Assembly (NCBI GenBank): GCA_037441565.1
Contig: JBBIRW010000007.1
Location: 43,297 to 107,296, forward strand
Length of the DNA stretch: 64,000 nt
Source of the DNA: Deltaproteobacteria bacterium
GTDB lineage: Bacteria > Desulfobacterota > JBBIRW01
Direction: 5' to 3'
Program-made: the position numbers and the translations under genes
Notes under the pieces: generated by a model
What the model was told of the DNA's origin: nothing
The model's database searches: none
Seen by the model: the letters and a program-made list of their open reading frames with translations, nothing else
Part shown: one piece after another, positions 1 to 64,000 of the stretch
Layout of the letters: each line of letters begins with the position of its first letter
How positions within the stretch are numbered: position 1 is the first letter of the stretch

Positions 1-186
1 TAGCTGCATCAACTCTTTTTCCCTTAACCTTGAGGCGAGGTCGTAGATATTACATGCCCTCTTTTCCATTGTCTGGAGGAGCTCTAATTCATGTTTTATT
101 GTGTTTGAAATCTCGCTCCAGATATAATTCTCCAGCTCTCTTATTGCCTCCTCCCTGCTTCTTTTGAAAATCTTTATCTCATTCAT
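1..186 (-). CDS. hypothetical protein, 5' fragment (gene continues past window start)
   Basis: Minus-strand frame opens with ATG at 184-186 (MNEIKIFKRSREEAIRELENYIW...) and stays open to position 1. No recognisable domain. Confidence 0.3.
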   Translation of the reverse strand, partial: MNEIKIFKRSREEAIRELENYIWSEISNTIKHELELLQTMEKRACNIYDLASRLREKELMQL

Positions 187-252
187 ACATTAAAAGCACT
201 TATATTCTATATCATTCTTATAATACAGTCCAACCTATAAAAATTGACACCA

Positions 253-1305
253 TTACGGTTGTTTTTCAGACTTGGAATTTGATCTCAGATAAACTGTCCT
301 TATGGGAAATGGGATTTCAATACCTTCCTCTCTGAAACGCCTGAATATTCTCTTTCTCATCTCATGCTGAACATAATACTGATCCACAAACTCTTTTACC
401 TGGCAGATTAGCGTAAAATTGAGTGAAAAATCGCCAAAGCCCGGAATAAATCTTACAAACGGCTCTGACTCTTCAACCATTCCTGGAATCTCCTTTGTCG
501 CCTTTTTTGCCTCATCAATAAGAATCCTTTCGATTCTTTCAGGATCGCTCTCATAGCTTACAGAAATCGGTATGAGAAGGGACATCCTTTTTTCAGGAAG
601 GTAGTAGTTCGTAATTATGGATTGGGAAAGTTTCGCATTGGGGATTATTACAAGATTATTTGGGAGAGTCCTTATCCTTGTTGCCCTCCAACCAATATCA
701 ACAACATAGCCTTCATCTCCTGTGTCAAGTTTTATGTAATCACCAACCCTTATCTGTTTTGATACCGTTATGTAGATACCTGCAAAAAGGTTTGAAAGGG
801 TATCCTGAAGACCGAGGGCAACTGCAAGACCGCCAACACCGAGCGCTGTAAGGATGGGTGTTATTGAGATATCGAGCATGTTCAGTATTATTAAGAGACC
901 TATTATGATAATTACCCATCGAGAGATATTTCTTGTAAGTGTCGTTATTGGCATTATTCCTTCAAATCTCTCTCCGTAAGATTCAATGAAATCACCGACT
1001 ATCTTTGCAGTAACAAGAGAAACACTGAAGATAAGGAGTGATATTAACACCTTCTCAATAAGGAGAGAAGTTCTCAATTCAAGATCCATCGTTCTTACTG
1101 TCATGTATATAGCAAGAAGAACAATCCAGATGATCGATGCCCTGCCTGTGGCATTGAGTATTATATCATCTAACTTTGACTCTGTTTTTTTCGCCCATTT
1201 ATGAAGGATGTTAAAAAGCAGATGCCTTATGATATATCCTATAATAAGAACAGCAAGGGCGGTCAGTATGGTTAAAGAGGGCTCCGGAATCATCTTTGAT
1301 GACAT
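253..1305 (-). CDS. mechanosensitive ion channel, MscS family
   Basis: 350 aa; N-terminal TM helices followed by an MscS-type beta domain (GLQDTLSNLFAGIYI, IRVGDYIKLDTGDEGYVVDIGWRATRIRT). Confidence 0.85.
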   Translation of the reverse strand: MSSKMIPEPSLTILTALAVLIIGYIIRHLLFNILHKWAKKTESKLDDIILNATGRASIIWIVLLAIYMTVRTMDLELRTSLLIEKVLISLLIFSVSLVTAKIVGDFIESYGERFEGIMPITTLTRNISRWVIIIIGLLIILNMLDISITPILTALGVGGLAVALGLQDTLSNLFAGIYITVSKQIRVGDYIKLDTGDEGYVVDIGWRATRIRTLPNNLVIIPNAKLSQSIITNYYLPEKRMSLLIPISVSYESDPERIERILIDEAKKATKEIPGMVEESEPFVRFIPGFGDFSLNFTLICQVKEFVDQYYVQHEMRKRIFRRFREEGIEIPFPIRTVYLRSNSKSEKQP

Positions 1306-1385
1306 TTCTTCTCCCCGCCCGGTTTTTTCAGAGGCATAAAATAAGTATCAATCTTACTCTACCTCAAAGTGAACGGGATCTTTGA

Positions 1386-2876
1386 TCAAAAATGAAGGAT
1401 CTTTTCCACCTCTTCACGATCACACTCCATAACGTATGGGATACCCGAAATCTCCGAAGCCTCTTTTGTGAGTGCAAAGATATCATCTCTCGAGATGTGA
1501 TCAATCGTAAACTTCCTTGCCCCAGCCATAAGCTGCTGGAGTCCTGTTTTTATCCTGTCTATATATGTGTAGAGACCTAAAGCACCAGGAGGGATCATCC
1601 TGAATCTATTTCCATATTTGCTTTCAAGGATCTCTGCAGTAACGAATATGTGTTCTATGTCTGTACCAAATTGTGAGATGTTTTTTGGAAGTTTCCCCTC
1701 TTTTATCCAGATACCTATATTCTTTCCAACCATTGCAGGGATCATGGTTGCCCTTCCCATGCAAACGGCCTTAACGAATGGAGCACCAAGGGCAAGGGCT
1801 TTAAATATATGATCCTCAAAAGAAATCCCGCCACCTATTGCAAGGGAAGGTATATATTTACCCTTTTCGTGAAGCCTCTTTGCATACTCATAAAGGAGAC
1901 ATTCGATATACACAGTCGGGATACCCCATTCATTCATCATTCTCCATGGACTCATTCCTGTTCCTCCACCTGCGCCATCAACAGTAAGGAGATCAACCTT
2001 TGCTATGGAACAGAGCTTAAGTGCCAGAGCAAGGTCCCTTGGTCTGTAGGCACCGGTTTTAAGGGATACGAACTTAACACCTATCTTCCTCAGATGCTCT
2101 ACTTCCTTAATGAACTCCTCCTCATTAACCATGCCAAGTCTTGAATGCCTTTCAAATTCTTTAAAAACACCATCCCTGAATGCCTTCTGAATCACCCCAT
2201 CCTCAGGGTCAGGAAGCACCACATATCCCCTTTCCTTTAATCTGAGTGCAGATTCCAGGGTGGGAAGCTTTACCTCTCCACCTATATCCTTTGCACCCTG
2301 CCCCCATTTTATCTCGATTGCCTTAACACCGAGTTTTTCAACCGCATATTCAGGCACTCTTGCCCTTCCATCCTCCACATTGTGTTGAACCAGAACCTCT
2401 CCGTAACCCTCATACCAGTCCTGAAAAAGCCTCACCCTTCTTTCCAGCTCGGGCGATTTTATAACCCTCCCGTTTCTGAATTCTGCATCAGGGTCCATAC
2501 CACATACATTCTCACCTATTACAAGTGCAATACCGGATAATGCTGATCCAATGGCCATACCCTCCCAGTTGTTCCTTGCAATATCGGTGGATCCAAGGGC
2601 ACCTGTAAAAATGGGAACCTGTAACTTTATCCTGTAGCCCCCCTTTCCGATTATGGTCTCCACATTTACATTGGGAAAGACCGCCTTATCGGGGTCTGCC
2701 TCAATACCATATGCACCCACACATGAGCCGTGGATATTGAAATGGGAAAAATCAACAGGATAATCCTTTGTTGCACCTGCTGTAACCTTGCCAAATGGTT
2801 CTGGGTATATAACTTCTCTGCCTCTGAATGATGATTTTGCTATCTCACATGTGCCGGGGCAGCCATCAAGGCACAC
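1386..2876 (-). CDS. FMN-dependent glutamate synthase domain family protein (GltB central-domain homolog)
   Basis: 496 aa; Cys-rich N-terminus (CLDGCPGTC) and conserved FMN-domain motifs (LKTGAYRP, DGAGGGTGMSP, AIGGGI). Confidence 0.8.
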   Translation of the reverse strand: MCLDGCPGTCEIAKSSFRGREVIYPEPFGKVTAGATKDYPVDFSHFNIHGSCVGAYGIEADPDKAVFPNVNVETIIGKGGYRIKLQVPIFTGALGSTDIARNNWEGMAIGSALSGIALVIGENVCGMDPDAEFRNGRVIKSPELERRVRLFQDWYEGYGEVLVQHNVEDGRARVPEYAVEKLGVKAIEIKWGQGAKDIGGEVKLPTLESALRLKERGYVVLPDPEDGVIQKAFRDGVFKEFERHSRLGMVNEEEFIKEVEHLRKIGVKFVSLKTGAYRPRDLALALKLCSIAKVDLLTVDGAGGGTGMSPWRMMNEWGIPTVYIECLLYEYAKRLHEKGKYIPSLAIGGGISFEDHIFKALALGAPFVKAVCMGRATMIPAMVGKNIGIWIKEGKLPKNISQFGTDIEHIFVTAEILESKYGNRFRMIPPGALGLYTYIDRIKTGLQQLMAGARKFTIDHISRDDIFALTKEASEISGIPYVMECDREEVEKILHF

Positions 2877-3086
2877 AGAACAGATGCCCGAAGATGGGGA
2901 AGCCTCAGGAATCCTTAATCTTGTGGATGTTACAGAACCCCTATTGATATCCCTGCTAAAACTTATTACTATTCCTCCTTATTAGTTTAGTTTATCTATG
3001 AAATAAATCTTCTTTTATAAATTTTGTCAACAATTTTCTTTAAAAATATTCTTTAAAAAAGGCAATTTATATAATACCGTTTTATT

Positions 3087-3920
3087 TTAAAATAGACTCC
3101 TGAGTACCTTGAGGTTCTCCATGTCCATGTCGCCTTCTTTTGGTGTTTCTATAATCATTGGCATATCCTCGAATATTTCGTTTGAAAGGATTACTCGGAA
3201 GGGCTCAGTTCCGATAAAGCCCCTTCCTATGTGCTCGTGGCGATCGACCTTTGAATTAAAAGGCATTTTTGAATCATTAAGATGAAAAACTTTTAATTTT
3301 GCAAGGCCAACAATTGAATCGATTGCTTTGAAGATCCTATCCCACCCTTTATGGTCAAGCCTGTATCCAGCAGCAAAAAGATGGCATGTATCGAAGCATA
3401 TACCCAATCTTTCGGTATTTTTTACACTATCGAATAGATCAAGGATCTCCTCCAGGCTTGATCCAATGGCGGAGCCCTGTCCTGCTGTATTTTCAAGAAG
3501 GATTATGGTTGAAGTATCCTGTGTTTCATCAATGATTTCAGCAATAGCTGAGCTGCACCTCCTGATCCCCCACCTCACTCCCATTCCCCCATGAGAACCG
3601 CAATGGACAATCCAGTAAGGGATCCCTAATCGTGAGCATCTCTTTATCTCTTCGACGGATGCATCTATGGACCTCTTCCACAATTTTGCATCAGGGGATG
3701 CCAGGTTTATAAGGTAGCTTGAATGGGCAATGACCTGCTTTATCCCTGTTTCCTTCCATGCCCTATCAAAAAGTGCAATCTGGGATTCTTCAAGCGGTGG
3801 AAAATCCCACCTTACCTGATTCCGCAAGAATATCTGAACTGCATCACATCCGAGTTTTTTACCCCTTATAAGTGCCCTCCAGAGCCCACCCGCAATAGAG
3901 ATATGAGCACCAAGATTCAA
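3087..3920 (-). CDS. nfo: deoxyribonuclease IV (AP endonuclease family 2)
   Basis: 277 aa; hallmark Nfo motifs HSSYLINL, ENTAGQG, CFDTCH, HLNDSK. Confidence 0.85.
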   Translation of the reverse strand: MNLGAHISIAGGLWRALIRGKKLGCDAVQIFLRNQVRWDFPPLEESQIALFDRAWKETGIKQVIAHSSYLINLASPDAKLWKRSIDASVEEIKRCSRLGIPYWIVHCGSHGGMGVRWGIRRCSSAIAEIIDETQDTSTIILLENTAGQGSAIGSSLEEILDLFDSVKNTERLGICFDTCHLFAAGYRLDHKGWDRIFKAIDSIVGLAKLKVFHLNDSKMPFNSKVDRHEHIGRGFIGTEPFRVILSNEIFEDMPMIIETPKEGDMDMENLKVLRSLF

Positions 3921-3944
3921 CCTTTCTCCCTTAGAAATCTTAGA

Positions 3945-4661
3945 TTAAAATTTCCATATTACACTTGCCATAAAAGATGTTTCCGCTCCTACATCAATTT
4001 CAGCAAGGAGGGATGCAAAGGGTGAGATTCTGTACTCGACCCCTCCGAATACCTTTATAAGCTCATCCTGCCTGTAATCCCTGTCAGGGAGACCCTCAAT
4101 CTTAAGGGTTCCCTCCACACCACTTAATGCAATTCCCATATACGGTGTAATGGGAGAAGTCCTTCCAACCTGATGGAACTGAACTCCTGTTGAAATCTCC
4201 CAGTTAAGTTGCTTTATCTTTCCACTGAGCGAACCTATAAAATCTTCGTCCTCGCTTTCAAAATAAAAAAGTTCAGCTTTTATACCCCAGAAGGGCTTCC
4301 CCTCAATCTCAAGAAGATTTACTGCAGCACCACCACCGATTCCCAATCCCACATCACCATTGAAATCACTGCCAAGGATGCTGTTGTCAGACTCTGCTCT
4401 TGCAGCACCTATTGAAAAAAATAGTTCAAGGTTTTTGTCTATTGTAAATGATGGCTTTATAAAGAATCGCTGCACGAGGATATCCTCACTGGGGATCTCA
4501 TCAAAATCCATTTCCCTTATAGAGAAATCATAACCCATTTCAAGCTGTGCCTTACCATAGGGTAGAGAAACAGTCGGCTTACCAATTCCCATTGCGTATC
4601 CATTTTCTGAAATCATTAAACACAGTATTGAAAATAGTAGGATCAGAATGGACCTCTTCAT
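3945..4661 (-). CDS. putative outer-membrane beta-barrel protein
   Basis: 238 aa; N-terminal signal peptide, alternating hydrophobic beta-strand pattern, C-terminal aromatic residue (WKF). Confidence 0.5.
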   Translation of the reverse strand: MKRSILILLFSILCLMISENGYAMGIGKPTVSLPYGKAQLEMGYDFSIREMDFDEIPSEDILVQRFFIKPSFTIDKNLELFFSIGAARAESDNSILGSDFNGDVGLGIGGGAAVNLLEIEGKPFWGIKAELFYFESEDEDFIGSLSGKIKQLNWEISTGVQFHQVGRTSPITPYMGIALSGVEGTLKIEGLPDRDYRQDELIKVFGGVEYRISPFASLLAEIDVGAETSFMASVIWKF

Positions 4662-4732
4662 CTCTGTACCTCCATTGCTTATAATTCGATAGATGATTGA
4701 TTAATGATAGCAGATAAAATAAAAATAAGTAA

Positions 4733-5206
4733 ATGTTACACACGCAGAGACACCTTATTTTCTTACTCATCTTTGTTTTCCTCATTTCGTGCTCGAAAAA
4801 ATACACCCCTGATGAGGAGCTTATAAGCCGGACAATAAGAGAAGCAGCTCAGGCAACACAGGCAAAGGATCTAAAAGGTCTTCTTAAACATATTTCAACA
4901 TCCTACAAGGATCCCATGGGAAATGACAGGGATGGTATAAAAGGCATTCTTCTCTATCATTTTACGAGAAATGAAAAGATATCAATTTTTATAGTAAAGG
5001 AGGAGATAGAGGCAGGCAGAGAAAAGGGAAAGGCAATAATTAAGGTCATCTTCACAGGTGAAAAAAAGCCGTCGCAGGAGATAAAGGAGCTTATCAAGAG
5101 TGCACTCGGTATCTATATGTTCGAAATCTCCTTTAAAAAGGAAAGGGGTAGATGGCTTGCCATATCAGCAACATGGACAGAGATCGGACTAAAGGAGTTG
5201 CTCTAA
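4733..5206 (+). CDS. putative lipoprotein, unknown function
   Basis: 157 aa; signal peptide with lipobox-like LISCS, then a soluble domain. Confidence 0.5.
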   Translation: MLHTQRHLIFLLIFVFLISCSKKYTPDEELISRTIREAAQATQAKDLKGLLKHISTSYKDPMGNDRDGIKGILLYHFTRNEKISIFIVKEEIEAGREKGKAIIKVIFTGEKKPSQEIKELIKSALGIYMFEISFKKERGRWLAISATWTEIGLKELL

Positions 5207-5895
5207 CCCTTAAATAATTTTTCAAGCTGCGAAAGGCTTATCTCTCTCAGCGAATCAATAACAATAAGGGGGGAGAGTTTCTCAAGCCTCTCCCTGGGGT
5301 AGGAGTTCGTAACAGCTATACAGAACATGCCAGCCTCCTTCGCAGCCTTTATCCCATGGATTGAATCCTCTATAACAACGCACTCTGAAGGGATTATGGG
5401 TGGGTTTAATTTTAAAAGTTTATTAAGAAGATCAAGTGCTTTTATATAAGATTCGGGATCCGGTTTGCCCCTTTCCACATCATCAGCAGAAACGATAACG
5501 GAGAAGCAATCCTTAATACCACCTTTTTCCAATAAAAAGACTATCTCCTTTCTCATTGCGCCCGATGCAATTCCAAGCGGAAATCTTTTTGAGGCATCTT
5601 TAATGAAATCGATCGATCCTTCATAAAATCTCACACCTTCCTTCATAGCCTCCTCAAAGTATAACCCCTTTTTCTCAATAAGCTCCCTGATTTTTTCATC
5701 GCTAATTTCCCTTCCATGTGATAGGAAAACCTCCCTGAAACACCCCTTATCATCAAGGGCAAGATATTTTTCATAATATTCCTTTTCTGGAAGCTCAATA
5801 CCCTCCTGCTTTAATGTCTTCTGGAATGCTGTGAGATGTAGTGCCTCTGTATCAGCAATCACCCCATCAAAGTCAAATATGATTGCCCTGAGCAT
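5203..5895 (-). CDS. HAD-superfamily hydrolase (subfamily IA, phosphatase/beta-phosphoglucomutase-like)
   Basis: 230 aa; N-terminal FDFDGVIADTE (DxDG motif) and a later GIASGA motif. Confidence 0.8.
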   Translation of the reverse strand: MLRAIIFDFDGVIADTEALHLTAFQKTLKQEGIELPEKEYYEKYLALDDKGCFREVFLSHGREISDEKIRELIEKKGLYFEEAMKEGVRFYEGSIDFIKDASKRFPLGIASGAMRKEIVFLLEKGGIKDCFSVIVSADDVERGKPDPESYIKALDLLNKLLKLNPPIIPSECVVIEDSIHGIKAAKEAGMFCIAVTNSYPRERLEKLSPLIVIDSLREISLSQLEKLFKG

Positions 5896-5919
5896 GAAAT
5901 ACCCTCAGTTTAAAATTGT

Positions 5920-6783
5920 TTGAATGTCCTTCCTTTTTACATTATGATTTTTTTTGCTTCAATAGTTTTTTTCACTGAGAGGGAAAAGATGTATAGAATT
6001 CATGTCCACATCCCTTTTGATATGCTCACAGGATATATGGAAAACATATTGAAAATGAGAATCAATCTTGAAATCGCCTTTAACGCAAGATCCCTCGATA
6101 AGGTGAAAAAATGGGAATTCCAGAAGATCATCAGCACCTTTAATTATAAACCTTCGATCACCTTCCATGCGCCCTTTATGGACCTCTCGGCAGGTGCCCT
6201 TGATGAGAAAATAAGGAAGGTATCGGAAAAAAGAATCCTTCAGGTCCTGAACCTCTCAAAGGTTCTACATCCTGCACTCATAGTTGTCCACACCGGTTAT
6301 GAGAAATGGAGGTATGCGGGGCTTTATGATAAGTTCTTCAGGAGTAGTAAAAAAACATGGAAAAGGATTATCAGTGAGGCAGAAAAGTTAGATATCCCGA
6401 TTGCACTTGAAAATGTCTTTGAAGAGGATACCTCACTTATAAAAAATCTTATCCAGGAGATAGGTTCAAAAAAGATGGGGCATTGTTTTGATGTGGGGCA
6501 TTTCCATATATTCGGTAAGATTCCTATTGAAAAGTGGTTTGATGATCTCGGCGAATTTATAATGGAGGTTCATCTTCACGATAATAGGGGAAAATGGGAT
6601 GAACATCTCGCACCAGGAAGTGGAAATATTGATTTCAAGACCCTTTTCTCCCTCATCTCAAAACTCCCATCAAAACCTATCCTCACACTTGAGGCGCATT
6701 CAAGGGAGGATGTGGAAATAGGAATGGAGAAAATCAAGAGATTTATAGAGGCAATGGATCATAAGGGTGGATTTTCTATATAG
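5920..6783 (+). CDS. sugar phosphate isomerase/epimerase (xylose isomerase-like TIM barrel)
   Basis: 287 aa ORF; conserved His/Glu/Asp pattern (ALENVFEE, HCFDVGHFH, HLHDNRG). True start is probably the internal ATG near 5989 (MYRIHVHIP). Confidence 0.7.
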   Translation: MNVLPFYIMIFFASIVFFTEREKMYRIHVHIPFDMLTGYMENILKMRINLEIAFNARSLDKVKKWEFQKIISTFNYKPSITFHAPFMDLSAGALDEKIRKVSEKRILQVLNLSKVLHPALIVVHTGYEKWRYAGLYDKFFRSSKKTWKRIISEAEKLDIPIALENVFEEDTSLIKNLIQEIGSKKMGHCFDVGHFHIFGKIPIEKWFDDLGEFIMEVHLHDNRGKWDEHLAPGSGNIDFKTLFSLISKLPSKPILTLEAHSREDVEIGMEKIKRFIEAMDHKGGFSI

Positions 6784-8441
6784 TAAGATATGGACTTCAA
6801 TGCCTCCTTGAGTTCGCCGCCGCTGGAAAATCTTTCCTTCACATTCTTCCTGAGGCACTTCATTATGATATTGTCTAGCTCCTCTCTAATTGACGGGTCA
6901 ATGACCATGGGTCTCTCAGGCTCCTCTTCAAGGATTTTATCCATAAGGTTTTTTTCAACAGGATCATAAAATGGAAGTCTCCCTGTATGAATCTGATACA
7001 TGATAACCCCCAGTGCCCATATATCACTCCTCTTTTCACTTTTCCCCAGTATCTGTTCCGGTGCCATATATGGTCTTGTCCCTATAACGGTTTTGCTTAT
7101 CTCCTCATCCCGTAGCTCCTTTGCTGTTCCATAATCAAGTAACTTCAGTATGCCATCGTTCCTTATCAGTATATTCTCAGGCTTTATGTCCCTATGAACA
7201 ACGTTTCTGCTGTGGGCATGGGAAACAATATCCACAAGCTGACTGATATAAAACCTCTTTTCACCTTCACTCATTCCAATCTTCATTTTATCACTAAGTG
7301 TTATTCCATCGACAAACTCCTGAACGATGATTATCCTTTCATTGTGCTTCAATATATCCTTAACTGATACAGCATTTCTGTGTGGCTCAAGTTTCTTGCA
7401 TATCAATGCCTCCTTTAAAAATCTTCTATTGTATTTTTCGCTCCTTGGTATCTTCAGCACACAAAATTCATCCCTGTTCATATTCATGATATTCCTTGCC
7501 TTCCATATCTCCGAGAAAGTCCCATCACCAAGCTTCTCAATCTTTTCGTACCTATCAGCAATAAGTTCTGACATCCTTTTGATACATATAAAATTCCTCT
7601 CGATGGGAATGAGATTGCTCAGTATATTTAAAAGAAACCTCCTTACCCTTCCACCTTTTTCTTTTGATTCCACCCACATGTTGCTTTCGGAATCCAGGCC
7701 TATGTTTATACCCTCATAACCGATGATCTCGCCTTTCTCATCCTTAACAAGCTGACCCGAGATAAGAACCGTAATGATACTTCCGTCCTTTCTTTTGAAG
7801 TTGACTTTGAAGTCATTAACAAAACCGTTCTTCTCTATGAGATATTGGAAGAGTTTTCTGTCATCAGGATTCACATATATATCCTTTGGAATATTTACCT
7901 TCATCAATTCATTCTTACTTTCATATCCCAGCATACGTACAAGGGCATCATTGCATTCAATAAACCTTCCATCCCTGCTACTCAGAAAAACGCCTTCCCT
8001 TATGGACTCAAGGATAAGCCTGTATTTTCTCTCAAATTCAGATAATCTTTTCCTTTGAAGGGCGAGATTTGAGAGTATCCTTATCTTTGATAACAGTTCA
8101 TAAGGTTTCAATGGCTTTTTCAAATAATCGGAAGTTCCGTGCTGGATAATCTTTTCGATGGTCTCATCGGTTATGCCCTCATTTAAAAGCATGAGCATCG
8201 GGATCCGAGAAATGGGTGGAATTGATATCAACCTGAGATAAAGTTCATTCAGCATGTCCGTCTCTTTGGGAGAATCAATTACAAGCAGATCAACACCCCC
8301 TTTTTCCACCTCTTCGAAGACTTCATCCAGTATAGCTAAGACAGAAAGCTTATAGTCCTTGCCCTTCAGAACCTCCATAAATAGGGCTTCACAATCTCGA
8401 TCTTCATCCAGAAGCAATATTCTTACAAGCTCGCCGCTCAT
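6759..8441 (-). CDS. response-regulator receiver / PAS / Hanks-type Ser/Thr protein kinase fusion
   Basis: 560 aa; REC domain (LLLDED, DLLVID, YLKKP), PAS domain (GVFLSSRDGRFIECNDALVRMLGY), kinase domain with HRDIKPENIL catalytic loop, DYG and TRPYMAPE motifs. Confidence 0.8.
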   Translation of the reverse strand: MSGELVRILLLDEDRDCEALFMEVLKGKDYKLSVLAILDEVFEEVEKGGVDLLVIDSPKETDMLNELYLRLISIPPISRIPMLMLLNEGITDETIEKIIQHGTSDYLKKPLKPYELLSKIRILSNLALQRKRLSEFERKYRLILESIREGVFLSSRDGRFIECNDALVRMLGYESKNELMKVNIPKDIYVNPDDRKLFQYLIEKNGFVNDFKVNFKRKDGSIITVLISGQLVKDEKGEIIGYEGINIGLDSESNMWVESKEKGGRVRRFLLNILSNLIPIERNFICIKRMSELIADRYEKIEKLGDGTFSEIWKARNIMNMNRDEFCVLKIPRSEKYNRRFLKEALICKKLEPHRNAVSVKDILKHNERIIIVQEFVDGITLSDKMKIGMSEGEKRFYISQLVDIVSHAHSRNVVHRDIKPENILIRNDGILKLLDYGTAKELRDEEISKTVIGTRPYMAPEQILGKSEKRSDIWALGVIMYQIHTGRLPFYDPVEKNLMDKILEEEPERPMVIDPSIREELDNIIMKCLRKNVKERFSSGGELKEALKSISYYIENPPL

Positions 8442-8473
8442 CTTCCAATCCCCTCAAAATTAATTATATAATA

Positions 8474-9145
8474 ATGACAAACATGAAGGCATCATCATTA
8501 AGCAAAATCAACAGGATCATATCTATCATAAGAAAGGAAACAGAAGATTTCGAAATACCTGCCGTCTCAAGGGTCGCCCGCTCAAGGGATCCATTCAGAA
8601 TCCTCATCTCCTGTATCCTTTCTCTTCGAACCAAAGACAACATAACCCGTGACTGCTCAACACGTCTCTTTCAGCTTGCATCAGATCCATATAAAATGAG
8701 CTCGCTTTCCATTGAGGAGATTGAAAAGGCGATATATCCCTGTGGATTTTACCGACAGAAGGCACGCTTCATCAAATCGATCTGTAGAAGCCTTATTGAG
8801 AAATACAATGGAAAGGTTCCTGATAACCTCAAAGATCTTATGGAACTCAAAGGTGTTGGAAGAAAAACCGCCAATCTTGTAATCACCCTTGGTTATAATA
8901 AATTTGGCATATGCGTCGATACACATGTCCATCGTATAGTTAACAGGTGGGGCTATGTTAAAACAAATAATCCAGAAGAGACAGAATTTGAGCTTAGAAA
9001 GAAGCTCCCTAAAAGATACTGGAAAGAATTCAACAGTCTGCTTGTAAGCTACGGTCAGCATATCTGTAAACCCGTAATTCCACTATGCAGTATCTGCAAG
9101 ATATCACGATTCTGCCTGAAGGAGGGTGTTAAAAAATCCAGGTAG
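8474..9145 (+). CDS. nth: endonuclease III (HhH-GPD DNA glycosylase with [4Fe-4S])
   Basis: 223 aa; HhH motif LKGVGRKTANLV, DTHVHR, and the C-terminal Cx6Cx2Cx5C cluster (CKPVIPLCSICKISRFC). Confidence 0.85.
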   Translation: MTNMKASSLSKINRIISIIRKETEDFEIPAVSRVARSRDPFRILISCILSLRTKDNITRDCSTRLFQLASDPYKMSSLSIEEIEKAIYPCGFYRQKARFIKSICRSLIEKYNGKVPDNLKDLMELKGVGRKTANLVITLGYNKFGICVDTHVHRIVNRWGYVKTNNPEETEFELRKKLPKRYWKEFNSLLVSYGQHICKPVIPLCSICKISRFCLKEGVKKSR

Positions 9146-10096
9146 CAATGGCTGGAGCGGATCTTTTTCTGCAATCAAAAATTTTTGCGGCAGAGCATTA
9201 CATGGCTCCCCATCAAAATCTGGATTTTTGCAGATACAGATATGTGCCTCAATCCCTGAATGCCTTGAAATGTCTTTTATAAACCCGTATATACTTTTCC
9301 TTTTTGTAAAAGGAACAAGCTTTGTTTTTTTAGAAGTGCAAACCTCCCTCCAGGGCTCATCCACAAAATATGAAAGTATCCTGGTTAGTTCTCTCTTTCC
9401 CAGTTTGCTCCTCATTTCATAAATGATATTTGGCCTTAGATGAAGGCAGCTAATCGAAATCTTCTTTACACCATGTTCGTTTAAGACAGACACAAGTCTC
9501 TTTATTTCGAAAAAACTGTCGGTTACAGATGGAATAATCGGATCAATCCTCACCTCAACATCGATACCTGCTTCCTTTAGCATCTTTATGTTCTTCAATC
9601 TTTCATATGGCGTTGATGTATTTGGCTCAAATACATCATGATAATAATCGGAAAGGCTCACAATTCCTATACGGGCATGAATAAGATGCGGCTTTAATCT
9701 GAAGAGCCCGATAAAATCTTCAGGTATATTGCCCTTTGTTAGAAAGGAAAATGGTATATTCCTTTCAATAAGGATACGCATCGCCTTATAGGTAATTTCA
9801 AGAATTTCAGCTGCTGGCTGAAAGGAATCCGATGCAGTGTTAAAGATAACATAAATCGAGCGCGATCTTCTTATCAGTGAATCCAGATCTTTTTCAAGCA
9901 TTGTTTGTATATTCTTGTAAAGATAGACTGAGTATGGAGGAGGTGAGTTGCTATATGATTTTGCGTAACAATAAATACAATCATGGATACATCCAGATGT
10001 GATGTTTATCGCATAAAGACCCTTCATGCAGCCAAATGTAAATTTTTTGAGAGCGGATGTTTTCTTATCACATTTAATAATCTTCCACACTTTCAT
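9104..10096 (-). CDS. radical SAM protein, SplB-like (DNA-repair photolyase/spore-photoproduct-lyase family)
   Basis: 330 aa; CxxxCxxC motif (CIHDCIYCYA) near the N-terminus. Confidence 0.7.
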   Translation of the reverse strand: MKVWKIIKCDKKTSALKKFTFGCMKGLYAINITSGCIHDCIYCYAKSYSNSPPPYSVYLYKNIQTMLEKDLDSLIRRSRSIYVIFNTASDSFQPAAEILEITYKAMRILIERNIPFSFLTKGNIPEDFIGLFRLKPHLIHARIGIVSLSDYYHDVFEPNTSTPYERLKNIKMLKEAGIDVEVRIDPIIPSVTDSFFEIKRLVSVLNEHGVKKISISCLHLRPNIIYEMRSKLGKRELTRILSYFVDEPWREVCTSKKTKLVPFTKRKSIYGFIKDISRHSGIEAHICICKNPDFDGEPCNALPQKFLIAEKDPLQPLLPGFFNTLLQAES

Positions 10097-10098
10097 AT

Positions 10099-12090
10099 CT
10101 AACTCATAACAATCCTTGCATCAAGCACTTTATATCCCTTTTCAAAGGATGCCACAGGGTTCAGATCTATCTCATCAATGGATTGATCCTCCATCATGAT
10201 CTTCGAAATCTCAACAATAAGATTAGCTAATGCCCCTTTATCCCTCATCCCCTTTCCTCTAAAATCATGTAGAACCTTTGATCCCTTAATCTCATCGATC
10301 ATTTCGAGTGCATCCCTTTCACTCAGAGGCGCAATCCTGAATGAAACATCGCGTATCACCTCTACCATTATGCCACCCAGACCAAACATCGCAACAGGCC
10401 CAAACTGCTGATCCCTGAAGGCACCTACTATTACCTCGACATCAGATTTCACCATCTCCGATATGAGTAAACCATCCGTTTCCAAGCCAAGTGAGATCAG
10501 TTTTGAAAAGCCACTTCTTAGAGCAATATCGTCCCTTATATCGAGAATAACTCCTCCAACATCACTCTTATGACTGACCGATTTTGAATTTATCTTCAAT
10601 ACAACAGGATAACCAACATTTGATGCAAAGGACAATGCATCTTCCAGAGTGCTTACCTTAAAGCTATTTGCAGTAATAATACCCCTTGATGAGAGAAATT
10701 GAAGTGCCTCATAAGGTGAAAGAAGTTTTTTCCCCTTCGCTGTGGGCGTAACCTTTGGAATCGTGATTGTCTTTTTCCTTGTTGGTAAATGATGTGAGGC
10801 TGCCTTTATCCCTCTCTCAGGTGTTGGAAACACAGCAACCTTGTTCATGTGCATAATCTCCTTCTCCCTTCTTTCCACATCAGCTCCTCCGAGGAATATC
10901 ACAAGCTCACAACGATCCCTGTTTACAACAGATGAAGCATTCTCTATGGGATCGCCAAAAATAATGGTAACAATATCGTAATATGGAGCTGCCTCCTGGA
11001 TCACTCTTTTGTATGTTTGAGCATCAGCATCACCTGTAAGATCCAGTGGATTTGATATGATAAAGTGTGGAGGAAGCATCTCCCTCAATTTCTTCTCCAG
11101 TTCCTCTGGAAGAGGAGCTACATCAAATCCACACTCTTCAGCAGTGTCAGTCGCAATAATGCCAGAGCCCCCGGAGCTCGTTACAATAAGCATCCTTCTC
11201 CCCTCTGGCTTCTTAACATAAGCAAGTGCCTTGGAGATATCGTAAAGCTCTTCAAGATCCAACGCCCTATGTATACTAAACTGCTTGAATAATGCATCGT
11301 AAACCTCATCCCTTCCAGCAAGCGATTTTGTGTGCGATTCTGCAGCTATAATTCCTCTTTCTGTCCTTCCAGATTTTAATATTACAATGGGTTTTCTACA
11401 GTTCTTCATCACACGGAGAAATTTCTCTGCATCTTTAATACCTTCAATATACAGTGCTATCACTTTTGTGTTTGTATCCTGGGAAAAATATTCTATAAGA
11501 TCCGATTCATCAACATCTGCCCTGTTTCCCATACTTACAAATGCAGAAAAGCCCAGTTTTTCCTGAGATGCCCAGTCGATAAGTGCTGCACCAACAGTTC
11601 CACTCTGTGAAATGATTGCAATATCACCTCTCAGTGTTATCAATGGCCAGGATGCGCAAAGGTGATGGTACGGGTAATTAACACCCTGACAGTTTGGACC
11701 GATCAGCCTCATACCGAAATCCCGCGCATTCCTCAACACATCCTGCTGCAGAACCTCTCCTTCCCTTCCTGCCTCACTGAAACCACCTGTTATGATGATT
11801 GATGCCTTTACCCCCCTTTTTCCACAGCGCATAATCGCATCGGGGACAGCCTTCGCCGGAATTATAATAACAGCAAGATCAACACCCTCCGGCAGTTCAT
11901 CAACAGACCGCAGGCTTCTTTTCCCCAGTATCTCCTCTCCTTTCGGGTTTACCGGAAAAACCTCCCCCTGAAAACCTGCATCGAGTATGTTTTTAAAAAT
12001 TTTGTATCCGAATTTTTCCGGATTACTGGATGCACCAACTACTGCGATACGATCAGGTCTGAAAATGCAATCAAGCTCGTGTCTGCTCAT
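10099..12090 (-). CDS. acd: acetyl-CoA synthetase (ADP-forming), fused alpha/beta
   Basis: 663 aa; N-terminal CoA-binding domain (IAVVGASSNPEKFGYKIF), succinyl-CoA-synthetase-like flavodoxin domain, C-terminal ATP-grasp. Confidence 0.85.
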   Translation of the reverse strand: MSRHELDCIFRPDRIAVVGASSNPEKFGYKIFKNILDAGFQGEVFPVNPKGEEILGKRSLRSVDELPEGVDLAVIIIPAKAVPDAIMRCGKRGVKASIIITGGFSEAGREGEVLQQDVLRNARDFGMRLIGPNCQGVNYPYHHLCASWPLITLRGDIAIISQSGTVGAALIDWASQEKLGFSAFVSMGNRADVDESDLIEYFSQDTNTKVIALYIEGIKDAEKFLRVMKNCRKPIVILKSGRTERGIIAAESHTKSLAGRDEVYDALFKQFSIHRALDLEELYDISKALAYVKKPEGRRMLIVTSSGGSGIIATDTAEECGFDVAPLPEELEKKLREMLPPHFIISNPLDLTGDADAQTYKRVIQEAAPYYDIVTIIFGDPIENASSVVNRDRCELVIFLGGADVERREKEIMHMNKVAVFPTPERGIKAASHHLPTRKKTITIPKVTPTAKGKKLLSPYEALQFLSSRGIITANSFKVSTLEDALSFASNVGYPVVLKINSKSVSHKSDVGGVILDIRDDIALRSGFSKLISLGLETDGLLISEMVKSDVEVIVGAFRDQQFGPVAMFGLGGIMVEVIRDVSFRIAPLSERDALEMIDEIKGSKVLHDFRGKGMRDKGALANLIVEISKIMMEDQSIDEIDLNPVASFEKGYKVLDARIVMS

Positions 12091-12099
12091 ATGGACCTC

Positions 12100-13347
12100 C
12101 TAAATTAATAATTTCATGGAGGCATTCAAGATTTTCCCATAGTTGAGAGTGGATCTATGAAGGACCTCCTTCCAGATACCGAGACCTATACCCCTCTTTG
12201 ATAGTGTATATAAAATACCGGCATCCGAGGACGCATTCAAGAATAAGCCACCGATAATCCTGTCATCCCTGAAAACCAACTTCCTGTAAATGAGCCCTTC
12301 ACTGTTTTCATAAACCCTGAAATCGTCTTCATCTTCAATATATCCAAAGGATGCTATCTCAAGATTAAAAACTCTAAGTGTGCTCCAGGGAATGGCTCCT
12401 TCATATAAAAAATCATTCCCAGCCATATTTTCACCTGCAACCTTCCCCTGTTCCACTGCGATACTCCATAGCCCGTGAACTTCCTTTCTGCCCGTTATCA
12501 TATCAGTTGACTCAGCAACATCCCCTGCTGCAAATATGTTATTAATGCTGCTCCTCATCCTCTCATCAACAACAATTCCCTTTCCTGTTTGCACTCTCTC
12601 TCCTGTGAATTCGGGAAAATTCGGTTTTGCGCCAACAGCAACAATAACTGCATCAACAACAATTTCATCACCACCTGAAAGAATTACCATGTTTTTCCTT
12701 CCTCTTCTCTTTATTTCCATAACCCTTTCTTTTTTTCTTAAGTGAATGCCAATGCCCTTCAGGAAATCCTCGATTATATTGGAAAGCCTTCTGTCAGCAA
12801 TTCTTGAGAGCAGCTGTTCTGTTGCTTCAATAATATATACCTCCTTCCCTTGATTGATGAATGCCTGCATTGCCTGGATACCAATAAGTCCGCCTCCGAT
12901 AATCGCAACACTCTCTATCCTTCCAATCCTCCTTTTTATCCTCTTTACATCATCAAGACTCCAGAACGTATATAAATCTTTTCCGCTGATACCTGGTATA
13001 TCAGGAATAATGGGAGAAGCTCCTGTTGCAATGAGTAACTGGTCAAATGAAATTTCCTTGCTGCTGTCAATGAAAATTTTTGATCGCAAAGGATCGATAG
13101 AGAGAACTTTTCCATTTATGTATTTTACTTTCTGATCTTTGAAAAAGGATCTATCCCTTATATAAAGCACATCTTCAGTTATAGAATCATCAAGGAAGTA
13201 GTGGAGAAAGACCCTTGTGTATGGTGGGTATTTTTCCTTTGTAATAAGTATTACTTCCGAATGTTTGTCATGGAGTCTGAAGCTCTCAAGGGCACTTAAA
13301 CCTGCTGCGCTCTGACCGATAATAACAACCCTTTTTGCGCCCTTCAT
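12100..13347 (-). CDS. FAD/NAD(P)-binding pyridine-nucleotide-disulfide-family oxidoreductase (AorC-like)
   Basis: 415 aa; two Rossmann dinucleotide motifs (VIIGQSAAG, VAIIGGGLIG); 4-nt overlap with the upstream AOR gene. Confidence 0.7.
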   Translation of the reverse strand: MKGAKRVVIIGQSAAGLSALESFRLHDKHSEVILITKEKYPPYTRVFLHYFLDDSITEDVLYIRDRSFFKDQKVKYINGKVLSIDPLRSKIFIDSSKEISFDQLLIATGASPIIPDIPGISGKDLYTFWSLDDVKRIKRRIGRIESVAIIGGGLIGIQAMQAFINQGKEVYIIEATEQLLSRIADRRLSNIIEDFLKGIGIHLRKKERVMEIKRRGRKNMVILSGGDEIVVDAVIVAVGAKPNFPEFTGERVQTGKGIVVDERMRSSINNIFAAGDVAESTDMITGRKEVHGLWSIAVEQGKVAGENMAGNDFLYEGAIPWSTLRVFNLEIASFGYIEDEDDFRVYENSEGLIYRKLVFRDDRIIGGLFLNASSDAGILYTLSKRGIGLGIWKEVLHRSTLNYGKILNASMKLLI

Positions 13348-15149
13348 CCACTCAGACCAAGCCTCCTTAATGTTTCTTCCCTGGGAATGCCATTCTCATC
13401 CCACCCTCTTATTTCATAGTAACTATTGAGCATAGGATCAAGCTCAACCACCTGCCCCTTAGCTGCACCTGAAGGGAGTGGTTCCATCAAGAATCTTGGT
13501 GGAAGGGTGTCGTCCCTCCTGCTGAATCCACATCGGATGTTAAATAACCTTTCAAGATTCCAGATCCTTTCCCCGATAATTGAGATCTCCTCAGATGTAT
13601 AATTAAATCCTGTTGCTGTATTGAGAAGATTCAGTATATCCTTCTGCCCTATTGCAAATGTGCTGAAAATGCAAAGACCTGTTGAATCCACAACAGATGT
13701 ATAATCCTGAAATCCCTTTACCCAGTTATGCTTCCCCTCAATTGCAAAGGGATCGAGCTTCTCCGGAAGGCCAAGTATTTCAGGTGAAATCGTATAGCTT
13801 CTTAAATGGCATGCTCCCCTGTTTGCAGTTGCATATCCGAGACCCATCCCTTTTGCCCCCCTTGGATCATATGCAGCAAGTTCCTGTCGTTTTACTGTTA
13901 TGGATAACTCAGGATATCCAAAGCGCTCCGCCATCCTGTATGAGCCCTCAGCAAGGATATCGCCAAAACCCTCCCTCTTTCCTATCATCTTTATGAGATT
14001 TATCAGAAGATCTGCATCACCAAATCTCAGTGGAAGACCTGCTGTTTTTTCATCTATATTTCCCTTCTCAAACAGTTCCATTGCGCATGATATTGTTGCA
14101 CCTGCAGATATAGGATCAATCCCAAGTTCATTGCACAAATAGTTAGCCTTTGCAATTGCTTCAAGGTCAGATACACCAACACATGACCCGAGACCAAATA
14201 TGTTTTCATACTCGGGTCCTTCACCCTTCATCTTATGACCATCAGTTTTTACTTCAGTTATCCTGCCACACCCTATGCTGCATGCAAAGCATGCCTTGTT
14301 TCTGATGAGAATAGTCTCTGCCATGGTTTCGCCACTTATCTTTGATGCTTCTTCAAAAACACCTCTTTGAAAGTTATTTGTTGGAAAGAGACCGCACTCA
14401 TTAATTATATTAACAAGTATTGCAGTTCCATATGCAGGAAGCCCTTTTGATGTAACAGGGGATGCATATATCTTTTCATTTGCTGCCTTCACAGCCTGCA
14501 GGAACCCATCAGGATCAAAAACCTTTATCCCCCGTGATCCCCTCACTGCAATCGCCTTCAAGTTCTTTGACCCCATTACAGCACCAACACCAGATCTACC
14601 TGCAGCCCTGTGTTTATCATTTATTATGGACGAGAACCTCACGAGTTTCTCACCTGCAGGACCGATACTTGCTATCTTTGCATCAGGATCCGTCTCATCT
14701 CTTATGATATCCTCTGTTTGATGTGTGCTCTTCATAATCAACTTTTCCGCATTTCTTATCTCAACCTTTCCATTCTTTATCCATAAATAAACAGGACTCT
14801 GTGATTTCCCTTCCACGATCAAAGCATCATAGCCTGCAAACTTTAATTCCGGACCAAAGTATCCACCAGAATTTGAGCATGCGATTGTTCCTGTCAACGG
14901 TGATTTTGTAACAACCATATATCTTCCACCAGTGGGAGCAAGGGTAGCTGTAAGGGGTCCAGTAACTATAATAAGTTTGTTTCTTTCATCAAATGGATCA
15001 ATTGCGGGATCTATTTCATCAAAAAGGAGCTTGCTTCCAAAACCCCTTCCCCCGATAAACTTCCTCGCAACATCATAATTTATCTCCTCCTCTCTTATAT
15101 CTCCGCTGGAAAGATCGACCCTTAAAATCCTTCCTGCATAACCCCTCAT
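13344..15149 (-). CDS. aor: tungsten-containing aldehyde:ferredoxin oxidoreductase family catalytic subunit (AorB-like)
   Basis: 601 aa; typical AOR N-terminus (MRGYAGRILRVDLSSG...GGRGFGSKLL) and conserved pterin/FeS segments. Confidence 0.9.
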   Translation of the reverse strand: MRGYAGRILRVDLSSGDIREEEINYDVARKFIGGRGFGSKLLFDEIDPAIDPFDERNKLIIVTGPLTATLAPTGGRYMVVTKSPLTGTIACSNSGGYFGPELKFAGYDALIVEGKSQSPVYLWIKNGKVEIRNAEKLIMKSTHQTEDIIRDETDPDAKIASIGPAGEKLVRFSSIINDKHRAAGRSGVGAVMGSKNLKAIAVRGSRGIKVFDPDGFLQAVKAANEKIYASPVTSKGLPAYGTAILVNIINECGLFPTNNFQRGVFEEASKISGETMAETILIRNKACFACSIGCGRITEVKTDGHKMKGEGPEYENIFGLGSCVGVSDLEAIAKANYLCNELGIDPISAGATISCAMELFEKGNIDEKTAGLPLRFGDADLLINLIKMIGKREGFGDILAEGSYRMAERFGYPELSITVKRQELAAYDPRGAKGMGLGYATANRGACHLRSYTISPEILGLPEKLDPFAIEGKHNWVKGFQDYTSVVDSTGLCIFSTFAIGQKDILNLLNTATGFNYTSEEISIIGERIWNLERLFNIRCGFSRRDDTLPPRFLMEPLPSGAAKGQVVELDPMLNSYYEIRGWDENGIPREETLRRLGLSG

Positions 15150-15628
15150 TTTTGCACCTCCCTGTATGCATCCATAAGTTTCATGCTGTAAATCTTCCTC
15201 TTCCGCTGAAGTGTTAGATCTTCCTCCCTGTATTCAATAGCCTTCGTAGGACATATCCTTGCGCAGGCAGGATTACCCCTGCAGAGATCGCATTTGAATA
15301 CCTTGCCTTTCTCGGGGGAATAAAACATAACACCAAAAGGACACGCCATGGTACACATCCTGCAACCCGTGCATCTTGTTTCATTTAATTCAACAATACC
15401 CAGTTCACGATTTCTTGTTAGAGCAACAGATGGGCATACTTTCAAACACCATGCCTCATCACACTGGTAGCATACCACAGGTATGTAGAATGCCTCCTCG
15501 AGGAGCACAACCTCCCTGATACATGATTTTTCAGGGTTGAATTCACGAAATTTTTCAAAGGAGCAGGCAAGTTCACAAAGCCTGCAAGCGGTGCATTTTG
15601 AAGGATCGATCTGAAGAAAGGCAGGCAT
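15146..15628 (-). CDS. ferredoxin with four [4Fe-4S] motifs (AorA-like electron-transfer subunit)
   Basis: 160 aa with four Cys clusters (CTACRLCELAC, CYQCDEAWCLKVCP, CTGCRMCTMACP, CDLCRGNPACARICP); 4-nt overlap with aor. Confidence 0.8.
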   Translation of the reverse strand: MPAFLQIDPSKCTACRLCELACSFEKFREFNPEKSCIREVVLLEEAFYIPVVCYQCDEAWCLKVCPSVALTRNRELGIVELNETRCTGCRMCTMACPFGVMFYSPEKGKVFKCDLCRGNPACARICPTKAIEYREEDLTLQRKRKIYSMKLMDAYREVQK

Positions 15629-15708
15629 GGGGTCCTCCTTTTAAAACCATTTTCTATTTTCAAGAATTATACATTTTAATCCCGCCCCTTACCAGAATTT
15701 TCTTTTAA

Positions 15709-16362
15709 TTAAAAATCCTTTGATCTATCAATAATTATAACCTGGTAACCTTTTGATGCTAACTTTGTAGCCGTTGACCTTGCCTTTCCATAATCGCTGA
15801 AGAATCCAACCCTTACCCTGTAGAAGGTCCTCCCACCTATGACCTTCTCCTCCATATAAGCACCTTTGAACTCGACCTCAAGCTCATTCTTAAGTCTCAC
15901 TGCATACTCGTATGATATGAATGATCCCACCTGAAGTGTGTATCTCTCCTTTTTAATACTCTCGGACTCAAGGGATGAAGGAACACTCACAGGTTGAACG
16001 ATCACAGGAACAACACCCTTACCAATCATTTCAAGTTGTTTCGCAGCTGCATAGGAAAGGTCAATTATTCTCCCTTCTACAAAAGGTCCAAAATCATTTA
16101 TCCTAACAACAACGCTCTTTCCATTCTCAAGATTTGTTACCATTGCATAGCTACCCAGAGGAATTGTTCTTGATGCTGCTGTCAATTCATACATATCGAA
16201 TACCTCACCGGAAGCTGTTCTCTTTCCATGGAATCCCGGTCCGTACCATGATGCATACCCTCTTTCTTCATAAGGAACAACAGGTTTGTATCTGATTAAA
16301 GAACAGGAACTGAAAAAAACAGCAAGGAGAATCAAAAAGGTGGTATTGATTTTCATCCTCAA
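15709..16362 (-). CDS. rlpA: septal ring lytic transglycosylase RlpA family protein (DPBB + SPOR domains)
   Basis: 217 aa; signal/lipobox, DPBB motif [17 protein letters not shown]-terminal SPOR-like domain. Confidence 0.8.
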
Positions 16363-16426
16363 ATATTTACTTTTACGGAAGGATTTTCGTATATAATATA
16401 ATTAAAGTCCGTATAAGAAAAGAAAA

Positions 16427-17113
16427 TTGATGAAAAACAAGGCCCTTTCTTTTATCTATCTTAAAAAGGCACTTTCCATGATCGAAAGCGGAGATTATTC
16501 ACAAGCTGTTGATCTGCTCCAGGAGGCAATTCATTACAATCCCGACTGTTTTGAGGCACATATGAATCTTGGAATAATCTATCACAGGATGCAGAAGTAT
16601 AATCTTGCAATAGATGAATTCCTCGAGGCAATTCGTATAAATCCTGATGCCTCTGCGGGCCATCTCTGCCTCGGTATAGCCTATTCAGACAATGGTCAGC
16701 TCAGTGAAGCCCTTGGAGAGCTAAATGAGGCCCTCCGAATTTCCCCTACAGCCGAGGTCTATACAAACCTTGGTGTTGTCTTTCTACGTATGGGGATGCT
16801 TGATGAAGCCCTGAATGCACAGATGAACGCAGTAAAACTTGATCCAGGACATTTTCTTGCATACTATAATATGGGCGTTATTTATAGCATGAGGGATGAG
16901 CATGAGTATGCCATCAGGGCGTTCGAAAGGGCAAAGGATATAAGGCCAAATTCTATCATTGCAAAGGTAAATCTCGGCGTTGCATATGCAAGGGTTGGAA
17001 GATTGAATGATGCGCTGTCTGAATTTCAGGATGTCCTTGAACTTGATCCTGAAAATCTCCTTGCAAGAAAAAATATAGAGATACTGAAAAGGGAGATAGG
17101 AAAACAAAACTGA
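16427..17113 (+). CDS. tetratricopeptide-repeat protein
   Basis: 228 aa; tandem 34-residue TPR units (repeated A..Y/F..G..Y...A pattern). Confidence 0.8.
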   Translation: MMKNKALSFIYLKKALSMIESGDYSQAVDLLQEAIHYNPDCFEAHMNLGIIYHRMQKYNLAIDEFLEAIRINPDASAGHLCLGIAYSDNGQLSEALGELNEALRISPTAEVYTNLGVVFLRMGMLDEALNAQMNAVKLDPGHFLAYYNMGVIYSMRDEHEYAIRAFERAKDIRPNSIIAKVNLGVAYARVGRLNDALSEFQDVLELDPENLLARKNIEILKREIGKQN

Positions 17114-17246
17114 ATTCTTTAAAGGAACCAGGTGGGGATCTTGTCTTTTACAGCAAAAAGTGAAATAAAGTTCGGAATGAAATTGTCGGCGGATCTTAAA
17201 CTACGGTAAAGAGGATCGATAGGATTTTATTCGGGGAAAGGAAGGT

Positions 17247-18476
17247 TTGAAAAAAAGGCAAATTCTTTTATATGCTGTTATTTTTTTGTTCACATTCTCC
17301 TGTCCCGTTCCATGGGTTGTCGTAAGATTCCTTAATTATCATCCGGGAGCCTTTGCTGAGGTCCTTTTAAGCGGGCTTGCAATTGTAGGTGCATCTTTTC
17401 TCATCTCTTGGGCATCTGAACTCGCGCAGTTTGATCTGTCAAGATCCTTTGCAATGGCATTAATTGCATTGATTGCTGTTTTCCCTGAATATGCAGTTGA
17501 TATATACCTTGCCTGGAGTGCAGGAAAGGATTCCCATTATATCCCCCTTGTTTCAGCAAATATGACAGGCGCAAACAGACTGCTCATAGGAATTGGATGG
17601 TCCGTTACCACATTCCTGAGCTGGTGGGCACTCCGATCAAGGGGAAAGATCAACAGGTATACATTCCATATACTCCTTGAAAAGGATCTCTTCACAGAGA
17701 TAGGTTTTTTGAGTATCGCAACATTTTACTGTTTTATCCTTCCCATCAAAGGAACTATTTCGCTTCTGGATACAGTTCTCCTCTCGTCCATATTTTTCCT
17801 CTACATACTAACTGCCCTGCGTATGCCTCATAAAGAGCCTGAAATAGAGGGTATGCTCCACCTGTTTTCCATGCTTAAACCACTATGGAGGAGGATTGTG
17901 ATCATTACGATATTTATATACTCCGCCTCCATAATATTTATATCAACGGAGCCCTTTGCAGAAGGTCTGATAGATATAGGGAAGATGGCTGGAGTTGATG
18001 AATTCTTACTCATCCAGTGGATTGCCCCACTTGCATCAGAATCGCCCGAACTCATAATAATCTCCTACTTTGCCCTGAAGGGTTTCTCAACATCATCGAT
18101 GACAACTGTGATATCTTCAAAGATCAACCAGTGGACATTACTTATTGCTTCCCTTCCGCTTGCCTTCAGCATATCCTCAGGAGGCCCATCCTCGATCCCA
18201 CTTCTGGAAAGGGCAAGGGAGGAGGTCTTGCTTACAGCTGCGCAATCCCTTTTTGCATTGAGCATACTGATAAACCTCAGAATCTCCATCCTTGAGGTTA
18301 CAGCCCTCTTCATGCTCTTTGTAACTCAGCTTTTTGTTACATCGGTTCATAATCGCTACATATACTCTTCTATCTACCTGGCCCTTTCTACCATCATAAT
18401 ACTCAAACAGAAGAACCACTTCTTTGAACTTTTCAGGTATCTCAAAAGGAATCTCTTTTACCGTGAAATGCATTAA
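17247..18476 (+). CDS. CaCA-family cation/Ca2+ exchanger-like membrane protein
   Basis: 409 aa polytopic membrane protein with two alpha-repeat-like segments (IAVFPEYAVD and LASESPELII). Confidence 0.55.
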   Translation: MKKRQILLYAVIFLFTFSCPVPWVVVRFLNYHPGAFAEVLLSGLAIVGASFLISWASELAQFDLSRSFAMALIALIAVFPEYAVDIYLAWSAGKDSHYIPLVSANMTGANRLLIGIGWSVTTFLSWWALRSRGKINRYTFHILLEKDLFTEIGFLSIATFYCFILPIKGTISLLDTVLLSSIFFLYILTALRMPHKEPEIEGMLHLFSMLKPLWRRIVIITIFIYSASIIFISTEPFAEGLIDIGKMAGVDEFLLIQWIAPLASESPELIIISYFALKGFSTSSMTTVISSKINQWTLLIASLPLAFSISSGGPSSIPLLERAREEVLLTAAQSLFALSILINLRISILEVTALFMLFVTQLFVTSVHNRYIYSSIYLALSTIIILKQKNHFFELFRYLKRNLFYREMH

Positions 18477-19294
18477 AAACAGAAAATCGCTTTTTTGTTA
18501 ATCTCATGATGGGCACACCTTTCTCTGAAAATTGCCTTTATCCTCTTTGCATAAAGCCTTCTTATATTAATGTCATAAAGCACACCCCTCATATTATCCA
18601 AGGCGCGAGGGTATCTACTAAGAAGGACCCCCTTCATCGATGACCAGATCTGCCAGTGAGGGTTCATTATATCAACAAAGAAGAAATCAACACCTGTGCC
18701 TTTCACAAGTTCTACCATTGCATCAATTTCATCCCTGGTGTCAGAAATACCTGGAAGGAGAGGACCGAAAAATATGTAGGTCTTAAGACCAGCTGACCTT
18801 AATTCTTTTAAAACAGCTACTCTATCAAATACAGATGAGGCATGTGGTTCAAAATCCTTCCGCACAGAATCATTAAGCGTTGTTATCGTTACACCTATCT
18901 CACAGTTCCTGTATCCTGATAGAATATCCATATCCCTTATAATAAGGGAACTTTTTGTGAGTATCCTTACAGGAAAGCCATGTTCTTTTAAGATCTCCAG
19001 ACATCTTCTCGTCAAACTGAACTTCTCCTCAAGCGGTTGCCACCCATCACACACACTGCTTATAAAAACTGTTCCTCTTCTCGATTTTACAATCTCTCTT
19101 TTAAGCACATCGGGTGCATTTATTTTTACATCGACAAAGCTTCCCCATGGATCTGTATATCCTTTAAACTTCATCATGAAACGTGCGTAGCAGTAGATAC
19201 ATCCATGCTGGCATCCGGTATAACAATTTATGGTATAATCGGCAAGCGCAGATCTCGTAAGGATGGACCTGCAGATGACTTCCTTAATCTTCAT
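18473..19294 (-). CDS. radical SAM protein, SplB-like (paralog of 9104-10096)
   Basis: 273 aa; CxxxCxxC motif (CQHGCIYCYA). Confidence 0.7.
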   Translation of the reverse strand: MKIKEVICRSILTRSALADYTINCYTGCQHGCIYCYARFMMKFKGYTDPWGSFVDVKINAPDVLKREIVKSRRGTVFISSVCDGWQPLEEKFSLTRRCLEILKEHGFPVRILTKSSLIIRDMDILSGYRNCEIGVTITTLNDSVRKDFEPHASSVFDRVAVLKELRSAGLKTYIFFGPLLPGISDTRDEIDAMVELVKGTGVDFFFVDIMNPHWQIWSSMKGVLLSRYPRALDNMRGVLYDINIRRLYAKRIKAIFRERCAHHEINKKAIFCF

Positions 19295-19389
19295 ATCAGT
19301 AATATTATGTTAAATATGGAGATCCTTCAAGGAGCGGGCTTTACATCTTAAAAAAATTTTTTTATAAGCCAGGTCCCCAGGCAATTAAA

Positions 19390-19650
19390 ATGGAAAGAGA
19401 TAATATTAAAGCATCCCCCGGAAAATCGATCCCTTTATGGAAAATCATTTCAGGCATAATACTTATCTGGATAAGCTTTCTCATATATCCTTTATATGCA
19501 GTCATCCCTTTCCTCCCTTTTTCCTCAACCATAAAGATTGTAGTAGCAACTGCAGGTTTTTTAATAAGCTGGGCACTTTTCTCAGCAGGTGTATTCCTTG
19601 CCGGTAAGGGATGGTGGCAGTGGATATCTAAAAGAAAAGGATGGTTTTGA
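19390..19650 (+). CDS. small membrane protein, unknown function
   Basis: 86 aa with two predicted TM helices; no recognisable motif. Confidence 0.4.
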   Translation: MERDNIKASPGKSIPLWKIISGIILIWISFLIYPLYAVIPFLPFSSTIKIVVATAGFLISWALFSAGVFLAGKGWWQWISKRKGWF

Positions 19651-19695
19651 TATGAGTAGTTGTGATCATGTGGTATACTTACTAAAAATGATGGA

Positions 19696-20073
19696 ATGGA
19701 TGTAATAATGGATAAGAAAGAGCAGATATTTCACGACTGGATGGTAGAACACCTTGCAGAAAGACTCTCACGGGATTTCAATGACATAAAGGTAAATGTG
19801 ACAGGGATGAAAAAGCATGAGATCAAGGGGTATTTTCCGGATCTTATCCTTGGAAATTATGGTGTAACCCTGGCTGTTATGGAAGTTGAAACTGCCCATT
19901 CTATAGACCCTGAAAAGATATCACAGTGGAAGAGTCTCTCACATCTTGGGGTAAAGCTCATTATTATGATCCCGAAGGATCTTAAAAGCAAAGTTATGGA
20001 TATATTATGGAAGGAAGCGCTGGTCAGTAAGGTTTCGCTGGGAACATATGATATAAATATCAATATACCTTAA
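19696..20073 (+). CDS. hypothetical protein
   Basis: 125 aa soluble ORF in coding-like context; contains FPDLILGN...VMEVE, a weak PD-(D/E)xK-like pattern. Confidence 0.45.
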   Translation: MDVIMDKKEQIFHDWMVEHLAERLSRDFNDIKVNVTGMKKHEIKGYFPDLILGNYGVTLAVMEVETAHSIDPEKISQWKSLSHLGVKLIIMIPKDLKSKVMDILWKEALVSKVSLGTYDININIP

Positions 20074-20083
20074 AGATCCATCT

Positions 20084-21466
20084 CTAAAAAACTTTTGACA
20101 ATTCAGAAAACAGATATACAAAACTTTTAATGCCGCCGCTTGCCTGTCCCCAATCGAAGTTTTCATTGGGACCATGGTAGTTGTGCTCTGGTAAACTAAG
20201 ACCCATAAATATCACGGGTGCCTTAAGATATCTTTTCAAGGAAAGCACTGCTCCTATTGAACCTCCCTCGCGGACAAAAACCGGCCTTTTTCCAAATCCA
20301 TATTTAATAGCCCTCGCCACAGCATCCGCATATACACCGCTCCTTTCTCCAGAAAAGGGGTGGAGAAAGGCAAGACCACGAAGTTTTATGTCGGGATTTA
20401 ATCTCTTTACATGACCCTTTAAGATTCTAAATATGCTATGTGGATCCTGATCAGGAACAAGCCTCATGCTTATCTTTGCCTCTGCCCAAGAGGGAACGAC
20501 TGTTTTAAGGGCTGGACCGGGATAGGAACTGTTAATGACATGGACCTCAAAGGTTGGACTTCCCCATATTCTTAGAAGTGTTTCCCTCCTCTCCCTGGAT
20601 CTGAGAGACCTTAGACCATGAACCCGCATGAATTCCCTTAAACTGAATCCTGATGAGATAAAATCCCTCATCTCCCTCTCACTCACCCTTCTTACATCTT
20701 TATAAAATCCTGGAATTTTAACTCTTCCAGAATGCGCATCGTGAAGTTTTGAAATGACATCGCAAAGCTCTGCTAAAGGGTTCCTTGCAGCTCCTCCAGT
20801 TAACCCTGAGTGACTTTCTCTTTCCGCAGTCTCAAGTCTCATCGACACAGCAAGAAGACCGCGCAGAAAATAGGAGATAGCAGGCCTCTTCCTTGAGATC
20901 CATACAGTATCGGAAATAATAATACAATCAGACCTCAACATCCCTCTGTGCGTCTCAAGGAAATCCTCAAAGGAAGGGCTCCCAATTTCCTCCTCACACT
21001 CCCAGAGCAGCCTTATGTTTACAGGAATTCTCTTTTCAAATGCAAATCTTGCAGCAAAGAGTGCAGTAAGTGCAGGACCTTTATCATCCGTGCAACCCCT
21101 CCCATAATAGACATCGCCCTTTTTATAGAAATTAAAAGGATCGGTTTCCCAGCCCTCTTCGCCTGCTGGCTGGACATCCAAATGATTATATATGGTTATC
21201 CATGGTGCTTTTTCCGAAATCTGAAATGACCCAACAACAACTGGATTCCCATCTGTATCATATCGGTCTCCATGACCTCCAAAATTCTTTATTATATCAA
21301 CAGCAAAATCCGCTGCTCGATCGATGTTTCTTCTACAGGCAGGATCAGCGCTTACTGTAGGAATCCCCACCATCATGGAAAGCAACTCTTCAAAAGACAT
21401 CCGGGAAGATGATATATAACGGTCAAGATCGTGGAATATCTTTTCAGTATTAAAGTGCGATCTCAT
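20084..21466 (-). CDS. M20-family metallopeptidase (dipeptidase-like)
   Basis: 460 aa; M20 motifs NHLDVQPAG, GRGCTDDKG, ECEEEIGS. Confidence 0.8.
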   Translation of the reverse strand: MRSHFNTEKIFHDLDRYISSSRMSFEELLSMMVGIPTVSADPACRRNIDRAADFAVDIIKNFGGHGDRYDTDGNPVVVGSFQISEKAPWITIYNHLDVQPAGEEGWETDPFNFYKKGDVYYGRGCTDDKGPALTALFAARFAFEKRIPVNIRLLWECEEEIGSPSFEDFLETHRGMLRSDCIIISDTVWISRKRPAISYFLRGLLAVSMRLETAERESHSGLTGGAARNPLAELCDVISKLHDAHSGRVKIPGFYKDVRRVSEREMRDFISSGFSLREFMRVHGLRSLRSRERRETLLRIWGSPTFEVHVINSSYPGPALKTVVPSWAEAKISMRLVPDQDPHSIFRILKGHVKRLNPDIKLRGLAFLHPFSGERSGVYADAVARAIKYGFGKRPVFVREGGSIGAVLSLKRYLKAPVIFMGLSLPEHNYHGPNENFDWGQASGGIKSFVYLFSELSKVF

Positions 21467-21907
21467 ATCGCATTTAAGTAAATCCCCATTTTCGGAGGTC
21501 TAATAATAGCATAAAATATTTGATAATTGGAGCACCCGTCCATATAATTTAATAGATTTATTAAGCTCTCACCCCCTGAGGAGAATACAAAATGAGAAAA
21601 ATAATTCATGTGCTGATTTCTTAATAACGGGCTCAATCACTGCCCTTGAAATTCAAGCATCTGGAATAGGTGGAGGTGGTTTATTTGTCCCACTCCCATT
21701 TATAGGAGGGGTTGGTCTTAAAGCAGGAAAAAGCGAAGCACATATAGGGCTCGACATGAGGGTAATAAGGGTTAAGGATGCAAAGATTGCCGTCAATAAA
21801 GCAGTGCTTATCATTACAGATAGCCTTGCAAAAAAGCATATAACAGGAAGCATAGAAATTCCCTCAGCGGAAAAAGAAGAGAAGTAAACAATATTCATAG
21901 GTGAATT

Positions 21908-22447
21908 ATGAAGATGAGCAAAAGAATCAATGATTCGGTTATTGAAATTGTAAAAGGAGATATTACAAAACAGGATACAGAGGCAGTAGTTAATGCAGCC
22001 AATAAGGCTCTCGCACCTGGAGGTGGAGTAGCAGGAGCTATACACCGTGCAGCAGGACCGGAGCTCTGGGAGGAGTGCAGAACTCTTGGAGGGTGTGAAA
22101 CAGGAGAGGCAAAGATTACATCTGCCTACAGACTTCCTAACAGGTATGTAATACACACGGTGGGTCCTGTTTACAGCGGATCAGAGCAGGATGAGAAAGA
22201 TCTGAGATCGTGCTATATAAATTCACTTAAGCTTGCAAACTCCCGTGGTATAAAAACAATAGCATTTCCTGCAATTAGCACAGGTGCATTTGGATATCCC
22301 ATGGAGGATGCGGCAAGGGTTGCCATCAGGGCTGTAATCGATTTTCTAAAGGAAAACGAAGGAATAGAGCTTGTCCGCTTTGTTCTCTATGATGATAAGG
22401 CATTTTCTATACACAAAGCGGTTCTCGAAGAGATAACAAGCAGTTAA
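21908..22447 (+). CDS. macro-domain protein (O-acetyl-ADP-ribose deacetylase-like)
   Basis: 179 aa; macro-domain motifs VVNAAN, GGGVAGAIHRAAG, FPAISTGAFGYP; AGGTGA ribosome-binding site 7 nt upstream. Confidence 0.85.
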   Translation: MKMSKRINDSVIEIVKGDITKQDTEAVVNAANKALAPGGGVAGAIHRAAGPELWEECRTLGGCETGEAKITSAYRLPNRYVIHTVGPVYSGSEQDEKDLRSCYINSLKLANSRGIKTIAFPAISTGAFGYPMEDAARVAIRAVIDFLKENEGIELVRFVLYDDKAFSIHKAVLEEITSS

Positions 22448-22449
22448 AT

Positions 22450-23523
22450 TTACCTCCCGCTCTCCCTCGCCTCCCTCAATCCCCTCTCGAACGCAGCCCA
22501 GAAGGGATCTACTTTCGGGTGCTCAAGCTTCCTCTTTATCCCGCCGTCCATAATATGGATCCCCTCCTCTCTTGGAAGAACCTCGCCAACTATCGATGAA
22601 GGGATCCCTTTTTCATGGAGCCTTTGCAACACTTCCTTTGCCCGATGTGGTCTTACCGTGACGATGAGTGTCCCCTCACTTATTGAGCTGTAAGGATCTA
22701 TCTGAAACAACTCACATATCTTCTTTACCGAATCTTTCACAATTATCTTATCCTTATCCACAATCATCCCAACTCCTGATGCCTCTGCGATCTCGTAGAG
22801 ACCTCCAAGAACTCCACATTCCGTTGCATCATGCATCGCAGTGACACCCTGATCCCTCACACCGACTTCAACAGCCGTCAATGCATCCTCAACAACACTC
22901 ATCTCATAAAATATATCCTGAGCCTCCCTTGCAAAAGCCTCCCCAAAGACGCTTGCTATTTTATCACCAAAAGTTACTGCAAACAATCCCGATGCCTCAA
23001 TTGCTGCACCTTTTGTGATTATTATGAGATCCCCAACCCTTGCATCCTTCGGTGTTATGAATCTATCCTTTCTTCCTATGCTTATTACCGTTGCACCGCC
23101 AATCATCGGATATGAGCAGCCATAGTATCTTCCTGTATGACCTGCAACTATGGCAATCCCCAGTTTTTCACACTCCTCATGAATCATCATCCACATCAGC
23201 TTGAACTGCTCTGTATCCATCTCCATGGGAAGATTAAGATCAAAAGTGATGTATGCTGGCTTCAACCCTGATGTTGCTGCATCCGAAGCAAGAATGTGAA
23301 CAGCAAACCATGCCGACCTCTCCCATCCATATTCGGGAACAATGAAAACAGGATCAGTTGTCAATGCCATTACGTGATTCCCATCTATCTCAACAATACC
23401 AACATCAACCCCATGCATCGGACCCACAAGGACTTCCTTCCTCTTTCTGCCAAGATGAGGCAGTATTATCCCATCAAAGATCTCGCGTGATATCTTCCCG
23501 ATCTCAGGCATTCTGTATTTCAT
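22450..23523 (-). CDS. AIR-synthase-related (PurM-like) protein
   Basis: 357 aa; PurM-like N- and C-terminal domain pattern (GVDVGIV, HTGRYYG, ATECGVLGGL). Confidence 0.7.
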   Translation of the reverse strand: MKYRMPEIGKISREIFDGIILPHLGRKRKEVLVGPMHGVDVGIVEIDGNHVMALTTDPVFIVPEYGWERSAWFAVHILASDAATSGLKPAYITFDLNLPMEMDTEQFKLMWMMIHEECEKLGIAIVAGHTGRYYGCSYPMIGGATVISIGRKDRFITPKDARVGDLIIITKGAAIEASGLFAVTFGDKIASVFGEAFAREAQDIFYEMSVVEDALTAVEVGVRDQGVTAMHDATECGVLGGLYEIAEASGVGMIVDKDKIIVKDSVKKICELFQIDPYSSISEGTLIVTVRPHRAKEVLQRLHEKGIPSSIVGEVLPREEGIHIMDGGIKRKLEHPKVDPFWAAFERGLREARESGR

Positions 23524-23532
23524 TGTTTTTGA

Positions 23533-24111
23533 CTACTTTAACCTTTCTTCAACAACATCCCAGTTTATATTTCTGAAAAATGCCTCAATGTAATCGGCCC
23601 TCTTTAATCCATAATCAATCATGAATGCATGCTCAAAGACATCCATTATGAGGATGGGATTACATCCTGCAGGATGAGAAACATCATGTTCGTTTATCCA
23701 GAAATTTATCAGCCTTCCATTTGCAGGATCCTGATAAAGGATCACCCAGCCAATGCCTCTCATTGTCCCGCATGATTTGAAATCTTTCTCCCACTGCTCA
23801 TAGCTTCCAAAATCCTCGGCAATCTTTCTTGCTATCCTGCTTTCCTTCTTTATTCCACCCTTGCCACCGAGATTTTCAAAGTAATATTCATGAAGCCTCA
23901 TCCCGTTAAACTCCCATCCCAGTCTCCTTTTTAGCTCCGCATATTCGGGAGTCCCTGCCTTTCCATCTCTCAACATACTGTTTAACGTATCGATTAATTT
24001 GTTTGTGTTTGTTACATAACCCTGATAAAGGGTGAAGTGATTTTTGAGCAGTGTTTCGCTGAATCCTTCAATACCTATAAGCTTGCTGTAATCTTTTGGA
24101 TTGTAGCTCAT
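23533..24111 (-). CDS. sod: superoxide dismutase, Fe/Mn family
   Basis: 192 aa; Fe/Mn-SOD fold motifs (HFTLYQGYV, GWVILYQD, DVFEHAFMIDY). Confidence 0.85.
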   Translation of the reverse strand: MSYNPKDYSKLIGIEGFSETLLKNHFTLYQGYVTNTNKLIDTLNSMLRDGKAGTPEYAELKRRLGWEFNGMRLHEYYFENLGGKGGIKKESRIARKIAEDFGSYEQWEKDFKSCGTMRGIGWVILYQDPANGRLINFWINEHDVSHPAGCNPILIMDVFEHAFMIDYGLKRADYIEAFFRNINWDVVEERLK

Positions 24112-24238
24112 AAGATCCTCCTTTTGATTCTTTGTTCTTTACTGAGCGATAGAAAATAAAAACTTAAGATAATTAATACCAATGGATCTCTCTAAATTCA
24201 ATACCTTCTCTTGAATTAATGAGTTTTAATGTAGGGGA

Positions 24239-24274
24239 AGGAGGGGTCCATATCTCTCTTAATGGATCCCTCCT
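24239..24274. repeat. inverted repeat, 13-bp arms with 10-nt loop
   Basis: AGGAGGGGTCCAT / ATGGATCCCTCCT (one G-U-compatible mismatch) lying 5-40 nt beyond the bacterioferritin-like stop and about 130 nt upstream of sod; no U-tract follows. Confidence 0.4.
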
Positions 24275-24279
24275 GCTGA

Positions 24280-24717
24280 TCATTGTTCTTCTGCGAAGGT
24301 CTTGATTTGAAGGATGGCGCTGAATTTATCATCATGCCCTTCTTCATCCATTATAATCTCTTCAAGAATCCTCCTCGTCACAGGGTCACCCGCTTCCTCT
24401 GCGAGCTTTAGATGTTCTTTGTACAGTTTTATTGCCATCCTTTCACCATCGATGTCATCTTTTATCATCTTTTTGAGATCACCACCAACTTTTATCTCCC
24501 CCGGTTTTGTAACGGGTGTTCCACCAAGATAGTTTATCCTCTCCGCGAGTTTCTCAGCATGTTTCATCTCGTCGATGGCAATCTTTCTAAACATCTCGGA
24601 AATTTCGGGGCTTTCCAAACCTTCTGCCATAACATGATGCCACATATATTGTGTTATAGCAGCAAGTTCAAGTGCGAGATCATCATTTAGTGCCTTTATA
24701 AGTTTTTCTTTTGACAT
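24280..24717 (-). CDS. bacterioferritin / ferritin-like diiron protein
   Basis: 145 aa from internal ATG at 24717 (MSKEKL...), which has an AAGGAGG site upstream; two ExxH diiron motifs (DEMKHAE, DEEGHDD). Confidence 0.75.
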   Translation of the reverse strand: MSKEKLIKALNDDLALELAAITQYMWHHVMAEGLESPEISEMFRKIAIDEMKHAEKLAERINYLGGTPVTKPGEIKVGGDLKKMIKDDIDGERMAIKLYKEHLKLAEEAGDPVTRRILEEIIMDEEGHDDKFSAILQIKTFAEEQ

Positions 24718-24835
24718 GGATACCTCCTTTCTTCCTGTATACAAATATATACTTCTGATAGAATACGCCACACATTATAGCAGGAGATATCCATATCATT
24801 CAATATCAATTTTTTATCTGCAACGAATCTCTCCC

Positions 24836-25399
24836 TCAGTGATGCTCACCAAGGTAGACTTCACTTAGATGATGTAAAAGCTTATGATATTCCTCATGTT
24901 TTCCTGGGCCAATCCTCTCCCTCTCGATCCTTTCAAAGTTCTCCAAAAGCTCCTTTTCCTTTTCTACTGAAATGCGCATCTCGCCCATAGGGTAAAGGAT
25001 GTTGTCTTCCTTGTAGATGTGATCCGTAAGAAGTGAAATATAGCCCCTTGCGTTTTTTACAAAATCTACGGAAGCCTTTTCATCACCAGTCCTGTATCTC
25101 GAAAAAGCATCATTCATACCCCTCAGATAACTCCGACCCATTTCATGTTCACTAAGCATAACACCGATTGGACCCCCTTCCTTTGGAATACCCAACTCCT
25201 CAAAAGCAGGGAATAGAAGGTCTTCCTCCTTCCCATGGTGACACCTATCGGCAAATGTTCTGATGAAATCGATAATCTTTTCGATATCATCGGGCTTTAC
25301 TCTCTCGTTTTTCTGAAGCATCTCACAAACCTTCTCCAGGACTTTTAGCATAAGCTTTATTGCCTTATGTTCCTCTTTAAGTTGTTCAGTTGGTTTCAT
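24836..25399 (-). CDS. hemerythrin-like (HHE cation-binding) domain protein
   Basis: 187 aa; His/Glu-rich hemerythrin-type pattern (HHGKEEDLLFP, LSEHEMG, HIYKEDNILYP). Confidence 0.75.
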   Translation of the reverse strand: MKPTEQLKEEHKAIKLMLKVLEKVCEMLQKNERVKPDDIEKIIDFIRTFADRCHHGKEEDLLFPAFEELGIPKEGGPIGVMLSEHEMGRSYLRGMNDAFSRYRTGDEKASVDFVKNARGYISLLTDHIYKEDNILYPMGEMRISVEKEKELLENFERIERERIGPGKHEEYHKLLHHLSEVYLGEHH

Positions 25400-25479
25400 G
25401 GTGATAACCTCCCATTCTGAAATTTCCTATATATTAAATCCATCACCGGCAAAAATCTATGAGCGAAATCATATTCTGA

Positions 25480-25653
25480 TTATATTTCGCATACAAATTC
25501 GCTCTTAGGTGCACCGCATATGGGACAGACCCAGTCTTCGGGTAGTTGATCAAATGGTGTCCCTTCCCCAATATTTGATTCCGGATCTCCCTTCTCAGGA
25601 TCATAAATATATCCACAGACTGTGCACCTGTATCTTAAAAATGTATCGATCAT
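25480..25653 (-). CDS. rub: rubredoxin
   Basis: 57-aa ORF below the track cut-off: [53 protein letters not shown]. Two CxxCG knuckles and conserved YIYDPE and [11 protein letters not shown] segments. Its ATG overlaps the upstream stop (ATGA). Confidence 0.85.
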
Positions 25654-26909
25654 CCTTTTACCTTCATGTTTTTTGGAAGTATTAATCTTATCGCCCTTTC
25701 ATAAAAAATATAATCCCATGCCCAGTTTATCAAAACTATAAGCCTGTTTCTGAATCCGATAAGGTTAAAAAGATGGACACTAAGCCATATTACCCATGCA
25801 GGGAAACCAGTAAATCCAAAACCTCTCAGGTGTGCAACAGCTTTATTACGACCTATTGTAACCATCGTTCCCTTATCTATATATCTGAAAGGAAGGGGAT
25901 CATCACCACGCAACTGACGGGCTATGTTTCTTCCTGCCCAATGTCCCTGCTGAATTGCAACAGGTGCAATCATAGGGAGAACTTTTCCATCTTCCTCCAG
26001 ATAAGCAAGGTCACCTATAACATAAATCCTTTGATCTTCCATCACCTGGAGTGTGGGAAGAACAGGAACCCTTCCACCTTTAATAGTTCTCAAACCTGAT
26101 TCCTCTGCTAATCTACTTCCACGAACACCTGCTGTCCATACAACGGTTCCTGTATCAATCCTCTTTCCTTCCTTTAACAAGATATGATCTTCCGCTATCT
26201 CAGTAACAATACTGTTCAATCTCACATCAACACCCATTGATTTAAGCCTATCAGCTGTATAAAGGGATAGTTTCTCAGGAATGCCAGGGAGAATAAAACC
26301 ACTAGCCTCAATAAGGATCAGTTTTACTTCACTTATATCAATGGTTGGAAAATCCTTTACAATAGGACCCCTTATAAGCTCTGCCAGCGCTCCTGCAAAC
26401 TCCACACCTGTTGGGCCACCTCCAACTATACAGAATGTAAGCATCCTTCCTCTCTTTCCACTATCCCTTTCATGAACTGCATGTTCAAAGCATGAGAGTA
26501 TATGATTCCTGAGGTAAATGGCATCATCCAATGTCTTTAAGGGAAAACTATATTCGGCTGCACCCTTCACATTAAAAAAATTTGATATACTTCCTGAGGC
26601 GATTATCAGGTAATCATAGCCAATAGTGAAGTCATCACCAACGACCATCCTTCTCCTTATGTCAATACCCTCTACCTCCCCCATTATAAACCTTACTGAT
26701 TGAAATTTTCTCAGGATACTCCTTACAGGATAGACAATATCCTCTGGCTCAAGCTCTGAGGCAGCAATTTGATATAGAAGCGGAAAAAAGGTATGATAAT
26801 TATTCCTGTCTATAAGAACTATCTCTCCATCTATCTTGCTCAGCGATTTCAGTGCCCACAGTCCACCAAAACCAGCACCTATTATAACAATCCTTGGGGC
26901 TTCAGGCAT
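25650..26909 (-). CDS. type II NADH dehydrogenase-family flavoprotein (NDH-2-like)
   Basis: 419 aa; two dinucleotide-binding motifs ([21 protein letters not shown]) and an amphipathic C-terminal anchor. Confidence 0.8.
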
Positions 26910-27334
26910 CAGGATTCTCCTTTATATCCTTTCAAATATCTATAATCCAGACTCAAAGGATCAGGTTCAGCATAGAGATACATTAACAGACCACCCATTA
27001 TCGCAAGATTTTTTAAAAACATGATTATCTGAAGTCTCTGAGAGAAGTCTGTATGGAAAATTATTGTTGTTGGTATTAAAAAGATCAGCAGCATTAAACT
27101 TCCCCATTTTGCCTTTATTCCAAGCAGAAGGGAAAGACCTCCGATTCCCTCGAGTAAAATTGCACCTATTAAGAAAAAACCAGGGTAAGGCATTCCATAC
27201 GCCCTCATATAGTTTATCGTCCCTGATGGGTCGATTATCTTTGTTATACATGAAATGATAAAGATAATCGAAATAAATACCCTTGAAAGTAACAAAACTA
27301 CACCCTTCATGAAAACCTCCTTTTCCAGCAGCAA
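26909..27334 (-). CDS. DoxX-family membrane protein
   Basis: 141 aa with four predicted TM helices; 1-nt stop/start overlap with the NDH-2 gene. Confidence 0.65.
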   Translation of the reverse strand: MLLEKEVFMKGVVLLLSRVFISIIFIISCITKIIDPSGTINYMRAYGMPYPGFFLIGAILLEGIGGLSLLLGIKAKWGSLMLLIFLIPTTIIFHTDFSQRLQIIMFLKNLAIMGGLLMYLYAEPDPLSLDYRYLKGYKGES

Positions 27335-27388
27335 CTCAATTTTTTATTATATGATACGATCCTCCTCAATTAAATAACCTCCTTGCCA

Positions 27389-27416
27389 GTGATTGATTCT
27401 GGGTGATTCAGTGATT
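27389..27416 (+). promoter_or_regulatory. three direct GTGATT repeats upstream of the sco-cox operon
   Basis: GTGATTgattctggGTGATTcaGTGATT ends about 10 nt before the SCO1 start at 27427, in the divergent region shared with the DoxX-NDH2-rubredoxin operon. Confidence 0.25.
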
Positions 27417-27426
27417 ATATTAATCT

Positions 27427-28236
27427 TTGGAGATGCGAATAGTATTTTTGCGAAGAATCTTTGCCTTCTTAGGAAAATATCTGCCCATAATAACTATTCT
27501 GTTAATCTCTTCCACATATCCGTTAAAGGCACATACAGATGCGATGGAAGAGAGGAAAGAGGTAATTATAGAGGATAGAACAGGTAAATTTATCCCTCTT
27601 GATCTGGATTTTACCGATGAGAATGGGAAGGTTGTTTCGATCAAGGAACTCTTTAAGAAGCCGGTGATACTTTCTCCTGTTTACTTCAGCTGTCCCAATG
27701 TTTGCAATCTCCTTCTTGAAGAGATTGCCCGTCTTATTGATAAGATGGAAGCAGAACCAGGAAGGGACTACTCCATAATAACATTTAGTTTTGATGAAAA
27801 TGATAAGCCGGAAAAGGCACTTGAAAAAAAGAGGATTTTTCAAAAGATCATCAAGAAAAAAATTCCTGATGATTCATGGAAATTCCTCACAGGAGATAGA
27901 GAATCAATTAAAAGACTCACCGATGCAATCGGGTTTAATTTCAAAAGAAAGGGCGATGAATTTATACATCCTGTTTCACTGGTTGTTCTTTCAAGTGACG
28001 GTAAGATTATCCGTTATGTTCCTGGAAAGGCACTCCTTCCATTCGATCTGAAAATGGCTATTGCGGAGGCATCTGAAGGAAGAACGGGGGCAACTATAAA
28101 TAAAGTGCTTCTTCTCTGCTACAGTTATGATCCCCAAGGCAGGAGATACGTGCTTAATATAACAAGGATTGGAGGTGTAATTATACTACTTTCACTTGCT
28201 GGATTCTCAATATTTCTTCTGAGAAACAGGAGTTAA
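27427..28236 (+). CDS. SCO1/SenC-family copper chaperone (thioredoxin-like, CxxxC)
   Basis: 269 aa; signal peptide, thioredoxin-like domain with CPNVC, conserved C-terminal YDPQGRRYV segment followed by a TM helix. Confidence 0.8.
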   Translation: MEMRIVFLRRIFAFLGKYLPIITILLISSTYPLKAHTDAMEERKEVIIEDRTGKFIPLDLDFTDENGKVVSIKELFKKPVILSPVYFSCPNVCNLLLEEIARLIDKMEAEPGRDYSIITFSFDENDKPEKALEKKRIFQKIIKKKIPDDSWKFLTGDRESIKRLTDAIGFNFKRKGDEFIHPVSLVVLSSDGKIIRYVPGKALLPFDLKMAIAEASEGRTGATINKVLLLCYSYDPQGRRYVLNITRIGGVIILLSLAGFSIFLLRNRS

Positions 28237-28238
28237 TT

Positions 28239-29858
28239 ATGACGCAGGGCTCTATTCTCCTGAAAACTCACACGATTAGCTTTCTTGAAGAAAAAGGGAG
28301 ATATAAAGGTATACTTTCCTGGATCATGTCAACGAACCATAAGAGGATAGGTCTACTCTACCTTCTCTCCATGCTTTCTTTCTTCATTATCGGTGTTATC
28401 CTCGGACTTCTTATGAGACTTGAGCTTATTGCGCCGGGAAGAACCATAATGGGTCCGCAGACGTATAATTCCATATTCACCCTTCATGGAGTTATAATGA
28501 TATTTTTATTTGTTATCCCTGGAATACCTGCTGCGTTCGGGAATTTCTTCCTTCCCATACACATAGGTGCAAGGGATGTATCATTCCCGAGAATAAATCT
28601 TCTGTCCTGGTACTTCTTCATAGGCGGAGCAACACTTGTTGTGATATCGCTTTTTACAGGTGGAGGGCCTATTGATACAGGATGGACGTTCTATGCTCCA
28701 TATAGCATAAGAACAGGAACAAATGTGTCCCTCGCTGTCCTGGGCGCTTTTTTAATCGGATTTTCCTCAATACTAACAGGGCTTAATTTTGTGACGACCA
28801 TACACAGATTGAGGGCACCTGGAATGGGGTGGTTCCGCATGCCACTTTTCGTATGGTCCCTTTATGCAACAGGCTGGGTCCAGCTTCTTGCAACACCTGT
28901 CGTTGGAATAACACTAATTCTTATCATATGTGAGAGATTTTTTGGTGTCGGTTTTTTCGATCCAGCAAAAGGGGGTGATCCTCTGTTGTTTCAGCATCTC
29001 TTCTGGATCTACTCACACCCTGCTGTTTACATAATGATCCTTCCTGCGATGGGTGTTATCTCAGAAATAATCCCTGTTTTCTCAAGGAAGAATATATTTG
29101 GATATAAGGCAATAGCATTCTCAAGTCTTTCCATAGCTCTCGTTGGATATCTTGTATGGGGACACCATATGTTCACAAGCGGTATGAGTGATACTGCAAA
29201 GTGGGTATTTTCCCTATTAACATTTCTCGTGGCAATACCAAGTGGAGTTAAAACATTCAACTGGGTTGCAACAATGTATGGAGGATCAATTGAAATTGCC
29301 CCTCCATTGCTATATGCGCTCTCGTTTATATTTGCATTTTCAATAGGCGGTTTAACAGGTCTTATAAATGGAGCAATTGCCACTGATATTCACATACATG
29401 ATACATATTTTGTTGTTGGTCATTTCCATTATACCATGTTTGGTGGAACTGCCTTTGCTTTTTTTGGTGCACTTCACTACTGGTTTCCTAAGATGTTTGG
29501 AAAGATGTATAGCATAAGACTTGCAAATATTGCCTGGCTCATCCTTTTTACAGGTTTTAATATTTTATACTTTCCCATGTTTATCCTTGGATGGGAGGGG
29601 ATGCCGAGGAGATATTATGACTATCTTCCAAGATTCCATATGCTTCATCTCATATCAACCATCGGCTCCTGGATCCTTGCAACTGGTCTTATCCTTATGT
29701 TTTACAATTTTCTACGTTCCCTGAAATATGGTGAAAGGGCAGAACATAACCCCTGGGGTGGAAGCACACTGGAATGGCAGATACAGTCCCCTCCACCCCC
29801 AGAGAACTTCGAGCATATACCTGCTGTCAGCGCAGGACCTTATGATTTCAAAAGGTGA
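28239..29858 (+). CDS. ctaD: cytochrome c oxidase subunit I (heme-copper oxidase, A-type)
   Basis: 539 aa; 12 TM; SHPAVYIMILP (His-Tyr region) and WGHHMF (CuB histidines). Confidence 0.9.
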   Translation: MTQGSILLKTHTISFLEEKGRYKGILSWIMSTNHKRIGLLYLLSMLSFFIIGVILGLLMRLELIAPGRTIMGPQTYNSIFTLHGVIMIFLFVIPGIPAAFGNFFLPIHIGARDVSFPRINLLSWYFFIGGATLVVISLFTGGGPIDTGWTFYAPYSIRTGTNVSLAVLGAFLIGFSSILTGLNFVTTIHRLRAPGMGWFRMPLFVWSLYATGWVQLLATPVVGITLILIICERFFGVGFFDPAKGGDPLLFQHLFWIYSHPAVYIMILPAMGVISEIIPVFSRKNIFGYKAIAFSSLSIALVGYLVWGHHMFTSGMSDTAKWVFSLLTFLVAIPSGVKTFNWVATMYGGSIEIAPPLLYALSFIFAFSIGGLTGLINGAIATDIHIHDTYFVVGHFHYTMFGGTAFAFFGALHYWFPKMFGKMYSIRLANIAWLILFTGFNILYFPMFILGWEGMPRRYYDYLPRFHMLHLISTIGSWILATGLILMFYNFLRSLKYGERAEHNPWGGSTLEWQIQSPPPPENFEHIPAVSAGPYDFKR

Positions 29859-30484
29859 TTTTCATGATTAGTATTACTTCTTTCTCTGTTGAAAAACACA
29901 CTGATTATACTGGTTCAAAGATCGGTATGTGGTTATTTCTATTCACAGAAATGCTTCTTTTTGGGGGTCTCTTTCTCATTTATTCCACATACAGGGCAAA
30001 GTATCCCATCTCCTTCCATGTTGCAGCAAAAGATCTTAACATACAGATAGGTACGCTAAATACAATACTTCTTCTTACAAGCAGTCTCACAATGGCTATA
30101 TCGATATTATCAATAAAAAATGGAAGTAGAAGAGGGTCTGCTTCCTTTCTCATGATTACTATCATTTTCGGACTTTTATTCCTTTTCAACAAATACTTTG
30201 AATGGGGAGAAAAGATTGCGCACGGTATCTATCCGGGATCAGAAGCACTCTCCGTTATAGATTCATCCATTGTCCTTTTTTACAATCTATACTTTGTTAT
30301 GACAGGGCTTCATGCCTTACATGTCCTTGCGGGGATCTTCGTGCTTTTCATAATGTTTGTTTTACTCCTTAAGAAAAATATAAACAGGCATGATTTTGTC
30401 AAACTTGAAAATACAGGGCTATACTGGCATTTTGTAGATATAATCTGGATATACCTCTTTCCCCTTTTTTATCTGATAACATGA
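29855..30484 (+). CDS. ctaE: cytochrome c oxidase subunit III
   Basis: 209 aa polytopic protein with subunit-III C-terminal motif (LYWHFVDIIWIYLF); 4-nt overlap with subunit I. Confidence 0.8.
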   Translation: MIFMISITSFSVEKHTDYTGSKIGMWLFLFTEMLLFGGLFLIYSTYRAKYPISFHVAAKDLNIQIGTLNTILLLTSSLTMAISILSIKNGSRRGSASFLMITIIFGLLFLFNKYFEWGEKIAHGIYPGSEALSVIDSSIVLFYNLYFVMTGLHALHVLAGIFVLFIMFVLLLKKNINRHDFVKLENTGLYWHFVDIIWIYLFPLFYLIT

Positions 30485-30774
30485 GGTTTGCTATGCAAAA
30501 CAAGAGAAATGAAGCAGGTTTTTTGACATATCTTTTTGTGTGGATATCTCTCATTGTTCTCACTGCATTTACAGTTACAGTCGCGGCTCTTAATCTCGGA
30601 AAAATTGCTGTTCTCACAGCGCTATCAATTGCATCATTCAAATCGTTGATGGTTCTTAACTTCTTTATGCATCTGAAATATGAGGATCGTCTATTCCATT
30701 TCATGCTCCTTCTCTCTGTTATTACCCTTTCGATAATTATAGGATTCACATTTTTTGACATCTCTTTCAGATAG
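30481..30774 (+). CDS. cytochrome c oxidase subunit IV (bacterial small subunit)
   Basis: 97 aa, three TM helices; position between subunits III and II; 4-nt overlap. Confidence 0.6.
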   Translation: MRFAMQNKRNEAGFLTYLFVWISLIVLTAFTVTVAALNLGKIAVLTALSIASFKSLMVLNFFMHLKYEDRLFHFMLLLSVITLSIIIGFTFFDISFR

Positions 30775-30782
30775 GGTTAATT

Positions 30783-31391
30783 ATGGAAAATTTTGCAGAA
30801 AGAGTAGATAACACATTCTTCTACATAGCTGGTATCTCAGTTTTTCTTCTCTTTTCCATCACAGTTTTCATGATCTACTGTCTTATCAGGTTCAACAGAA
30901 GGAGAAATCCGATGCCCGCTGATATCTCGGAAAATCTCTACCTCGAGATAGCATGGACAATTATCCCGATAATCCTTGTACTGTCCATGTTCTATTATGG
31001 ATGGACAGGATACAGGGTTCTGGGTAAAATACCCGAAGGATCGATGGATGTAAATGTTACGGCACGCATGTGGTCATGGACATTCAGGTACGAAAATGGA
31101 AAAGAAAGCGACCAACTTTATGTGCCAGCTGGCAAGCCAGTAAAATTAACGATCACATCAATGGATGTAATCCACTCCCTATATATACCCGCCCTAAGAA
31201 TAAAACAGGATGCAGTCCCCGGTATGAAAACGCACCTCTGGTTTAAAGCAGACATAAAGGGAGAATACGATATATTATGTGCTGAGTACTGTGGTCTCAG
31301 GCACTCCTATATGCTATCAAAGCTTATTGTTATGCCTGAAGAGGATTTCGTAAAATGGTATGATGGCAGGGATATTAAAAAATTAAAATAG
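30783..31391 (+). CDS. ctaC: cytochrome c oxidase subunit II (CuA, no fused cytochrome c)
   Basis: 202 aa; two TM helices plus cupredoxin domain with CuA ligands (VIHSLYIP, CAEYCGLRHSYM). Confidence 0.85.
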   Translation: MENFAERVDNTFFYIAGISVFLLFSITVFMIYCLIRFNRRRNPMPADISENLYLEIAWTIIPIILVLSMFYYGWTGYRVLGKIPEGSMDVNVTARMWSWTFRYENGKESDQLYVPAGKPVKLTITSMDVIHSLYIPALRIKQDAVPGMKTHLWFKADIKGEYDILCAEYCGLRHSYMLSKLIVMPEEDFVKWYDGRDIKKLK

Positions 31392-31394
31392 GGA

Positions 31395-32705
31395 TTGAAT
31401 TTCGATCTGCTTTTAGAATATAAAATCCTAATGATGCAGGATTATCTCGCTGTTATCAAAGCTGAACATATAGAAACGCTTCGATATATTTCGACAGTTG
31501 CATTTGTTATCTTCTACCCCTTCATATCCATTATTCTCGGATATTTGATCCTCTCCTTCCTTTTCCTTCTCAGGGGGAGGGGAACCAATCACTTCTCATC
31601 CGAACTAACTTCATCCATAATACATACCATTACAAAGAGCAAGGGTCTTCTGTTTCTTGCAGGACTGCTTCCACCACTTACTGCATCCCTCGTTTTTATT
31701 GAAACAGGTCTTATGGAGAATAAGCATCTCGTTAATCTCTCATTACTCTCCCATATCCTTCTCTTCATTTCATTCATGTTTCTTTATCTTTATCGATCAA
31801 CAATAAACTTTATTCGCACAAAACCCGCAATCACACTCCTGTCATCTATCTTTTCAATCCTGACACTGCTTTTTTCCCTTTATATCCTCTCGTCTGTTCT
31901 TTCATCAGTATCAAACAGAGAAAAGGCTAATCTATTTTTGAATGCCATTGATCCGCTTATATCATGGAATGCCGTTGTAAGATACCTGAGGATTATTGTT
32001 CTTGCGCTTTCATTTGCTTTTTCGACCTTTATAGTTTTTTTTAAATATTTTTATAAAAGTAAAACAGTGGATGATCCTTCCCTCAGAAATGCCATAATCT
32101 ATTCCTCACTCGTATTGCTTATCCTTATACCTCCGCTTTCCCTATGGTATATCTATACCCTCCCTGAGCCTTCCCTATCACCTTTTATATTTCTGTTATC
32201 AATAATCTTAACGATTGCATCCTCTATCATTATATGGCTCCTTTACAGCTGCCTTGATGGAATAAAATCGAAATACAAATATAGCATACTCATCCTTTTC
32301 ATATTGCAGTTTATGTTTATTTCAGGTATGGAATATATCGAAAGAGAAACATCACATAGAGAAAATACCATGTTATTATTATCAAAAGCACAGGTTGTTA
32401 AAGAAGGGATAAGGACTGAAAAGAAAAAAGTTGAGATGGATGAGAAGGCAACCCTTGAAAAGGGGGAGAAGGTTTTCAAAACGGTTTGCTCAGCCTGTCA
32501 CAGCTTCACTCAAAGGGTTGTTGGTCCTCCTTTAAATGCTGTTATTCCATCTTACAGGAATAAGGTTGATGAGCTAAAAAACTTCATAAAGAATCCTGTG
32601 AAAAAAGATCCCTCCTATCCTCCAATGCCGAATCTGGGACTTCCAGATGATGAAATAGAGGCTGTCTCATTATATCTCCTGAAGGAGATAGGAGAGAAAA
32701 AGTAG
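31395..32705 (+). CDS. polytopic membrane protein with C-terminal monoheme cytochrome c domain
   Basis: 436 aa; about 8-10 TM helices, then a soluble C-terminus with CSACH heme-binding motif and PPMP (likely Met ligand). Start uncertain. Confidence 0.6.
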   Translation: MNFDLLLEYKILMMQDYLAVIKAEHIETLRYISTVAFVIFYPFISIILGYLILSFLFLLRGRGTNHFSSELTSSIIHTITKSKGLLFLAGLLPPLTASLVFIETGLMENKHLVNLSLLSHILLFISFMFLYLYRSTINFIRTKPAITLLSSIFSILTLLFSLYILSSVLSSVSNREKANLFLNAIDPLISWNAVVRYLRIIVLALSFAFSTFIVFFKYFYKSKTVDDPSLRNAIIYSSLVLLILIPPLSLWYIYTLPEPSLSPFIFLLSIILTIASSIIIWLLYSCLDGIKSKYKYSILILFILQFMFISGMEYIERETSHRENTMLLLSKAQVVKEGIRTEKKKVEMDEKATLEKGEKVFKTVCSACHSFTQRVVGPPLNAVIPSYRNKVDELKNFIKNPVKKDPSYPPMPNLGLPDDEIEAVSLYLLKEIGEKK

Positions 32706-32714
32706 GAGAGGAAT

Positions 32715-33227
32715 GTGAGAAGATCCCTTGTTCTTGCAACCATTTCATGCTATGCATCGATCTTCTCCATCATATTTTTATCAATAGGCTATTATAACTA
32801 TTACCATGATGGGCCACCCATTCAGCCCATCGCCTTCAGCCATCGTATACATGTTGCAAAGGTTGGCCTTCCCTGCAACTTTTGCCATGTTTATGCTGAT
32901 AAATCAAAAAATGCCGGAATCCCTCATATCCAGAAATGCATGGATTGTCACAGGGCTGTTGCTGTAGAAAAGCCTGAAATAAAGAAACTTACTTCATACT
33001 GGGAACAGCGTAAACCCATAGAATGGATCAAGATTTACAAACTTCCCGATCATGTTTATTTTTCACATAAGAGACATATAAAGAAGGGGGTAGAATGTTC
33101 ACAGTGCCATGGTGAAGTACAGGTCATGGACAGGGTAAGAAGGGTAAGAACTTTAAAGATGGGGTGGTGTGTGAGATGTCACAGGGTAAATGATGCACCA
33201 ACTGATTGTCTCACATGCCATAAATGA
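32715..33227 (+). CDS. actA: Alternative Complex III subunit ActA (pentaheme cytochrome c)
   Basis: 170 aa; N-terminal TM helix and five CxxCH motifs (CNFCH, CMDCH, CSQCH, CVRCH, CLTCH). Confidence 0.8.
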   Translation: MRRSLVLATISCYASIFSIIFLSIGYYNYYHDGPPIQPIAFSHRIHVAKVGLPCNFCHVYADKSKNAGIPHIQKCMDCHRAVAVEKPEIKKLTSYWEQRKPIEWIKIYKLPDHVYFSHKRHIKKGVECSQCHGEVQVMDRVRRVRTLKMGWCVRCHRVNDAPTDCLTCHK

Positions 33228-33239
33228 ACGGAGTGTTAT

Positions 33240-36056
33240 ATGAATAGAAGAAACTTCATGAAGTTCCTTGGCTTCATTACAGGATCAACATTTCTTTCAT
33301 CATGTGGCATTGACAAAGGTTTAAGAAAAATCATATCTTATGCCATACCACCAGAAAAGGAGATCATACCTGGTGAGCCATTATTTTTTAACACAACCTG
33401 CACAGAATGCCCTGCCCTCTGCGGGATTCAGGTTAAGGCATATGAAAAGATCTTTGATACGGAAAGGGGTATCTACCCTGTAAAGCTTGAAGGTATACCG
33501 GATCATCCCATCAATTATGGCACACTATGTATAAGGGGTCAGGCATCCATAACACGACTCTACAATCCCCATCGTATAAAAGATCCCTTAATTAAGGAAA
33601 GGGATGGAGTTTTCAGATCGATAAGCTGGGATCAAGCATTCCAGACCATAATTTCAGAAATCGAAAAACATAAAGCCGAGAAAAGATATAACTTCTTCAT
33701 TTCATCAAGAACAACGGGTTCCCTCTCATTACTTATTGATGAATTCTGTCACGAATTCAATATAAAGAGACTTCCGGAATTTGAAATATATAATTATTCT
33801 GCAATCAGAAAAGCAAACTCATTCCTTTTCGGAAAATATTCAATACCTCATTACAACATAAAGGACGCTGATTTTCTTTTAACAATGGGTGCTGATATTT
33901 TTGAGACTTTTATCAGTCCTGTTTCACACGCAGTTCAATTCTCTATTGCACGGAAAAACAATAATCTAAAGTGGTTTCATGTTGAACCACATCTTTCATT
34001 AACAGGAATATGTTCTGATAAAAGATTTACAATCAATCCTGGAACAGAAATATATCTTCTTATTTATATCCTGACTTCTATTCAAAAAAGAAAAATAAGC
34101 AGCAACATTCCTGCTTCAGTTGGTCAATTAATTCCCTCTCTGCCTTTGGATATTCTGAAAGAAAAAACAGGGCTAAAAGAGGAAGAAATCCTTCTCATAA
34201 GGGATGCTTATCTTAATTCAAAAAGACCCCTCATTATAACAGGTGGCGTCTCAACCAGAAGTGGCAGTGGATTCGAAGTGGCTGTTCTCTCAGGATTAAT
34301 CAATTGGGCTTCCGGATCTATCGGTAGCCTTGTTGATTTCAGCAGAGAAGAGAACTACTTAAGGGTAGGAACAATAGAGGAATTTGTTAATTTCCTTAAA
34401 ACAATTGATGAGAATAACACAGGTTTGCTCTTTCTCCTTAAAACAGATCCTGTTTCCATCTTTCCTCAGCATCTTGGAGTTAAAGAAAAACTCATCAGGG
34501 CGAGATTTAAGGTCTCCCTTTCGGACTCATTCAATGAGACAACAAAAATTTGTGATCTTATCCTCCCCCTTTCTCACTCTCTTGAATCGTGGGGAGATGC
34601 AAATCCAAGAAGAGGACTTGTTAATCTCATCCAGCCTGCAACAAAAACAATTTTCAATACAAAATCGCATGGTGACATAATTATCGAGATTATGAAAAGA
34701 AAGGGAAAAGTTGTTTCTGAAGATTTTAAATCCTTTGTTATGAGTAATTATCAGAAAAGATATGGAAAAGATTCATTAAATATGTTTATTGAAAAAGGCT
34801 TTCATGAAGAAAACCCCTCCCCTGTAAGGGTATCATTCAACGAAGAGAATGCGCAACTGTTCTTGAGGAAGCTCAAATATCCTGAAGCTATGAAAACTCC
34901 CCTTCTTATTCTTTCTCCTTCGTTGAGGTTTTTTGATGGAAGATCTTTTGATCTTGAACTCTTAAAAGAAATCCCGGATCCTTTAAGCACGATATCCTAT
35001 GGGAGCTGGATCTCCCTTTCAGAGGAGACAGCAAAAAAATTGAACATCTCAGAAAGGGATGAGCTCGAAATTACTAAGGACCGATGGTCTATAAGAGTTC
35101 CTGCAAAGATTCAGAAAGGTATAGGAAAGGATATATTTATCGTCCAGATCGGAGGACCGATAAATTATAGTGGCATGACCGATCCCAGAAGCGGTGAAAT
35201 CCTCTCATACATTGAAGGTATAAATATAAGAAAAACGGGAAAGAATGTTTCCATACCAATCCTTTCAGGCTCAATGTCACAGGAAGGAAGGGGTATAATA
35301 CCTTATCCCATACATAGAACTGAAAATAATAAAAAACACAAAGAGAGTTTATATCCTGAACATAAACATGAAAATTACCGATGGGCTATGACTATAGATC
35401 TCGATCTCTGTATAGGATGCTCGGCATGTGTTGCTGCATGTTATATTGAGAACAATGTTCCTATTGTAGGGATTGATGAACATCTCAAAGGAAGAGAGAT
35501 GTCCTGGATCAGGGTCGAGCCATTTTATGATGAAAAGGATGGAATAAGATTCCTGCTCATGCTATGCCAGCAATGTGATTATGCTCCGTGTGAACCTGTC
35601 TGCCCTGTTTATGCAACATATCATAATCCTGAAGGAATAAATGCACAGGTCTATAACAGATGTGTTGGAACAAGGTACTGCTCAAATAACTGTCCGTATA
35701 AGGTCAGAAGATTTAACTGGTATCCTCATGAATGGGAATTCCCAAGGGACAGGATGTTAAATCCTGAGGTATCAGTAAGACAGGCAGGCGTAATGGAAAA
35801 GTGCACATTCTGCATACAACGTATAAGAAGAGCACATGATATCGCAAAGGATGAAGGCAGGTCCATAAGGGATGGTGAAGTAATGCCTGCATGTGCCCAG
35901 ACATGCCCCACCCGTGCAATTACATTTGGTAATATTCTTGATAAGAATTCATCTGTATATAAGCTTTCAAAGTCCGACCGTTCATATCGCATCTTTGAGC
36001 AACTCGGAACAGAACCATCGATATATTATCTTGGAAAGAGGAGAGGAGATGAATAA
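33240..36056 (+). CDS. actB: Alternative Complex III subunit ActB (molybdopterin-oxidoreductase-like + FeS domains)
   Basis: 938 aa; twin-arginine signal (RRNFMKF), large molybdopterin-like domain, C-terminal 4Fe-4S ferredoxin domains (CIGCSACVAAC, CQQCDYAPCEPVCP). Confidence 0.85.
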   Translation: MNRRNFMKFLGFITGSTFLSSCGIDKGLRKIISYAIPPEKEIIPGEPLFFNTTCTECPALCGIQVKAYEKIFDTERGIYPVKLEGIPDHPINYGTLCIRGQASITRLYNPHRIKDPLIKERDGVFRSISWDQAFQTIISEIEKHKAEKRYNFFISSRTTGSLSLLIDEFCHEFNIKRLPEFEIYNYSAIRKANSFLFGKYSIPHYNIKDADFLLTMGADIFETFISPVSHAVQFSIARKNNNLKWFHVEPHLSLTGICSDKRFTINPGTEIYLLIYILTSIQKRKISSNIPASVGQLIPSLPLDILKEKTGLKEEEILLIRDAYLNSKRPLIITGGVSTRSGSGFEVAVLSGLINWASGSIGSLVDFSREENYLRVGTIEEFVNFLKTIDENNTGLLFLLKTDPVSIFPQHLGVKEKLIRARFKVSLSDSFNETTKICDLILPLSHSLESWGDANPRRGLVNLIQPATKTIFNTKSHGDIIIEIMKRKGKVVSEDFKSFVMSNYQKRYGKDSLNMFIEKGFHEENPSPVRVSFNEENAQLFLRKLKYPEAMKTPLLILSPSLRFFDGRSFDLELLKEIPDPLSTISYGSWISLSEETAKKLNISERDELEITKDRWSIRVPAKIQKGIGKDIFIVQIGGPINYSGMTDPRSGEILSYIEGINIRKTGKNVSIPILSGSMSQEGRGIIPYPIHRTENNKKHKESLYPEHKHENYRWAMTIDLDLCIGCSACVAACYIENNVPIVGIDEHLKGREMSWIRVEPFYDEKDGIRFLLMLCQQCDYAPCEPVCPVYATYHNPEGINAQVYNRCVGTRYCSNNCPYKVRRFNWYPHEWEFPRDRMLNPEVSVRQAGVMEKCTFCIQRIRRAHDIAKDEGRSIRDGEVMPACAQTCPTRAITFGNILDKNSSVYKLSKSDRSYRIFEQLGTEPSIYYLGKRRGDE

Positions 36057-37362
36057 GGCGATTTCCAAAGCCATTGAGTTTCGTTACCGGATTGAAAAGG
36101 ATGTTCTCGCTGCAATGAAGAAACCCCATATCCAGTACTGGATCTTCCTTTTTATCTCAGTCATCTTGTTTGTAACTGGCATGTCCCTCTGGTACTACCA
36201 GATAAAAACAGGGATGGGTGTCTCCGGTAAAACGCATCCTGTCGGATGGTACATGTATATAACAAATTTTGTATTCTGGGTTGGAATCGCCCATTCAGGA
36301 ACACTTATATCAGCTGTTCTTTTTCTATTCCGGGCAGGATTCAGGAGCAGTTTCAACAGATCTGCAGAAGCAATGACCGTCTTTGCCATTATGACTGCAG
36401 GGCTCTTCCCCATAATACATCTTGGAAGACCATGGCTTTTCTACTGGTTGCTTCCATACCCGAATGAGAGGCTACTCTGGGTTAACTTCAGATCACCGCT
36501 TATATGGGATGTCTTCGCTGTTGGGACATATTTTACGGTAAGTCTTATCTTCTTTTATGTTGGTATGATTCCCGATCTTGCCATTGCAAGGAGATATGCA
36601 ACAGGATGGAAGAGGCGCCTGTACTCCTTCCTTTCACTCGGATGGCAGGGAACACCGGATCAATGGAGGCACTATAACAGACTATATATGTTTCTTGCAT
36701 CATTTGCAACTCCGCTTGTTGTTTCAGTCCACTCTGTTGTTTCATGGGATTTCGCTATGAGCATTATCCCAGGATGGCATACAACCATATTTGCCCCATA
36801 TTTTGTTGCAGGTGCTATATTTTCTGGAACAGCGATGGTAATAACGCTTGTTGTTCCAATGAGAAAGTTTTTTTCCCTTGAAAAATATATAACTTTAGAT
36901 CACTTTGATAGCATCGCTAAAATATTACTTCTTACATCTCTCATAGTGAGCTATTCATATATCGTGGAATTCTCCATGGCATTTTATGGTGGAAATATAT
37001 TCGAAATGGAAGTATTCAGGTACAGGGCATTTGGTGATTTCTGGATATTCTTCGCCATAATGATTATATGCAACTCCATTATTCCCCTCTTTCTATTCAT
37101 AAGAAAGCTAAGAAGAAATATAAAATTTCTTTTCATATCATCCCTTTTTGTTAATGTGGGTATGTGGATGGAAAGATTCGTAATCATAGTTACTTCCCTT
37201 TCCAGAGACTTTGATCCTTACGCATGGGGACTTCCATCATTCAGCACTGTTGCTATAGGAATCACGCTTGGCAGTTTCGGAATGTTTTTCATGCTTTTTC
37301 TTATATTTGTAAAGGTCCTTCCAATCCTTTCCATTACAGAATTAAAAGAGGTTCACGAATGA
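36049..37362 (+). CDS. actC: Alternative Complex III subunit ActC (NrfD/PsrC-like membrane subunit)
   Basis: Polytopic NrfD-like protein; start set at internal ATG 36049 (MNKAISKA), 8-nt overlap with actB; the track ORF begins at 35893 inside actB. Confidence 0.8.
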   Translation: MNKAISKAIEFRYRIEKDVLAAMKKPHIQYWIFLFISVILFVTGMSLWYYQIKTGMGVSGKTHPVGWYMYITNFVFWVGIAHSGTLISAVLFLFRAGFRSSFNRSAEAMTVFAIMTAGLFPIIHLGRPWLFYWLLPYPNERLLWVNFRSPLIWDVFAVGTYFTVSLIFFYVGMIPDLAIARRYATGWKRRLYSFLSLGWQGTPDQWRHYNRLYMFLASFATPLVVSVHSVVSWDFAMSIIPGWHTTIFAPYFVAGAIFSGTAMVITLVVPMRKFFSLEKYITLDHFDSIAKILLLTSLIVSYSYIVEFSMAFYGGNIFEMEVFRYRAFGDFWIFFAIMIICNSIIPLFLFIRKLRRNIKFLFISSLFVNVGMWMERFVIIVTSLSRDFDPYAWGLPSFSTVAIGITLGSFGMFFMLFLIFVKVLPILSITELKEVHE

Positions 37363-37814
37363 AAAAGGAATATCTGTTTGAAGACAAACACGAATTTGTC
37401 GAAAAATTGAAAGATCTTTTAAAAAAGGGGGTGCCTGTTGATCGAATGCAAATATACCTCCCTTTCCCTGTCGAAGAAGTAGAAGAGATTCTTGGAAGAC
37501 CGGTTAGTAAACTGAATTTCATTACCCTTCTCGGTGCAATCACTGGAACTATTACGGGCTTCGGATTCACAGCTTATACAGTTTTAAGCTGGCCTCTTAT
37601 AACGGGAGGAAAGCCACTGATATCCATCCCTGCATTTGTTATTATAGCATTTGAATTGACAATTCTTTTTGGATCGATCACATCGTTTCTCGGATTCCTT
37701 TCACTCTCACGCCTCCCTGATATTAGAAGGATTCTGAATCCCATGGAATTTGACAACAGATTTGCAATAGTGATAGATGATGGAGAAGATGATGGAAAAA
37801 GGGATGAGGATTAA
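37359..37814 (+). CDS. actD: Alternative Complex III subunit ActD-like small membrane protein
   Basis: About 151 aa from internal ATG 37359 (MKKEYLFEDK), ATGA overlap with actC; one or two TM helices; position matches ActD. Confidence 0.6.
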   Translation: MKKEYLFEDKHEFVEKLKDLLKKGVPVDRMQIYLPFPVEEVEEILGRPVSKLNFITLLGAITGTITGFGFTAYTVLSWPLITGGKPLISIPAFVIIAFELTILFGSITSFLGFLSLSRLPDIRRILNPMEFDNRFAIVIDDGEDDGKRDED

Positions 37815-38811
37815 CCATTACTTCTTATATCTCTTTATTGGTGGATTTTTTATTGTTGCTGTTGAGTTTTTTGCAGGAATAACAAAGGGTTCACTTCTCT
37901 TCACTCTTTCGTATTGGATTGCCATCACTCATGGCTGCATTGCACTTGTTACAGCAGCTAATATTGCAAAGGCTAAATGGATAACTCCACTAAAGAGATA
38001 CCTTCTTTCCGTTTACCCGTTGCTATTGCTTCACTCAATCCTTTTTCTTTTTGTTACTTATGAGCTGGATATATATCCATGGGTTAAAAGTGAAGGATTA
38101 TGGTTAAACAGGCCATTCTTTATAGCAAGAAACTTCTTCCTGCTCTTTCTTTCCTTTTTATCTGCACGAAAATTCTCCAAGGAATCATTAATTGATAGTG
38201 AAAGAAAAAACATCTATGGCTCAATTTATATCGCATTCTTTGTTGCATCACAATCAATGATTGCATTCGACTGGATAATGTCTCTCGAATATCCCTGGTA
38301 CAGCACACTCTTTGGAGGTTATTTTTTCATTGAATCCATATACTCCGGTATTGCAATTTCAGGGATTGTATGTCTATTTCTTATGAGAAAAACTGGGAGC
38401 CAAATCAGTGAAGACCTGGTCAAGACTTTGAGGGATATTGCTACACTAATTTTCGGGTTCAGCTTACTCTGGGCAGGGCTTTTCTATGCGCAGTTCCTTG
38501 TTATCTGGTATGGAAACATTCCTGAGGAGGTAAGCTTTCTGTTTGTAAGGACTAAATTATCACCTTACCGGGAAATCTCGCTTGTTATACTCCCCTCACT
38601 ATTCTTCTTCCCCTTTCTAACACTCCTTTCAAGAAAGACAAAAACGATCCCATTGATCGTCTCAATTATATCGGTATCGATACTTATGGGTATATTTCTT
38701 GAAAGACTGCTATTCCTCCTTCCATCCGTTAAGCTAAATCCTGTAAAGGTAATCTCTCAATCAATCATTATGGCAGCACTGATTATTCTAACGATCAAGA
38801 GAAATAATTAG
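37777..38811 (+). CDS. actF: Alternative Complex III subunit ActF-like polytopic membrane protein
   Basis: 344 aa, about 9 TM helices, immediately after actD; assigned by position and topology only. Confidence 0.55.
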   Translation: MMEKMMEKGMRINHYFLYLFIGGFFIVAVEFFAGITKGSLLFTLSYWIAITHGCIALVTAANIAKAKWITPLKRYLLSVYPLLLLHSILFLFVTYELDIYPWVKSEGLWLNRPFFIARNFFLLFLSFLSARKFSKESLIDSERKNIYGSIYIAFFVASQSMIAFDWIMSLEYPWYSTLFGGYFFIESIYSGIAISGIVCLFLMRKTGSQISEDLVKTLRDIATLIFGFSLLWAGLFYAQFLVIWYGNIPEEVSFLFVRTKLSPYREISLVILPSLFFFPFLTLLSRKTKTIPLIVSIISVSILMGIFLERLLFLLPSVKLNPVKVISQSIIMAALIILTIKRNN

Positions 38812-38824
38812 ATTTTGTGCTTGT

Positions 38825-40708
38825 TTATGTCCCTTTCACAACGAGAATGGGAATATCACCTATATCATGTTGAACAGCAGAAACTGTTGAACCGTATATC
38901 CAGTCTTTTATGTGCTTGTGACCGTGACTCCCAAGAACAAGGAGATCCAGATTCTCTTCTTTTGCTATTTTTACAACCCCTTTTGCTGCATTTCCAAATC
39001 CTATTCGGAAACTTGCCCTTATTCCCTGTGCCCTGATCTTTTCTGAAAGTTTTATTAGGTAATCCTCGTCCCCTGTTCTCTCCCTATCCTCCGCTGTTCC
39101 GCCCCACACCTGAGCAGTTGCACTCTCAACAATATGAATGAGAACAATCTCTGCATCGTATCTCAGTGCAAGGGCAAGTGCATGTTTGAGTATCTTTTGG
39201 TCCGTTTCCTTCACCTCAAGAGCAACCCCTATCTTCCCATATCCAGTGTCCTCCTGAATGGATGGTATCACGGGTTCCGGTACAGAAGTTGGTCTCCTTT
39301 CTAATAATTTCTTGATAAATGGTCCAAATCCCATATACCCTAATAATAGCATCAAAAACGCACCGATTGGAATTACTATAAAATCAACCCACATAGCTGT
39401 CATCCTCCATTCAGACACCGTCTCCCAGACAAGCCAGAGGTTAAGACCTATGATAAAAAGTGCAACAAGCCATGAGAGGATTCTTACCCATAAAGGGTTG
39501 GCAAATTTACCCATCCATTCACGATCACTTGTAAACTGGATAAGGGGGACAATTGCAAAGGGAAGCTGCAGAGATAGAATTACCTGGCTCAGTATGAGAA
39601 GCCTGTATGTACCATGGCTTCCGCTTATTGCAATAACAATAACTGCGGGGATGACAGCAAGTAATCGAGAAATGAGCCTTCTTGCCCATGGCTGAATCTT
39701 TATCCGAATAAATCCCTCCATTACAATCTGCCCTGCTAGTGTTCCTGTGAGTGTTGAAGATTGACCTGCAGCAAGAAGTGCAACAGCAAAGGCAGTGGAG
39801 GCGAGACCTGTTCCCAGCAGTGGTGAGAGAAGTTCGTGCGCCTGCTGAATTTCAACCACCTGAATGCCTCGAGAATAAAAAACAGAAGATGAGAGAACAA
39901 GTATTGCTGAATTCACAAAGAAAGCGGCATTGAGGGCAATAACAGTATCTATAAGATTAAAGCGCGCTGCCGCCTGGATACCCTTGTCCGTTCGCTCAAC
40001 TGCCCTGCTCTGAACAAGCGCTGAATGAAGGTAAAGGTTGTGCGGCATAACAGTTGCTCCCAGCATGCCAAGTGCAACGTAAAGGCTATCACTATCAATT
40101 GTGGGAATAAAACCACCCATAATTGATCTGAAATCAGGTTTAGCAAGAAAGATCTCAACTACAAAACAACAACCTACAATAAATATCAAACCGAGGATTA
40201 TTCCTTCAAATTTGCGAATACCATATCGTTGAATCAGAAGCAGAAGCATTGTATCAAGAGCTGTTAAACTTACACCGATTATAAGTGGAATTCCAAATAA
40301 GAGATTTAAACCTATCGCTGTTCCAAGGACTTCAGCGAGATCGCATGCGGCTATCGCAAGCTCACAGATGATCCACAGAGGATAGTATACAAAAGGCGGA
40401 TATGCTTCACGACATGCCTGAGCGAGATCGCATCTTGCAACAAGACCCAGACGGGCGGAAAGCGTTTGCAGGAGAACAGCCATCAGATTGCTCGCAAGTA
40501 GAACCCATATGAGCCTGTATCCAAACCTTGCTCCCCCTTCGAGATCCGTCGCCCAGTTACCCGGATCCATGTATCCCACAGAAACAAGATATGCAGGACC
40601 AAGGAAAGCAAAGAGGCGCTTCCACCATTTCCAGTAGTGTGGAATCTTCACTGATTCGTAAATTTCAGGAAGGGATACGGTTTCTGTCTTATTGAATTTC
40701 GACCACAT
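38825..40708 (-). CDS. mntH: NRAMP-family divalent metal transporter with C-terminal UspA domain
   Basis: 627 aa; NRAMP motifs (DPGNWATDLEGG, GATVMPHNLYLHS), then a cytoplasmic universal-stress-protein domain (LVLGSHGH...IPILVV). Confidence 0.8.
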   Translation of the reverse strand: MWSKFNKTETVSLPEIYESVKIPHYWKWWKRLFAFLGPAYLVSVGYMDPGNWATDLEGGARFGYRLIWVLLASNLMAVLLQTLSARLGLVARCDLAQACREAYPPFVYYPLWIICELAIAACDLAEVLGTAIGLNLLFGIPLIIGVSLTALDTMLLLLIQRYGIRKFEGIILGLIFIVGCCFVVEIFLAKPDFRSIMGGFIPTIDSDSLYVALGMLGATVMPHNLYLHSALVQSRAVERTDKGIQAAARFNLIDTVIALNAAFFVNSAILVLSSSVFYSRGIQVVEIQQAHELLSPLLGTGLASTAFAVALLAAGQSSTLTGTLAGQIVMEGFIRIKIQPWARRLISRLLAVIPAVIVIAISGSHGTYRLLILSQVILSLQLPFAIVPLIQFTSDREWMGKFANPLWVRILSWLVALFIIGLNLWLVWETVSEWRMTAMWVDFIVIPIGAFLMLLLGYMGFGPFIKKLLERRPTSVPEPVIPSIQEDTGYGKIGVALEVKETDQKILKHALALALRYDAEIVLIHIVESATAQVWGGTAEDRERTGDEDYLIKLSEKIRAQGIRASFRIGFGNAAKGVVKIAKEENLDLLVLGSHGHKHIKDWIYGSTVSAVQHDIGDIPILVVKGT

Positions 40709-40734
40709 TACTACTCATCATTCTATAAATGTTT

Positions 40735-42048
40735 CTAAACATCAAGAATAACACGCGCTGTCCATCCATTATTATCTTTCCTCACCTCAAGCATGTGCAG
40801 GGTCACTGCCTTCACATCAAGATGAAGTATATGTTTTTCCGGATCGATCCTCTCCCCTGCTGCCTTCATCCTCGCCAGCCAGTTATCACCCTTCCTTCCG
40901 ATTTTCACATTAAACTCTCCAAAGATCAGTTTTTCTGTATCTTTGAAAAAGATTATTTCCTGAAGAAGATTAAAAAGGAGAAGATCCAGTTCTTCAGCCT
41001 CAATCTCTATCAGCCTTCTTTCTTTAAGATCGATTGTGCCTGTTTCAAGTATCATGATATTTGTCGTTGCAAGCGCAGAGGAAATAAAAAGTTCCTCAAT
41101 CGTATCACCCTTTGCCTCAAATGCTACATCGGCTGTAACAAAATCTTCAAGAAATCTGTACTTAAATCTCAATGTCATGTTCTCTAACTGGGAAATAACC
41201 CGATCCTTTATCTCATAAGCTCGATCGCCAATAAATACAAGACGCGTTTCTTCCGATTCAAATTCTTCAAAATCCCATCGATCAGAGACATAATTGAACA
41301 GGTAGGAGCCATCGGGAAATTTTACAAATCCCTTTGCCCTGTATATCTTTCCAGAAAAATCATTTAGCATCTCTTCAAATCTTTCCCTCTGGATTGTCCC
41401 TTTTGTACAGAAAGTAAAGTAATCCATGCTATGTGAGTGATGAACAGCATTTGATAAATATCTTTCTACTCCCATCCCGGATAAAAGCTCTGTATCTATA
41501 TTGCAGAATGAAGTTCTGAAAAGGGTCGCCCTTTTGTTAATCTCTTTTACCTTCTCCTCAACCCCTAAGAGATCTTCTTCATCGACCAGGTCTATCTTGT
41601 TTATCAGAATTACATCGGCTGATTCAATCTGTATCCTCCCTGTATAGCCTGTTTCCGGAAATCTAATCATGGCATCAGCATCAACAACAGTAACTACTGT
41701 ATCAAGCTTCACCATTGTTAGTGCCTCACCTATAATCTCTATGAGTGAATCTGGCTCTGCAAGACCTGTGGTTTCAACAAAAATTATATCAGGCCTTATT
41801 TCATTTACTATCTCCTCAATTGCCGCCTCAAATTCTCCCGATAGTGAACAACATACGCATCCTCCGGCAAGTTCAGCCATCCTTATATTTTTCCCCTCAA
41901 GAACCTTGCCATCTATGGGTATCTCTCCAAATTCGTTTACCACAATGGCGATCTTTTTCCTTGAATCCCTTATGATATTCCTCAGAAGGGTTGTCTTACC
42001 ACTGCCGAGATATCCTGTTATCAAAATAAGAGGTGTTTTTGTGATCAT
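40735..42048 (-). CDS. COG0523/CobW-family GTPase (putative metallochaperone) with extended C-terminus
   Basis: 437 aa; P-loop GYLGSGKTT, GCVCC metal-binding motif, CobW_C-like region plus extra C-terminal sequence. Confidence 0.8.
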   Translation of the reverse strand: MITKTPLILITGYLGSGKTTLLRNIIRDSRKKIAIVVNEFGEIPIDGKVLEGKNIRMAELAGGCVCCSLSGEFEAAIEEIVNEIRPDIIFVETTGLAEPDSLIEIIGEALTMVKLDTVVTVVDADAMIRFPETGYTGRIQIESADVILINKIDLVDEEDLLGVEEKVKEINKRATLFRTSFCNIDTELLSGMGVERYLSNAVHHSHSMDYFTFCTKGTIQRERFEEMLNDFSGKIYRAKGFVKFPDGSYLFNYVSDRWDFEEFESEETRLVFIGDRAYEIKDRVISQLENMTLRFKYRFLEDFVTADVAFEAKGDTIEELFISSALATTNIMILETGTIDLKERRLIEIEAEELDLLLFNLLQEIIFFKDTEKLIFGEFNVKIGRKGDNWLARMKAAGERIDPEKHILHLDVKAVTLHMLEVRKDNNGWTARVILDV

Positions 42049-42108
42049 ATCTATAAAATGGACCTTAAAACCATAAGATCCTGGGCTCTCTTCCTTTTCC
42101 TTTTGTAT

Positions 42109-43611
42109 TTAACCCTTAATGTTTCCAACCGGAATGAATCTCACAACCTTTTTTGAAAGTCCTGCAAGCTCTGTGGTATCGACTACTTCATCTATGTTTT
42201 TGTAAGCAGCACCAGCCTCCTCAGCAAGACCAGAAAAGGACGCCGTTCTTACATAAATACCCGTCTCCTCCATCTTCCTCTGGAGAGCCTTTCCATCAAA
42301 TAGTTTCCTTGCCTTCGTTCTGCTCATTGTCCTTCCACTACCATGTGCTGTTGAAAAGAAACTCTTTGTTCCCGAACCTATCCCCGCAAGTAGATAGCTC
42401 CCCGTCTCCATACTTCCGCCAATAATAACAGGCTGACCTGTTTCCTTATATATACCAGGCAATCCTTCCATTCCAGGAGCAAAGGCTCGTGTAGCTCCCT
42501 TTCTGTGAACAATAAGCTGCATCTCCTTTCCATTAACAAAATGTTTTTCAAGCTTTGCTGTATTGTGTGAAACATCGTAAACCATTTGCATCCCGAGCTT
42601 CCTTGCATCCTCCTTGAATACCTTTTCAAAAACCTCTCTTATTCTATGGGTTATTACCTGTCTGTTTGCAAATGACATATTTATCCCGCACTTCATGGCG
42701 GCGAAATAATCCTGACCTTCAGGGGAATCAAAGGGTGCACAGGCAAGTTCCCTATCCCTCACACTAATTCCATATTTCTTCTCCATAACCTTAAGAAAAA
42801 TTTGAAGATAATCAGTTGCAACCTGATGCCCGAATCCACGACTACCACAGTGAAACATCACTACAACCTGATCAGGTATTGATATACCGAAGATCTTTGC
42901 CAGTCTTTCATCGTATATGTTTTCCGGTTTCGCTATCTGAATCTCAAGATAGTGATTGCCTGATCCAAGGGTTCCAATTTGATTTATGCCCCTTTCAACT
43001 GCCTTCTCACTGATCTTTGATGGATCCGCACCCTGAATACACCCCCCTTCTTCTGTCCTTTCAAGATCCTCCTCCCAGCCAAAACCCTTTCTTACACACC
43101 ACCTTGCCCCTTCAGAAAGGACCTCCATGAATTCATTTCTATTAAGTTTCAGAAATCCGGTGCTTCCCACACCACATGGAACCCTCTCAAATAATAGATC
43201 AACAATCTCCTTGATCCTTGGTTTAATATCATTAAATGTCAGGGAAGTAAGGACAAGCCTCATTCCACAGTTTATATCAAAACCAATACCACCCGGTGAT
43301 ATTACACCTACCTTGGCATCCATTGCAGCAACACCACCGATGGGAAATCCATAGCCGGAATGTGCATCTGGCATGCAGAGGGCGTAATTTACAATACCCG
43401 GAAGTGTTGCTACATTTGTTATCTGTTCAAAGACCTGCCAGTCCATCTCGCTTATCAGCTTCTCTGTTCCATATATCCTGGCTGGAGCTCGCATCCCATC
43501 CTTGAACTCCTCAGGGATCTCATAGATAAAATCGCTTATCCTTCTGAATGGTATCGGATGTGCCATAAAGACCTCCCTCAGTAAATAACTTAAACCCTCA
43601 TATGTGGACAT
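42109..43611 (-). CDS. rtcB: RNA-splicing ligase RtcB
   Basis: 500 aa ORF; conserved RtcB segments (CMPDAHSGYGFPIGGV, HCGSRGFGHQ); start may be the internal ATG near 43566. Confidence 0.85.
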   Translation of the reverse strand: MSTYEGLSYLLREVFMAHPIPFRRISDFIYEIPEEFKDGMRAPARIYGTEKLISEMDWQVFEQITNVATLPGIVNYALCMPDAHSGYGFPIGGVAAMDAKVGVISPGGIGFDINCGMRLVLTSLTFNDIKPRIKEIVDLLFERVPCGVGSTGFLKLNRNEFMEVLSEGARWCVRKGFGWEEDLERTEEGGCIQGADPSKISEKAVERGINQIGTLGSGNHYLEIQIAKPENIYDERLAKIFGISIPDQVVVMFHCGSRGFGHQVATDYLQIFLKVMEKKYGISVRDRELACAPFDSPEGQDYFAAMKCGINMSFANRQVITHRIREVFEKVFKEDARKLGMQMVYDVSHNTAKLEKHFVNGKEMQLIVHRKGATRAFAPGMEGLPGIYKETGQPVIIGGSMETGSYLLAGIGSGTKSFFSTAHGSGRTMSRTKARKLFDGKALQRKMEETGIYVRTASFSGLAEEAGAAYKNIDEVVDTTELAGLSKKVVRFIPVGNIKG

Positions 43612-44692
43612 TCAAGCATCCCTATTTTCTGGTATATTAGTGAGTATGATAGTGATAGATGGAAGCTATGGTGAAGGTGGAGGGCAGATCCTGAGAACCG
43701 CACTCAGTATCTCCTGTATAACAGGAAAACCCTTCAGAATATTTAACATAAGGAAGGGGAGGGAAAAACCAGGCCTCATGCCTCAGCATCTCGCCTCCAT
43801 AATGGCAGCAAGGGAGATCTCTGATGCAGATATTGAAGGAGCTTTCATAGGCTCAACAGAACTGATCTTTTCACCCCGAAGGATAAAGGCAGGAGAGTAC
43901 TCATTTAATATAGGTACCGCTGGATCAACAATACTGCTTCTTCAGACCCTCATACCTCCTCTTATCTTTGCTGGAGATCTATCAAGGATCTTAATAAAGG
44001 GCGGAACGCATGTGCCTTTCAGTCCCATTTACGATTATACGGAGAAAGTGTTTGCAGAGTTCTTAAACATGTTAGGAATCAGGATCAGTTTAAGGATCAG
44101 ATCATACGGCTTCTACCCTAAAGGAGGTGGTTCAATAGAGGCTGAAATATATCCTGTAGAGTCGATCTTACCAATAGAGATTCTCGAGAAGGGGAGGTTA
44201 AAAAGGATCGGAGGCTGTTCATCCGTTGCCAATCTCCCCATATCCATTGCAGAGAGACAGCGCACATCCGCTATTAAATATATGAAAGAAAGACTCGGTG
44301 ATGAAGTTCCCATTCATCTTGAAACTATGAATGTTCCAACCCCATCTGAGGGAACATTTCTATTCCTCAAGTGCGAATTTGATCTTTCTATTGCAGGTTT
44401 CTCTTCCCTTGGAAGGAGGGGAAAGAGTGCGGAAAAGGTCGGTGAGGAAGCTGCCTCAGGGCTGATATCATTTCTCAGAACTGATGGTGCAATTGATCCC
44501 CATCTTGCTGACCAGATAGTTCTCTATCTCTCAATGGCCTCAGCTCCATCCCGATTCACTGTATCCTCCATAACGGATCACCTGTTAACGAATCTCTACA
44601 CAATAAGGCATTTCTTTAAAATTAGATACTCCGTTAATGGAGAAAAGGGAGGAGTTGGCCTGATTGAAATAAATCCTGTTCTTCAAAATTAA
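43604..44692 (+). CDS. rtcA: RNA 3'-terminal phosphate cyclase RtcA
   Basis: 362 aa ORF; RtcA N-terminal motif ([19 protein letters not shown]); start may be the internal ATG near 43646. Confidence 0.8.
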
Positions 44693-45582
44693 AGATCGAT
44701 CAGCATGGAGAGGAATATCAATGAGAGATAAACTATCGAATATCTGAAAAGCGTCCTGTCAATTTTCTTTCCTGACAGTTTCATAAAAAAGATAACAAAA
44801 TATATTACATTGAGAAGAATAGAAACCCAGAGGTAAAATGATCCGCAAAATTCTAAAACGAATGGAAGTATGCTTGCCATTGAAAGAAGAACAAGATAGA
44901 TTAACATTAATTCTGATGTCTTCCTTTCGGATATAGCAGGCATTACAGGTATTCCTGCTTTTATATAATCATCTCTGTAGAGACTTGCAAATGACCAGAA
45001 GTGAAGAGGTTGCCAGATCAGGATAATCAGGAATAAAACAAACGCCTCAGCATCAATACCGTTCTTAACCGCAGCGCATCCTATAAGCGGTGGAAGGGCT
45101 CCCGCAATACCGCCAATCTCAGTAGCATGCGGAGTTTTTCTTTTTAGAAATCTTGTATAGAGAAAATAGTAGATGAATGCACCGATCATGGATAGAAATG
45201 CTGACAGTAAATTCACAAAAATGGATAGAAAAATGAATGATAGAATTATGAGAAGCATGCCGAATTTTGTTGCACTCCTTATATCAATTCTTCCGAGAGG
45301 TATTGGCCTGTTTTTTGTCCTTTCCATAACTGCATCTATATCTGCATCATAGCAGTTGTTTAATATTGTTGAGCCGGAGCAGCAAAGTGCAAGACCGGTT
45401 AATGTCCAGAACAGGAGCGATGTATTTATCGCCCCCTTTGATGCAATCCATATACTGGAAAAGGCTGTAATGAGCATAAGGAGTGTTATGCCAGGACCTG
45501 TTACTGAAATATAGTCCCGGAAAACACCCCTTCCAATGCTTTGAGAAACAATAACCCTACTTCTTAGCCCTTCCGTATTCAT
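44689..45582 (-). CDS. ctaB: protoheme IX farnesyltransferase (heme O synthase, UbiA family)
   Basis: UbiA-type polytopic protein with Asp-rich motif (NCYDADIDAVMERTKNRP); start set at internal ATG 45582 to limit overlap with coxI. Confidence 0.8.
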   Translation of the reverse strand: MNTEGLRSRVIVSQSIGRGVFRDYISVTGPGITLLMLITAFSSIWIASKGAINTSLLFWTLTGLALCCSGSTILNNCYDADIDAVMERTKNRPIPLGRIDIRSATKFGMLLIILSFIFLSIFVNLLSAFLSMIGAFIYYFLYTRFLKRKTPHATEIGGIAGALPPLIGCAAVKNGIDAEAFVLFLIILIWQPLHFWSFASLYRDDYIKAGIPVMPAISERKTSELMLIYLVLLSMASILPFVLEFCGSFYLWVSILLNVIYFVIFFMKLSGKKIDRTLFRYSIVYLSLIFLSMLIDL

Positions 45583-47134
45583 AAGGTCCTGATGTAACAA
45601 CAGGTATCCTTTCGAAATTATAACATGGCGGTGGGGAAGGAATCGTCCATTCAAGCGATAGTGCATTCCATGGATTATCAGACGCCTTTTCCCCCACAAA
45701 CGCTGAACGAACAACATTGAAAACGGAAAGCAGGAAACCAGCTATCAGTATATACCCTCCGATAACTGTTACCCTGAATAGCACAGTAAACTCTGGAGGA
45801 TAGCTCCAGTACCTCCTCGGCATGCCCATGAGTCCCAGCTGGAAAAGGGGTATGAAAGCGAAAAGGGAACCGATCATGATCAGCCAGAATGAAAGCCTTG
45901 CCATGCGCTCATTATACATGCGCCCTGTGAATTTTGGAAACCAGAAATAAATACCCGCAAAAGCCACAGATGTCATGGCAAGTGATAGAACCATATGGAA
46001 ATGGGCAACAACCCAGTATGTATCATGAACATGGAGGTCAATTGCAATAAGCCCATTTCCAACGCCCGTAACACCGCCGATAACAAAAAGACTTATAAAA
46101 CCTATCACATAGAGCATAGGCGCCCTGAATTCTATTGCTCCCCTATGCATCGTTCCAAGCCAGTTGAATACCTTTATACCCGTTGGAACAGCAATGAGTA
46201 TTGTAAGCATCGATTGCATGATCCTTGCCCAATCCTCTACACCTTTTGTGAATAGATGATGAATCCATACGGAAAACCCGAGGATGGTAATTGACATAAT
46301 TGCAATGACCATACTCCTGTATCCAAATATCTTTTTCCTTGAAAAGGTTGATACAATTTCCGATACAATTCCAAATGCAGGAAGCGCAACAACATAAACA
46401 GCAGGGTGTCCGTAAAACCAGAATAGATGCTGATAAAGCATCGGAGATCCACCCATTGAAGGATTATAGAAATTTGTTCCCAAGTATCGATCAAAAAGAA
46501 GGAGTGTTACAGCTCCCGCAAGAACAGGTATTCCAAAAAGCTGAATTATAAAAGCACTGAGCATCCCCCATATAGCGAGATTGAGTCTTCCCCATGTCAT
46601 ACCTGGTGCCCTCATACAGATTATAGTTGTTATAAAGTTCACAGCAGATGCGAGGGCAGATCCACCGAGAAGATGAACGGAGAAAACATAAAGCGAAGTA
46701 TTCGCATCCGTGATTATTGAATACGGTGGATAACCTGTCCAGCCGATATCGATCCTTCCAGGTGTTACGAGTGCAAGAACTGCCATAACCGTTGCACCTG
46801 CAAAAAGCCAGTAGCTCAGGGCATTGAGCCTTGGAAATGCAACATCCTTTGCACCTATCATAAGCGGGATAAGGAGATTGGCAAAGAAACCTGTAAAAAC
46901 TGGAATCATCCACCATAAAATCATTGCTGCTCCATGAATTGTGAAGAATACATTGTATGTTTTTGCACCTATTATATCCATTCCTGGGGACCACTGTTCT
47001 GCCTTAATAAAGATGGCAAGGATAAGTCCGAGCACAAAAGCAGTAAGACTTGTTATAAGATAGAGAACTGCAATCCTTTTATGGTCTGTTGTAAATATCC
47101 ATTCCTTTATACTAAAGCCCTTTTTTTCTGACAT
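45557..47134 (-). CDS. ctaD: cytochrome c oxidase subunit I (second copy)
   Basis: 525 aa; GHPAVYVVALP and WIHHLF motifs; 12 TM. Confidence 0.9.
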   Translation of the reverse strand: MSEKKGFSIKEWIFTTDHKRIAVLYLITSLTAFVLGLILAIFIKAEQWSPGMDIIGAKTYNVFFTIHGAAMILWWMIPVFTGFFANLLIPLMIGAKDVAFPRLNALSYWLFAGATVMAVLALVTPGRIDIGWTGYPPYSIITDANTSLYVFSVHLLGGSALASAVNFITTIICMRAPGMTWGRLNLAIWGMLSAFIIQLFGIPVLAGAVTLLLFDRYLGTNFYNPSMGGSPMLYQHLFWFYGHPAVYVVALPAFGIVSEIVSTFSRKKIFGYRSMVIAIMSITILGFSVWIHHLFTKGVEDWARIMQSMLTILIAVPTGIKVFNWLGTMHRGAIEFRAPMLYVIGFISLFVIGGVTGVGNGLIAIDLHVHDTYWVVAHFHMVLSLAMTSVAFAGIYFWFPKFTGRMYNERMARLSFWLIMIGSLFAFIPLFQLGLMGMPRRYWSYPPEFTVLFRVTVIGGYILIAGFLLSVFNVVRSAFVGEKASDNPWNALSLEWTIPSPPPCYNFERIPVVTSGPYEYGRAKK

Positions 47135-47150
47135 ATAAAATCACCTCCAG

Positions 47151-48926
47151 TTATTTCAGCGATTTAAGATATGCGATTATGGAATATATCTGTCTTTCGG
47201 AAAGCCTGTATGGTGGCATTGCTGCAGGATAACCTTTAACAATCTTCTCTGAGGGATAAAGTATTGAGTGTTCTATATACTCCTCATCAACCTTCATGCT
47301 TCCACCATCCTCGAACCTTGTTTCCCTCCCAAATATTCCTTTAAATGTTGGACCTGTTGATTCCTCCCCCGTAACTGTGTGACATCCCAGACATCCCAGG
47401 ATCTCAACAAGCCTCCTTCCCTCATTGATATCGGGTAAAGCTTCTCCCTCACTCTTCGCCTTTGATATCCATGCATTGAAATCCTCCCTCTTCATTGCTA
47501 TCACCTTTGCAATCATCATAGAATGACCATTTCCGCAGAACTCCGTGCAGAATGCCCTGTATAATCCTGGCTTTTCCGCATTAAACCACAGATACGTTAT
47601 CCTTCCCGGAATTGCTTCCTCCTGAATATGGAAATCTGGAAGGAAAAATCCATGAAGCACATCCCTGCTTGTAAGGCTGATCCTTACAGGAATTCCGGCA
47701 GGAATAACAATCTCATTTACCCCTTTTATTCCTTCAGGGTAGGTAACATTCCATCCCCACATGAACCCCTCGACGCTGATCTCATATGCATTGGATGGAA
47801 CACCTCTGAATTTCTGATAAATACTCCATGTCTGGATCCCTAAGAAAATAACAATCACAAGAGGAATAACAGTCCATATAATTTCAACAAGTGAATTCCC
47901 CTCAATGTAATCCCCTTCTTCCCTTCCTCTTCCCTTTCTGTAACGGATGCAAATATAAATTAACGGAATCGTTACAACTAACCAGACGGCGAACATAAGT
48001 ATAAGATAGATACCGAAGTGCTGATCCCACAGCCTCGATGGATTGCTTGCATCAGATGCGAGTGCATCTTTTCCGGAAATGAAAGTTATGAAAGGGATCA
48101 GTAGCAGTAACTCTGATCTCCTTTTCTTTACATAAATAACAATGGAGAGCAACCCGGTAATAACCCCCATAAAAATTCCAGCTGCAATAAAAAGAAGCGG
48201 AATGTTTATCACATATGTTCGTGATCCTGGATCGTATTTATAGCATGCAAATGTAATCATGCTCGCTATCGAAACACTTCCAGAAATCCCCTTCATTGAT
48301 TCAAGTATTGCTAACCGAACGTTGAATGGATCAGGTTTTGATCCATAAAGATATCTTGTTATCCTTCCTTCGGGAGAGATAAATATGTAAACAGATGGAT
48401 GTACAAACATTCCATCTTGAATTGAATAGAAGAACCGATATCCCGTGCTCTCGACCAGCTTATTTATATTTTCATCTGTCGTTGTTGCAAATTTCCATTG
48501 ATTAAATACTTCTGATCTCTTTTTATTAAAAACTCTTTCATAGAATTCTAATGCTTTTGATGGTGTATCCTTGCTGTTAAAGCTCAAAATAAGAACATGG
48601 TAATCTTTTCCATTTTTTAAATCCCTTATCTCATTCAATGCATCAAAAAGTCCCTCAACAAGAAGCGGGCAGATATGTGGACAATCATAATAAACAAGCG
48701 TAAGGATCAGGACTTTGCCCTTGAATTGCGAAATAGAAAATTCTTTCCTGCTTTTATCCGTAAAAGTTATTTCTGCAACGGATCTTCCGAGATGTTTTTC
48801 TTCTTCTATCTTTAAAATCGCCGGATTGAAATCCGAGGTTGATATAGTAGGAATCTTTGCCTCTAAATCAGCATTAAATGAAAGTATAAAGAAGATCAAA
48901 ATAACCAATCTTCCAATCGATACCAT
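47151..48926 (-). CDS. SCO1/SenC domain fused to cytochrome c oxidase subunit II with C-terminal cytochrome c domain
   Basis: 591-aa single frame: signal peptide, SCO1-like thioredoxin domain (CPHICP, YDPGSRTYV + TM), two CoxII TM helices, cupredoxin domain with CuA site (FCTEFCGNGHSMM), C-terminal heme c motif CLGCH. Confidence 0.8.
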   Translation of the reverse strand: MVSIGRLVILIFFILSFNADLEAKIPTISTSDFNPAILKIEEEKHLGRSVAEITFTDKSRKEFSISQFKGKVLILTLVYYDCPHICPLLVEGLFDALNEIRDLKNGKDYHVLILSFNSKDTPSKALEFYERVFNKKRSEVFNQWKFATTTDENINKLVESTGYRFFYSIQDGMFVHPSVYIFISPEGRITRYLYGSKPDPFNVRLAILESMKGISGSVSIASMITFACYKYDPGSRTYVINIPLLFIAAGIFMGVITGLLSIVIYVKKRRSELLLLIPFITFISGKDALASDASNPSRLWDQHFGIYLILMFAVWLVVTIPLIYICIRYRKGRGREEGDYIEGNSLVEIIWTVIPLVIVIFLGIQTWSIYQKFRGVPSNAYEISVEGFMWGWNVTYPEGIKGVNEIVIPAGIPVRISLTSRDVLHGFFLPDFHIQEEAIPGRITYLWFNAEKPGLYRAFCTEFCGNGHSMMIAKVIAMKREDFNAWISKAKSEGEALPDINEGRRLVEILGCLGCHTVTGEESTGPTFKGIFGRETRFEDGGSMKVDEEYIEHSILYPSEKIVKGYPAAMPPYRLSERQIYSIIAYLKSLK

Positions 48927-48939
48927 TTTTTCCTCCTCA

Positions 48940-49683
48940 TCAAGCTTTTAGAAAGCTATACGGGAGGATATAAACCAATGAAAGAATGAGAAGCCATAGA
49001 CCATCAACAAAATGCCAGTAGTATCCGCAAATCCTTACAACACTTCTACGAATTCCTCCAGCTCCTTTTCTAATTGAAAGAAGCAGAATATAAAGCTGAA
49101 ACAAAACACCCACAAGAACATGGGAGCCGTGAAGACCTGTTATCAGATAAAAATATGTTCCGTAGGAGTTACTTGTAATAGTTAATCCTTCAGATATAAG
49201 CCTGCTCCATTCCCTTGCCTGTCCCATAAGAAAAAGAAGGCCAAGCACAATTGTCAAGGAAAGCCATTGCTTCATGTATTTCCTTTCAGCCATCTGAATT
49301 GTTACACTCGAGGAAATAAGAATGACTGTCAGGATCATTGCAAAACCAAGTGGTGGAATGTCTGCTGGTATTCCTGGAGATATCCATTCCCCTTTGGGAA
49401 GCATGCTGTATAAGTATGCGCTTAAAACTCCGCTAAAGAGTGCGATCTCAGATAGGATAAAAACCACCATTGCCGTAGTGCTGATCCTTTCTTCTGAATC
49501 CGATTCGAATACCTCGGATACCCATCCTGTGAGGCTTATGATTGTGCCCGCAGCACCCAGACAGGCTGTAAAAAGGCCTCCGACAGGAATCTTCCACTGA
49601 AATGAGATCATAAAACCCATCATGATGAGGAATGATGAAAAAGCTGTAAAAAATGGCCAGATGCTTACAAATTGAGTATGCAT
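48940..49683 (-). CDS. ctaE: cytochrome c oxidase subunit III (second copy)
   Basis: 247 aa polytopic protein; subunit-III C-terminal pattern (GLHGSHVLVGV, YYWHFVDGLWLL). Confidence 0.75.
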   Translation of the reverse strand: MHTQFVSIWPFFTAFSSFLIMMGFMISFQWKIPVGGLFTACLGAAGTIISLTGWVSEVFESDSEERISTTAMVVFILSEIALFSGVLSAYLYSMLPKGEWISPGIPADIPPLGFAMILTVILISSSVTIQMAERKYMKQWLSLTIVLGLLFLMGQAREWSRLISEGLTITSNSYGTYFYLITGLHGSHVLVGVLFQLYILLLSIRKGAGGIRRSVVRICGYYWHFVDGLWLLILSLVYILPYSFLKA

Positions 49684-49736
49684 CCTTCACCCCCATAAAA
49701 TGGGATAATATTTGTCCAGTTTAAACACAAAAATTT

Positions 49737-50138
49737 TTATATTCTATTAGAAAGCATTTTGAAGTTTATCCTGCTAAGTCTTCCTTCCATTTCCTTCCTC
49801 ATTTCAACCCATACTGGATGAACAGAACAGCTGTTGCTAAGAGTGCACAATCTTTTGTTGATAGCACACCTGTTAAATGCAACGGGGCCATCTATTGCCT
49901 GGATTACATCCAGAAGATTTATCTCCTCCAGCCTTCTTGCCAGCTGAAAACCCCCCTTTATGCCACGGTATGATCTCACCAGCCCTACCCTTGTAAGTTT
50001 TTGCAGAATCTTTGAAAGAAAATCCCTGGGGATCCTTTTCGCCCTTGCAATCTCCTTCGCCATTGTTATCTTTCCCTCATTCTCAGCAAGGTATAACACA
50101 CATCTGATAGCGTAATCTGCCTGCCTTGTAATCTGCAT
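49737..50138 (-). CDS. Rrf2-family transcriptional regulator (IscR/NsrR-like, three conserved Cys)
   Basis: wHTH N-terminus (ADYAIRCVLYLA) and Cys triad (CAINKRLCTLSNSC); start moved to ATG 50138 because the track start at 50150 is a TTG. Confidence 0.8.
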   Translation of the reverse strand: MQITRQADYAIRCVLYLAENEGKITMAKEIARAKRIPRDFLSKILQKLTRVGLVRSYRGIKGGFQLARRLEEINLLDVIQAIDGPVAFNRCAINKRLCTLSNSCSVHPVWVEMRKEMEGRLSRINFKMLSNRI

Positions 50139-50325
50139 AATACAGGACAAAATTTATCCTCTTTTGATCAATTATGTCAAGAAAATTATTTTTTAAGGAT
50201 GCCTCCTAATTAACCGGGTAATTTCTGTAGGTTAAAAATAAAGGGATGGGCTAATTTTTTTTACCCCCTGGAAGTAAAAATTTTATATAATAAAAGATGG
50301 CAGATGGAAAGGAAAGGATCCTTCC

Positions 50326-50886
50326 ATGGTAGAGATAAGATTTCATGGGAGAGGGGGACAGGGTGCGGTCACCAGCGCGGAACTACTTGCACTTGCTGCC
50401 ATTGAAGAAGGAAAATTTGCACAGGCCATACCAAGTTTTGGTCCTGAAAGGAGAGGCGCTCCTGTTGCTGCATATGTAAGGATAAGCAGAAACAGGATAA
50501 AATATAGATTCGGGATTTACAATCCCGATATAGTCGTTGTTCTTGATCCAAGCCTTTTAGGTCTTCCTATTGTCAAATCAGGCCTTAAAGAGGATGGTGT
50601 CCTCGTTGTCAACACTCATGAATCGGAAGATGAGGTCAGGGAAAGTATTAAGTATGATGGCACGCTTGCCATTGTTGATGCCTCTTCTATTGCAATAAAG
50701 ACCCTTGGAATCCCTGTCACCAATACCTGTATGCTTGGGGCGCTTCTGAAAGCCTCAGAAGTTGTTTCCCTTGAATCCTTTTTTAACCCTATGAAACAGA
50801 AGTTCAAAGGGGCAGCGGAGAAAAATCTCGATGCAATGAAACAGTCCTATAATGAAACAATAATTTTTAAAAAGAGGCTCTTATGA
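50326..50886 (+). CDS. porG: pyruvate/2-oxoacid:ferredoxin oxidoreductase gamma subunit
   Basis: 186 aa; typical gamma N-terminus (IRFHGRGGQGAVTSAELLA). Confidence 0.85.
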   Translation: MVEIRFHGRGGQGAVTSAELLALAAIEEGKFAQAIPSFGPERRGAPVAAYVRISRNRIKYRFGIYNPDIVVVLDPSLLGLPIVKSGLKEDGVLVVNTHESEDEVRESIKYDGTLAIVDASSIAIKTLGIPVTNTCMLGALLKASEVVSLESFFNPMKQKFKGAAEKNLDAMKQSYNETIIFKKRLL

Positions 50887-51179
50887 AATTTAAACCTGCT
50901 CATGAATTAGGATGGAAGGAACTTAAGCCGGGATATATAATAGATGATCCCGGCAATTCAATTCATTATAAAACGGGAAGCTGGAGATCGCGCCTTCCTG
51001 TCTGGGATTACTCCCGATGCATCAAATGTGGTATATGTTACATTTTCTGTCCTGACAACGCTGTTATCCAGAGATCAGATAGATACTTTGAAGTTGATCT
51101 CGATTTCTGCAAAGGTTGCGGAATCTGTGCCAGAGAATGCTACACCCAATGTATAACAATGAAAGAGGAAAGGGTTTAG
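50883..51179 (+). CDS. porD: pyruvate/2-oxoacid:ferredoxin oxidoreductase delta subunit (2x[4Fe-4S])
   Basis: 98 aa; two ferredoxin motifs (CIKCGICYIFCP, CKGCGICARECY); 4-nt overlap with porG. Confidence 0.85.
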   Translation: MKFKPAHELGWKELKPGYIIDDPGNSIHYKTGSWRSRLPVWDYSRCIKCGICYIFCPDNAVIQRSDRYFEVDLDFCKGCGICARECYTQCITMKEERV

Positions 51180-51181
51180 AT

Positions 51182-52357
51182 ATGGGAAAGGTTGTCGGGA
51201 TGGAGATAAGTATTGCTGCTGCTGAGGCTGTAAAGCAGTGCAATGTGGATGTTATCTCAGCATATCCTATAACCCCCCAAACACATATAGTTGAAAAATT
51301 AAGTGAATTTGTAGCAAATGGTGAGCTTGATGCAGAATTTATACCGGTTGAGAGCGAACATAGTGCATTGAGTGTTTGTGTTGGTTCATCTGCATGTGGG
51401 GCAAGGACATTTACCTGCACAAGTTCTCAAGGCCTCATTTTGATGAGTGAAATCGTCTATATAACCTCTGCAATGAGGCTTCCGGTTTTTATGATCCTTG
51501 CAAACAGATCCCTTTCTGCACCTCTTTCCATATGGGTTGATCATTCTGATGTTATGTCAATAAGGGATTGTGGATGGATTCAGGTCTTTGCAGCCAATGG
51601 TCAGGAGGTTTACGATCATGTATTTCATGCATTCAAAGTAAGCGAAAATGAATCTGTTCTTCTTCCATATATACTCAACATAGATGGATTCATACTCACC
51701 CATGTTGTTGAACCGATAGAACTCATTGATCAGGAAATTGTAGATAAATATCTTCCTCCATTTAATCCACCATACAGGCTTGATCCTGATAGACCATTAA
51801 CGATGGGTGCTTATGGTGTTCCTGAAGTTTATATGGAATCAAAGATGGCACAGGACATGGCATTGAAAAATGCTTTTCCTTATATCATTAATGCATGGAA
51901 AGAATTCGGAGACCTCACTGGAAGATACTATAATCCCGTTGAAACATATAGATCTGAAGATGCAGACATACTTCTTGTGACAATGGGTTCTATGGGTGAA
52001 ACAGCAGAGGTTGCTGTTGATGAATTAAGGGAAGACAATATTGCTGCAGGTATTGTGAAAATAAGGCTATGGAGGCCATTCCCTTACGAGGATTTTATAA
52101 ACAAGGTATCAAGGGCGCAGATCCTTGTTGTTGTTGACAGATCACTTTCCTATGGAGGACCTGGTGGTCCAGTGGCATCAGAAATAAGGGGTGCACTCTA
52201 CCACCTTGATAAGAGACCATATGTTATGAATTTTATTGCCGGTCTTGGGGGAAGGGACATCACGATTAATGATTTCAAAGAAATGATCGATCATGCAATC
52301 AAAAATGCACATAAATCAAGGCAGGAAGATTATATTTTATTTGGGACAAGGGAGTGA
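51182..52357 (+). CDS. porA: pyruvate/2-oxoacid:ferredoxin oxidoreductase alpha subunit
   Basis: Start at internal ATG 51182 (MGKVVGMEISIAAAEAV); conserved alpha motifs (ISAYPITPQT). Confidence 0.85.
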   Translation: MGKVVGMEISIAAAEAVKQCNVDVISAYPITPQTHIVEKLSEFVANGELDAEFIPVESEHSALSVCVGSSACGARTFTCTSSQGLILMSEIVYITSAMRLPVFMILANRSLSAPLSIWVDHSDVMSIRDCGWIQVFAANGQEVYDHVFHAFKVSENESVLLPYILNIDGFILTHVVEPIELIDQEIVDKYLPPFNPPYRLDPDRPLTMGAYGVPEVYMESKMAQDMALKNAFPYIINAWKEFGDLTGRYYNPVETYRSEDADILLVTMGSMGETAEVAVDELREDNIAAGIVKIRLWRPFPYEDFINKVSRAQILVVVDRSLSYGGPGGPVASEIRGALYHLDKRPYVMNFIAGLGGRDITINDFKEMIDHAIKNAHKSRQEDYILFGTRE

Positions 52358-52364
52358 AACAAAA

Positions 52365-53303
52365 ATGATAAATTATACTGTATATGTTCCAAACCTCTTA
52401 ACAAAAAAAGAATACTTCGCTGCAGGACATAGAGCATGCCAGGGATGTGGCCTTGCTCTTGCTGTGCGCTACACAATGAAAGCTGCTGGTGAGAATGTTA
52501 TTGTTGCAAATGCAACTGGATGTCTTGAAATCATATCAACCCCTATCCCTTACACATCATGGTGCGTTCCCTGGATACATGTTGCCTTTGAAAATGCAGC
52601 AGCTGTTATATCAGGTGTTGAGGCTGCTTATAAGGTGATGGAAAGAAAAGGAAGAATAAAAAAGAGAAAGATATATTTCCTTACCCTTGCAGGAGACGGA
52701 GGAACAACGGATATAGGTCTTCAGGCACTGAGTGGTGCGATGGAGAGGTTTCACAATTTTACCTATATCTGCTTCGATAATGAGGCATACATGAATACGG
52801 GAATTCAGAGATCAGGCTCAACCCCATTTGGTGCACATACAACAACATCACCTGCTGGAAGTGTAAAACGCGGTCAGAGCACCTGGAAAAAGGATATGCC
52901 GGCAATATGCGTTGCTCACAATATTCCTTATGTTGCAACAGCAAACATCAGTTATCCCTTTGATCTTATGGAAAAGATTAAAAAGGCACTTGAAACAGAG
53001 GGCCCATCATATGTTCATGTGCTTTCTGTTTGCCCAACTGGATGGGGACATCCTCCTGATGATACCATTAAAATTGGAAGGCTTGCAACAGAAACAGGTA
53101 TATTTCCACTCTATGAAGTAGTAAATGGGAGATATAGATTAACAATTGATTTTCCGGATCTCAAGCCTGTTGAAGAATATCTCCATGCACAGGCAAGATT
53201 CAAACATCTCAGGGATGAGGAAATAAGATATATTCAGGAGAGGGTTCATAAGGAATATAAAAAATTAAGAAGACTTCAGGAAATAACACAAAAGATGGAA
53301 TAA
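52365..53303 (+). CDS. porB: pyruvate/2-oxoacid:ferredoxin oxidoreductase beta subunit (TPP-binding)
   Basis: Start at internal ATG 52365 (MINYTVYVP); Cys ligands CQGCG and TPP-binding GDGG motif. Confidence 0.85.
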   Translation: MINYTVYVPNLLTKKEYFAAGHRACQGCGLALAVRYTMKAAGENVIVANATGCLEIISTPIPYTSWCVPWIHVAFENAAAVISGVEAAYKVMERKGRIKKRKIYFLTLAGDGGTTDIGLQALSGAMERFHNFTYICFDNEAYMNTGIQRSGSTPFGAHTTTSPAGSVKRGQSTWKKDMPAICVAHNIPYVATANISYPFDLMEKIKKALETEGPSYVHVLSVCPTGWGHPPDDTIKIGRLATETGIFPLYEVVNGRYRLTIDFPDLKPVEEYLHAQARFKHLRDEEIRYIQERVHKEYKKLRRLQEITQKME

Positions 53304-53307
53304 GAAT

Positions 53308-53781
53308 ATGATCAAGCTTACAAATATCAGGGGAAAGGTTGACAGAATTATTGACATTTATAACGGCGACAGGGGTCAGATCGTTTCAATCCTTCAGGAT
53401 ATTCAGGAAGAATATCTTTATCTTCCCAGAAAAGCACTTGAGTATATAAGTGAAAGATTAAACATTCCACTTTCTCAGCTATACAGTGTGGCAACTTTTT
53501 ATCGGGCAATGAGGCTAAAGCCCCGGGGAAGATATCTCATACGTGTTTGTCTCGGAACAGCATGTCATATAAGGGGTGGTCCATTAATACTGGAGAGAAT
53601 CGAGAGGGAGCTCGGCATTAAGGCTGGAGATACAAGCAGTGATATGAAATTTACCGTTGAAACAGTAAACTGTGTTGGAGCCTGTGCCCTTGGTCCTATA
53701 GTAATCTGCAATGACGAACTACGCTCTCATATGACAACAGTAAAGGCATTATCACTTATAAAAAAGCTCAAGAAGGATTGA
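53308..53781 (+). CDS. NuoE/HoxE-like [2Fe-2S] thioredoxin-like subunit
   Basis: 157 aa; two Cys pairs (CLGTACH, CVGACALGP) in the NuoE arrangement. Confidence 0.8.
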   Translation: MIKLTNIRGKVDRIIDIYNGDRGQIVSILQDIQEEYLYLPRKALEYISERLNIPLSQLYSVATFYRAMRLKPRGRYLIRVCLGTACHIRGGPLILERIERELGIKAGDTSSDMKFTVETVNCVGACALGPIVICNDELRSHMTTVKALSLIKKLKKD

Positions 53782-53784
53782 AAT

Positions 53785-55635
53785 ATGGAAAAGATAATAA
53801 AAACTCCTGATGATCTCGAAAGGAGAAGGAAAAAACTCCTGGAAGAGAGGCAACCTTCCAGAAAATGGATTGCAGTGCCCTGCGGAACATGCGGACTTGC
53901 AAATAGATCTGACCAGATACTTGAGGGATTGAAAACCTATATCAAAAAGGCGAAAGTTGATGTTGAAGTTAAGAAAACCGGATGTCAGGGGCTCTGCGAA
54001 TCACTTCCAAAGATAATCATCCATCCGGAAAAGATATTCTATCAGCATGTAAAACCATCTGATATCAAGAATATTGTTGAAGAAACATTGAAGAAAAACT
54101 CCTTGGTGGAGGAGCTCCTGTTCAGGGATCCTGGAACGGGTAATACCATCGTAAAATTTGACGATATCCCTATTATGAAAAAGCAACACAGGCTCCTCCT
54201 ATCCTATCACGAATGGATAGATCCTGAAGATATAGATGATTATATCGCATTATCCGGATATACATCCCTTGCAAAAGTTCTCTTTACCATGAAACCGGAT
54301 GAAGTTATCGAGATAATAAAGAAATCAGGATTGCGCGGAAGAGGAGGAGCAGGATTTCCAACAGGGATCAAATGGGAATCATGCAGAAAGGCGACGGGCG
54401 ACATAAAATATGTAATCTGTAACGCTGATGAAGGTGATCCCGGTGCATACATGGACAGGGCATTACTCGAGGGAAATCCACATCTTGTTATAGAAGGGAT
54501 GATCATAGGAGCCTATGCAATAGGTGCACAGCAAGGCTATGTTTATGTAAGGTGGGAATATCCTCTGGCTTTGAAGAATCTTATTAAAGCTATAAATAGC
54601 GCCAGGGAATACGGGCTTCTTGGTAAAAACATACTTGGAAGCGGTTTTGATTTTGATATAGGAGTAAACAGAGGTGGAGGTGCATTTGTTTGTGGTGAAT
54701 CAACTGCACTTATGGCATCAATGGAAGGAAAGCCAGGAGAGCCAAGGGCAAAATATATTCATACCGTTGAAAAGGGGCTCTACAATAGACCAACAACACT
54801 CAACAATGTTGAGACATGGGCGAATGTCCCGATAATAATAGAAAGGGGTCTTGAATACTACACCTCAATCGGCAATGAAAATAATAAGGGAACAAAGATC
54901 TTTTCGCTTGCCGGCAAAGTCAACTATACAGGTCTTATCGAGGTCCCCCTTGGAATAAAACTGAGAGATATCATATTTGATATTGGCGGTGGAATAAAGG
55001 AAAATAGAAAATTTAAGGCAGTTCAGACAGGAGGCCCTCTCGGCGGTATCCTTGGAGAGAAGCATCTCGATCTTCCTGTTGATTTTGACAGTTTAAGCAA
55101 GGTTGGTTCAATGATGGGAAGCGGAGGAATGATTGTAATGGATGAAACAAACTGTATGGTTGATGTCGCAAAGTACTTCCTTAGATTCCTTGAGGAGGAA
55201 TCATGTGGAAAGTGCGTTCCTTGCAGGGAAGGAGTCAGGAGAATGAGAGAAGTTCTTGATGAAATCTCATCAGGGCGAGGGAACGATGCATATATTCAGC
55301 TTCTTGAGGAGATGGGAAGTGCAATCATGGATGGAAGTCTCTGTGCTCTGGGCGGTTCTGCACCCAATCCTGTTATGACAACAATAAAATATTTTCCCGA
55401 AGAATACCATTCACATATTTACAACAGAAAATGTCCTGCAGGTGTTTGCAAAGATCTCATTACATACTCTATCGATCCCGATAAATGCAACGGATGTGCT
55501 GCCTGCATTCCCGTATGTCCTGAAAAATGTATAACTGGGGTGAAGAACAAACCCCATATCCTTGATCCTGTTAACTGCATAAAGTGTGGATCCTGTTATG
55601 ATGTATGTAGATATGATGCTGTTCTCAGGCATTAG
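53785..55635 (+). CDS. NuoF/HoxF-like NAD(P)H-binding FMN flavoprotein with extra FeS domains
   Basis: 616 aa; N-terminal thioredoxin-like Cys domain, FMN/NADH motif GRGGAGFPTGIKWE, cluster motif ESCGKCVPCREG, C-terminal 2x[4Fe-4S] ferredoxin (CNGCAACIPVCP, CIKCGSCYDVC). Confidence 0.85.
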   Translation: MEKIIKTPDDLERRRKKLLEERQPSRKWIAVPCGTCGLANRSDQILEGLKTYIKKAKVDVEVKKTGCQGLCESLPKIIIHPEKIFYQHVKPSDIKNIVEETLKKNSLVEELLFRDPGTGNTIVKFDDIPIMKKQHRLLLSYHEWIDPEDIDDYIALSGYTSLAKVLFTMKPDEVIEIIKKSGLRGRGGAGFPTGIKWESCRKATGDIKYVICNADEGDPGAYMDRALLEGNPHLVIEGMIIGAYAIGAQQGYVYVRWEYPLALKNLIKAINSAREYGLLGKNILGSGFDFDIGVNRGGGAFVCGESTALMASMEGKPGEPRAKYIHTVEKGLYNRPTTLNNVETWANVPIIIERGLEYYTSIGNENNKGTKIFSLAGKVNYTGLIEVPLGIKLRDIIFDIGGGIKENRKFKAVQTGGPLGGILGEKHLDLPVDFDSLSKVGSMMGSGGMIVMDETNCMVDVAKYFLRFLEEESCGKCVPCREGVRRMREVLDEISSGRGNDAYIQLLEEMGSAIMDGSLCALGGSAPNPVMTTIKYFPEEYHSHIYNRKCPAGVCKDLITYSIDPDKCNGCAACIPVCPEKCITGVKNKPHILDPVNCIKCGSCYDVCRYDAVLRH

Positions 55636-55650
55636 GAGAAGGAGATTGGC

Positions 55651-56370
55651 ATGTCTGATGGAAAAACAGTAACTTTAACAATAGATGGAAAGACGATAAG
55701 ATCAAGGGAAGGAATGTATGTTCTTGAAGTTGCAAGGGAGAACAATATTCAAATTCCAACACTTTGCTATCATGAATCATTAGCACCATCCGGCTCATGC
55801 AGACTCTGTGTTGTTGAGGCAAAACGCGATAATTCATCAAGGATTGTTGCATCATGTCTTTATCCTGTTTCAGATGGTCTCGAAATATTAACAAATAGTG
55901 AAAGAGTTCTGGCCGTAAGAAAGCTTGTTGTAGAACTCCTTTATGCAAGATGCCCGAATGTTCCGTTTGTAAAAAATCTTGCAAATGAGTTTGGAATAAA
56001 GGAACCAAGGTTTGCAAAGGAGAATGATGACTGCATACTGTGCGGCCTCTGCGTTCGCGCATGCGATGAAATCGTGGGTGTTAAGGCTATCTCTATGGTA
56101 AGCAGAGGGGCAAAAAAAGAGGTAAACACACCCTTTGGAACCGCATCGGATGTATGCATAGGTTGTGCAACGTGCGCATATATATGTCCTACAAAGAGAA
56201 TAAAGGTTGAGGAGAAGGATGGATACAGGAAGATCTGGTATAAGAAATTTAAAATTGTCAATTGCAGGAAGTGCGGATTTCCCATAGGTCCGAAAGAACA
56301 GCTTTCTTACTTTATTAAAATTGCCAAACTACCTGATAATTTTTACGACCTTTGTCCGAGCTGCAGGTGA
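55651..56370 (+). CDS. HoxU / NuoG-N-terminal-like FeS subunit ([2Fe-2S] + [4Fe-4S])
   Basis: 239 aa; plant-type 2Fe-2S pattern (CYH...CRLC...C), then CILCGLCVRAC and CIGCATCAYICP; no molybdopterin domain. Confidence 0.75.
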   Translation: MSDGKTVTLTIDGKTIRSREGMYVLEVARENNIQIPTLCYHESLAPSGSCRLCVVEAKRDNSSRIVASCLYPVSDGLEILTNSERVLAVRKLVVELLYARCPNVPFVKNLANEFGIKEPRFAKENDDCILCGLCVRACDEIVGVKAISMVSRGAKKEVNTPFGTASDVCIGCATCAYICPTKRIKVEEKDGYRKIWYKKFKIVNCRKCGFPIGPKEQLSYFIKIAKLPDNFYDLCPSCR

Positions 56371-56888
56371 CGTAAATACCATATGAGAAAGGCATGATAT
56401 ATGAAATTTTTCTTTGAGACAGAATCAGCGAAGGCATCTTCTTCCTCAAAAGGAAGCGAGTCAAAATTCCTCAATAGATAAGCAGAAAAGACCCCACTTC
56501 CCGATCCCACCATATCACCATTTCTGTTGTAAATAGCCACATTCCTAAGCCCACAACTTGGCGATTTACTCTTAAGTATAAATCCGCAAATACCCATACT
56601 CTCAAGCTCCTTAGACTTCCCTATCATATATTTCCGAAAAATATCACTTAAATCCCTATTTTCACGGATAGTTATAATCCTTATACCACCTCTTCCTTTT
56701 ACAAGATGAATAGGCTCCCTCGGCACACCCAAACCTGCTTCCTCTTCGGGACAGAAAGGAATCCATCTGAATATTTTTCCAAGAACTTCAACTATGAAGG
56801 GGTTATACCTGTGTGTTCCATCATATCTAACCCTGTTCCCAAGCAAACATGAAGAGATGGCAATTGGGATCAAAATATTCTTTTTCAT
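56343..56888 (-). CDS. DUF523-family protein (TudS-like)
   Basis: 181 aa; N-terminal ISSCLLGNRVRYDG pattern typical of DUF523. Confidence 0.55.
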   Translation of the reverse strand: MKKNILIPIAISSCLLGNRVRYDGTHRYNPFIVEVLGKIFRWIPFCPEEEAGLGVPREPIHLVKGRGGIRIITIRENRDLSDIFRKYMIGKSKELESMGICGFILKSKSPSCGLRNVAIYNRNGDMVGSGSGVFSAYLLRNFDSLPFEEEDAFADSVSKKNFIYHAFLIWYLRHLQLGQRS

Positions 56889-56913
56889 ATATTAATAGGA
56901 TTTCCGTCGGTAA

Positions 56914-57708
56914 TTATTCTCCGATCTTCGGTATTGTTCCCCTCTCAAGCGCGTTCCTCCAGCTCTGATAAAAAATTCTAAGGGAAATTAAAATGTAGAT
57001 CCCATTCAACACCGCAGCAGTAAGCATCAGCTTAAATGGGAATGGAGATCCGTTTATCACAATCCTCATCGCTTCAAATGAATAGGAAGAAGGGATAATC
57101 ATTGCAATAACCCTTAAAAATCCTGGAAGTGTATCCACAGGGTAAAAGACAGCTGAAAAAGGCATAAAAAGAAAAGCAAGCGCCCATGCAAGCACCTCTG
57201 CCTCCTGACCAAATCTCAGTATAAGAGAAACCGTTATGATACCTATTGACCAACCCATAGCAACAAGGTTTACCGTTAAGGGAAGGAGTGATAATCCCAT
57301 TTTAAATATATTAAAAGAGTAAAGTATGCCTGCTATGAAGGACATCATAAAGAAGGCAATAATAACTTTCAAGACACTGACGAGTATAAGTCCAAGGAGA
57401 TATTCACTAATTGTCAGGGGAGATATGAAGACATTAACAAGATTCCTCGCCCATATGTCTTCAAGGAAGGAGAGCGATATTCCCTGCTGGGCCCTGAAAA
57501 GGATGTCCCAGAGTATAAGTGCACCAAGGAAAAATGAAACAAAAGGAGGCAGTTCCTTTGAGCTCCTTAAAAGATAAACAGTAACAAAACCCCAGAGAAG
57601 TATATCAATTGCAGGCCAGTAGAAAACCTCGAGTATCCTTGCAAAACTCCTTCTGTAAAGGAATGCCTGTCTGATAACCACTGCACCAACCCTTTTAAAA
57701 TTCATCAT
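56914..57708 (-). CDS. ABC-2-type transporter permease
   Basis: Six-TM permease; start set at internal ATG about 57708 (MMNFKRVGA), small overlap with the ATPase gene. Confidence 0.7.
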   Translation of the reverse strand: MMNFKRVGAVVIRQAFLYRRSFARILEVFYWPAIDILLWGFVTVYLLRSSKELPPFVSFFLGALILWDILFRAQQGISLSFLEDIWARNLVNVFISPLTISEYLLGLILVSVLKVIIAFFMMSFIAGILYSFNIFKMGLSLLPLTVNLVAMGWSIGIITVSLILRFGQEAEVLAWALAFLFMPFSAVFYPVDTLPGFLRVIAMIIPSSYSFEAMRIVINGSPFPFKLMLTAAVLNGIYILISLRIFYQSWRNALERGTIPKIGE

Positions 57709-58414
57709 AGAGACTCCTGAAAAAGAATCCCTCAAGTGTTCCATATCTTTGTATAAGAACTGATTTCTCCTCGATAGCGACGATCTTCCCTTTCTCAAGA
57801 AAGAGTATCCTGTCCGAAATCTCTTCAATATCCCTGAGATTGTGTGATGTATATATTATCGAAACGCCCTTCTCAATGCACATCCTTCTGAGAAGCTTCC
57901 TTATCCTTAATGCTATTTCGGGATCCAGACTTGCTGCAGGCTCATCAAGAAGAAGTATCTGAGGATCGTTGATCATACATTTTGCAAGGGCAAGTCTCAT
58001 CATCTGTCCCGATGAAAGTCTTCGTGATGGTCGATTGGATACATCTGTCAGTTCAAAGAGTTCCAGAACCTCTCTGCACCTTTTTTCAGGATGATTAACA
58101 TTATAAACCAATGCATAAACAAGAAGATTCTCCCACGGTGTTAGCGAAAGAGGTAGACTTACATAGTTTGAGGCAAAGTTTACATGATGAAGGATTTCTG
58201 CTCTGTTCTTTTTAAGATCCTTACCGAATACCTCCACATATCCCTCATCAGGGGTTATCAATCCAAGGAGGATATGTATGAGTGTTGTTTTTCCTGCGCC
58301 ATTAGGACCGATAACACCAAGAACCTCCCCTTTCTTCAATTCAAAACTCACATTATCAAGTGCAACTGTTCCATTAAAGACCTTTCTTATCCTTTCTGCC
58401 TTTAAGATGACCAT
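57695..58414 (-). CDS. ABC transporter ATP-binding protein
   Basis: 239 aa; Walker A GPNGAGKTT, signature LSSGQ, Walker B LLLDEP. Confidence 0.85.
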   Translation of the reverse strand: MVILKAERIRKVFNGTVALDNVSFELKKGEVLGVIGPNGAGKTTLIHILLGLITPDEGYVEVFGKDLKKNRAEILHHVNFASNYVSLPLSLTPWENLLVYALVYNVNHPEKRCREVLELFELTDVSNRPSRRLSSGQMMRLALAKCMINDPQILLLDEPAASLDPEIALRIRKLLRRMCIEKGVSIIYTSHNLRDIEEISDRILFLEKGKIVAIEEKSVLIQRYGTLEGFFFRSLYDEF

Positions 58415-58426
58415 AAACGCCTCACA

Positions 58427-59455
58427 TCAATCTATGATAAGGACCTTTGCCCCTTTTATCCTCCCTTCCTTTAACTCAAGGATAGCACGATTTGCATCAC
58501 GCAATGCGAATAGCTGATATTGGGGTTTTATAGGGATCTGTGATGCCATATATAGAAACTCACGAACATCCTCTCTTGTTACATTAGCAACACTCTTTAT
58601 TTCCTTCTCAAGCCATAGATCGCGGGGATAATTGAGTCTGAGAAGCGCATCCTTATCCATCTCCTCCTTCCTTATCGCATTGATAACAAGCCTTCCACCT
58701 GCTTCGATATTCTTCATCACTTCAACAACAGGTCTCCATACAGGTGTTGTATCTATTGCAGAATGGATCTTTTCAGGCGATTCTTCCTCGATTCGACCTG
58801 TCCATACTGCACCAAGTTCCTTTGCAAACTCCCTTTCCCTCTCCCCCCTTGCAAAGACAAAAACCCGGGAGTTCGGGTAGTGGAATCTTATCAACTGGAT
58901 AACAAGATGTGCAGAGGCACCAAAACCAACAAGTCCGATATTCTGTCCATCCCTGTGTCCTGAAAGCCTCAACGAGCGATAACCTATTGCACCTGCACAG
59001 AGAAAAGGGGCTGCCTCTGCATCTGAAAACACCTCTGGAATCTCATAGGCAAAATCCTCTCTTACCTTTGTATATTCTGCATAACCCCCATGGGCATCCC
59101 TTCCTGTTGCCTCAAATCTTTCGCACAGGTTCTCCATGCCAATGATACAGAATCTGCATCTTCCACAAACACCGTGAATCCAAGCTACCCCAACCCTATC
59201 CCCTATTTTGAATCTTTTTACACCCTTTCCTACCTCTACGACCCTTCCCACAATCTGATGACCGGGTATCATGGGGATTGTTGAAGGAGGGGTCCTTCCC
59301 TCTATTTCATCGATCTCTGTATGACATACCCCGCATGCATTAACCCTGATTACGATCTCCCCTTCCTCAGGCACAGGATCCGGCATGTCGCAGAATTCCA
59401 ATGGTTCCCTGGTCTCAGTTAAACTGGATATCCTCCTGATAACCATTGCCTTCAT
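58427..59455 (-). CDS. adh: zinc-dependent alcohol dehydrogenase (MDR family)
   Basis: 342 aa; catalytic-Zn motif CGVCHTE, structural-Zn Cys cluster (CGRCRFC), Rossmann GLVGFGASAH. Confidence 0.85.
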   Translation of the reverse strand: MKAMVIRRISSLTETREPLEFCDMPDPVPEEGEIVIRVNACGVCHTEIDEIEGRTPPSTIPMIPGHQIVGRVVEVGKGVKRFKIGDRVGVAWIHGVCGRCRFCIIGMENLCERFEATGRDAHGGYAEYTKVREDFAYEIPEVFSDAEAAPFLCAGAIGYRSLRLSGHRDGQNIGLVGFGASAHLVIQLIRFHYPNSRVFVFARGEREREFAKELGAVWTGRIEEESPEKIHSAIDTTPVWRPVVEVMKNIEAGGRLVINAIRKEEMDKDALLRLNYPRDLWLEKEIKSVANVTREDVREFLYMASQIPIKPQYQLFALRDANRAILELKEGRIKGAKVLIID

Positions 59456-59595
59456 TTCCGCCTCCGATCAACATACAAAAACTCTATCATGAATCCAGAA
59501 TTTTATTATAATTAATAATTTGAAAAGACACCTCTTTAATCTCCTGATCTTTTAATCAGTTGATGTAGAACATTTTCAAAGAGGGAGGGATTGGT

Positions 59596-60663
59596 ATGAA
59601 AATCGCCCAGATCTCGCCCCTTTTTGAAAGTGTCCCGCCGAAGTATTACGGTGGCACTGAGCGCGTTGTATCATACCTAACGGAAGAGCTCATACGCCAG
59701 GGTCATGATGTAACACTCTGTGCAAGTGGAGATTCCCTAACAAAAGCAAGGCTTATTGCGCCATGCAAGAAATCACTACGCCTTGATAAAAACTGCATAG
59801 ATCGAATGGCCCATCATATCCTGATGCTGGAGATGTTATTACAGAGGTTTGAGGAGTTTGATATCATCCATTTTCATATCGACTATCTGCACTTCCCCAT
59901 TTCACGTCGTATGCACGCACCTCATATAACTACCCTTCATGGAAGACTCGACATACCTGATCTTGTTCCTTTATACAGGGAGTTCTCAGATATTCCACTG
60001 GTATCCATCTCAAATGCGCAGCGAGAGCCCCTTCCCTGGGTAAACTGGAAAAGAACAATCTATCACGGCATTCCAGCAGATCTTTACACCTTCAGACCGG
60101 AATCTGGAAAATATCCTGCCTTTCTTGGCCGGATATCCCCTGAAAAAAGGGTTGACAGGGCGATAGAGGTGGCAAGACGTGTGGGAATGCCTTTAAAGAT
60201 AGCTGCAAAGGTGGATGTAGCTGATAAAGAATATTTTGAATTTGCTATAAAGCCACTTCTTAAATCAAAGGATGTAGAATACCTTGGAGAGATAAATGAG
60301 GCTGAGAAGAATGAGTTTCTTGGAAATGCCTATGCCTTACTCTTTCCTATCGACTGGCCAGAGCCCTTTGGACTTGTCATGATCGAGGCGATGGCATGTG
60401 GAACTCCCGTAATTGCGTTCCGTAAAGGCTCTGTCCCTGAGGTGATGGTGGATGATGTAACAGGAAAAATCGTGCATAATATTGGTGAAGCAGTGCGCGC
60501 CGTATATGAGCTATCCAATTTCAATCGCCTTAGATGCAGGAAACTCTTTGAGGAACGGTATACCTCTGAAAGGATGGCAAGGGATTATTTAGAGGTTTAT
60601 CGGGAGATTATCAATGAATGGAGGTGTAATCGCTGGACCGACCCATTCGGAAGGGCAGCATGA
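59596..60663 (+). CDS. glycosyltransferase, GT4 family
   Basis: 355 aa; GT-B fold with GT4-type C-terminal motif (EPFGLVMIEAMACGTPVIA). Confidence 0.8.
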   Translation: MKIAQISPLFESVPPKYYGGTERVVSYLTEELIRQGHDVTLCASGDSLTKARLIAPCKKSLRLDKNCIDRMAHHILMLEMLLQRFEEFDIIHFHIDYLHFPISRRMHAPHITTLHGRLDIPDLVPLYREFSDIPLVSISNAQREPLPWVNWKRTIYHGIPADLYTFRPESGKYPAFLGRISPEKRVDRAIEVARRVGMPLKIAAKVDVADKEYFEFAIKPLLKSKDVEYLGEINEAEKNEFLGNAYALLFPIDWPEPFGLVMIEAMACGTPVIAFRKGSVPEVMVDDVTGKIVHNIGEAVRAVYELSNFNRLRCRKLFEERYTSERMARDYLEVYREIINEWRCNRWTDPFGRAA

Positions 60664-62828
60664 AGGAGGTCATCAGGATTGATGAACATTATTATATCTT
60701 AGCCACCTCCCCCAGGGTTGATGATATAACAAGGGTGCTTAAGGAGGGGGAGACCTTTGCAGTATTTGATAGAAGAGGGGATATACAACCTTTCGGTCTC
60801 GGCGAACAGGGACTTTATTCAGGTGGAACGCGATTCCTTTCAAGACTGGAATTTCACCTGGGGGACCAGAGACCTCTCCTCCTTAGCTCCACAATCCGTG
60901 ACGATAACGCACTCCTTTCCGTTGACCTCACAAACCCCGACATCCCTGGTAAAGACGGATCTATCATTCTAAGAGGGACCCTTCACTTTTTTAGATCAAA
61001 GCTCCTCTGGAAGGGTTGCTGCTATGAGCATCTTCGTATAACCAACTACGGGGAGCGCCCTGTTCGGATAAGATTTGGATGGAATTTTGGATCAGACTTT
61101 GCTGATATCTTCGAAATCAGGGGAGTAAAAAGGGAGAGGCGGGGCAAATTCCTCGAAGACAGAGTCACAACAGACGCTGTTATACTATCTTACGAGGGTC
61201 TGGATGGAAAGATAAGGAGAACACAGATAGAATTCAATCCTCCGCCAGAGATTTTAACCCGGGATGAAGCATCATACACAATTACCATAGATCAGAGGGA
61301 GGAGAAATCCTTCTTCCTCACCGTAAGGTGTTTTAACCCGGATACAGATCAACCCGAGATACTCACCTATCACAAGGCCCTCTCATTCACAAAGGAAGCA
61401 CTCACCTCAGTGCGATCATCACATTGTGAAATATTTACATCAAATGAGCAGTTCAATGACTGGATCAACAGATCACTATCAGATCTTTATATGATGCTAA
61501 CAAAAACACCCTCGGGTCCATATCCCTATGCAGGCGTGCCATGGTTCAGCACTGCCTTTGGTCGCGATGGAATTATCGCATCATTAGAATGGCTATGGGC
61601 AAATCCAGATATAGCAAGGGGCGTTCTTAAATTTCTCTCAGAAACACAGTCAAAGAAATTTGATCCTGATATCGAAGCAGAACCAGGTCGTATCCTTCAT
61701 GAGATCAGGAAGGGAGAAATGGCATCGCTTAATGAAATCCCCTTTGGAAGATACTACGGAAGCGCAGATGCTACTCCACTTTTCGTGATTCTCGCCTCTG
61801 AGTATTATGAACGCACCGCTGACCTTGAACTGATAAAGGAGATATGGCCCAATATAGAGCTTGCTCTTGAGTGGATGGAAAAATATGGAGATATCGATGG
61901 AGATGGGTATGTGGAATACAGATCGCACTCGTCGAAGGGGCTTATTCATCAAGGCTGGAAGGACTCAATGGATGCTGTATTCTATGAAAATGGATTTCCG
62001 GCAGAGGGACCAATTGCCGTTGTAGAAGTTCAGGCCTATGTCTATGCTGCACGCATAGGTGCTGCGAAACTTTCAAGAGCCCTTGGTAATGAGGAAAAGA
62101 GCCTTCAGTTTATTCAAAGTGCGCAAGCACTGAGGGAGAAATTTGAAAGGGATTTCTGGTCAGAGGAGCTTTCAACATACATCCTTGCGCTTGATGGTAA
62201 GAAGCACCCCTGTAAGGTAAAGGCATCCAATGCTGGACACTGTCTCTTCTGTGGGATCGCGAGCCCTCAGAGGGCGTTTCAGGTTGCAAAAACCCTCCTT
62301 TCAGAAGAATTCTTCTCAGGATGGGGTATAAGGACGCTCTCTTCGCGCGAAAAGCGATATAACCCCATGTCCTACCACAATGGCTCAGTATGGCCCCATG
62401 ACAATGCCATTATTGCTGCGGGATTCTCCAGATACGGCATTAAAAAAGGGGTTCTGAAAATCTTAACAGGACTTTTCGATGCAAGCCTCTTCTTTGATCT
62501 CCACAGGATGCCAGAACTGTTTTGCGGTTTTCCGAGAAGGCCGGGCGAAGGTCCAACCCTCTACCCCATCGCATGTTCTCCGCAATCCTTGTCAGCATCC
62601 TCTGTATTCCTTCTTCTTCAGGCATGCCTCGGACTTCACACCGATGCCATACATCTCAGCATAAAATTTATAAATCCAACACTCCCACCATTCCTCCAGG
62701 AAGTTACCATAAAGAATCTACGGATCCGGGATTCATCCATTGATATTGTGCTGAGAAGATATCCCGATGATGTTGGGGTCGAAATATTAAGAAGGGATGG
62801 TCCTGTTGATGTGATCGTTAAAAAGTAG
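60660..62828 (+). CDS. amylo-alpha-1,6-glucosidase / glycogen-debranching-enzyme-like protein
   Basis: 722 aa; N-terminal GDE_N-like beta domain and C-terminal six-hairpin glycosidase-like domain; ATGA overlap with the GT4 gene. Confidence 0.7.
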   Translation: MKEVIRIDEHYYILATSPRVDDITRVLKEGETFAVFDRRGDIQPFGLGEQGLYSGGTRFLSRLEFHLGDQRPLLLSSTIRDDNALLSVDLTNPDIPGKDGSIILRGTLHFFRSKLLWKGCCYEHLRITNYGERPVRIRFGWNFGSDFADIFEIRGVKRERRGKFLEDRVTTDAVILSYEGLDGKIRRTQIEFNPPPEILTRDEASYTITIDQREEKSFFLTVRCFNPDTDQPEILTYHKALSFTKEALTSVRSSHCEIFTSNEQFNDWINRSLSDLYMMLTKTPSGPYPYAGVPWFSTAFGRDGIIASLEWLWANPDIARGVLKFLSETQSKKFDPDIEAEPGRILHEIRKGEMASLNEIPFGRYYGSADATPLFVILASEYYERTADLELIKEIWPNIELALEWMEKYGDIDGDGYVEYRSHSSKGLIHQGWKDSMDAVFYENGFPAEGPIAVVEVQAYVYAARIGAAKLSRALGNEEKSLQFIQSAQALREKFERDFWSEELSTYILALDGKKHPCKVKASNAGHCLFCGIASPQRAFQVAKTLLSEEFFSGWGIRTLSSREKRYNPMSYHNGSVWPHDNAIIAAGFSRYGIKKGVLKILTGLFDASLFFDLHRMPELFCGFPRRPGEGPTLYPIACSPQSLSASSVFLLLQACLGLHTDAIHLSIKFINPTLPPFLQEVTIKNLRIRDSSIDIVLRRYPDDVGVEILRRDGPVDVIVKK

Positions 62829-62852
62829 TGGTAAAATGTTTATGGAATCTCC

Positions 62853-63740
62853 ATGGAAGGGGAGAATATAAGGATTGGAACTTCTGGATGGTCCTATCCC
62901 ACGGGGAAGGGAAGGTGGGCTGATCTATTCTATCCGGAAAGGGTGAGGGATGAACTTTATTTCTATTCAAGGATATTCAACACAGTGGAGGTAAACTCAA
63001 CCTTTTACCGCCCTATACCATTCCAAGTGGCTAAATCATGGTTAAGAAGGGTCCCTTCTGACTTTGAATTTACCATAAAGCTCTGGAACAGATTCACGCA
63101 TCCTATGATGGGGGAGGAGGCGGGTGAGAGGGAATATGATCTCTTCAAAAGCGGGGTGGATCCCATAGTGGAGGGTGGTAAATTTGGATGTCTGCTCATT
63201 CAGTTCCCGCCGAGCTTTGCATATTCACCACAATCCGTTGAAAAGCTCTGCCATATCTTAAATAAATTTGCCTCCTACAGGAAAGTGGTTGAACTCAGGA
63301 ACAGAACATGGAGCGATAGCATGGATGACACAATCCGGATTCTCAAGGAAATGGATGCCTCGCTTGTATACATAGATGAGCCAAAGTTCAGATCTTCCAT
63401 TAGACAGGAACTCAAGCCCTCCGGTGAGATCCTCTACATACGCTTTCACGGCAGAAACAGGGAAAAGTGGTGGAACCATGAGAATGCAGAGGAGAGGTAC
63501 GACTATCTTTACTCCATAGATGAACTAAAGCCTTTTGCGGTGGAAATCAGGAAGATCGCAGAGAGTGGTTCGATAAAAAGCATCTACGTATTCTTCAATA
63601 ATCATCCCAGAGGACAGGCACCCGCAAATGCACTCATGATGAAAAACCTCCTCAACATCGAATCTAAAGCTCCTCTCTATGAAAAATTCCTCGACTCCTT
63701 TCCCATCCTGAGGGAGATACTATCAGTAGAACAGGGTTAA
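62853..63740 (+). CDS. DUF72-family protein
   Basis: 295 aa; hallmark IGTSGWSY near the N-terminus. Confidence 0.75.
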   Translation: MEGENIRIGTSGWSYPTGKGRWADLFYPERVRDELYFYSRIFNTVEVNSTFYRPIPFQVAKSWLRRVPSDFEFTIKLWNRFTHPMMGEEAGEREYDLFKSGVDPIVEGGKFGCLLIQFPPSFAYSPQSVEKLCHILNKFASYRKVVELRNRTWSDSMDDTIRILKEMDASLVYIDEPKFRSSIRQELKPSGEILYIRFHGRNREKWWNHENAEERYDYLYSIDELKPFAVEIRKIAESGSIKSIYVFFNNHPRGQAPANALMMKNLLNIESKAPLYEKFLDSFPILREILSVEQG

Positions 63741-64000
63741 GCCCTTTCCAGCCTTACCCTTGATGCACCCTTTGCTTTCCTCAAAATCTTTGGATTACCC
63801 AGAATCCTTCCCACTATATTGACCTTACTTGCGGGCACTGGTTTTTCACCACTGCTTGCAGGGGTCGGGCCAAAAAATATCGCCATTGCCCTTCCAGGTG
63901 GCCAGTATCCTATATCACCAACATTAACATCCGTTGTTGCAGTTTCATCAAGACCCATCTTTACAGGAATCGTGAAGTAGAATTCATCCCCCCATTCCTG
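63737..64000 (-). CDS. cyclophilin-like-fold hypothetical protein, 3' fragment (gene starts beyond window end)
   Basis: Minus-strand frame is open from the window end (...QNGGDEFYFTIPVKMGLDETATTDVNVGDIGYWPPGRAMAIFFG...) to the stop at 63737. Confidence 0.4.
   Translation of the reverse strand, partial: QEWGDEFYFTIPVKMGLDETATTDVNVGDIGYWPPGRAMAIFFGPTPASSGEKPVPASKVNIVGRILGNPKILRKAKGASRVRLERA

Follow-up and report, generated by a model that had tools for sequence, protein, structure and literature searches.

A SCO-type copper chaperone and cytochrome c oxidase subunit II encoded in one frame, with a candidate signal peptide retained at the join

In the 64,000-nucleotide stretch of DNA analysed here (the window), one open reading frame on the minus strand (47151..48926; ATG start, 591 codons plus stop in the ORF listing) joins SCO, CoxII and cytochrome c. 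The 591-residue product has the modules in the order signal peptide, SCO thioredoxin domain, SCO anchor, CoxII and class-I cytochrome c. As judged by comparison with related loci, this sco-coxB/ctaC fusion is a genuine and selectively maintained merger of neighbouring genes. It is real, conserved and apparently undescribed; the functional link between SCO and CoxII was already known. We consider it somewhat probable (about 0.55) that signal peptidase I cleaves the product after Ala-Leu-Ala290, so that the gene would encode a chaperone-client polyprotein and not a permanent fusion.

A preliminary description of this DNA had reported the 591-codon frame without naming its strand, and had claimed SCO, CoxII and cytochrome c parts in the above order, which is borne out by Pfam, TIGR02866, phmmer against the PDB, and Foldseek. 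The SCO1-SenC (PF02630) profile matched residues 54-170 with 28.5 bits (cut-off 22.8), and COX2_TM (306-366), COX2 (403-472) and Cytochrom_C (PF00034; 502-591) all scored above their gathering thresholds, while the NCBIfam model TIGR02866 (CoxB), with its cut-off at 147.7, gave 190.5 bits. Each of the motifs quoted earlier was located in the frame: CPHICP at residues 82-87, YDPGSRTYV, followed by a transmembrane (TM) segment, at 231-239, FCTEFCGNGHSMM at 459-471 and CLGCH at 512-516. The G+C content of the sequence is 41%, and a 591-codon frame with four ordered domain matches at this composition is far beyond chance.

The N-terminal signal peptide comprises residues 1-23 (48858..48926, minus strand), MVSIGRLVILIFFILSFNADLEA, with a predicted cut before the following Lys; the hydrophobic segment covers residues 1-21, and AlphaFold2 (AF2) modelled a helix at 4-17 with low confidence at 18-31. 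The thioredoxin-fold domain that follows (residues ~40-215; 48282..48809, minus strand) was delimited by Pfam PF02630, phmmer and AF2/Foldseek. An N-terminal region unlike SCO had been named as grounds for abandoning the fusion claim, and the searches went against this: phmmer retrieved 3me7 (E = 2.8e-17), BsSco (1on4, 1xzo) and human SCO1 (2ggt), and Foldseek matched the AF2 model of the domain (pLDDT > 90) to 3me7_A, with a TM-score of 0.87 and an rmsd of 2.3. In the CxxxC copper/redox motif CPHICP (48666..48683, minus strand) C82, P83, C86 and P87 are invariant among the six fusions; C82 and C86 line up with the motifs of 3me7 and BsSco, and CxxxC is present in 196 of 197 relatives of this SCO family. 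By alignment the third copper ligand is His176 (48399..48401, minus strand), invariant, 90 residues past C86 and paired with the His conserved in 3me7 and BsSco. Fold, CxxxC and distal His place the SCO part in SCO1/SenC.

These features are shared with the SCO1/SenC/PrrC/YpmQ family (BsSco, human SCO1, Aquifex aq_2194 in 3me7), whose members are tethered to the membrane in the periplasm, as is predicted for the SCO part here, and have genes linked to oxidase operons. The subfamily found here nevertheless differs from classical SCO. It is longer (median 278 aa), and has an extra motif at the membrane face, C[YF]x[YF][DN], found in 191 of 197 relatives. In the fusion this motif is CYKYDPGSRTY (residues 228-238; 48213..48245, minus strand), with C228, Y229, K230, Y231, D232 and Y238 invariant among the fusions and residues 229-240 modelled by AF2 as a beta hairpin. 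Whereas reviews describe the classical SCO anchor as an N-terminal helix or a lipid (PMC9145763, PMC7558416), hydrophobicity predicts a signal peptide plus a C-terminal anchor at residues ~242-266 (48129..48203, minus strand). This is a hydrophobic helix of ~24 residues directly after YDPGSRTYV (hydrophobic segment 237-267, AF2 helix 242-268), equivalent to the C-terminal TM of the free-standing SCO proteins. Unlike classical SCO, the part is also covalently continuous with CoxII. Other members of the subfamily are joined to assembly factors, as in the SURF1-SCO protein P0104.

The CoxII part has the features of a CuA-type subunit II. TM helix 1 (residues ~303-328; 47943..48020) and TM helix 2 (~345-369; 47820..47894), both placed by Pfam, hydrophobicity and AF2, are followed by the CuA cupredoxin domain (~380-487; 47466..47789, from Pfam COX2 and TIGR02866), all on the minus strand. 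The full ligand set, an H and then CxExCGxxHxxM, is invariant, with H425, C460, E462, C464, H468 and M471 at 47514-47654. The C-terminal class-I cytochrome c domain (499-591; 47154..47432, minus strand, Pfam Cytochrom_C) carries the haem motif C512-L-G-C-H516 (47379-47393) and the axial ligand Met570, with C512, C515, H516 and M570 invariant; CxxCH and axial Met in this position are those of a caa3-type subunit IIc. Foldseek gave matches to subunit II of many oxidases, and the best structural match was Thermus thermophilus caa3 subunit IIc (2yev chain B; E = 1e-22, 31% identity), which shares the two TM helices, the CuA domain with all ligands and the C-terminal class-I cytochrome c. The fusion differs from 2yev chain B by ~290 added N-terminal residues (SCO domain, anchor and internalised signal peptide).

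The fused frame is no product of faulty assembly. An identical ORF is present in an NCBI metagenome-assembled genome (MAG) and in an independent Logan assembly, and the search for orthologous fusions proposed in the preliminary description yielded five full-length proteins from other samples (587-591 aa; 90, 73, 51, 50 and 48% identity) encoded in the same operon. A stop or frameshift at the join, named beforehand as a refuting observation, was absent from all eight independent assemblies that carry the fused frame and from the five diverged orthologues (P0002-P0006). Catalytic and ligand residues are all invariant in the alignment of the six fusions, and dN/dS within the fused clades came to 0.08-0.24 in the SCO part and 0.09-0.10 in the CoxII part, which indicates purifying selection on both halves. 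The independent assemblies, the diverged orthologues and the low dN/dS effectively rule out an assembly or sequencing frameshift as the cause of the fusion. That the sources are all metagenome assemblies, some with wrong labels (an Aenigmatarchaeota MAG contains a partial copy), could still be taken to favour an artefact, or a gene that recently lost a stop and is on its way to a pseudogene. With two clades ~50% identical to each other among the eight assemblies, all ligand residues conserved and dN/dS far below 1 in both halves, we regard such an origin as extremely unlikely.

The source of the fusion is seen in close relatives, where the operon reads Rrf2, COX3, sco, coxII-c, COX1, ctaB and the sco and coxII genes are not joined. 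There sco (272-280 aa) lies directly upstream of coxII-c (~322-325 aa) and overlaps it as ATGA or TAATG, which shows the ancestral state: two genes with overlapping stop and start (ATGA). The fused genes lack the last ~9 sco codons and the stop, and the frame continues into the CoxII signal peptide. Since sco and coxII are separate and overlapping in close relatives, the fusion arose through loss of the sco tail and its stop codon. The preliminary description had called the separate and fused forms a Rosetta-stone pairing; the pairing holds as an observation and teaches nothing new, the SCO-CoxII link being established and the genes being both adjacent and overlapping in the nearest relatives.

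A two-domain profile run against 5.8 billion clusters retrieved, at 700-738 bits, no fusions beyond the six already known; the match below them (466 bits) was CoxII only. Six 90%-identity clusters were thus seen to carry the fusion, whereas close relatives have over 20 clusters in which the genes are unfused. When the SCO half was used in an exhaustive phmmer search, one of the best 150 matches was a fused representative, and a scan of GTDB species genomes gave one fused locus (L007) and seven loci with separate adjacent genes. The reach of these searches is relatives of the fusion, and unrelated SCO-COX2 fusions may exist elsewhere. In a neighbour-joining tree of concatenated SCO, CoxII and COX1 the fused clades were exclusive sisters in 1.8% of bootstraps and clade B joined unfused operons at 85%; in a tree of CoxII only (33 taxa) they formed successive branches below an unfused crown, with joint monophyly at 21%. 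The joins are similar in length between fused genes, and the position of the ATG or GTG hardly differs. The history may comprise two fusions, or one fusion and one fission. A further candidate, L014 from a Steroidobacteraceae MAG, had been suggested by a single tblastn match spanning query residues 39-589. It was rejected, its long open frame being a high-G+C artefact and its SCO-like part lying in a different frame as a separate adjacent gene.

The join (residues 267-290; 48057..48128, minus strand) has the make-up of a retained CoxII signal peptide, consisting of KKRR, SE, the core LLLLIPFITFISG and KDALA, and the alignment pairs it with the signal peptide found at the N-terminus of unfused CoxII, MKKGFWILVSVVLLFCLFSLAIA, which is followed by GD after the cut. 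This element had been overlooked in the preliminary description. The features of a Sec signal peptide are present in the sequence: a basic n-region, a hydrophobic core whose length falls in the range of 7-15 residues, small side chains at both -3 and -1, and a residue other than Pro at +1. The candidate signal peptidase I site lies between Ala290 and Ser291 (48057/48056 in the window). A290 (-1) is invariant, position -3 is Ala or Val in 6/6 fusions, and the AxA is preceded by small or helix-breaking residues. The hydrophobic core is 12-14 residues long (13 in the window), compared with ~24 for the three true TM helices, and cleavage is reported to be favoured by short cores, anchoring by long ones (PMC2120157). 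The join is also the fastest-evolving stretch of the fusion (dN/dS 0.28-0.37), and AF2 confidence drops exactly here, with pLDDT < 50 at 270-276 and 283-290.

No in-frame ATG, GTG or TTG occurs at the join of the window, where the frame past the basic loop reads tca gag tta ctg cta ctg atc, and CoxII of this oxidase can therefore be made solely within the 591-residue product. Other fusions could be read differently, with CoxII produced mainly by internal initiation at the old coxII start and the long product tolerated as a by-product of the lost sco stop: clade B (P0004-6) keeps the old ATG 3-4 nt past an SD-like AGGAG or AGGAAG, and L023 has a GTG 4 nt past AGGAGA. Yet the window and the 90%-identical L007 have GAG or GGG at this place and no ATG, GTG or TTG near the SD-like AAGGAGA, purifying selection is nevertheless strongest of all on the CoxII half (dN/dS 0.09), and ribosomes on sco would read through anyway. 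We consider this two-product arrangement very unlikely.

With regard to processing, the preliminary statement that chaperone and client are covalently joined applies to the precursor and maybe not to the mature protein, a cleavable signal peptide being kept at the join. If the join stayed uncut, an extra helical hairpin would be made up of the SCO anchor and what was once the signal peptide, and SCO would be tethered to mature subunit II as a built-in loading, repair or reducing device for the solvent-exposed CuA site. In accord with this are the single open frame without internal start in the window, the purifying selection on both halves, the topology count, which places the SCO and CuA/cytochrome c domains on the same membrane side, and the tolerance of the oxidase family for such joins, as in cytochrome c-subunit II (2yev_B; PMC6696091); the SURF1-SCO join in P0104 points the same way. 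Against it, the join retains all features of a cleavable signal, including an invariant Ala at -1 within a fast-evolving stretch, a core of 13 residues would hardly span the membrane stably, and in the established mechanism the second copper can enter only once Sco has left CoxB (PMC6669012). We hold an uncut product to be the main alternative, possible but less likely than cleavage. Rather unlikely, in our estimate, is the stronger form, in which uncut SCO is a permanent fourth module of subunit II for copper loading or thiol repair by CuA, selected (possibly twice) in sulfide-exposed anaerobes. Should that reading be true, no respiratory enzyme known before it would have kept its metallochaperone as a built-in domain, and structural studies would gain a natural Sco-CoxB pair of fixed stoichiometry.

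Cleavage at Ala290, the reading we prefer, would free mature CoxII-c in the same form as in unfused relatives, and SCO would stay membrane-held by the helical hairpin beside nascent CoxII. In the proposed topology the N-terminal signal peptide would send the SCO domain to the periplasm, the C-terminal SCO helix would bring the chain back to the cytoplasm at the KKRR loop, the retained CoxII signal peptide would export it again, and CoxII TM1 and TM2 would leave the CuA and cytochrome c domains facing the periplasm, where the SCO domain also lies. The internal signal peptide sits only a 6-residue loop after a TM helix, and access for signal peptidase may be poor. The established behaviour of SCO proteins, which includes a 1:1 ScoI.Cu2+.CoxB intermediate (PMC6669012), suggests that the SCO domain (Cys82, Cys86, His176) would supply copper to CuA of the co-made polypeptide, keep the CuA cysteines reduced, or both. 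The relative placement of SCO and CuA domains in the AF2 model has a pTM of 0.54 and shows no confident arrangement, and we argue for no docking. Fusion would secure 1:1 stoichiometry and co-insertion at one translocon, which would help where copper is scarce, e.g. in sulfidic habitats. However, overlapping genes are already made near 1:1 via translational coupling, so that it is hard to see what advantage a fusion would bring, and it could be nearly neutral.

Upstream of the operon lies an Rrf2-family regulator (49737..50138; PF02082), in a position kept in fused and unfused relatives. The operon begins with COX3 (48940..49683; PF00510), whose position is constant in all related loci; COX1 follows 16 nt downstream of the fusion (45557..47134; PF00115, 496 bits; motif FWFYGHPAV), and CtaB haem O synthase of the UbiA family is last (44689..45582; PF01040, 297 aa), all on the minus strand. 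COX3, (SCO-CoxII-cyt c), COX1, CtaB is an operon for a caa3-type haem-copper oxidase. The same order of COX3, SCO, COX2 and COX1 is found in the A2-type 'CyoCAB'-order operons of anaerobes (Degli Esposti et al. 2019, PMC6431628), in which SCO is its own gene, whereas here it forms one polypeptide with COX2; the hosts of A2-type operons have anaerobic traits, and the authors argue that copper is scarce there (PMC6431628). The fusion is carried by a small number of anaerobic bacteria, all uncultured; the lineage concerned is related to Thermodesulfovibrionales (Nitrospirota).

As the preliminary description had claimed, a second oxidase cluster in the window has a free-standing SCO paralogue (27427..28236, plus strand; Pfam SCO1-SenC 39.7 bits) as its first gene, directly upstream of coxI (28239-29858). 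Its product matches the fusion over the N-terminal half with 33% identity (E = 3e-36). COX1 of the fusion operon has YGHPAV where the COX1 paralogue in the same window has YSHPAV. No PCuAC-type partner was found by motif in the 64-kb window, a span too short to speak for the whole genome.

Two arrangements resemble the fusion in part. FbcH of Bradyrhizobium japonicum (Thony-Meyer and colleagues, ~1989-1991) is reportedly a cytochrome b-c1 precursor for which a cut at an internal signal peptide was demonstrated experimentally. Both are bacterial respiratory membrane polyproteins in which the signal peptide of the downstream partner is the junction; FbcH comprises two subunits of one enzyme, whereas the present gene joins an assembly factor to its client and the cleavage is predicted. 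Pseudomonas putida is said to have a Sco-cytochrome c fusion (Banci and colleagues, ~2011) of a Sco domain and a redox partner domain. Sco is thus naturally fused to a redox partner domain there as well, but that protein lacks CoxII/CuA, and in our case the cytochrome c belongs to subunit II and not to Sco. In line with the earlier claim of novelty, no description of a Sco-CoxII fusion was found in the searchable literature; an earlier mention is possible in Banci et al. 2007, which surveyed the architectures of Sco proteins.

The contact between SCO and CoxII is transient, and its intermediate has been trapped in vitro for study (PMC6669012). A fused pair conserved down to 48% identity is independent evolutionary support for direct, 1:1 action of SCO on subunit II, and it supplies structural and kinetic studies of CuA assembly with a construct already made by nature. 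Were the retained signal peptide to be cut, the gene would encode a chaperone-client polyprotein of a kind rare in bacteria, with signal peptidase as the processing enzyme. No new pathway follows from the fusion, the implied functional link having been known before.

The fusion also reveals an annotation gap in public records, which name these proteins just 'cytochrome c oxidase subunit II'. Precomputed Pfam lists lack the SCO domain in half of the fused records, and a domain-architecture search would therefore overlook fusions. MAG labels are sometimes plainly wrong, the partial copy mentioned above being filed under Aenigmatarchaeota.

The 591-codon reading frame reported earlier was recovered, with an ATG start, at exactly 47151-48926, on the minus strand according to the ORF listing. 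COX3 (48940-49683) lies 13 nt before it and COX1 (45557-47134) 16 nt after it, followed by ctaB, the haem O synthase gene. The reported SCO1, CoxII and cytochrome c content was reproduced as four ordered Pfam domains, all exceeding their gathering cut-offs: SCO1-SenC (residues 54-170), COX2_TM (306-366), COX2 (403-472) and Cytochrom_C (502-591). The NCBIfam CoxB equivalog scored 190 bits against a cut-off of 148. By sequence, the N-terminal half matched the solved SCO structures of Aquifex aq_2194 (3me7, E = 3e-17), B. subtilis Sco and human SCO1. In an AlphaFold2 model with a mean pLDDT of 85.9, the N-terminal half matched 3me7 (TM-score 0.87) and the C-terminal half matched the IIc subunit of Thermus caa3 oxidase (2yev_B, E = 1e-22). 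All parts are members of known families by fold, motifs and ligand residues as judged in silico, and the fusion is a new domain architecture built from them.

Both the NCBI MAG GCA_037446715.1 and a Logan assembly of SRR11582170, made independently, contain the identical ORF. Other samples yielded five more full-length protein clusters (587-591 aa; 90, 73, 51, 50 and 48% identity), with the operon unchanged. The SCO ligands C82, C86 and H176, the CuA ligands H425, C460, E462, C464, H468 and M471, and the haem-binding CxxCH (512-516) with Met570 are invariant in all six fusions, and dN/dS inside each fused clade is 0.08-0.24 for the SCO part and approximately 0.09-0.10 for the CoxII part. Taken together, the repeated assemblies, diverged orthologues, invariant residues and low dN/dS leave no room for a frameshift, a misassembly or gene decay, so that the fusion is real and a genuine single frame; as judged by sequence comparison, it is shown to be one translated unit, conserved and under selection.

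The preliminary description had the domains right, but it overlooked an internal CoxII signal peptide at the join. The protein contains five hydrophobic segments, not four: the N-terminal signal peptide, the SCO anchor of about 24 residues, a short core of 12-14 residues at the join, and CoxII TM1 and TM2. KKRR stands before the join core, and small or helix-breaking residues and AxA come after it; the core can be matched position by position to the cleavable signal peptide at the N-terminus of unfused CoxII. At the predicted cut site, -1 is an invariant Ala and -3 is Ala or Val in 6/6 fusions. The join stretch has the highest dN/dS of the fusion protein, and AlphaFold confidence falls below 50 exactly there. 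A topology count predicts that the SCO, CuA and cytochrome c domains all lie on the periplasmic side.

It is established that Sco.Cu2+ and reduced apo-CoxB form a tight 1:1 complex as the first step of CuA assembly, after which Sco is displaced (PMC6669012), and we infer the SCO function in the fusion from this chemistry. The SCO module would enter the membrane just before its client CoxII, through the same translocon and in equal number, and could load the nascent CuA site, keep it reduced, or both. An SCO gene within the operon is typical for oxidases of anaerobes, organisms argued to live with little copper (PMC6431628), and the fusion would be one step beyond that coupling. Because the join keeps a complete signal peptidase I substrate, cleavage after Ala290 appears the more likely fate (probability roughly 0.55); it would release mature CoxII-c in the same form as in unfused relatives and leave SCO retained by a helical hairpin. 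The cytochrome b/c1 precursor FbcH of B. japonicum is reportedly a precedent for cleavage at such a join. The main rival, appreciably less probable, is that the protein stays uncut and subunit II keeps SCO as a resident module. Internal initiation of CoxII may contribute in clade B (P0004-6), where the old ATG survives in the DNA at the join, preceded by an SD-like AGGAG, and at the related locus L023, which has GTG in its place. The old start position reads GAG in the window and GGG at L007, the 90%-identical locus, and no canonical start codon was found near the join in the DNA of either; in the window lineage CoxII must therefore be produced as part of the long product, and internal initiation would not contribute in the window. 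The earlier observation is confirmed and its interpretation supported: chaperone and client are covalently joined in the encoded ORF, but the product is probably a processed polyprotein, with cleavage after Ala290 as the preferred reading.

In the closest relatives the same operon has two genes, sco (272-280 aa) directly upstream of coxII-c (about 322-325 aa); the nearest are labelled as Nitrospirae, Nitrospirota or Thermodesulfovibrionales MAGs. At the unfused locus L004, sco ends in ...VYRKRKCLKTDQGGKI, its TGA overlaps the coxII ATG as ATGA, and the Gly-Gly codons of the sco tail also serve as the coxII Shine-Dalgarno sequence. The fused genes lack this tail, and the basic cluster continues directly into the CoxII signal peptide, as ...YVKKRRSE-LLLLIPFITFISGKDALA/SD in the window and ...YRKRKA-MKETTVVLFLILFFSSSAFA/EK in clade B (slash, predicted cut). 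The fusions fall into clade A (window, L007 and L023) and clade B. In a concatenated SCO, CoxII and COX1 tree the two do not pair as sisters: only 1.8% of bootstraps make them jointly monophyletic, and clade B groups with unfused operons (85%); a CoxII-only tree with more taxa, which is less decisive, gives 21% for joint monophyly. Join lengths are alike in both clades. Either two independent fusions or a single fusion with a later fission would account for these data. The fusion is rare: when 5.8 billion clusters were searched with a two-domain profile, only these six were retrieved (700-738 bits; next match 466 bits), and more than 20 unfused clusters were as close as the fusions or closer.

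A gammaproteobacterial MAG, of Steroidobacteraceae (L014, 3896-5646), has a long-SCO gene immediately upstream of a coxII-cytochrome c gene, and the sco/coxII neighbourhood behind the fusion is therefore not restricted to Nitrospirota. The labels of fusion-bearing MAGs conflict, a partial copy (P0193) being filed under 'Candidatus Aenigmatarchaeota archaeon' and L007 under 'uncultured Thermodesulfobacteriota', whereas unfused relatives carry the label Nitrospirota or Thermodesulfovibrionales, a pattern that suggests wrong binning or wrong labels.

Full-text literature searches, and reviews of how oxidases are assembled and copper is handled, gave no mention of a Sco-CoxII fusion, a scope that leaves out the Banci et al. 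2007 survey; within this literature no such architecture is described. Public annotation, where given, reads 'cytochrome c oxidase subunit II' only, and the precomputed Pfam lists of three of the six fusion clusters omit the SCO domain. No new functional link follows from the fusion, but nature offers in it a convenient construct for studies of CuA assembly.

The SCO part is a member of a large 'long' subfamily that has received little discussion (2184 representatives at E <= 1e-10; median length 278 aa). Its anchor is a C-terminal helix, whereas the SCO anchors described in reviews are only N-terminal helices or lipids (PMC9145763, PMC7558416). The subfamily features are seen in the free-standing SCO protein of the window (27427-28236, plus strand), in fusion residues 196-266 (window 48129-48341) and in relatives P0043-P0242. 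A third conserved Cys, in C[YF]x[YF][DN], lies at the membrane face just before the anchor in 191/197 long-SCO relatives, and in 188 of these 191 a TM segment follows. This C-terminal extension lies outside all Pfam and NCBIfam models. Within the subfamily, P0104 is a SURF1-SCO fusion (Pfam SURF1 at residues 19-224), P0081 a tandem SCO-SCO, and P0117 and P0120 each have a long N-terminal extension, rich in His, Met and Asp, which resembles a copper-binding tail.

The free-standing SCO paralogue, present as reported, is 33% identical to the N-terminal half of the fusion (E = 3e-36) and opens the second oxidase cluster (27427-38811, plus strand), which comprises sco, coxI, coxIII, coxIV and a coxII without cytochrome c and passes directly into an alternative complex III cluster (multihaem ActA-like, molybdopterin/FeS ActB-like and NrfD-like proteins, and ActD). 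The two clusters are separated by a 436-aa polytopic membrane protein (31395-32705) in which only a cytochrome c domain, at the C-terminus, can be recognised, and the 344-aa ORF at 37777-38811 has no Pfam match. FGHPEV with its glutamate is the motif of A1-type oxidases, and a Tyr-Ser pair marks A2-type oxidases. Both COX1 proteins lack this glutamate; the fused-operon COX1 (minus strand) reads FWFYGHPAV, with Gly in place of Ser in the pair, versus FWIYSHPAV in the alternative complex III-linked paralogue (28239-29858, plus strand). An Rrf2-family regulator stands upstream of the operon, directly upstream of COX3, in the window (49737-50138, minus strand) and in most fused and unfused relatives (listed for L003, L004, L005, L023, L024 and L025; exceptions L006 and L026), and clade-B loci have hemerythrin genes just downstream, which suggests that the oxidase is controlled in response to oxygen, NO or Fe-S.

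Two other fusions occur in the window. A 437-aa CobW/HypB/UreG-type GTPase with CobW_C carries a C-terminal Archease domain (40735-42048, minus strand) and directly adjoins the genes of the RNA ligase RtcB (42109-43611, minus strand) and the RNA 3'-phosphate cyclase RtcA (43604-44692, plus strand). Archease is a known activator of RtcB, and a metallochaperone-type GTPase fused to this RtcB cofactor could point to Mn/Zn loading of RtcB. In the other (38825-40708, minus strand), a universal stress protein (Usp) domain is fused to the C-terminal end of an Nramp (MntH-type) metal transporter.

Follow-up and report, generated by a model that had tools for sequence, protein, structure and literature searches.

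As listed in a 2026 paper, the characterized subfamilies of Rrf2 regulators are HypR, IscR, CymR, RirA, SaiR, RsrR, NsrR and SifR (PMC12774639). Binding to type-1 sites is confined to [2Fe-2S]-IscR, and the resulting repression is lifted under oxidative stress or iron limitation (PMC3899308). Rrf2 genes have also been described beside oxidase genes: that of CtaR in Acidithiobacillus ferrooxidans is clustered with aa3 biogenesis genes, and its T. denitrificans homologue adjoins cbb3 biogenesis genes (PMC2754497). GSU1639 of Geobacter sulfurreducens adjoins cydAB, is co-regulated with cydAB and has been interpreted as an iron/Fe-S regulator (PMC7726332). Beyond such remarks on genomic context for CtaR and GSU1639, our full-text literature searches found no characterized Rrf2 regulator of terminal oxidases, and none of the subfamilies named above is dedicated to these enzymes. 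How strict anaerobes sense O2 and induce O2 reductases is poorly understood.

Here we describe an rrf2 gene that heads a string of cytochrome oxidase genes in the window, by which we mean the whole 64-kb stretch of DNA that was analysed. For this gene we computed the family, the conserved residues, the placement and statistics of an operator motif, and a clade-wide linkage to O2 reductases.

The rrf2 gene and its locus

The regulator gene and the genes that follow it on the same strand are:

49737-50138, minus strand: rrf2, gene for a 133-aa Rrf2-family regulator, with an ATG start and a TAA stop at 49737-49739
48940-49683, minus strand: coxIII (COX3), first predicted target gene
47151-48926, minus strand: gene for a Sco1/SenC-CoxII-cytochrome c fusion protein
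45557-47134, minus strand: coxI, A-type heme-copper oxidase subunit I
44689-45582, minus strand: ctaB, heme o synthase, last gene of the cox string

The gaps from rrf2 through coxI are 53, 13 and 16 bp, coxI and ctaB overlap by 26 bp, and the next gene past ctaB is rtcA, which lies on the plus strand and is convergent to the cox string. A scan of the minus strand from rrf2 to coxIII detected no intrinsic terminator, and an Rfam scan of 49500-50500 detected no RNA family. On the other side of the regulator, the plus strand carries porG, starting at 50326, and then porD, porA and porB; the rrf2-porG spacer (50139-50325) measures 187 bp and has 31% GC, against 41% for the whole window. The initial annotation had placed rrf2 at the head of the strand carrying coxIII, sco-coxII, coxI and ctaB, and divergent from porG across an AT-rich region, and our analysis confirms both the gene order and the divergence. 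Its term ‘second oxidase operon’ is also correct, as another A-type oxidase cluster occupies 27427-32705.

The relative L003 does not share an in-frame TTG at 50150, and the N-terminus reads MQITR or MEITR in all 29 aligned homologues; for these reasons the ATG at 50138 was taken as the start of rrf2.

Family and candidate cluster ligands

The window Rrf2 protein matches Pfam PF02082 (E = 5.2e-36, 124.1 bits; cut-off 30) and TIGR00738 rrf2_super (121.3 bits; cut-off 73.3). Its cysteines are at positions 13, 91, 98 and 104, with the motif C91-x6-C98-x5-C104-x2-H107, so that the earlier description of a three-Cys Rrf2 gene is borne out. Residue conservation was assessed in 30 aligned orthologues of 53-92% identity, from Thermodesulfovibrionia/Nitrospirota metagenome bins and Dissulfurispira thermophila. 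D8, C91, C98, C104 and H107 are invariant in this set and C13 is nearly so; over the 72 in-clade loci described below, the same five residues are nearly invariant.

Alignment with reference sequences matches C91, C98 and C104 to the cysteines that bind the cluster in IscR (E. coli) and NsrR (E. coli and S. coelicolor), H107 to the His ligand H107 of IscR (motif C-x2-H-x2-W), and D8 to the Asp ligand of NsrR. In the published structure of S. coelicolor NsrR, Asp8 is the fourth ligand of the cluster. The window Rrf2 protein probably carries an Fe-S cluster. D8, C13 and H107 are the candidates for its fourth ligand because all three are conserved, and the cluster type hinges on which of them serves.

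Sorting the protein among the IscR, NsrR, RsrR and CymR types succeeded in part. The ligand motif, the operator and the HMM ranking lean towards the IscR/SUF-regulator side, but the protein scores below every curated subfamily cut-off. The best curated subfamily, and the nearest miss, is the SUF regulator model TIGR02944 (95.5 bits against a cut-off of 110.65), followed by RirA (NF008886; 86.6 against 193), IscR (TIGR02010; 79.5 against 207.55), NsrR (NF008240; 57.4 against 182) and CymR (NF047409; 54.3 against 195).

The AlphaFold (AF2) model of the window Rrf2 (pLDDT 85.7) has a winged helix-turn-helix and a long C-terminal dimerization helix, with helices and strands in the expected order. 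All Foldseek matches at E <= 0.001 (ranks 1-37) are Rrf2-family proteins, led by CymR, RsrR, IscR and NsrR at TM values of 0.72-0.82, and the predicted fold does not discriminate between these types. The top PDB sequence match is RsrR (6hsd, E = 1.4e-12), with the similarity confined to residues 3-95; when the PDB was searched with the C-terminal 73 residues for a Cys-loop alignment to IscR, the deposited IscR chains received no score.

Linkage to O2 reductases

A scan of one genome per species provided 80 further loci, which we annotated using tblastn searches with reference proteins and spot checks against Pfam and NCBIfam. Of the 72 in-clade loci, 59 have an O2 reductase gene no more than 4 kb from rrf2 and in the same orientation. 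The partner is a cbb3 oxidase (ccoN-ccoO/P) in 27 loci, cydAB in 21, a bd-like CydA-cytochrome c protein in eight and an A-type cox in seven. Rubrerythrin, AhpC or hemerythrin is often encoded by the first gene of the rrf2/oxidase operons, a FixI/CcoI-type copper ATPase is sometimes found near the rrf2 loci, and loci of different context types are intermixed in a neighbour-joining tree.

Neither isc nor suf genes adjoin rrf2 in any of the 72 in-clade loci, and hmp, nor and hcp are absent from the annotated neighbours of all 83 loci. Two paralogues of the clade occur together within single MAGs in two cases (L017 with L066, and L075 with L077). The 11 loci of a Chloroflexi outgroup have no O2 reductase or related neighbours (0/11), lack the operator box described below, carry A13 in place of C13 and vary at residue 107.

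A 436-aa membrane/cytochrome c protein encoded at 31395-32705 of the window was considered as a relative of the bd-like CydA-cytochrome c proteins, and showed no significant similarity to them.

Palindromic boxes upstream of rrf2 and the oxidase genes

An unbiased dyad count found AGGA-N9-TCCT in 18 of the 83 rrf2-upstream regions, where 0.15 would be expected; no dyad in any shuffle occurred more than 9 times. Nested longer dyads led to the core AGGATAAAnTTTATCCT. Scanned over 870 kb, a 23-nt palindromic matrix gave 58 matches scoring 15 bits or more; 53 of them are intergenic, and about 50 of these lie directly upstream of operons with rrf2 and/or a cox, cbb3, cydAB or bd-like oxidase. In many loci only 0-2 nt separate the 23-mer from the rrf2 ATG. 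Where rrf2 is located downstream of cydAB, the box is found upstream of cydA (nine loci: L006, L014, L016, L023, L025, L039, L049, L062 and L063). Stand-alone rrf2 genes with the box abutting the ATG (L027, L042, L066, L057 and L041) point to autoregulation. The in-clade loci L015, L034, L055, L061 and L069 have neither box nor oxidase.

The window contains two boxes, which share a 17-23 bp palindrome, AGGAyWAAnTTWrTCCT, and a predicted promoter that overlaps the first of them:

50141-50163: box 1, predicted palindromic operator, with a 17-bp core at 50144-50160 (AGGATAAATTTTGTCCT on the minus strand) that ends 5 nt before the rrf2 ATG
49699-49721: box 2, operator-like palindrome, with a core at 49702-49718 (TGGACAAATATTATCCC on the minus strand), identified by matrix scan and conservation
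50151-50180, minus strand: predicted sigma-70-type promoter of rrf2, with -35 TTGACA at 50175-50180, an 18-nt spacer and -10 TAAATT at 50151-50156, from a consensus scan

The first matrix scored box 1 at 30.3 bits and box 2 at 17.2 bits. With an independent matrix of 22 sites, from which the window and its close relatives were excluded, box 1 was the best match in the 64-kb window (27.4 bits) and box 2 the second (19.0 bits), ahead of a match of 12.0 bits at 44136-44158. For comparison, the best score in each of 200 random 64-kb sequences had a mean of 12.0, a 95th percentile of 16.5 and a maximum of 20.2. The match at 44136-44158 lies inside rtcA, had scored 18.1 bits with the first matrix and is absent in L003; it was treated as a chance match.

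The position of box 1, at -17 to -22 from the ATG, is repeated in at least 16 loci, and the right half of the window copy is imperfect (TGTCCT). Box 2 is situated within the 53-bp spacer from the rrf2 stop to the coxIII ribosome-binding site. It departs from the idealized core at four positions and is kept at the same place in L001, L003, L008 and L089; the weak half-site is on the opposite arm in L003, a swap that is expected under selection on dyad symmetry. The two-box arrangement itself is repeated in L001, L003, L008, L089 and L116. The region upstream of the first oxidase cluster (27334-27427) has no box of at least 6 bits. A search for Rrf2-type palindromes in the rrf2-porG spacer and upstream of coxIII had been suggested, and they were found on the cox side, as boxes 1 and 2, but not on the por side.

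TTGACA-18-TAAATT is the only sigma-70-like promoter predicted on the rrf2 strand; its -10 falls inside box 1, and the promoter block is invariant in L001 and L003. An alternative promoter, TTGATC-16-TGTCCT, is predicted to yield a leaderless mRNA. Box 1 would cover the -10/start region in either reading, which is the geometry of a repressor site. The TATTAT of box 2 could be the -10 of an internal cox promoter.

A TGA-N9-TCA string (TTGACATAATTGATCAA), similar to the IRO box of RirA, overlaps the -35; its six specified bases carry little information.

Spread of the box

The exact pattern ACAGGAYWAANTTWRTCCTGT was found in 51 stretches of a metagenome collection, which correspond to 50 unique 21-mers. 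Ten of the 50 unique matches abut an Rrf2 gene, as detected by HMM, and one more adjoins a ccoN fragment. About 20 of the 50 are A-run/hairpin/T-run structures in AT-rich contigs and resemble terminators; the palindrome alone is therefore not diagnostic, and we counted these matches, which account for most of those without an adjacent Rrf2 gene, as noise rather than as regulon members.

At L097, an identical 21-bp box precedes a TIGR02944 regulator gene (133.9 bits, above the cut-off) followed by sufB and sufC, and at L132 the box lies ahead of an Rrf2 gene with an IscS/NifS-like desulfurase gene (iscS) and iscA downstream of it. Other Rrf2-adjacent matches occur with cydAB, cbb3 or hemerythrin. 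As the box stands before SUF and ISC regulators, the box type is not specific to the clade and could be bound by a different Rrf2 paralogue. Box 1 agrees with the E. coli IscR type-1 consensus, ATASYYGACTRWWWYAGTCRRSTAT, at 17 of 25 positions, and the ‘CT’ variant of the box consensus agrees with it at 19 of 25; the background match to the type-1 site has a mean of 9.4, and less than 1.3e-4 of the 25-mers in the window reach 18.

Proposed mechanism

From these data we infer that the window Rrf2 binds the boxes and represses, and we likewise infer the type of its cluster and its signal. Our preferred reading, to which we assign a probability of roughly 0.6, is that the protein is an autoregulated, IscR-derived Fe-S repressor that switches on the cox operon at O2 in an anaerobe. 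It would be a dimeric winged-helix Rrf2 protein from an uncharacterized clade akin to IscR and the SUF regulators, with an Fe-S cluster held by C91, C98 and C104 and by H107, D8 or C13 as the fourth ligand. Under anoxia, the cluster-bound form would bind the two 17-23 bp palindromes. Occupancy of box 1 would block the -10/start region of the rrf2 promoter, giving negative autoregulation, and with box 2 occupied just before coxIII the string rrf2-coxIII-sco/coxII-coxI-ctaB would be repressed. Once the cluster is destroyed or oxidized by O2 or reactive oxygen species, or when Fe-S supply falls below demand, Rrf2 would come off its IscR-type-1-like sites, allowing synthesis of the oxidase. The outcome would be an inducible O2-scavenging response for an anaerobe.

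O2- or redox-responsive control of the oxidase fits the conserved operators and the linkage to O2 reductases. The content of the predicted regulon, with four kinds of O2 reductase and genes for peroxide and O2 defence, makes O2 a likelier physiological cue than NO or iron; the data do not separate O2 as a signal from NO, iron, Fe-S demand or reactive oxygen species. The window Rrf2 is an uncharacterized member of a well-known kind of regulator, and its proposed mechanism is conventional for the family.

Alternative explanations

The protein might instead be a general Fe-S homeostasis regulator of the IscR/SUF type that happens to lie beside cox and has its main targets in isc, suf or nif operons elsewhere. 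The IscR-like ligand motif C..C..C-x2-H-x2-W, TIGR02944 as the best NCBIfam equivalog (95.5 bits), the identical boxes before the suf (L097) and isc (L132) operons and the likeness of the box to an IscR type-1 site all speak for such a role. We nevertheless consider it unlikely, given that the protein scores under all cut-offs (95.5 against 110.65 for TIGR02944, 79.5 against 207.55 for IscR), that isc or suf adjacency is 0/72 against 59/72 for O2 reductases, that the boxes are placed at the starts of oxidase operons and that single MAGs hold pairs of paralogues (L017/L066 and L075/L077). A dual role in Fe-S homeostasis and oxidase control could still be accommodated.

A nitric oxide sensor of the NsrR kind, which would de-repress respiration that tolerates NO, is similarly improbable. 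D8 is invariant together with the three cysteines, and bd and cbb3 oxidases have been associated with tolerance of NO. Against this reading, the NsrR model gives 57.4 bits where 182 are needed, hmp, nor and hcp are missing from the annotated neighbours, and it is peroxide and O2 defence genes that share the operons. H107 is IscR-like, whereas NsrR has K or R at that position, and the A-type cox predicted as a target is itself NO-sensitive.

There is a slightly smaller chance that the palindrome is the site of another factor, such as a PerR/Fur-type peroxide or iron regulator or a different Rrf2 paralogue, with rrf2 a mere member of the regulon. Rubrerythrin and AhpC, which share the operons, are classical PerR targets, and the box is common to other Rrf2 subfamilies. 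In Geobacter, GSU1639, the Rrf2 gene by cydAB, is reportedly under Fur control (PMC7726332). However, the box abuts the rrf2 start codon even where rrf2 stands alone, its width of 23-25 bp and its GACTA-N3-TAGTC core match Rrf2 (IscR type-1) sites, and the outgroup without the oxidase context is also without the box.

The POR operon

The part of the spacer nearest to porG marks the boundary of the proposed system:

50164-50325: por-proximal spacer, without an Rrf2 box and with a conserved por -10-like TATAAT near 50287-50292

No box of at least 6 bits was found between 50164 and 50325. The por and rrf2-cox arrangement is shared by the closest relatives, L001 (Rrf2 92% identical) and L003-L005 (74%). 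L089, with a 61% identical Rrf2, has box 1, box 2 and coxIII-sco/coxII-coxI-ctaB-hemerythrin without por, and L008 also keeps rrf2-cox without POR. Least probable of all, and by our estimate very improbable, is a single bidirectional redox switch in the 187-bp spacer that co-regulates the oxidase and the O2-sensitive POR operons: L001-L005 do keep its divergent layout around a common AT-rich spacer, but the por-proximal 160 bp hold no box, box 1 lies about 125 bp from the conserved por TATAAT, and POR adjoins rrf2 in only two of the 83 non-redundant loci (L001 and L003).

The initial annotation had proposed an FeS- or NO-sensing redox switch between the oxidase and POR operons. The oxidase half of this proposal is upheld by the operators and the O2-reductase linkage (59/72), whereas the POR half is not, as the por side has no box and the adjacency is restricted to the closest relatives. 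With no por box, and with POR not a conserved neighbour, the picture of an oxidase-POR switch reflects an accident of gene order within a single small lineage. The POR operon adjoins the regulator gene but does not appear to be the regulator's target, and the tempting idea that the regulator governs it is corrected here as unsupported.

Implications and comparison with known systems

Returning to the preferred reading of an Fe-S repressor of oxidase operons, we suggest, tentatively and with less confidence than we place in the mechanism itself, that an IscR-derived sensor has been recruited as a dedicated O2 switch in anaerobic Nitrospirota (Thermodesulfovibrionia) and in scattered phyla. It would serve four classes of O2 reductase (A-type cox, cbb3, bd and bd-like) as well as rubrerythrin, peroxiredoxin and hemerythrin, and would have kept an ancestral type-1-like operator. 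If this is true, Fe-S homeostasis and O2 scavenging are wired via one shared DNA code, the clade represents a functional class of Rrf2 regulator that has not been described before, and it offers a candidate answer to how oxidases are induced in strict anaerobes without FNR/Arc-type systems. What is new is a predicted regulator-operator pair with coordinates, together with a clade-wide predicted regulon. The predictions are testable in the cultured Dissulfurispira thermophila, in which the box lies upstream of cydAB-rrf2 (L006).

Amongst the described systems, CtaR and GSU1639 resemble the window locus in that their Rrf2 genes lie by oxidase genes and that control of oxidase or iron has been hypothesized for them (PMC2754497, PMC7726332). 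They differ, as compared by description only, in that no operator has been described and the proposed signal is iron.

RsrR, the [2Fe-2S] redox sensor of Streptomyces venezuelae, is the top PDB match and is an autoregulated Rrf2 protein, as is predicted here. The RsrR ligands are Glu8, His12, Cys90 and Cys110; E8, H12 and C110 correspond in the window protein to D8, R12 and a non-Cys residue. NsrR, a [4Fe-4S] NO sensor, has in common with the window protein the three cysteines and Asp8, and is a repressor of a small stress regulon; it differs by an identity of only 20-24%, by the H107 of the window protein and by the lack of NO-detoxification genes in the neighbourhoods studied here.

The SUF regulators of TIGR02944 (the Xanthomonas-type IscR) give the best subfamily score, and their L097 member has the identical 21-bp box, whereas the window protein scores under the cut-off and has an oxidase context instead of suf. 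E. coli IscR is 29% identical to the window protein and differs in the spacing after the first Cys (x6 here, x5 in IscR), in residues 8 and 13 (D8 and C13 here, R8 and A13 in IscR), and in S42 against IscR E43; genes of the window clade adjoin O2 reductases and, over 72 in-clade loci, never isc or suf. On the side of likeness, the two proteins share the Rrf2 fold and the three Cys and one His of the C..C..C-x2-H-x2-W motif. A palindrome of about 25 bp with a GACTA-N3-TAGTC-like core overlaps the promoter in both, and autoregulation, predicted here, is a further common trait. By analogy with IscR, the expected logic would also be the same, with the holo form repressing and O2 or oxidants relieving the repression.

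Genes and sequence elements around the Rrf2-headed oxidase operon

Further features of the window, within and outside the operon headed by the Rrf2-family regulator gene rrf2:

24280-32705, gene island related to O2, in which ferritin/rubrerythrin-like, hemerythrin, NDH-2 and DoxX genes are followed by the first A-type oxidase cluster; this comprises Sco, COX1, COX3, COX2 and a membrane protein of 436 aa that carries a cytochrome c domain at its C terminus
40735-44692, RNA-repair cluster adjoining ctaB: rtcA (+), rtcB (-) and a 437-aa CobW GTPase-archease domain fusion
47151-48926 (-), 591-aa fusion protein in which CoxII is preceded by a Sco1/SenC copper chaperone domain and followed by a cytochrome c domain
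49726-49741, TAAAAATTTTT block across the rrf2 stop codon, immediately upstream of box 2
50230-50266, inverted repeat GGTTAAAAATAA / TTTTTTTTACCC in the por-proximal half of the rrf2-porG spacer
53308-56370 (+), NuoE-like (2Fe-2S thioredoxin-like), NuoF-like (Complex1_51K) and Fer2/Fer4 genes, directly after porGDAB

The full-length CoxII fusion also occurs in the related loci L001, L003, L008, L030, L059 and L089; in L046, the same Sco1/SenC-CoxII-cytochrome c arrangement is carried by two separate ORFs. On the por side, the gene order from porGDAB through the NuoE-like, NuoF-like and Fer2/Fer4 genes is kept in the close relatives L001 and L003, and this set may represent an NAD(P)H:ferredoxin module coupled to POR. 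The domains of the RNA-repair cluster were read from precomputed Pfam hits of L001, in which its synteny is kept; the CobW-family gene of L003 is shorter (295 aa), and its recorded domains include no archease hit.

Because the Rrf2 box, the palindromic predicted operator, is absent from the island at 24280-32705, including the first A-type oxidase cluster, this island must be under other regulation than the Rrf2-boxed operons. The TAAAAATTTTT block is invariant among the window, L001 and L003; an internal cox promoter might have its -35 or UP region here. The inverted repeat in the spacer is distinct from the Rrf2 box and could have a role in por regulation; its conservation is partial in L001 and weak in L003.

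The Rrf2 box beyond the window

A recurrent two-gene pair is boxed and lies in one operon with an Rrf2 gene:

L009, 6463-9037, and likewise in L021, L024, L027, L030, L045 and L047

One gene encodes a protein of 436-445 aa in which a part weakly similar to cytochrome bd subunit I is joined to a cytochrome c domain; the partner protein (approximately 404 aa) has no Pfam match. The pair may encode an uncharacterised bd-like O2 reductase.

Many exact palindrome matches in AT-rich metagenome contigs (within L090-L137; for example, L107, L109, L112, L125 and L129) have an A-run on one side and a T-run on the other and look like bidirectional intrinsic terminators, a warning for searches by motif alone. 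Two high-GC metagenome contigs carry the identical 21-bp palindrome ahead of Fe-S-biogenesis genes:

L097, 366-386, ahead of a TIGR02944 SUF regulator-sufB-sufC unit
L132, 886-906, ahead of an Rrf2-iscS-iscA unit

The operator type is therefore common to Fe-S-biogenesis and oxidase-linked regulators, and cross-talk between the two is possible.

Follow-up and report, generated by a model that had tools for sequence, protein, structure and literature searches.

Seven adjacent genes on the forward strand (50326–56370) of the 64 kb stretch of DNA analysed here (the window) on balance appear to encode one heptameric Por-Bfu enzyme, a Type 2 member of the BfuABC/HydABC family, in which a pyruvate:ferredoxin oxidoreductase (POR) would feed a bifurcating flavoprotein by the path and reaction given below. 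The ORF listing and Pfam gave the order porG, porD, porA, porB, bfuC, bfuB and bfuA, so that the four POR subunit genes adjoined the three bfu genes in a single cluster, the gene content by which Por-Bfu is recognized. Por-Bfu was predicted from genomes by Schut et al. in 2022, with 12 sequences (PMC9304861), and mentioned again in 2025 (PMC12318220). The arrangement is already known, having been catalogued in 2022. In the literature searched we found no biochemical study of Por-Bfu and no purified enzyme. New in the window are the aerobic respiratory genes alongside, the orphan branch of BfuB and a shifted cluster-binding motif in BfuB.

The genes were tightly packed, with intergenic distances of -4, 2, 7, 4, 3 and 15 nt from porG to bfuA, and a Shine-Dalgarno-like purine-rich stretch preceded every start. 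No terminator-like site was seen at the porB/bfuC junction. The next gene after bfuA was a convergent DUF523 gene (PF04463, 56343–56888), which shared 28 nt with the 3' end of bfuA; the current name of this family is 2-thiouracil desulfurase. An earlier note on this DNA had described the same seven-gene order with NuoE-, NuoF- and HoxU-like products, the spacing of 4 nt from porB to the NuoE-like gene, and the convergent DUF523 gene, and our gene calls agree with it on all of these points. Judging by their conservation, the seven are real genes, because a relative with 84–92% identical proteins keeps all of them, together with the wider neighbourhood.

Divergent from porG lay a gene for a 133 aa Rrf2-family transcription regulator (49737–50138, reverse strand; Pfam Rrf2, 5.8e-36), a possible regulator of the cluster. 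Its divergent placement was also found in the sister species (locus L082). In the alignment of the Rrf2–porG intergenic region between the window and this species, AAATTTTATATAATA was invariant and its flanks had diverged. Inside this conserved block, a TATAAT-like hexamer on the forward strand (50286–50291), 34 nt before the ATG of porG, is a candidate -10 element; a generic promoter scan gave a score not above shuffles.

The first four genes encoded a complete four-subunit POR (PorABDG), with alpha, beta, gamma and delta subunits. PorG, the gamma subunit (50326–50886, 186 aa; Pfam POR, 4.8e-41), passed the NCBIfam model TIGR02175 PorC_KorC (215 bits, cut-off 81.1). PorD, the delta subunit (50883–51179, 98 aa), whose gene overlapped porG by 4 nt, had two Fer4 domains and passed TIGR02179 PorD_KorD (96.4, cut-off 60.05). 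Its eight Cys (46/49/52/56 and 76/79/82/86) formed two CxxCxxCxxxC motifs, for two [4Fe-4S] clusters. PorB, the beta subunit (52365–53303, 312 aa; TPP_enzyme_C), passed NF008819 “pyruvate synthase subunit PorB” (427.7, cut-off 405). It had the TPP motif GDG-x26-NE at residue 110 and Cys 25/28/53/223 for the proximal [4Fe-4S] cluster. PorA, the alpha subunit (51182–52357, 391 aa; POR_N 1.4e-71, PFOR_II 1.5e-26), had PorA_Arch as top NCBIfam match, with 482.5 bits, under its cut-off of 550. Pyruvate is the probable substrate, and the enzyme might act on another 2-oxoacid, because PorA remained under the equivalog cut-off. The NCBIfam Pad models (NF045762–NF045766) matched the window subunits well below their cut-offs. 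The POR showed no obvious specialisation, since equally similar PORs exist without any Bfu genes, as at locus L088 (PorA identity 59%).

From the other three genes, BfuC (HydC/NuoE-like; 53308–53781, 157 aa) carried a 2Fe-2S_thioredx domain (PF01257, 3.2e-46), with a thioredoxin-like fold in its C-terminal part and Cys 81/86/122/126 as ligands of the C1 [2Fe-2S] cluster; its best solved relative was HydC (8a6t_C, 8e-46). BfuB (HydB-like; 53785–55635, 616 aa) had the domains Complex1_51K (8e-45) and NADH_4Fe-4S (1e-30) and two C-terminal Fer4. Its best PDB matches were 9mqx_B (1e-219), 8a6t_B, 7t2r_B and 9n5u_B, compared with 4e-107 for NuoF. Against eight solved chains of bifurcating BfuB, HydB, NfnB and WorB it scored 642–734 bits, and against non-bifurcating homologues at most 405 bits (405 for FdsB, 362 for NuoF). 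WorABC, HydABC and NfnABC were the best solved relatives of the module proteins, which, by these scores, are BfuC, BfuB and BfuA of the electron-bifurcating HydABC/Bfu family. The label of a HoxEFU-like module, given in the earlier note, does not hold at the level of the family, as the HoxE, HoxU and NuoF scores were below their cut-offs. For HoxEFU itself, the NCBIfam scores were 130.9 for HoxE (cut-off 224) and 129.3 for HoxU (cut-off 333), and no NiFe hydrogenase genes were found in the scanned ORFs or 10 kb downstream. An identity as NuoEFG, the N-module of complex I, was also rejected: NuoF TIGR01959 gave 479.4 against a cut-off of 558.65, and the ORF listing and the downstream 10 kb held no nuo genes other than the NuoE-, NuoF- and HoxU-like ones.

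Every ligand set of the BfuBC core was present, that of B5 with a shifted first Cys pair. As the earlier note had observed, the NuoF-like protein has an extra N-terminal Cys domain and two C-terminal [4Fe-4S] motifs, which we recovered with Pfam and with a ligand alignment of 84 sequences. The layout of BfuB was an N-terminal thioredoxin-like domain with four Cys (B5), the FMN/NAD(H) domain (GRGGAGF at residue 185, CNADEGDPGA at 212), B1, a B2 site of the Cys3His type, and B3 and B4 at the C-terminus. The B1 ligands (C474/477/480/520) and the two CxxCxxCxxxC motifs of B3 and B4 (C568/571/574/578 and C598/601/604/608) were in columns with 100% Cys in the 84 sequences, and those of B3/B4 aligned to 9mqx_B, 7t2r_B and 8a6t_B. 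The B2 site (C457/H544/C550/C555) included the Bfu-specific His, which virtually all Bfu B subunits have and non-bifurcating homologues do not (PMC12018979). S495 stands where the NiFe enzyme has a fifth Cys (C476), and a tetra-coordinate B2 site of the Zn type is therefore predicted.

The B5 site deviated from its relatives. Its four Cys were C33, C36, C67 and C71, and the first pair (53878–53895, forward strand; P-C33-G-T-C36-G) was a CxxC, in which each Cys sits one residue inward of the consensus CxxxxC (C-x-G-T-G-C in relatives). The consensus columns hold P32 and G37 in the window and Cys in 88% and 94% of the 84 sequences, respectively. The shift is conserved, PCGTCG being identical in the sister species. 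In known enzymes the B5 site holds either a [2Fe-2S] cluster or Zn; here it may hold zinc or nothing, because of the non-canonical first pair.

BfuA (WorA-like short form; 55651–56370, 239 aa) consisted of a Fer2_4 domain and a 4Fe-4S dicluster. It matched WorA (9mqx_A, 6e-47) over residues 7–239, against 5–234 of 247, with all Cys aligned. The ligands of the A1 [2Fe-2S] cluster were C39/50/53/69, and the four-Cys motifs of the A2 and A4 [4Fe-4S] clusters were at 128–138 and 169–179. A3 and A5 were absent, with a single Cys (C101) at the place of A3, and there was no catalytic domain. The protein ended at residue 239, one past a C-terminal zinc finger (C205/208/235/238), with no terminal alpha-helix. 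A1, A2, A4 and a zinc finger without terminal helix are the published signature of the Por-Bfu BfuA (PMC9304861, PMC12318220), and the predicted sites of the window protein fit that description exactly. With an A subunit of this form, BfuABC depends on an external partner for its electrons.

In the proposed mechanism, PorAB with PorG would decarboxylate pyruvate on TPP to acetyl-CoA and CO2. The electrons would pass from the PorB [4Fe-4S] cluster over the two PorD clusters to A4, A2 and A1 of BfuA, and from A1 into BfuB, to its B1 cluster and FMN. The FMN/B1/C1 site would split the electrons from two pyruvate oxidations, with a hydride going to NAD+ (the probable acceptor, rather than NADP+) and two low-potential electrons to ferredoxin, via the mobile BfuC cluster and B3/B4. 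The presumably tightly coupled and reversible reaction would be 2 pyruvate + 2 CoA + NAD+ + 2 Fd(ox) -> 2 acetyl-CoA + 2 CO2 + NADH + 2 Fd(red). The window also encoded an NDH-2, an alternative complex III, two haem-copper oxidases and an ADP-forming acetyl-CoA synthetase. The oxidative direction is favoured in this organism, because these would use NADH and acetyl-CoA. Of the earlier note's proposal, a POR-coupled pyruvate:NAD(P)+ oxidoreductase or bifurcating module, the hypothesis is the same as that published for Por-Bfu (PMC9304861); the function is, as there, predicted from the genes.

The seven-gene arrangement was conserved in relatives, a point which the earlier note had put forward for checking. 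All seven genes were found in the sister species, with the same por-bfu adjacency, and among the 80 loci of representative genomes with the closest BfuB, 20 had por adjoining bfuCBA. These 20 came from several phyla and included Dehalococcoidia, Syntrophus, Desulfobacterales, SAR324 and UBP1, among others. Three loci (L086, L095 and L094, an archaeon with CetZ) had the block in unrelated surroundings. Gene order variants were present in L052 and in L006, where porG follows bfuA and the bfu genes are thus embedded inside the por genes. In L090–L092, the NAD(P)H module after POR is a different one, in which a GltD-like flavoprotein is fused to the C-terminal [4Fe-4S] domain of NuoF. The same zinc-finger BfuA-like protein comes with it, which indicates that the short A subunit accompanies POR even where BfuBC has given way to another module. 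Twenty loci combined a zinc-finger BfuA of full length with sufficient DNA upstream, and each of them had an oxidoreductase partner adjacent: POR in 18, a tungsten aldehyde oxidoreductase in L049 and another 2-oxoacid oxidoreductase in L045. A close BfuA homologue (P0009, 55% identity) was in a non-POR cluster, and the short type of BfuA was also seen in L097, clustered with genes for a NiFe hydrogenase, MTHFR and a protein resembling Fdh.

The window BfuB was at most 62% identical to that of any species-representative genome. In a neighbour-joining (NJ) tree of 84 BfuB sequences with 100 bootstraps, the Por-linked BfuBs formed at least three groups; Schut et al. assign Por to sub-clades 35, 44 and 45 of their BfuB tree (PMC9304861). 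The window protein, a rather divergent member of its kind, was on a long orphan branch, whose sister group was all-Por in 7/100 bootstraps and had no Por in 78/100.

Gene order and ligand conservation suggest a single bifurcating complex. This reading is supported by the BfuB family scores, the ligand sets, the form of BfuA, the packing, the conservation and the gene order variants, and also by the PorB equivalog pass and the co-expression of the seven por-bfu genes in Dehalococcoides mccartyi 195 (Schut et al., PMC9304861). Counting against it are the ordinary POR, the position of BfuB outside the Por-linked groups, P0009, the B5 motif, the PorA score and the thermodynamics: pyruvate (about -500 mV) can reduce NAD+ and ferredoxin uncoupled, and Schut et al. 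consider the need for bifurcation unclear (PMC9304861). The genes might instead specify two separate, co-transcribed enzymes, a four-subunit POR and a stand-alone BfuABC balancing the ferredoxin and NADH pools, either as a ferredoxin:NAD+ oxidoreductase or with another, unlinked partner. Adjacency alone cannot show a complex, and both the POR without Bfu genes at L088 and the window BfuB, not nested in Por-linked clades, agree with separate enzymes. However, a BfuABC without a catalytic site in its A subunit would have just two substrates, and BfuA keeps the A1-A2-A4 wire, the receiver of partner electrons in WorABCSL. Separate enzymes are also at odds with porG downstream of bfuA in L006, with a zinc-finger A subunit that is retained beside POR where another flavoprotein replaces BfuBC (L090–L092), and with a block intact across several phyla and differing neighbourhoods; we regard them as rather unlikely.

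A single complex could also work as a non-bifurcating pyruvate:NAD+ oxidoreductase, an analogue of the pyruvate dehydrogenase for anaerobic conditions, with B3/B4 unused for ferredoxin. Both reductions are exergonic from pyruvate, NDH-2 and the oxidases of the host would consume the NADH, and PadEFGHI and the POR with a GltD-like protein in L090–L092 are precedents for wiring to NAD(P). We consider this improbable, as BfuB keeps everything that sets bifurcating NuoF homologues apart from the others, namely its N-terminal domain, a B2 site of the Cys3His type and the ferredoxin domain with B3/B4, and in Wor-Bfu, the sole characterised analogue with a low-potential donor, neither acceptor is reduced without the other (PMC9304861). 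It is very improbable that BfuABC serves as diaphorase to a hydrogenase or formate dehydrogenase whose genes lie elsewhere in the genome, and stands only incidentally after por. BfuAs of the same short type do occur with a membrane-bound NiFe hydrogenase, in Mbh-Bfu (PMC9304861), and in L097, and about 83 kb of the genome are visible. Yet in all such cases the partner genes adjoin bfuCBA. In the window the adjoining genes are those of POR, and the sister species has the same adjacency. In line with the earlier note, no catalytic subunit of a hydrogenase or formate dehydrogenase was found in the 48 large ORFs scanned, out of 68 of at least 120 aa in the window, or, on the source contig, in the next 10 kb after the cluster. 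The sole molybdopterin protein (33240–36056) was the ActB subunit of the alternative complex III.

Compared with known systems, the window is closest in content to Por-Bfu as in D. mccartyi 195, itself a bioinformatic prediction: the seven products, the short BfuA with A1/A2/A4, the single strand and the tight packing are the same (PMC9304861, PMC12318220). It differs in its aerobic respiratory genes, the hosts there being Chloroflexi or syntrophic Proteobacteria, and in its BfuB, with the low identity, the NJ position and the first B5 pair described above. Both BfuB and BfuA (including the zinc finger) have their best solved relative in WorABCSL of Acetomicrobium mobile (PDB 9MQX). There, as proposed for the window, a low-potential oxidoreductase feeds an A4-A2-A1 wire that leads into a BfuBC core, and the B2 site is of the Zn type. 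The partner in that enzyme is WorSL instead of POR, and a C-terminal alpha-helix adaptor of its A subunit docks WorS and builds the nanowire. The window BfuA is without this adaptor, and docking of PorD would therefore have to work in another way. The HydABC [FeFe]-hydrogenases (8A6T, 7Q4V, 7P5H) share the BfuB/BfuC core (724, 687 and 642 bits for BfuB) and the ligands of FMN, B1, B3, B4, C1 and, apart from the shifted first pair, B5, whereas the window BfuA has no H-cluster domain, A3 or A5, and no hydrogenase function. HoxEFU and NuoEFG have in common with the module the ancestry of the NuoE-, NuoF- and NuoG-N-terminal-like folds and the NAD(H)/FMN chemistry, but they lack the FeS domains that BfuB has in addition at both ends, as well as its Cys3His site, and the window has no hoxYH nearby. 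In PadEFGHI, the NADH-dependent phenylglyoxylate dehydrogenase, subunits of the 2-oxoacid:ferredoxin type likewise pass electrons to a flavoprotein of their own for NAD(P) reduction, which is unrelated to BfuBC and not bifurcating. The PFOR-CPR fusion of Euglena, a pyruvate:NADP+ oxidoreductase, also has a non-bifurcating NAD(P) module unrelated to BfuBC.

The block consisted of seven genes on the + strand, as the earlier note had claimed: porG (50326–50886), porD (50883–51179), porA (51182–52357), porB (52365–53303), a NuoE-like bfuC (53308–53781), a NuoF-like bfuB (53785–55635, 616 aa) and a HoxU-like bfuA (55651–56370, 239 aa), all recognized by ORF listing and Pfam. The mechanical ORF of porA began with a TTG at 51116; the ATG start at 51182 agreed with homologues and with the gene call on the sister contig. 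The genes were spaced, in order, by −4, 2, 7, 4, 3 and 15 nt, and a purine-rich stretch was found 5′ of every start codon. The next gene 3′ of the block was, also as claimed, a convergent DUF523 gene (PF04463, 2-thiouracil desulfurase, 56343–56888). Its 3′ end overlapped that of bfuA by 28 nt (56343–56370), with the same overlap in the sister species (locus L082).

An Rrf2 regulator gene, divergent from the block, lay on its 5′ side, with a cox III-II-I operon beyond it; the order cox-Rrf2-por-bfu was retained in the sister species. The Rrf2–porG intergenic region (50140–50325) had two blocks conserved between the window and the sister species, with diverged sequence in between. One lay at the Rrf2 start (about 50140–50192), and the other around AAATTTTATATAATA (50279–50293), including a TATAAT. 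A promoter and terminator scan of 49600–57200 gave counts not above those of shuffles (18 vs 21.5 and 7 vs 6.0), so that it is no operon evidence, neither for nor against.

The flavoprotein module had been called HoxEFU-like. The resemblance of its proteins to NuoE, NuoF and HoxU stood, but membership in the Hox or Nuo families did not: all module proteins scored under the cut-offs of the NCBIfam equivalog models HoxE, HoxU and NuoF, and Bfu chains were the best matches. BfuB matched over nearly its whole length the B subunits of solved bifurcating enzymes, namely WorB (9mqx_B, 1e-219, 734 bits), HydB (8a6t_B, 724 bits), NiFe-HydB (7t2r_B, 719 bits), NfnB (9n5u_B, 691 bits) and Thermotoga maritima HydB (7p5h_B, 642 bits); the non-bifurcating FdsB reached 405 bits and NuoF 362 bits. 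The nearest solved relative of BfuC was HydC (8a6t_C, 8e-46), and the alignment of BfuA with WorA from the WorABCSL complex of Acetomicrobium mobile (9mqx_A, 6e-47) covered all of BfuA but its first six residues. Because of the matches to solved chains and the scores below the NCBIfam cut-offs, we assign the three proteins, on their sequences, to the BfuABC family (formerly HydABC), and neither to Hox nor to Nuo.

The placement of BfuB had been proposed as a check in the earlier note. By score, the nearest chains were bifurcating B subunits. In an NJ tree with 100 bootstraps, the window BfuB was an orphan branch, not joined to the Por-linked clades, which speaks somewhat against a coupling of the module to POR (pyruvate:ferredoxin oxidoreductase). 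As Por-Bfu, the combination of POR and BfuABC genes, is polyphyletic already in the published tree, this tree is better taken as poorly resolved than as contradictory. A CALGGSAPNP motif, found in the window BfuB and in a D. mccartyi sequence from the supplement of Schut et al., was rejected as a Por signature, being present in non-Por loci and missing from most Por loci.

Cofactor ligands of BfuB were read from an alignment of 84 sequences (the window, 80 loci and three PDB chains). The ligands were C474/477/480/520 for site B1, C457, H544, C550 and C555 for B2, and C568/571/574/578 and C598/601/604/608 for B3 and B4. In the B2 site of the NiFe enzyme a fifth Cys gives a [2Fe-2S] cluster, and this Cys is replaced in zinc-containing enzymes (PMC12018979). 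The corresponding position in the window was S495, therefore a zinc-type B2 is predicted. All four C1 ligands were present in BfuC (C81/86/122/126). BfuA had the A1 ligands C39/50/53/69, ferredoxin-type motifs for A2 and A4 (C128–138 and C169–179), one Cys only at the place of the His-ligated A3 cluster, and a CxxC...CxxC zinc finger (C205/208/235/238), followed by a single further residue and the stop codon. The first Cys pair of B5, a site which in known enzymes holds [2Fe-2S] or zinc, read PCGTCG (53878–53895, BfuB residues 32–37) vs the consensus CxGTGC, each Cys being displaced one position inward. The motif was identical in the sister species, whose BfuB was 88% identical, and thus we regard the shifted B5, as judged from these two sequences, as a trait that is fixed in the lineage rather than an error.

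A search for the gene arrangement in relatives, also proposed earlier, was positive. Besides the sister species, por genes adjoined bfuCBA in 20 of the 80 closest BfuB loci from species-representative genomes, which were 54–62% identical to the window BfuB. In 18 of these 20, BfuA was ~240 aa long and alignable through the zinc finger. Among the hosts of por-linked loci were Dehalococcoidia, Syntrophus, Desulfobacterales, other Thermodesulfobacteriota, SAR324 and UBP1. One por-bfu block (L086) lay in wholly different surroundings, and another (L052, 1969–8056) had the order bfuCBA-porGDAB, with a BfuA alignable only up to residue 191. Wherever the zinc-finger BfuA was of full length and the upstream DNA sufficed, a low-potential oxidoreductase was adjacent: POR (n = 18), a tungsten aldehyde oxidoreductase (L049) or another 2-oxoacid oxidoreductase (L045). 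The latter (5143–10589; 26–31% identical to PorA and PorG) was immediately 5′ of bfuCBA, with a poly-ferredoxin downstream, and may represent an OFOR-Bfu with another substrate.

In the best-supported reading, which we consider fairly probable, POR and BfuABC would form a single complex. Electrons from TPP would pass through the PorB and PorD clusters to A4, A2 and A1 of BfuA, and from there to B1 and the FMN of BfuB. At the FMN they would be divided between NAD+ and ferredoxin, the ferredoxin branch running via a mobile C1 and B3/B4. That the block encodes two separate enzymes, merely co-transcribed, appears unlikely. A metagenome scan with PorA (7 loci) gave no evidence of a dedicated Bfu-specific POR lineage, and the POR of L088, whose PorA was 59% identical and as similar as those of Bfu-linked PORs, stood alone, which points towards separate enzymes. 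The one-enzyme view gains modest new arguments from gene order, gene fusions and subunit retention. In the UBP1 locus L006 (5051–11168), porG came after bfuA, so that the bfu genes were embedded within the por genes. In L094 (2670–8726; an archaeon, judged by its neighbouring CetZ gene) and L095 (2864–8729), porG and porD were fused. In L090 (4955–8643), and likewise in L091 and L092, porGDAB was followed by a 641-aa fusion of the NuoF C-terminal [4Fe-4S] domain with a GltD-like flavoprotein (Fer4_20, Pyr_redox_2) and by a 235-aa BfuA-like zinc-finger protein, BfuB and BfuC being absent. The short A subunit thus remains with POR when the NAD(P) module differs, which argues for a role as POR adaptor.

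These last three loci also bear on a reading of the window as a non-bifurcating pyruvate:NAD+ oxidoreductase, which we consider quite improbable. Judged by their genes, they look like a different pyruvate:NAD(P)+ oxidoreductase, probably non-bifurcating, on the same adaptor subunit; we found no description of such a cluster in the literature searched. The window BfuB has the B2 histidine, which virtually all Bfu B subunits share and which non-bifurcating homologues lack (Xiao et al. 2025, PMC12018979). A diaphorase serving an unlinked hydrogenase or formate dehydrogenase is very hard to credit. The BfuA type of the window is not POR-exclusive, a point against the single complex: in L097 (1–11362), a short BfuA 55% identical to that of the window belonged to a non-POR cluster. 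Its neighbours there were the large subunit of a NiFe hydrogenase, HycI, MTHFR, an Fdh-like molybdopterin protein and two bfuC-bfuB pairs in succession. In agreement with the earlier note, no hydrogenase or formate dehydrogenase was found by Pfam in 48 of the 68 window ORFs of at least 120 aa, nor in the gene calls over 10 kb past the cluster on the 82.8-kb source contig (Logan SRR11582170). The sole molybdopterin protein in the scanned ORFs was ActB of alternative complex III.

The rest of the window carried, at 25650–38811 and 44689–49683, aerobic and oxidative-stress genes, which surround an enzyme whose type is known in strict anaerobes. The aerobic set comprised NDH-2, two haem-copper oxidase operons, one of them with a CoxII–SCO1–cytochrome c fusion, an alternative complex III (ActA–ActD recognizable) and haem O synthase; the oxidative-stress set comprised an Fe/Mn superoxide dismutase, ferritin and hemerythrin. 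At 10099–15628 on the − strand, gene sizes had raised the suspicion of a second Bfu cluster. The genes proved to encode a poly-[4Fe-4S] protein (160 aa), an aldehyde:ferredoxin oxidoreductase of the tungsten type (601 aa; AFOR_N/AFOR_C, 2.8e-158) and an FAD/NAD(P) oxidoreductase with Pyr_redox_2 and Rubredoxin_C (415 aa). We annotated these three as an NAD-linked aldehyde oxidoreductase of the AorABC-like kind; after them came an ADP-forming acetyl-CoA synthetase (663 aa). The window therewith has two ferredoxin-type oxidoreductases, each with its own NAD(P) module. An RNA-repair cluster (40735–44692) encoded a 437-aa fusion of a CobW/HypB-type GTPase with archease, RtcB (500 aa) and a divergent RNA 3′-phosphate cyclase RtcA.

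The COX1 beside the cluster (45557–47134) was 62–65% identical to proteins of Candidatus Magnetoovum, Magnetominusculus, Magnetomonas and a "Nitrospirae bacterium", the nearest named relatives being magnetotactic Nitrospirota, and 100% identical to a protein on NCBI MAG contigs. Among the species-representative genomes, where BfuB reached 62% at best, the source species seems to have no entry. From this one protein, the host is probably a member of Nitrospirota, which is not among the Por-Bfu phyla of the 2022 list (PMC9304861).

Pyruvate is the favoured substrate, because PorB passed the pyruvate-synthase equivalog threshold of NCBIfam and the 2-oxoisovalerate models scored lower; PorA was under its cut-off, which makes the assignment tentative. 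For the direction, we tentatively infer pyruvate oxidation, to which the neighbourhood points: besides NDH-2 and alternative complex III there are two haem-copper oxidases, and the ADP-forming acetyl-CoA synthetase lies beside the AorABC-like enzyme. A bolder joint reading strikes us as improbable. Por-Bfu would be the main pyruvate-oxidizing enzyme of microaerobic respiration in a probable Nitrospirota, and not a device of gluconeogenic or syntrophic anaerobes. Through the divergent Rrf2 redox sensor it would share regulation with the neighbouring aa3-type oxidase, and its NADH would go to NDH-2, alternative complex III and the oxidases. The lineage-specific CxxC change in B5 would swap [2Fe-2S] for zinc, as in Thermococcus NfnB, or retune the site, so that the enzyme would be a minimal "flavobicluster" Por-Bfu of natural origin, built on a BfuB lineage recruited independently.

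The Bfu family was defined by Schut et al. (2022), with "Por-Bfu ABCDEFG" as an uncharacterized Type 2 member consisting of four POR subunits and BfuABC, the BfuA being without A3 and A5 (PMC9304861). Twelve sequences were counted there, in BfuB clades 35, 44 and 45, with Chloroflexi and Proteobacteria as hosts. The seven genes are co-expressed in D. mccartyi 195, and pyruvate synthesis was proposed as the direction in Dehalococcoides (PMC9304861). The earlier suggestion of a POR-coupled bifurcating or pyruvate:NAD(P)+ module was thus right in substance but not new, having been published as a hypothesis. We found no biochemical work on Por-Bfu in literature searches, including those with D. 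mccartyi locus tags. It is a predicted, never purified Bfu member, and the puzzle is why an enzyme would bifurcate from a donor of low enough potential for both acceptors. A confirmed complex would add to PDH and POR a third way of making acetyl-CoA from pyruvate, one that delivers NADH and reduced ferredoxin at the same time.

The window cluster is genuine and well formed and, by its gene content and sequences, a new, divergent Por-Bfu, of a kind already described from genomes and with a predicted function. New are the divergent example, probably outside the phyla of the 2022 list, the oxygen-respiration genes of the host, and a naturally occurring variant of B5, a debated site; leads for characterizing Por-Bfu come from the gene-order variants, the shifted motif and the aerobic setting. 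In their study of WorABCSL, Feng and co-workers (2025, PMC12318220) described the WorA homologue of Por-Bfu as having the zinc finger and lacking the C-terminal WorS-docking helix, and the window BfuA fits this description residue for residue.
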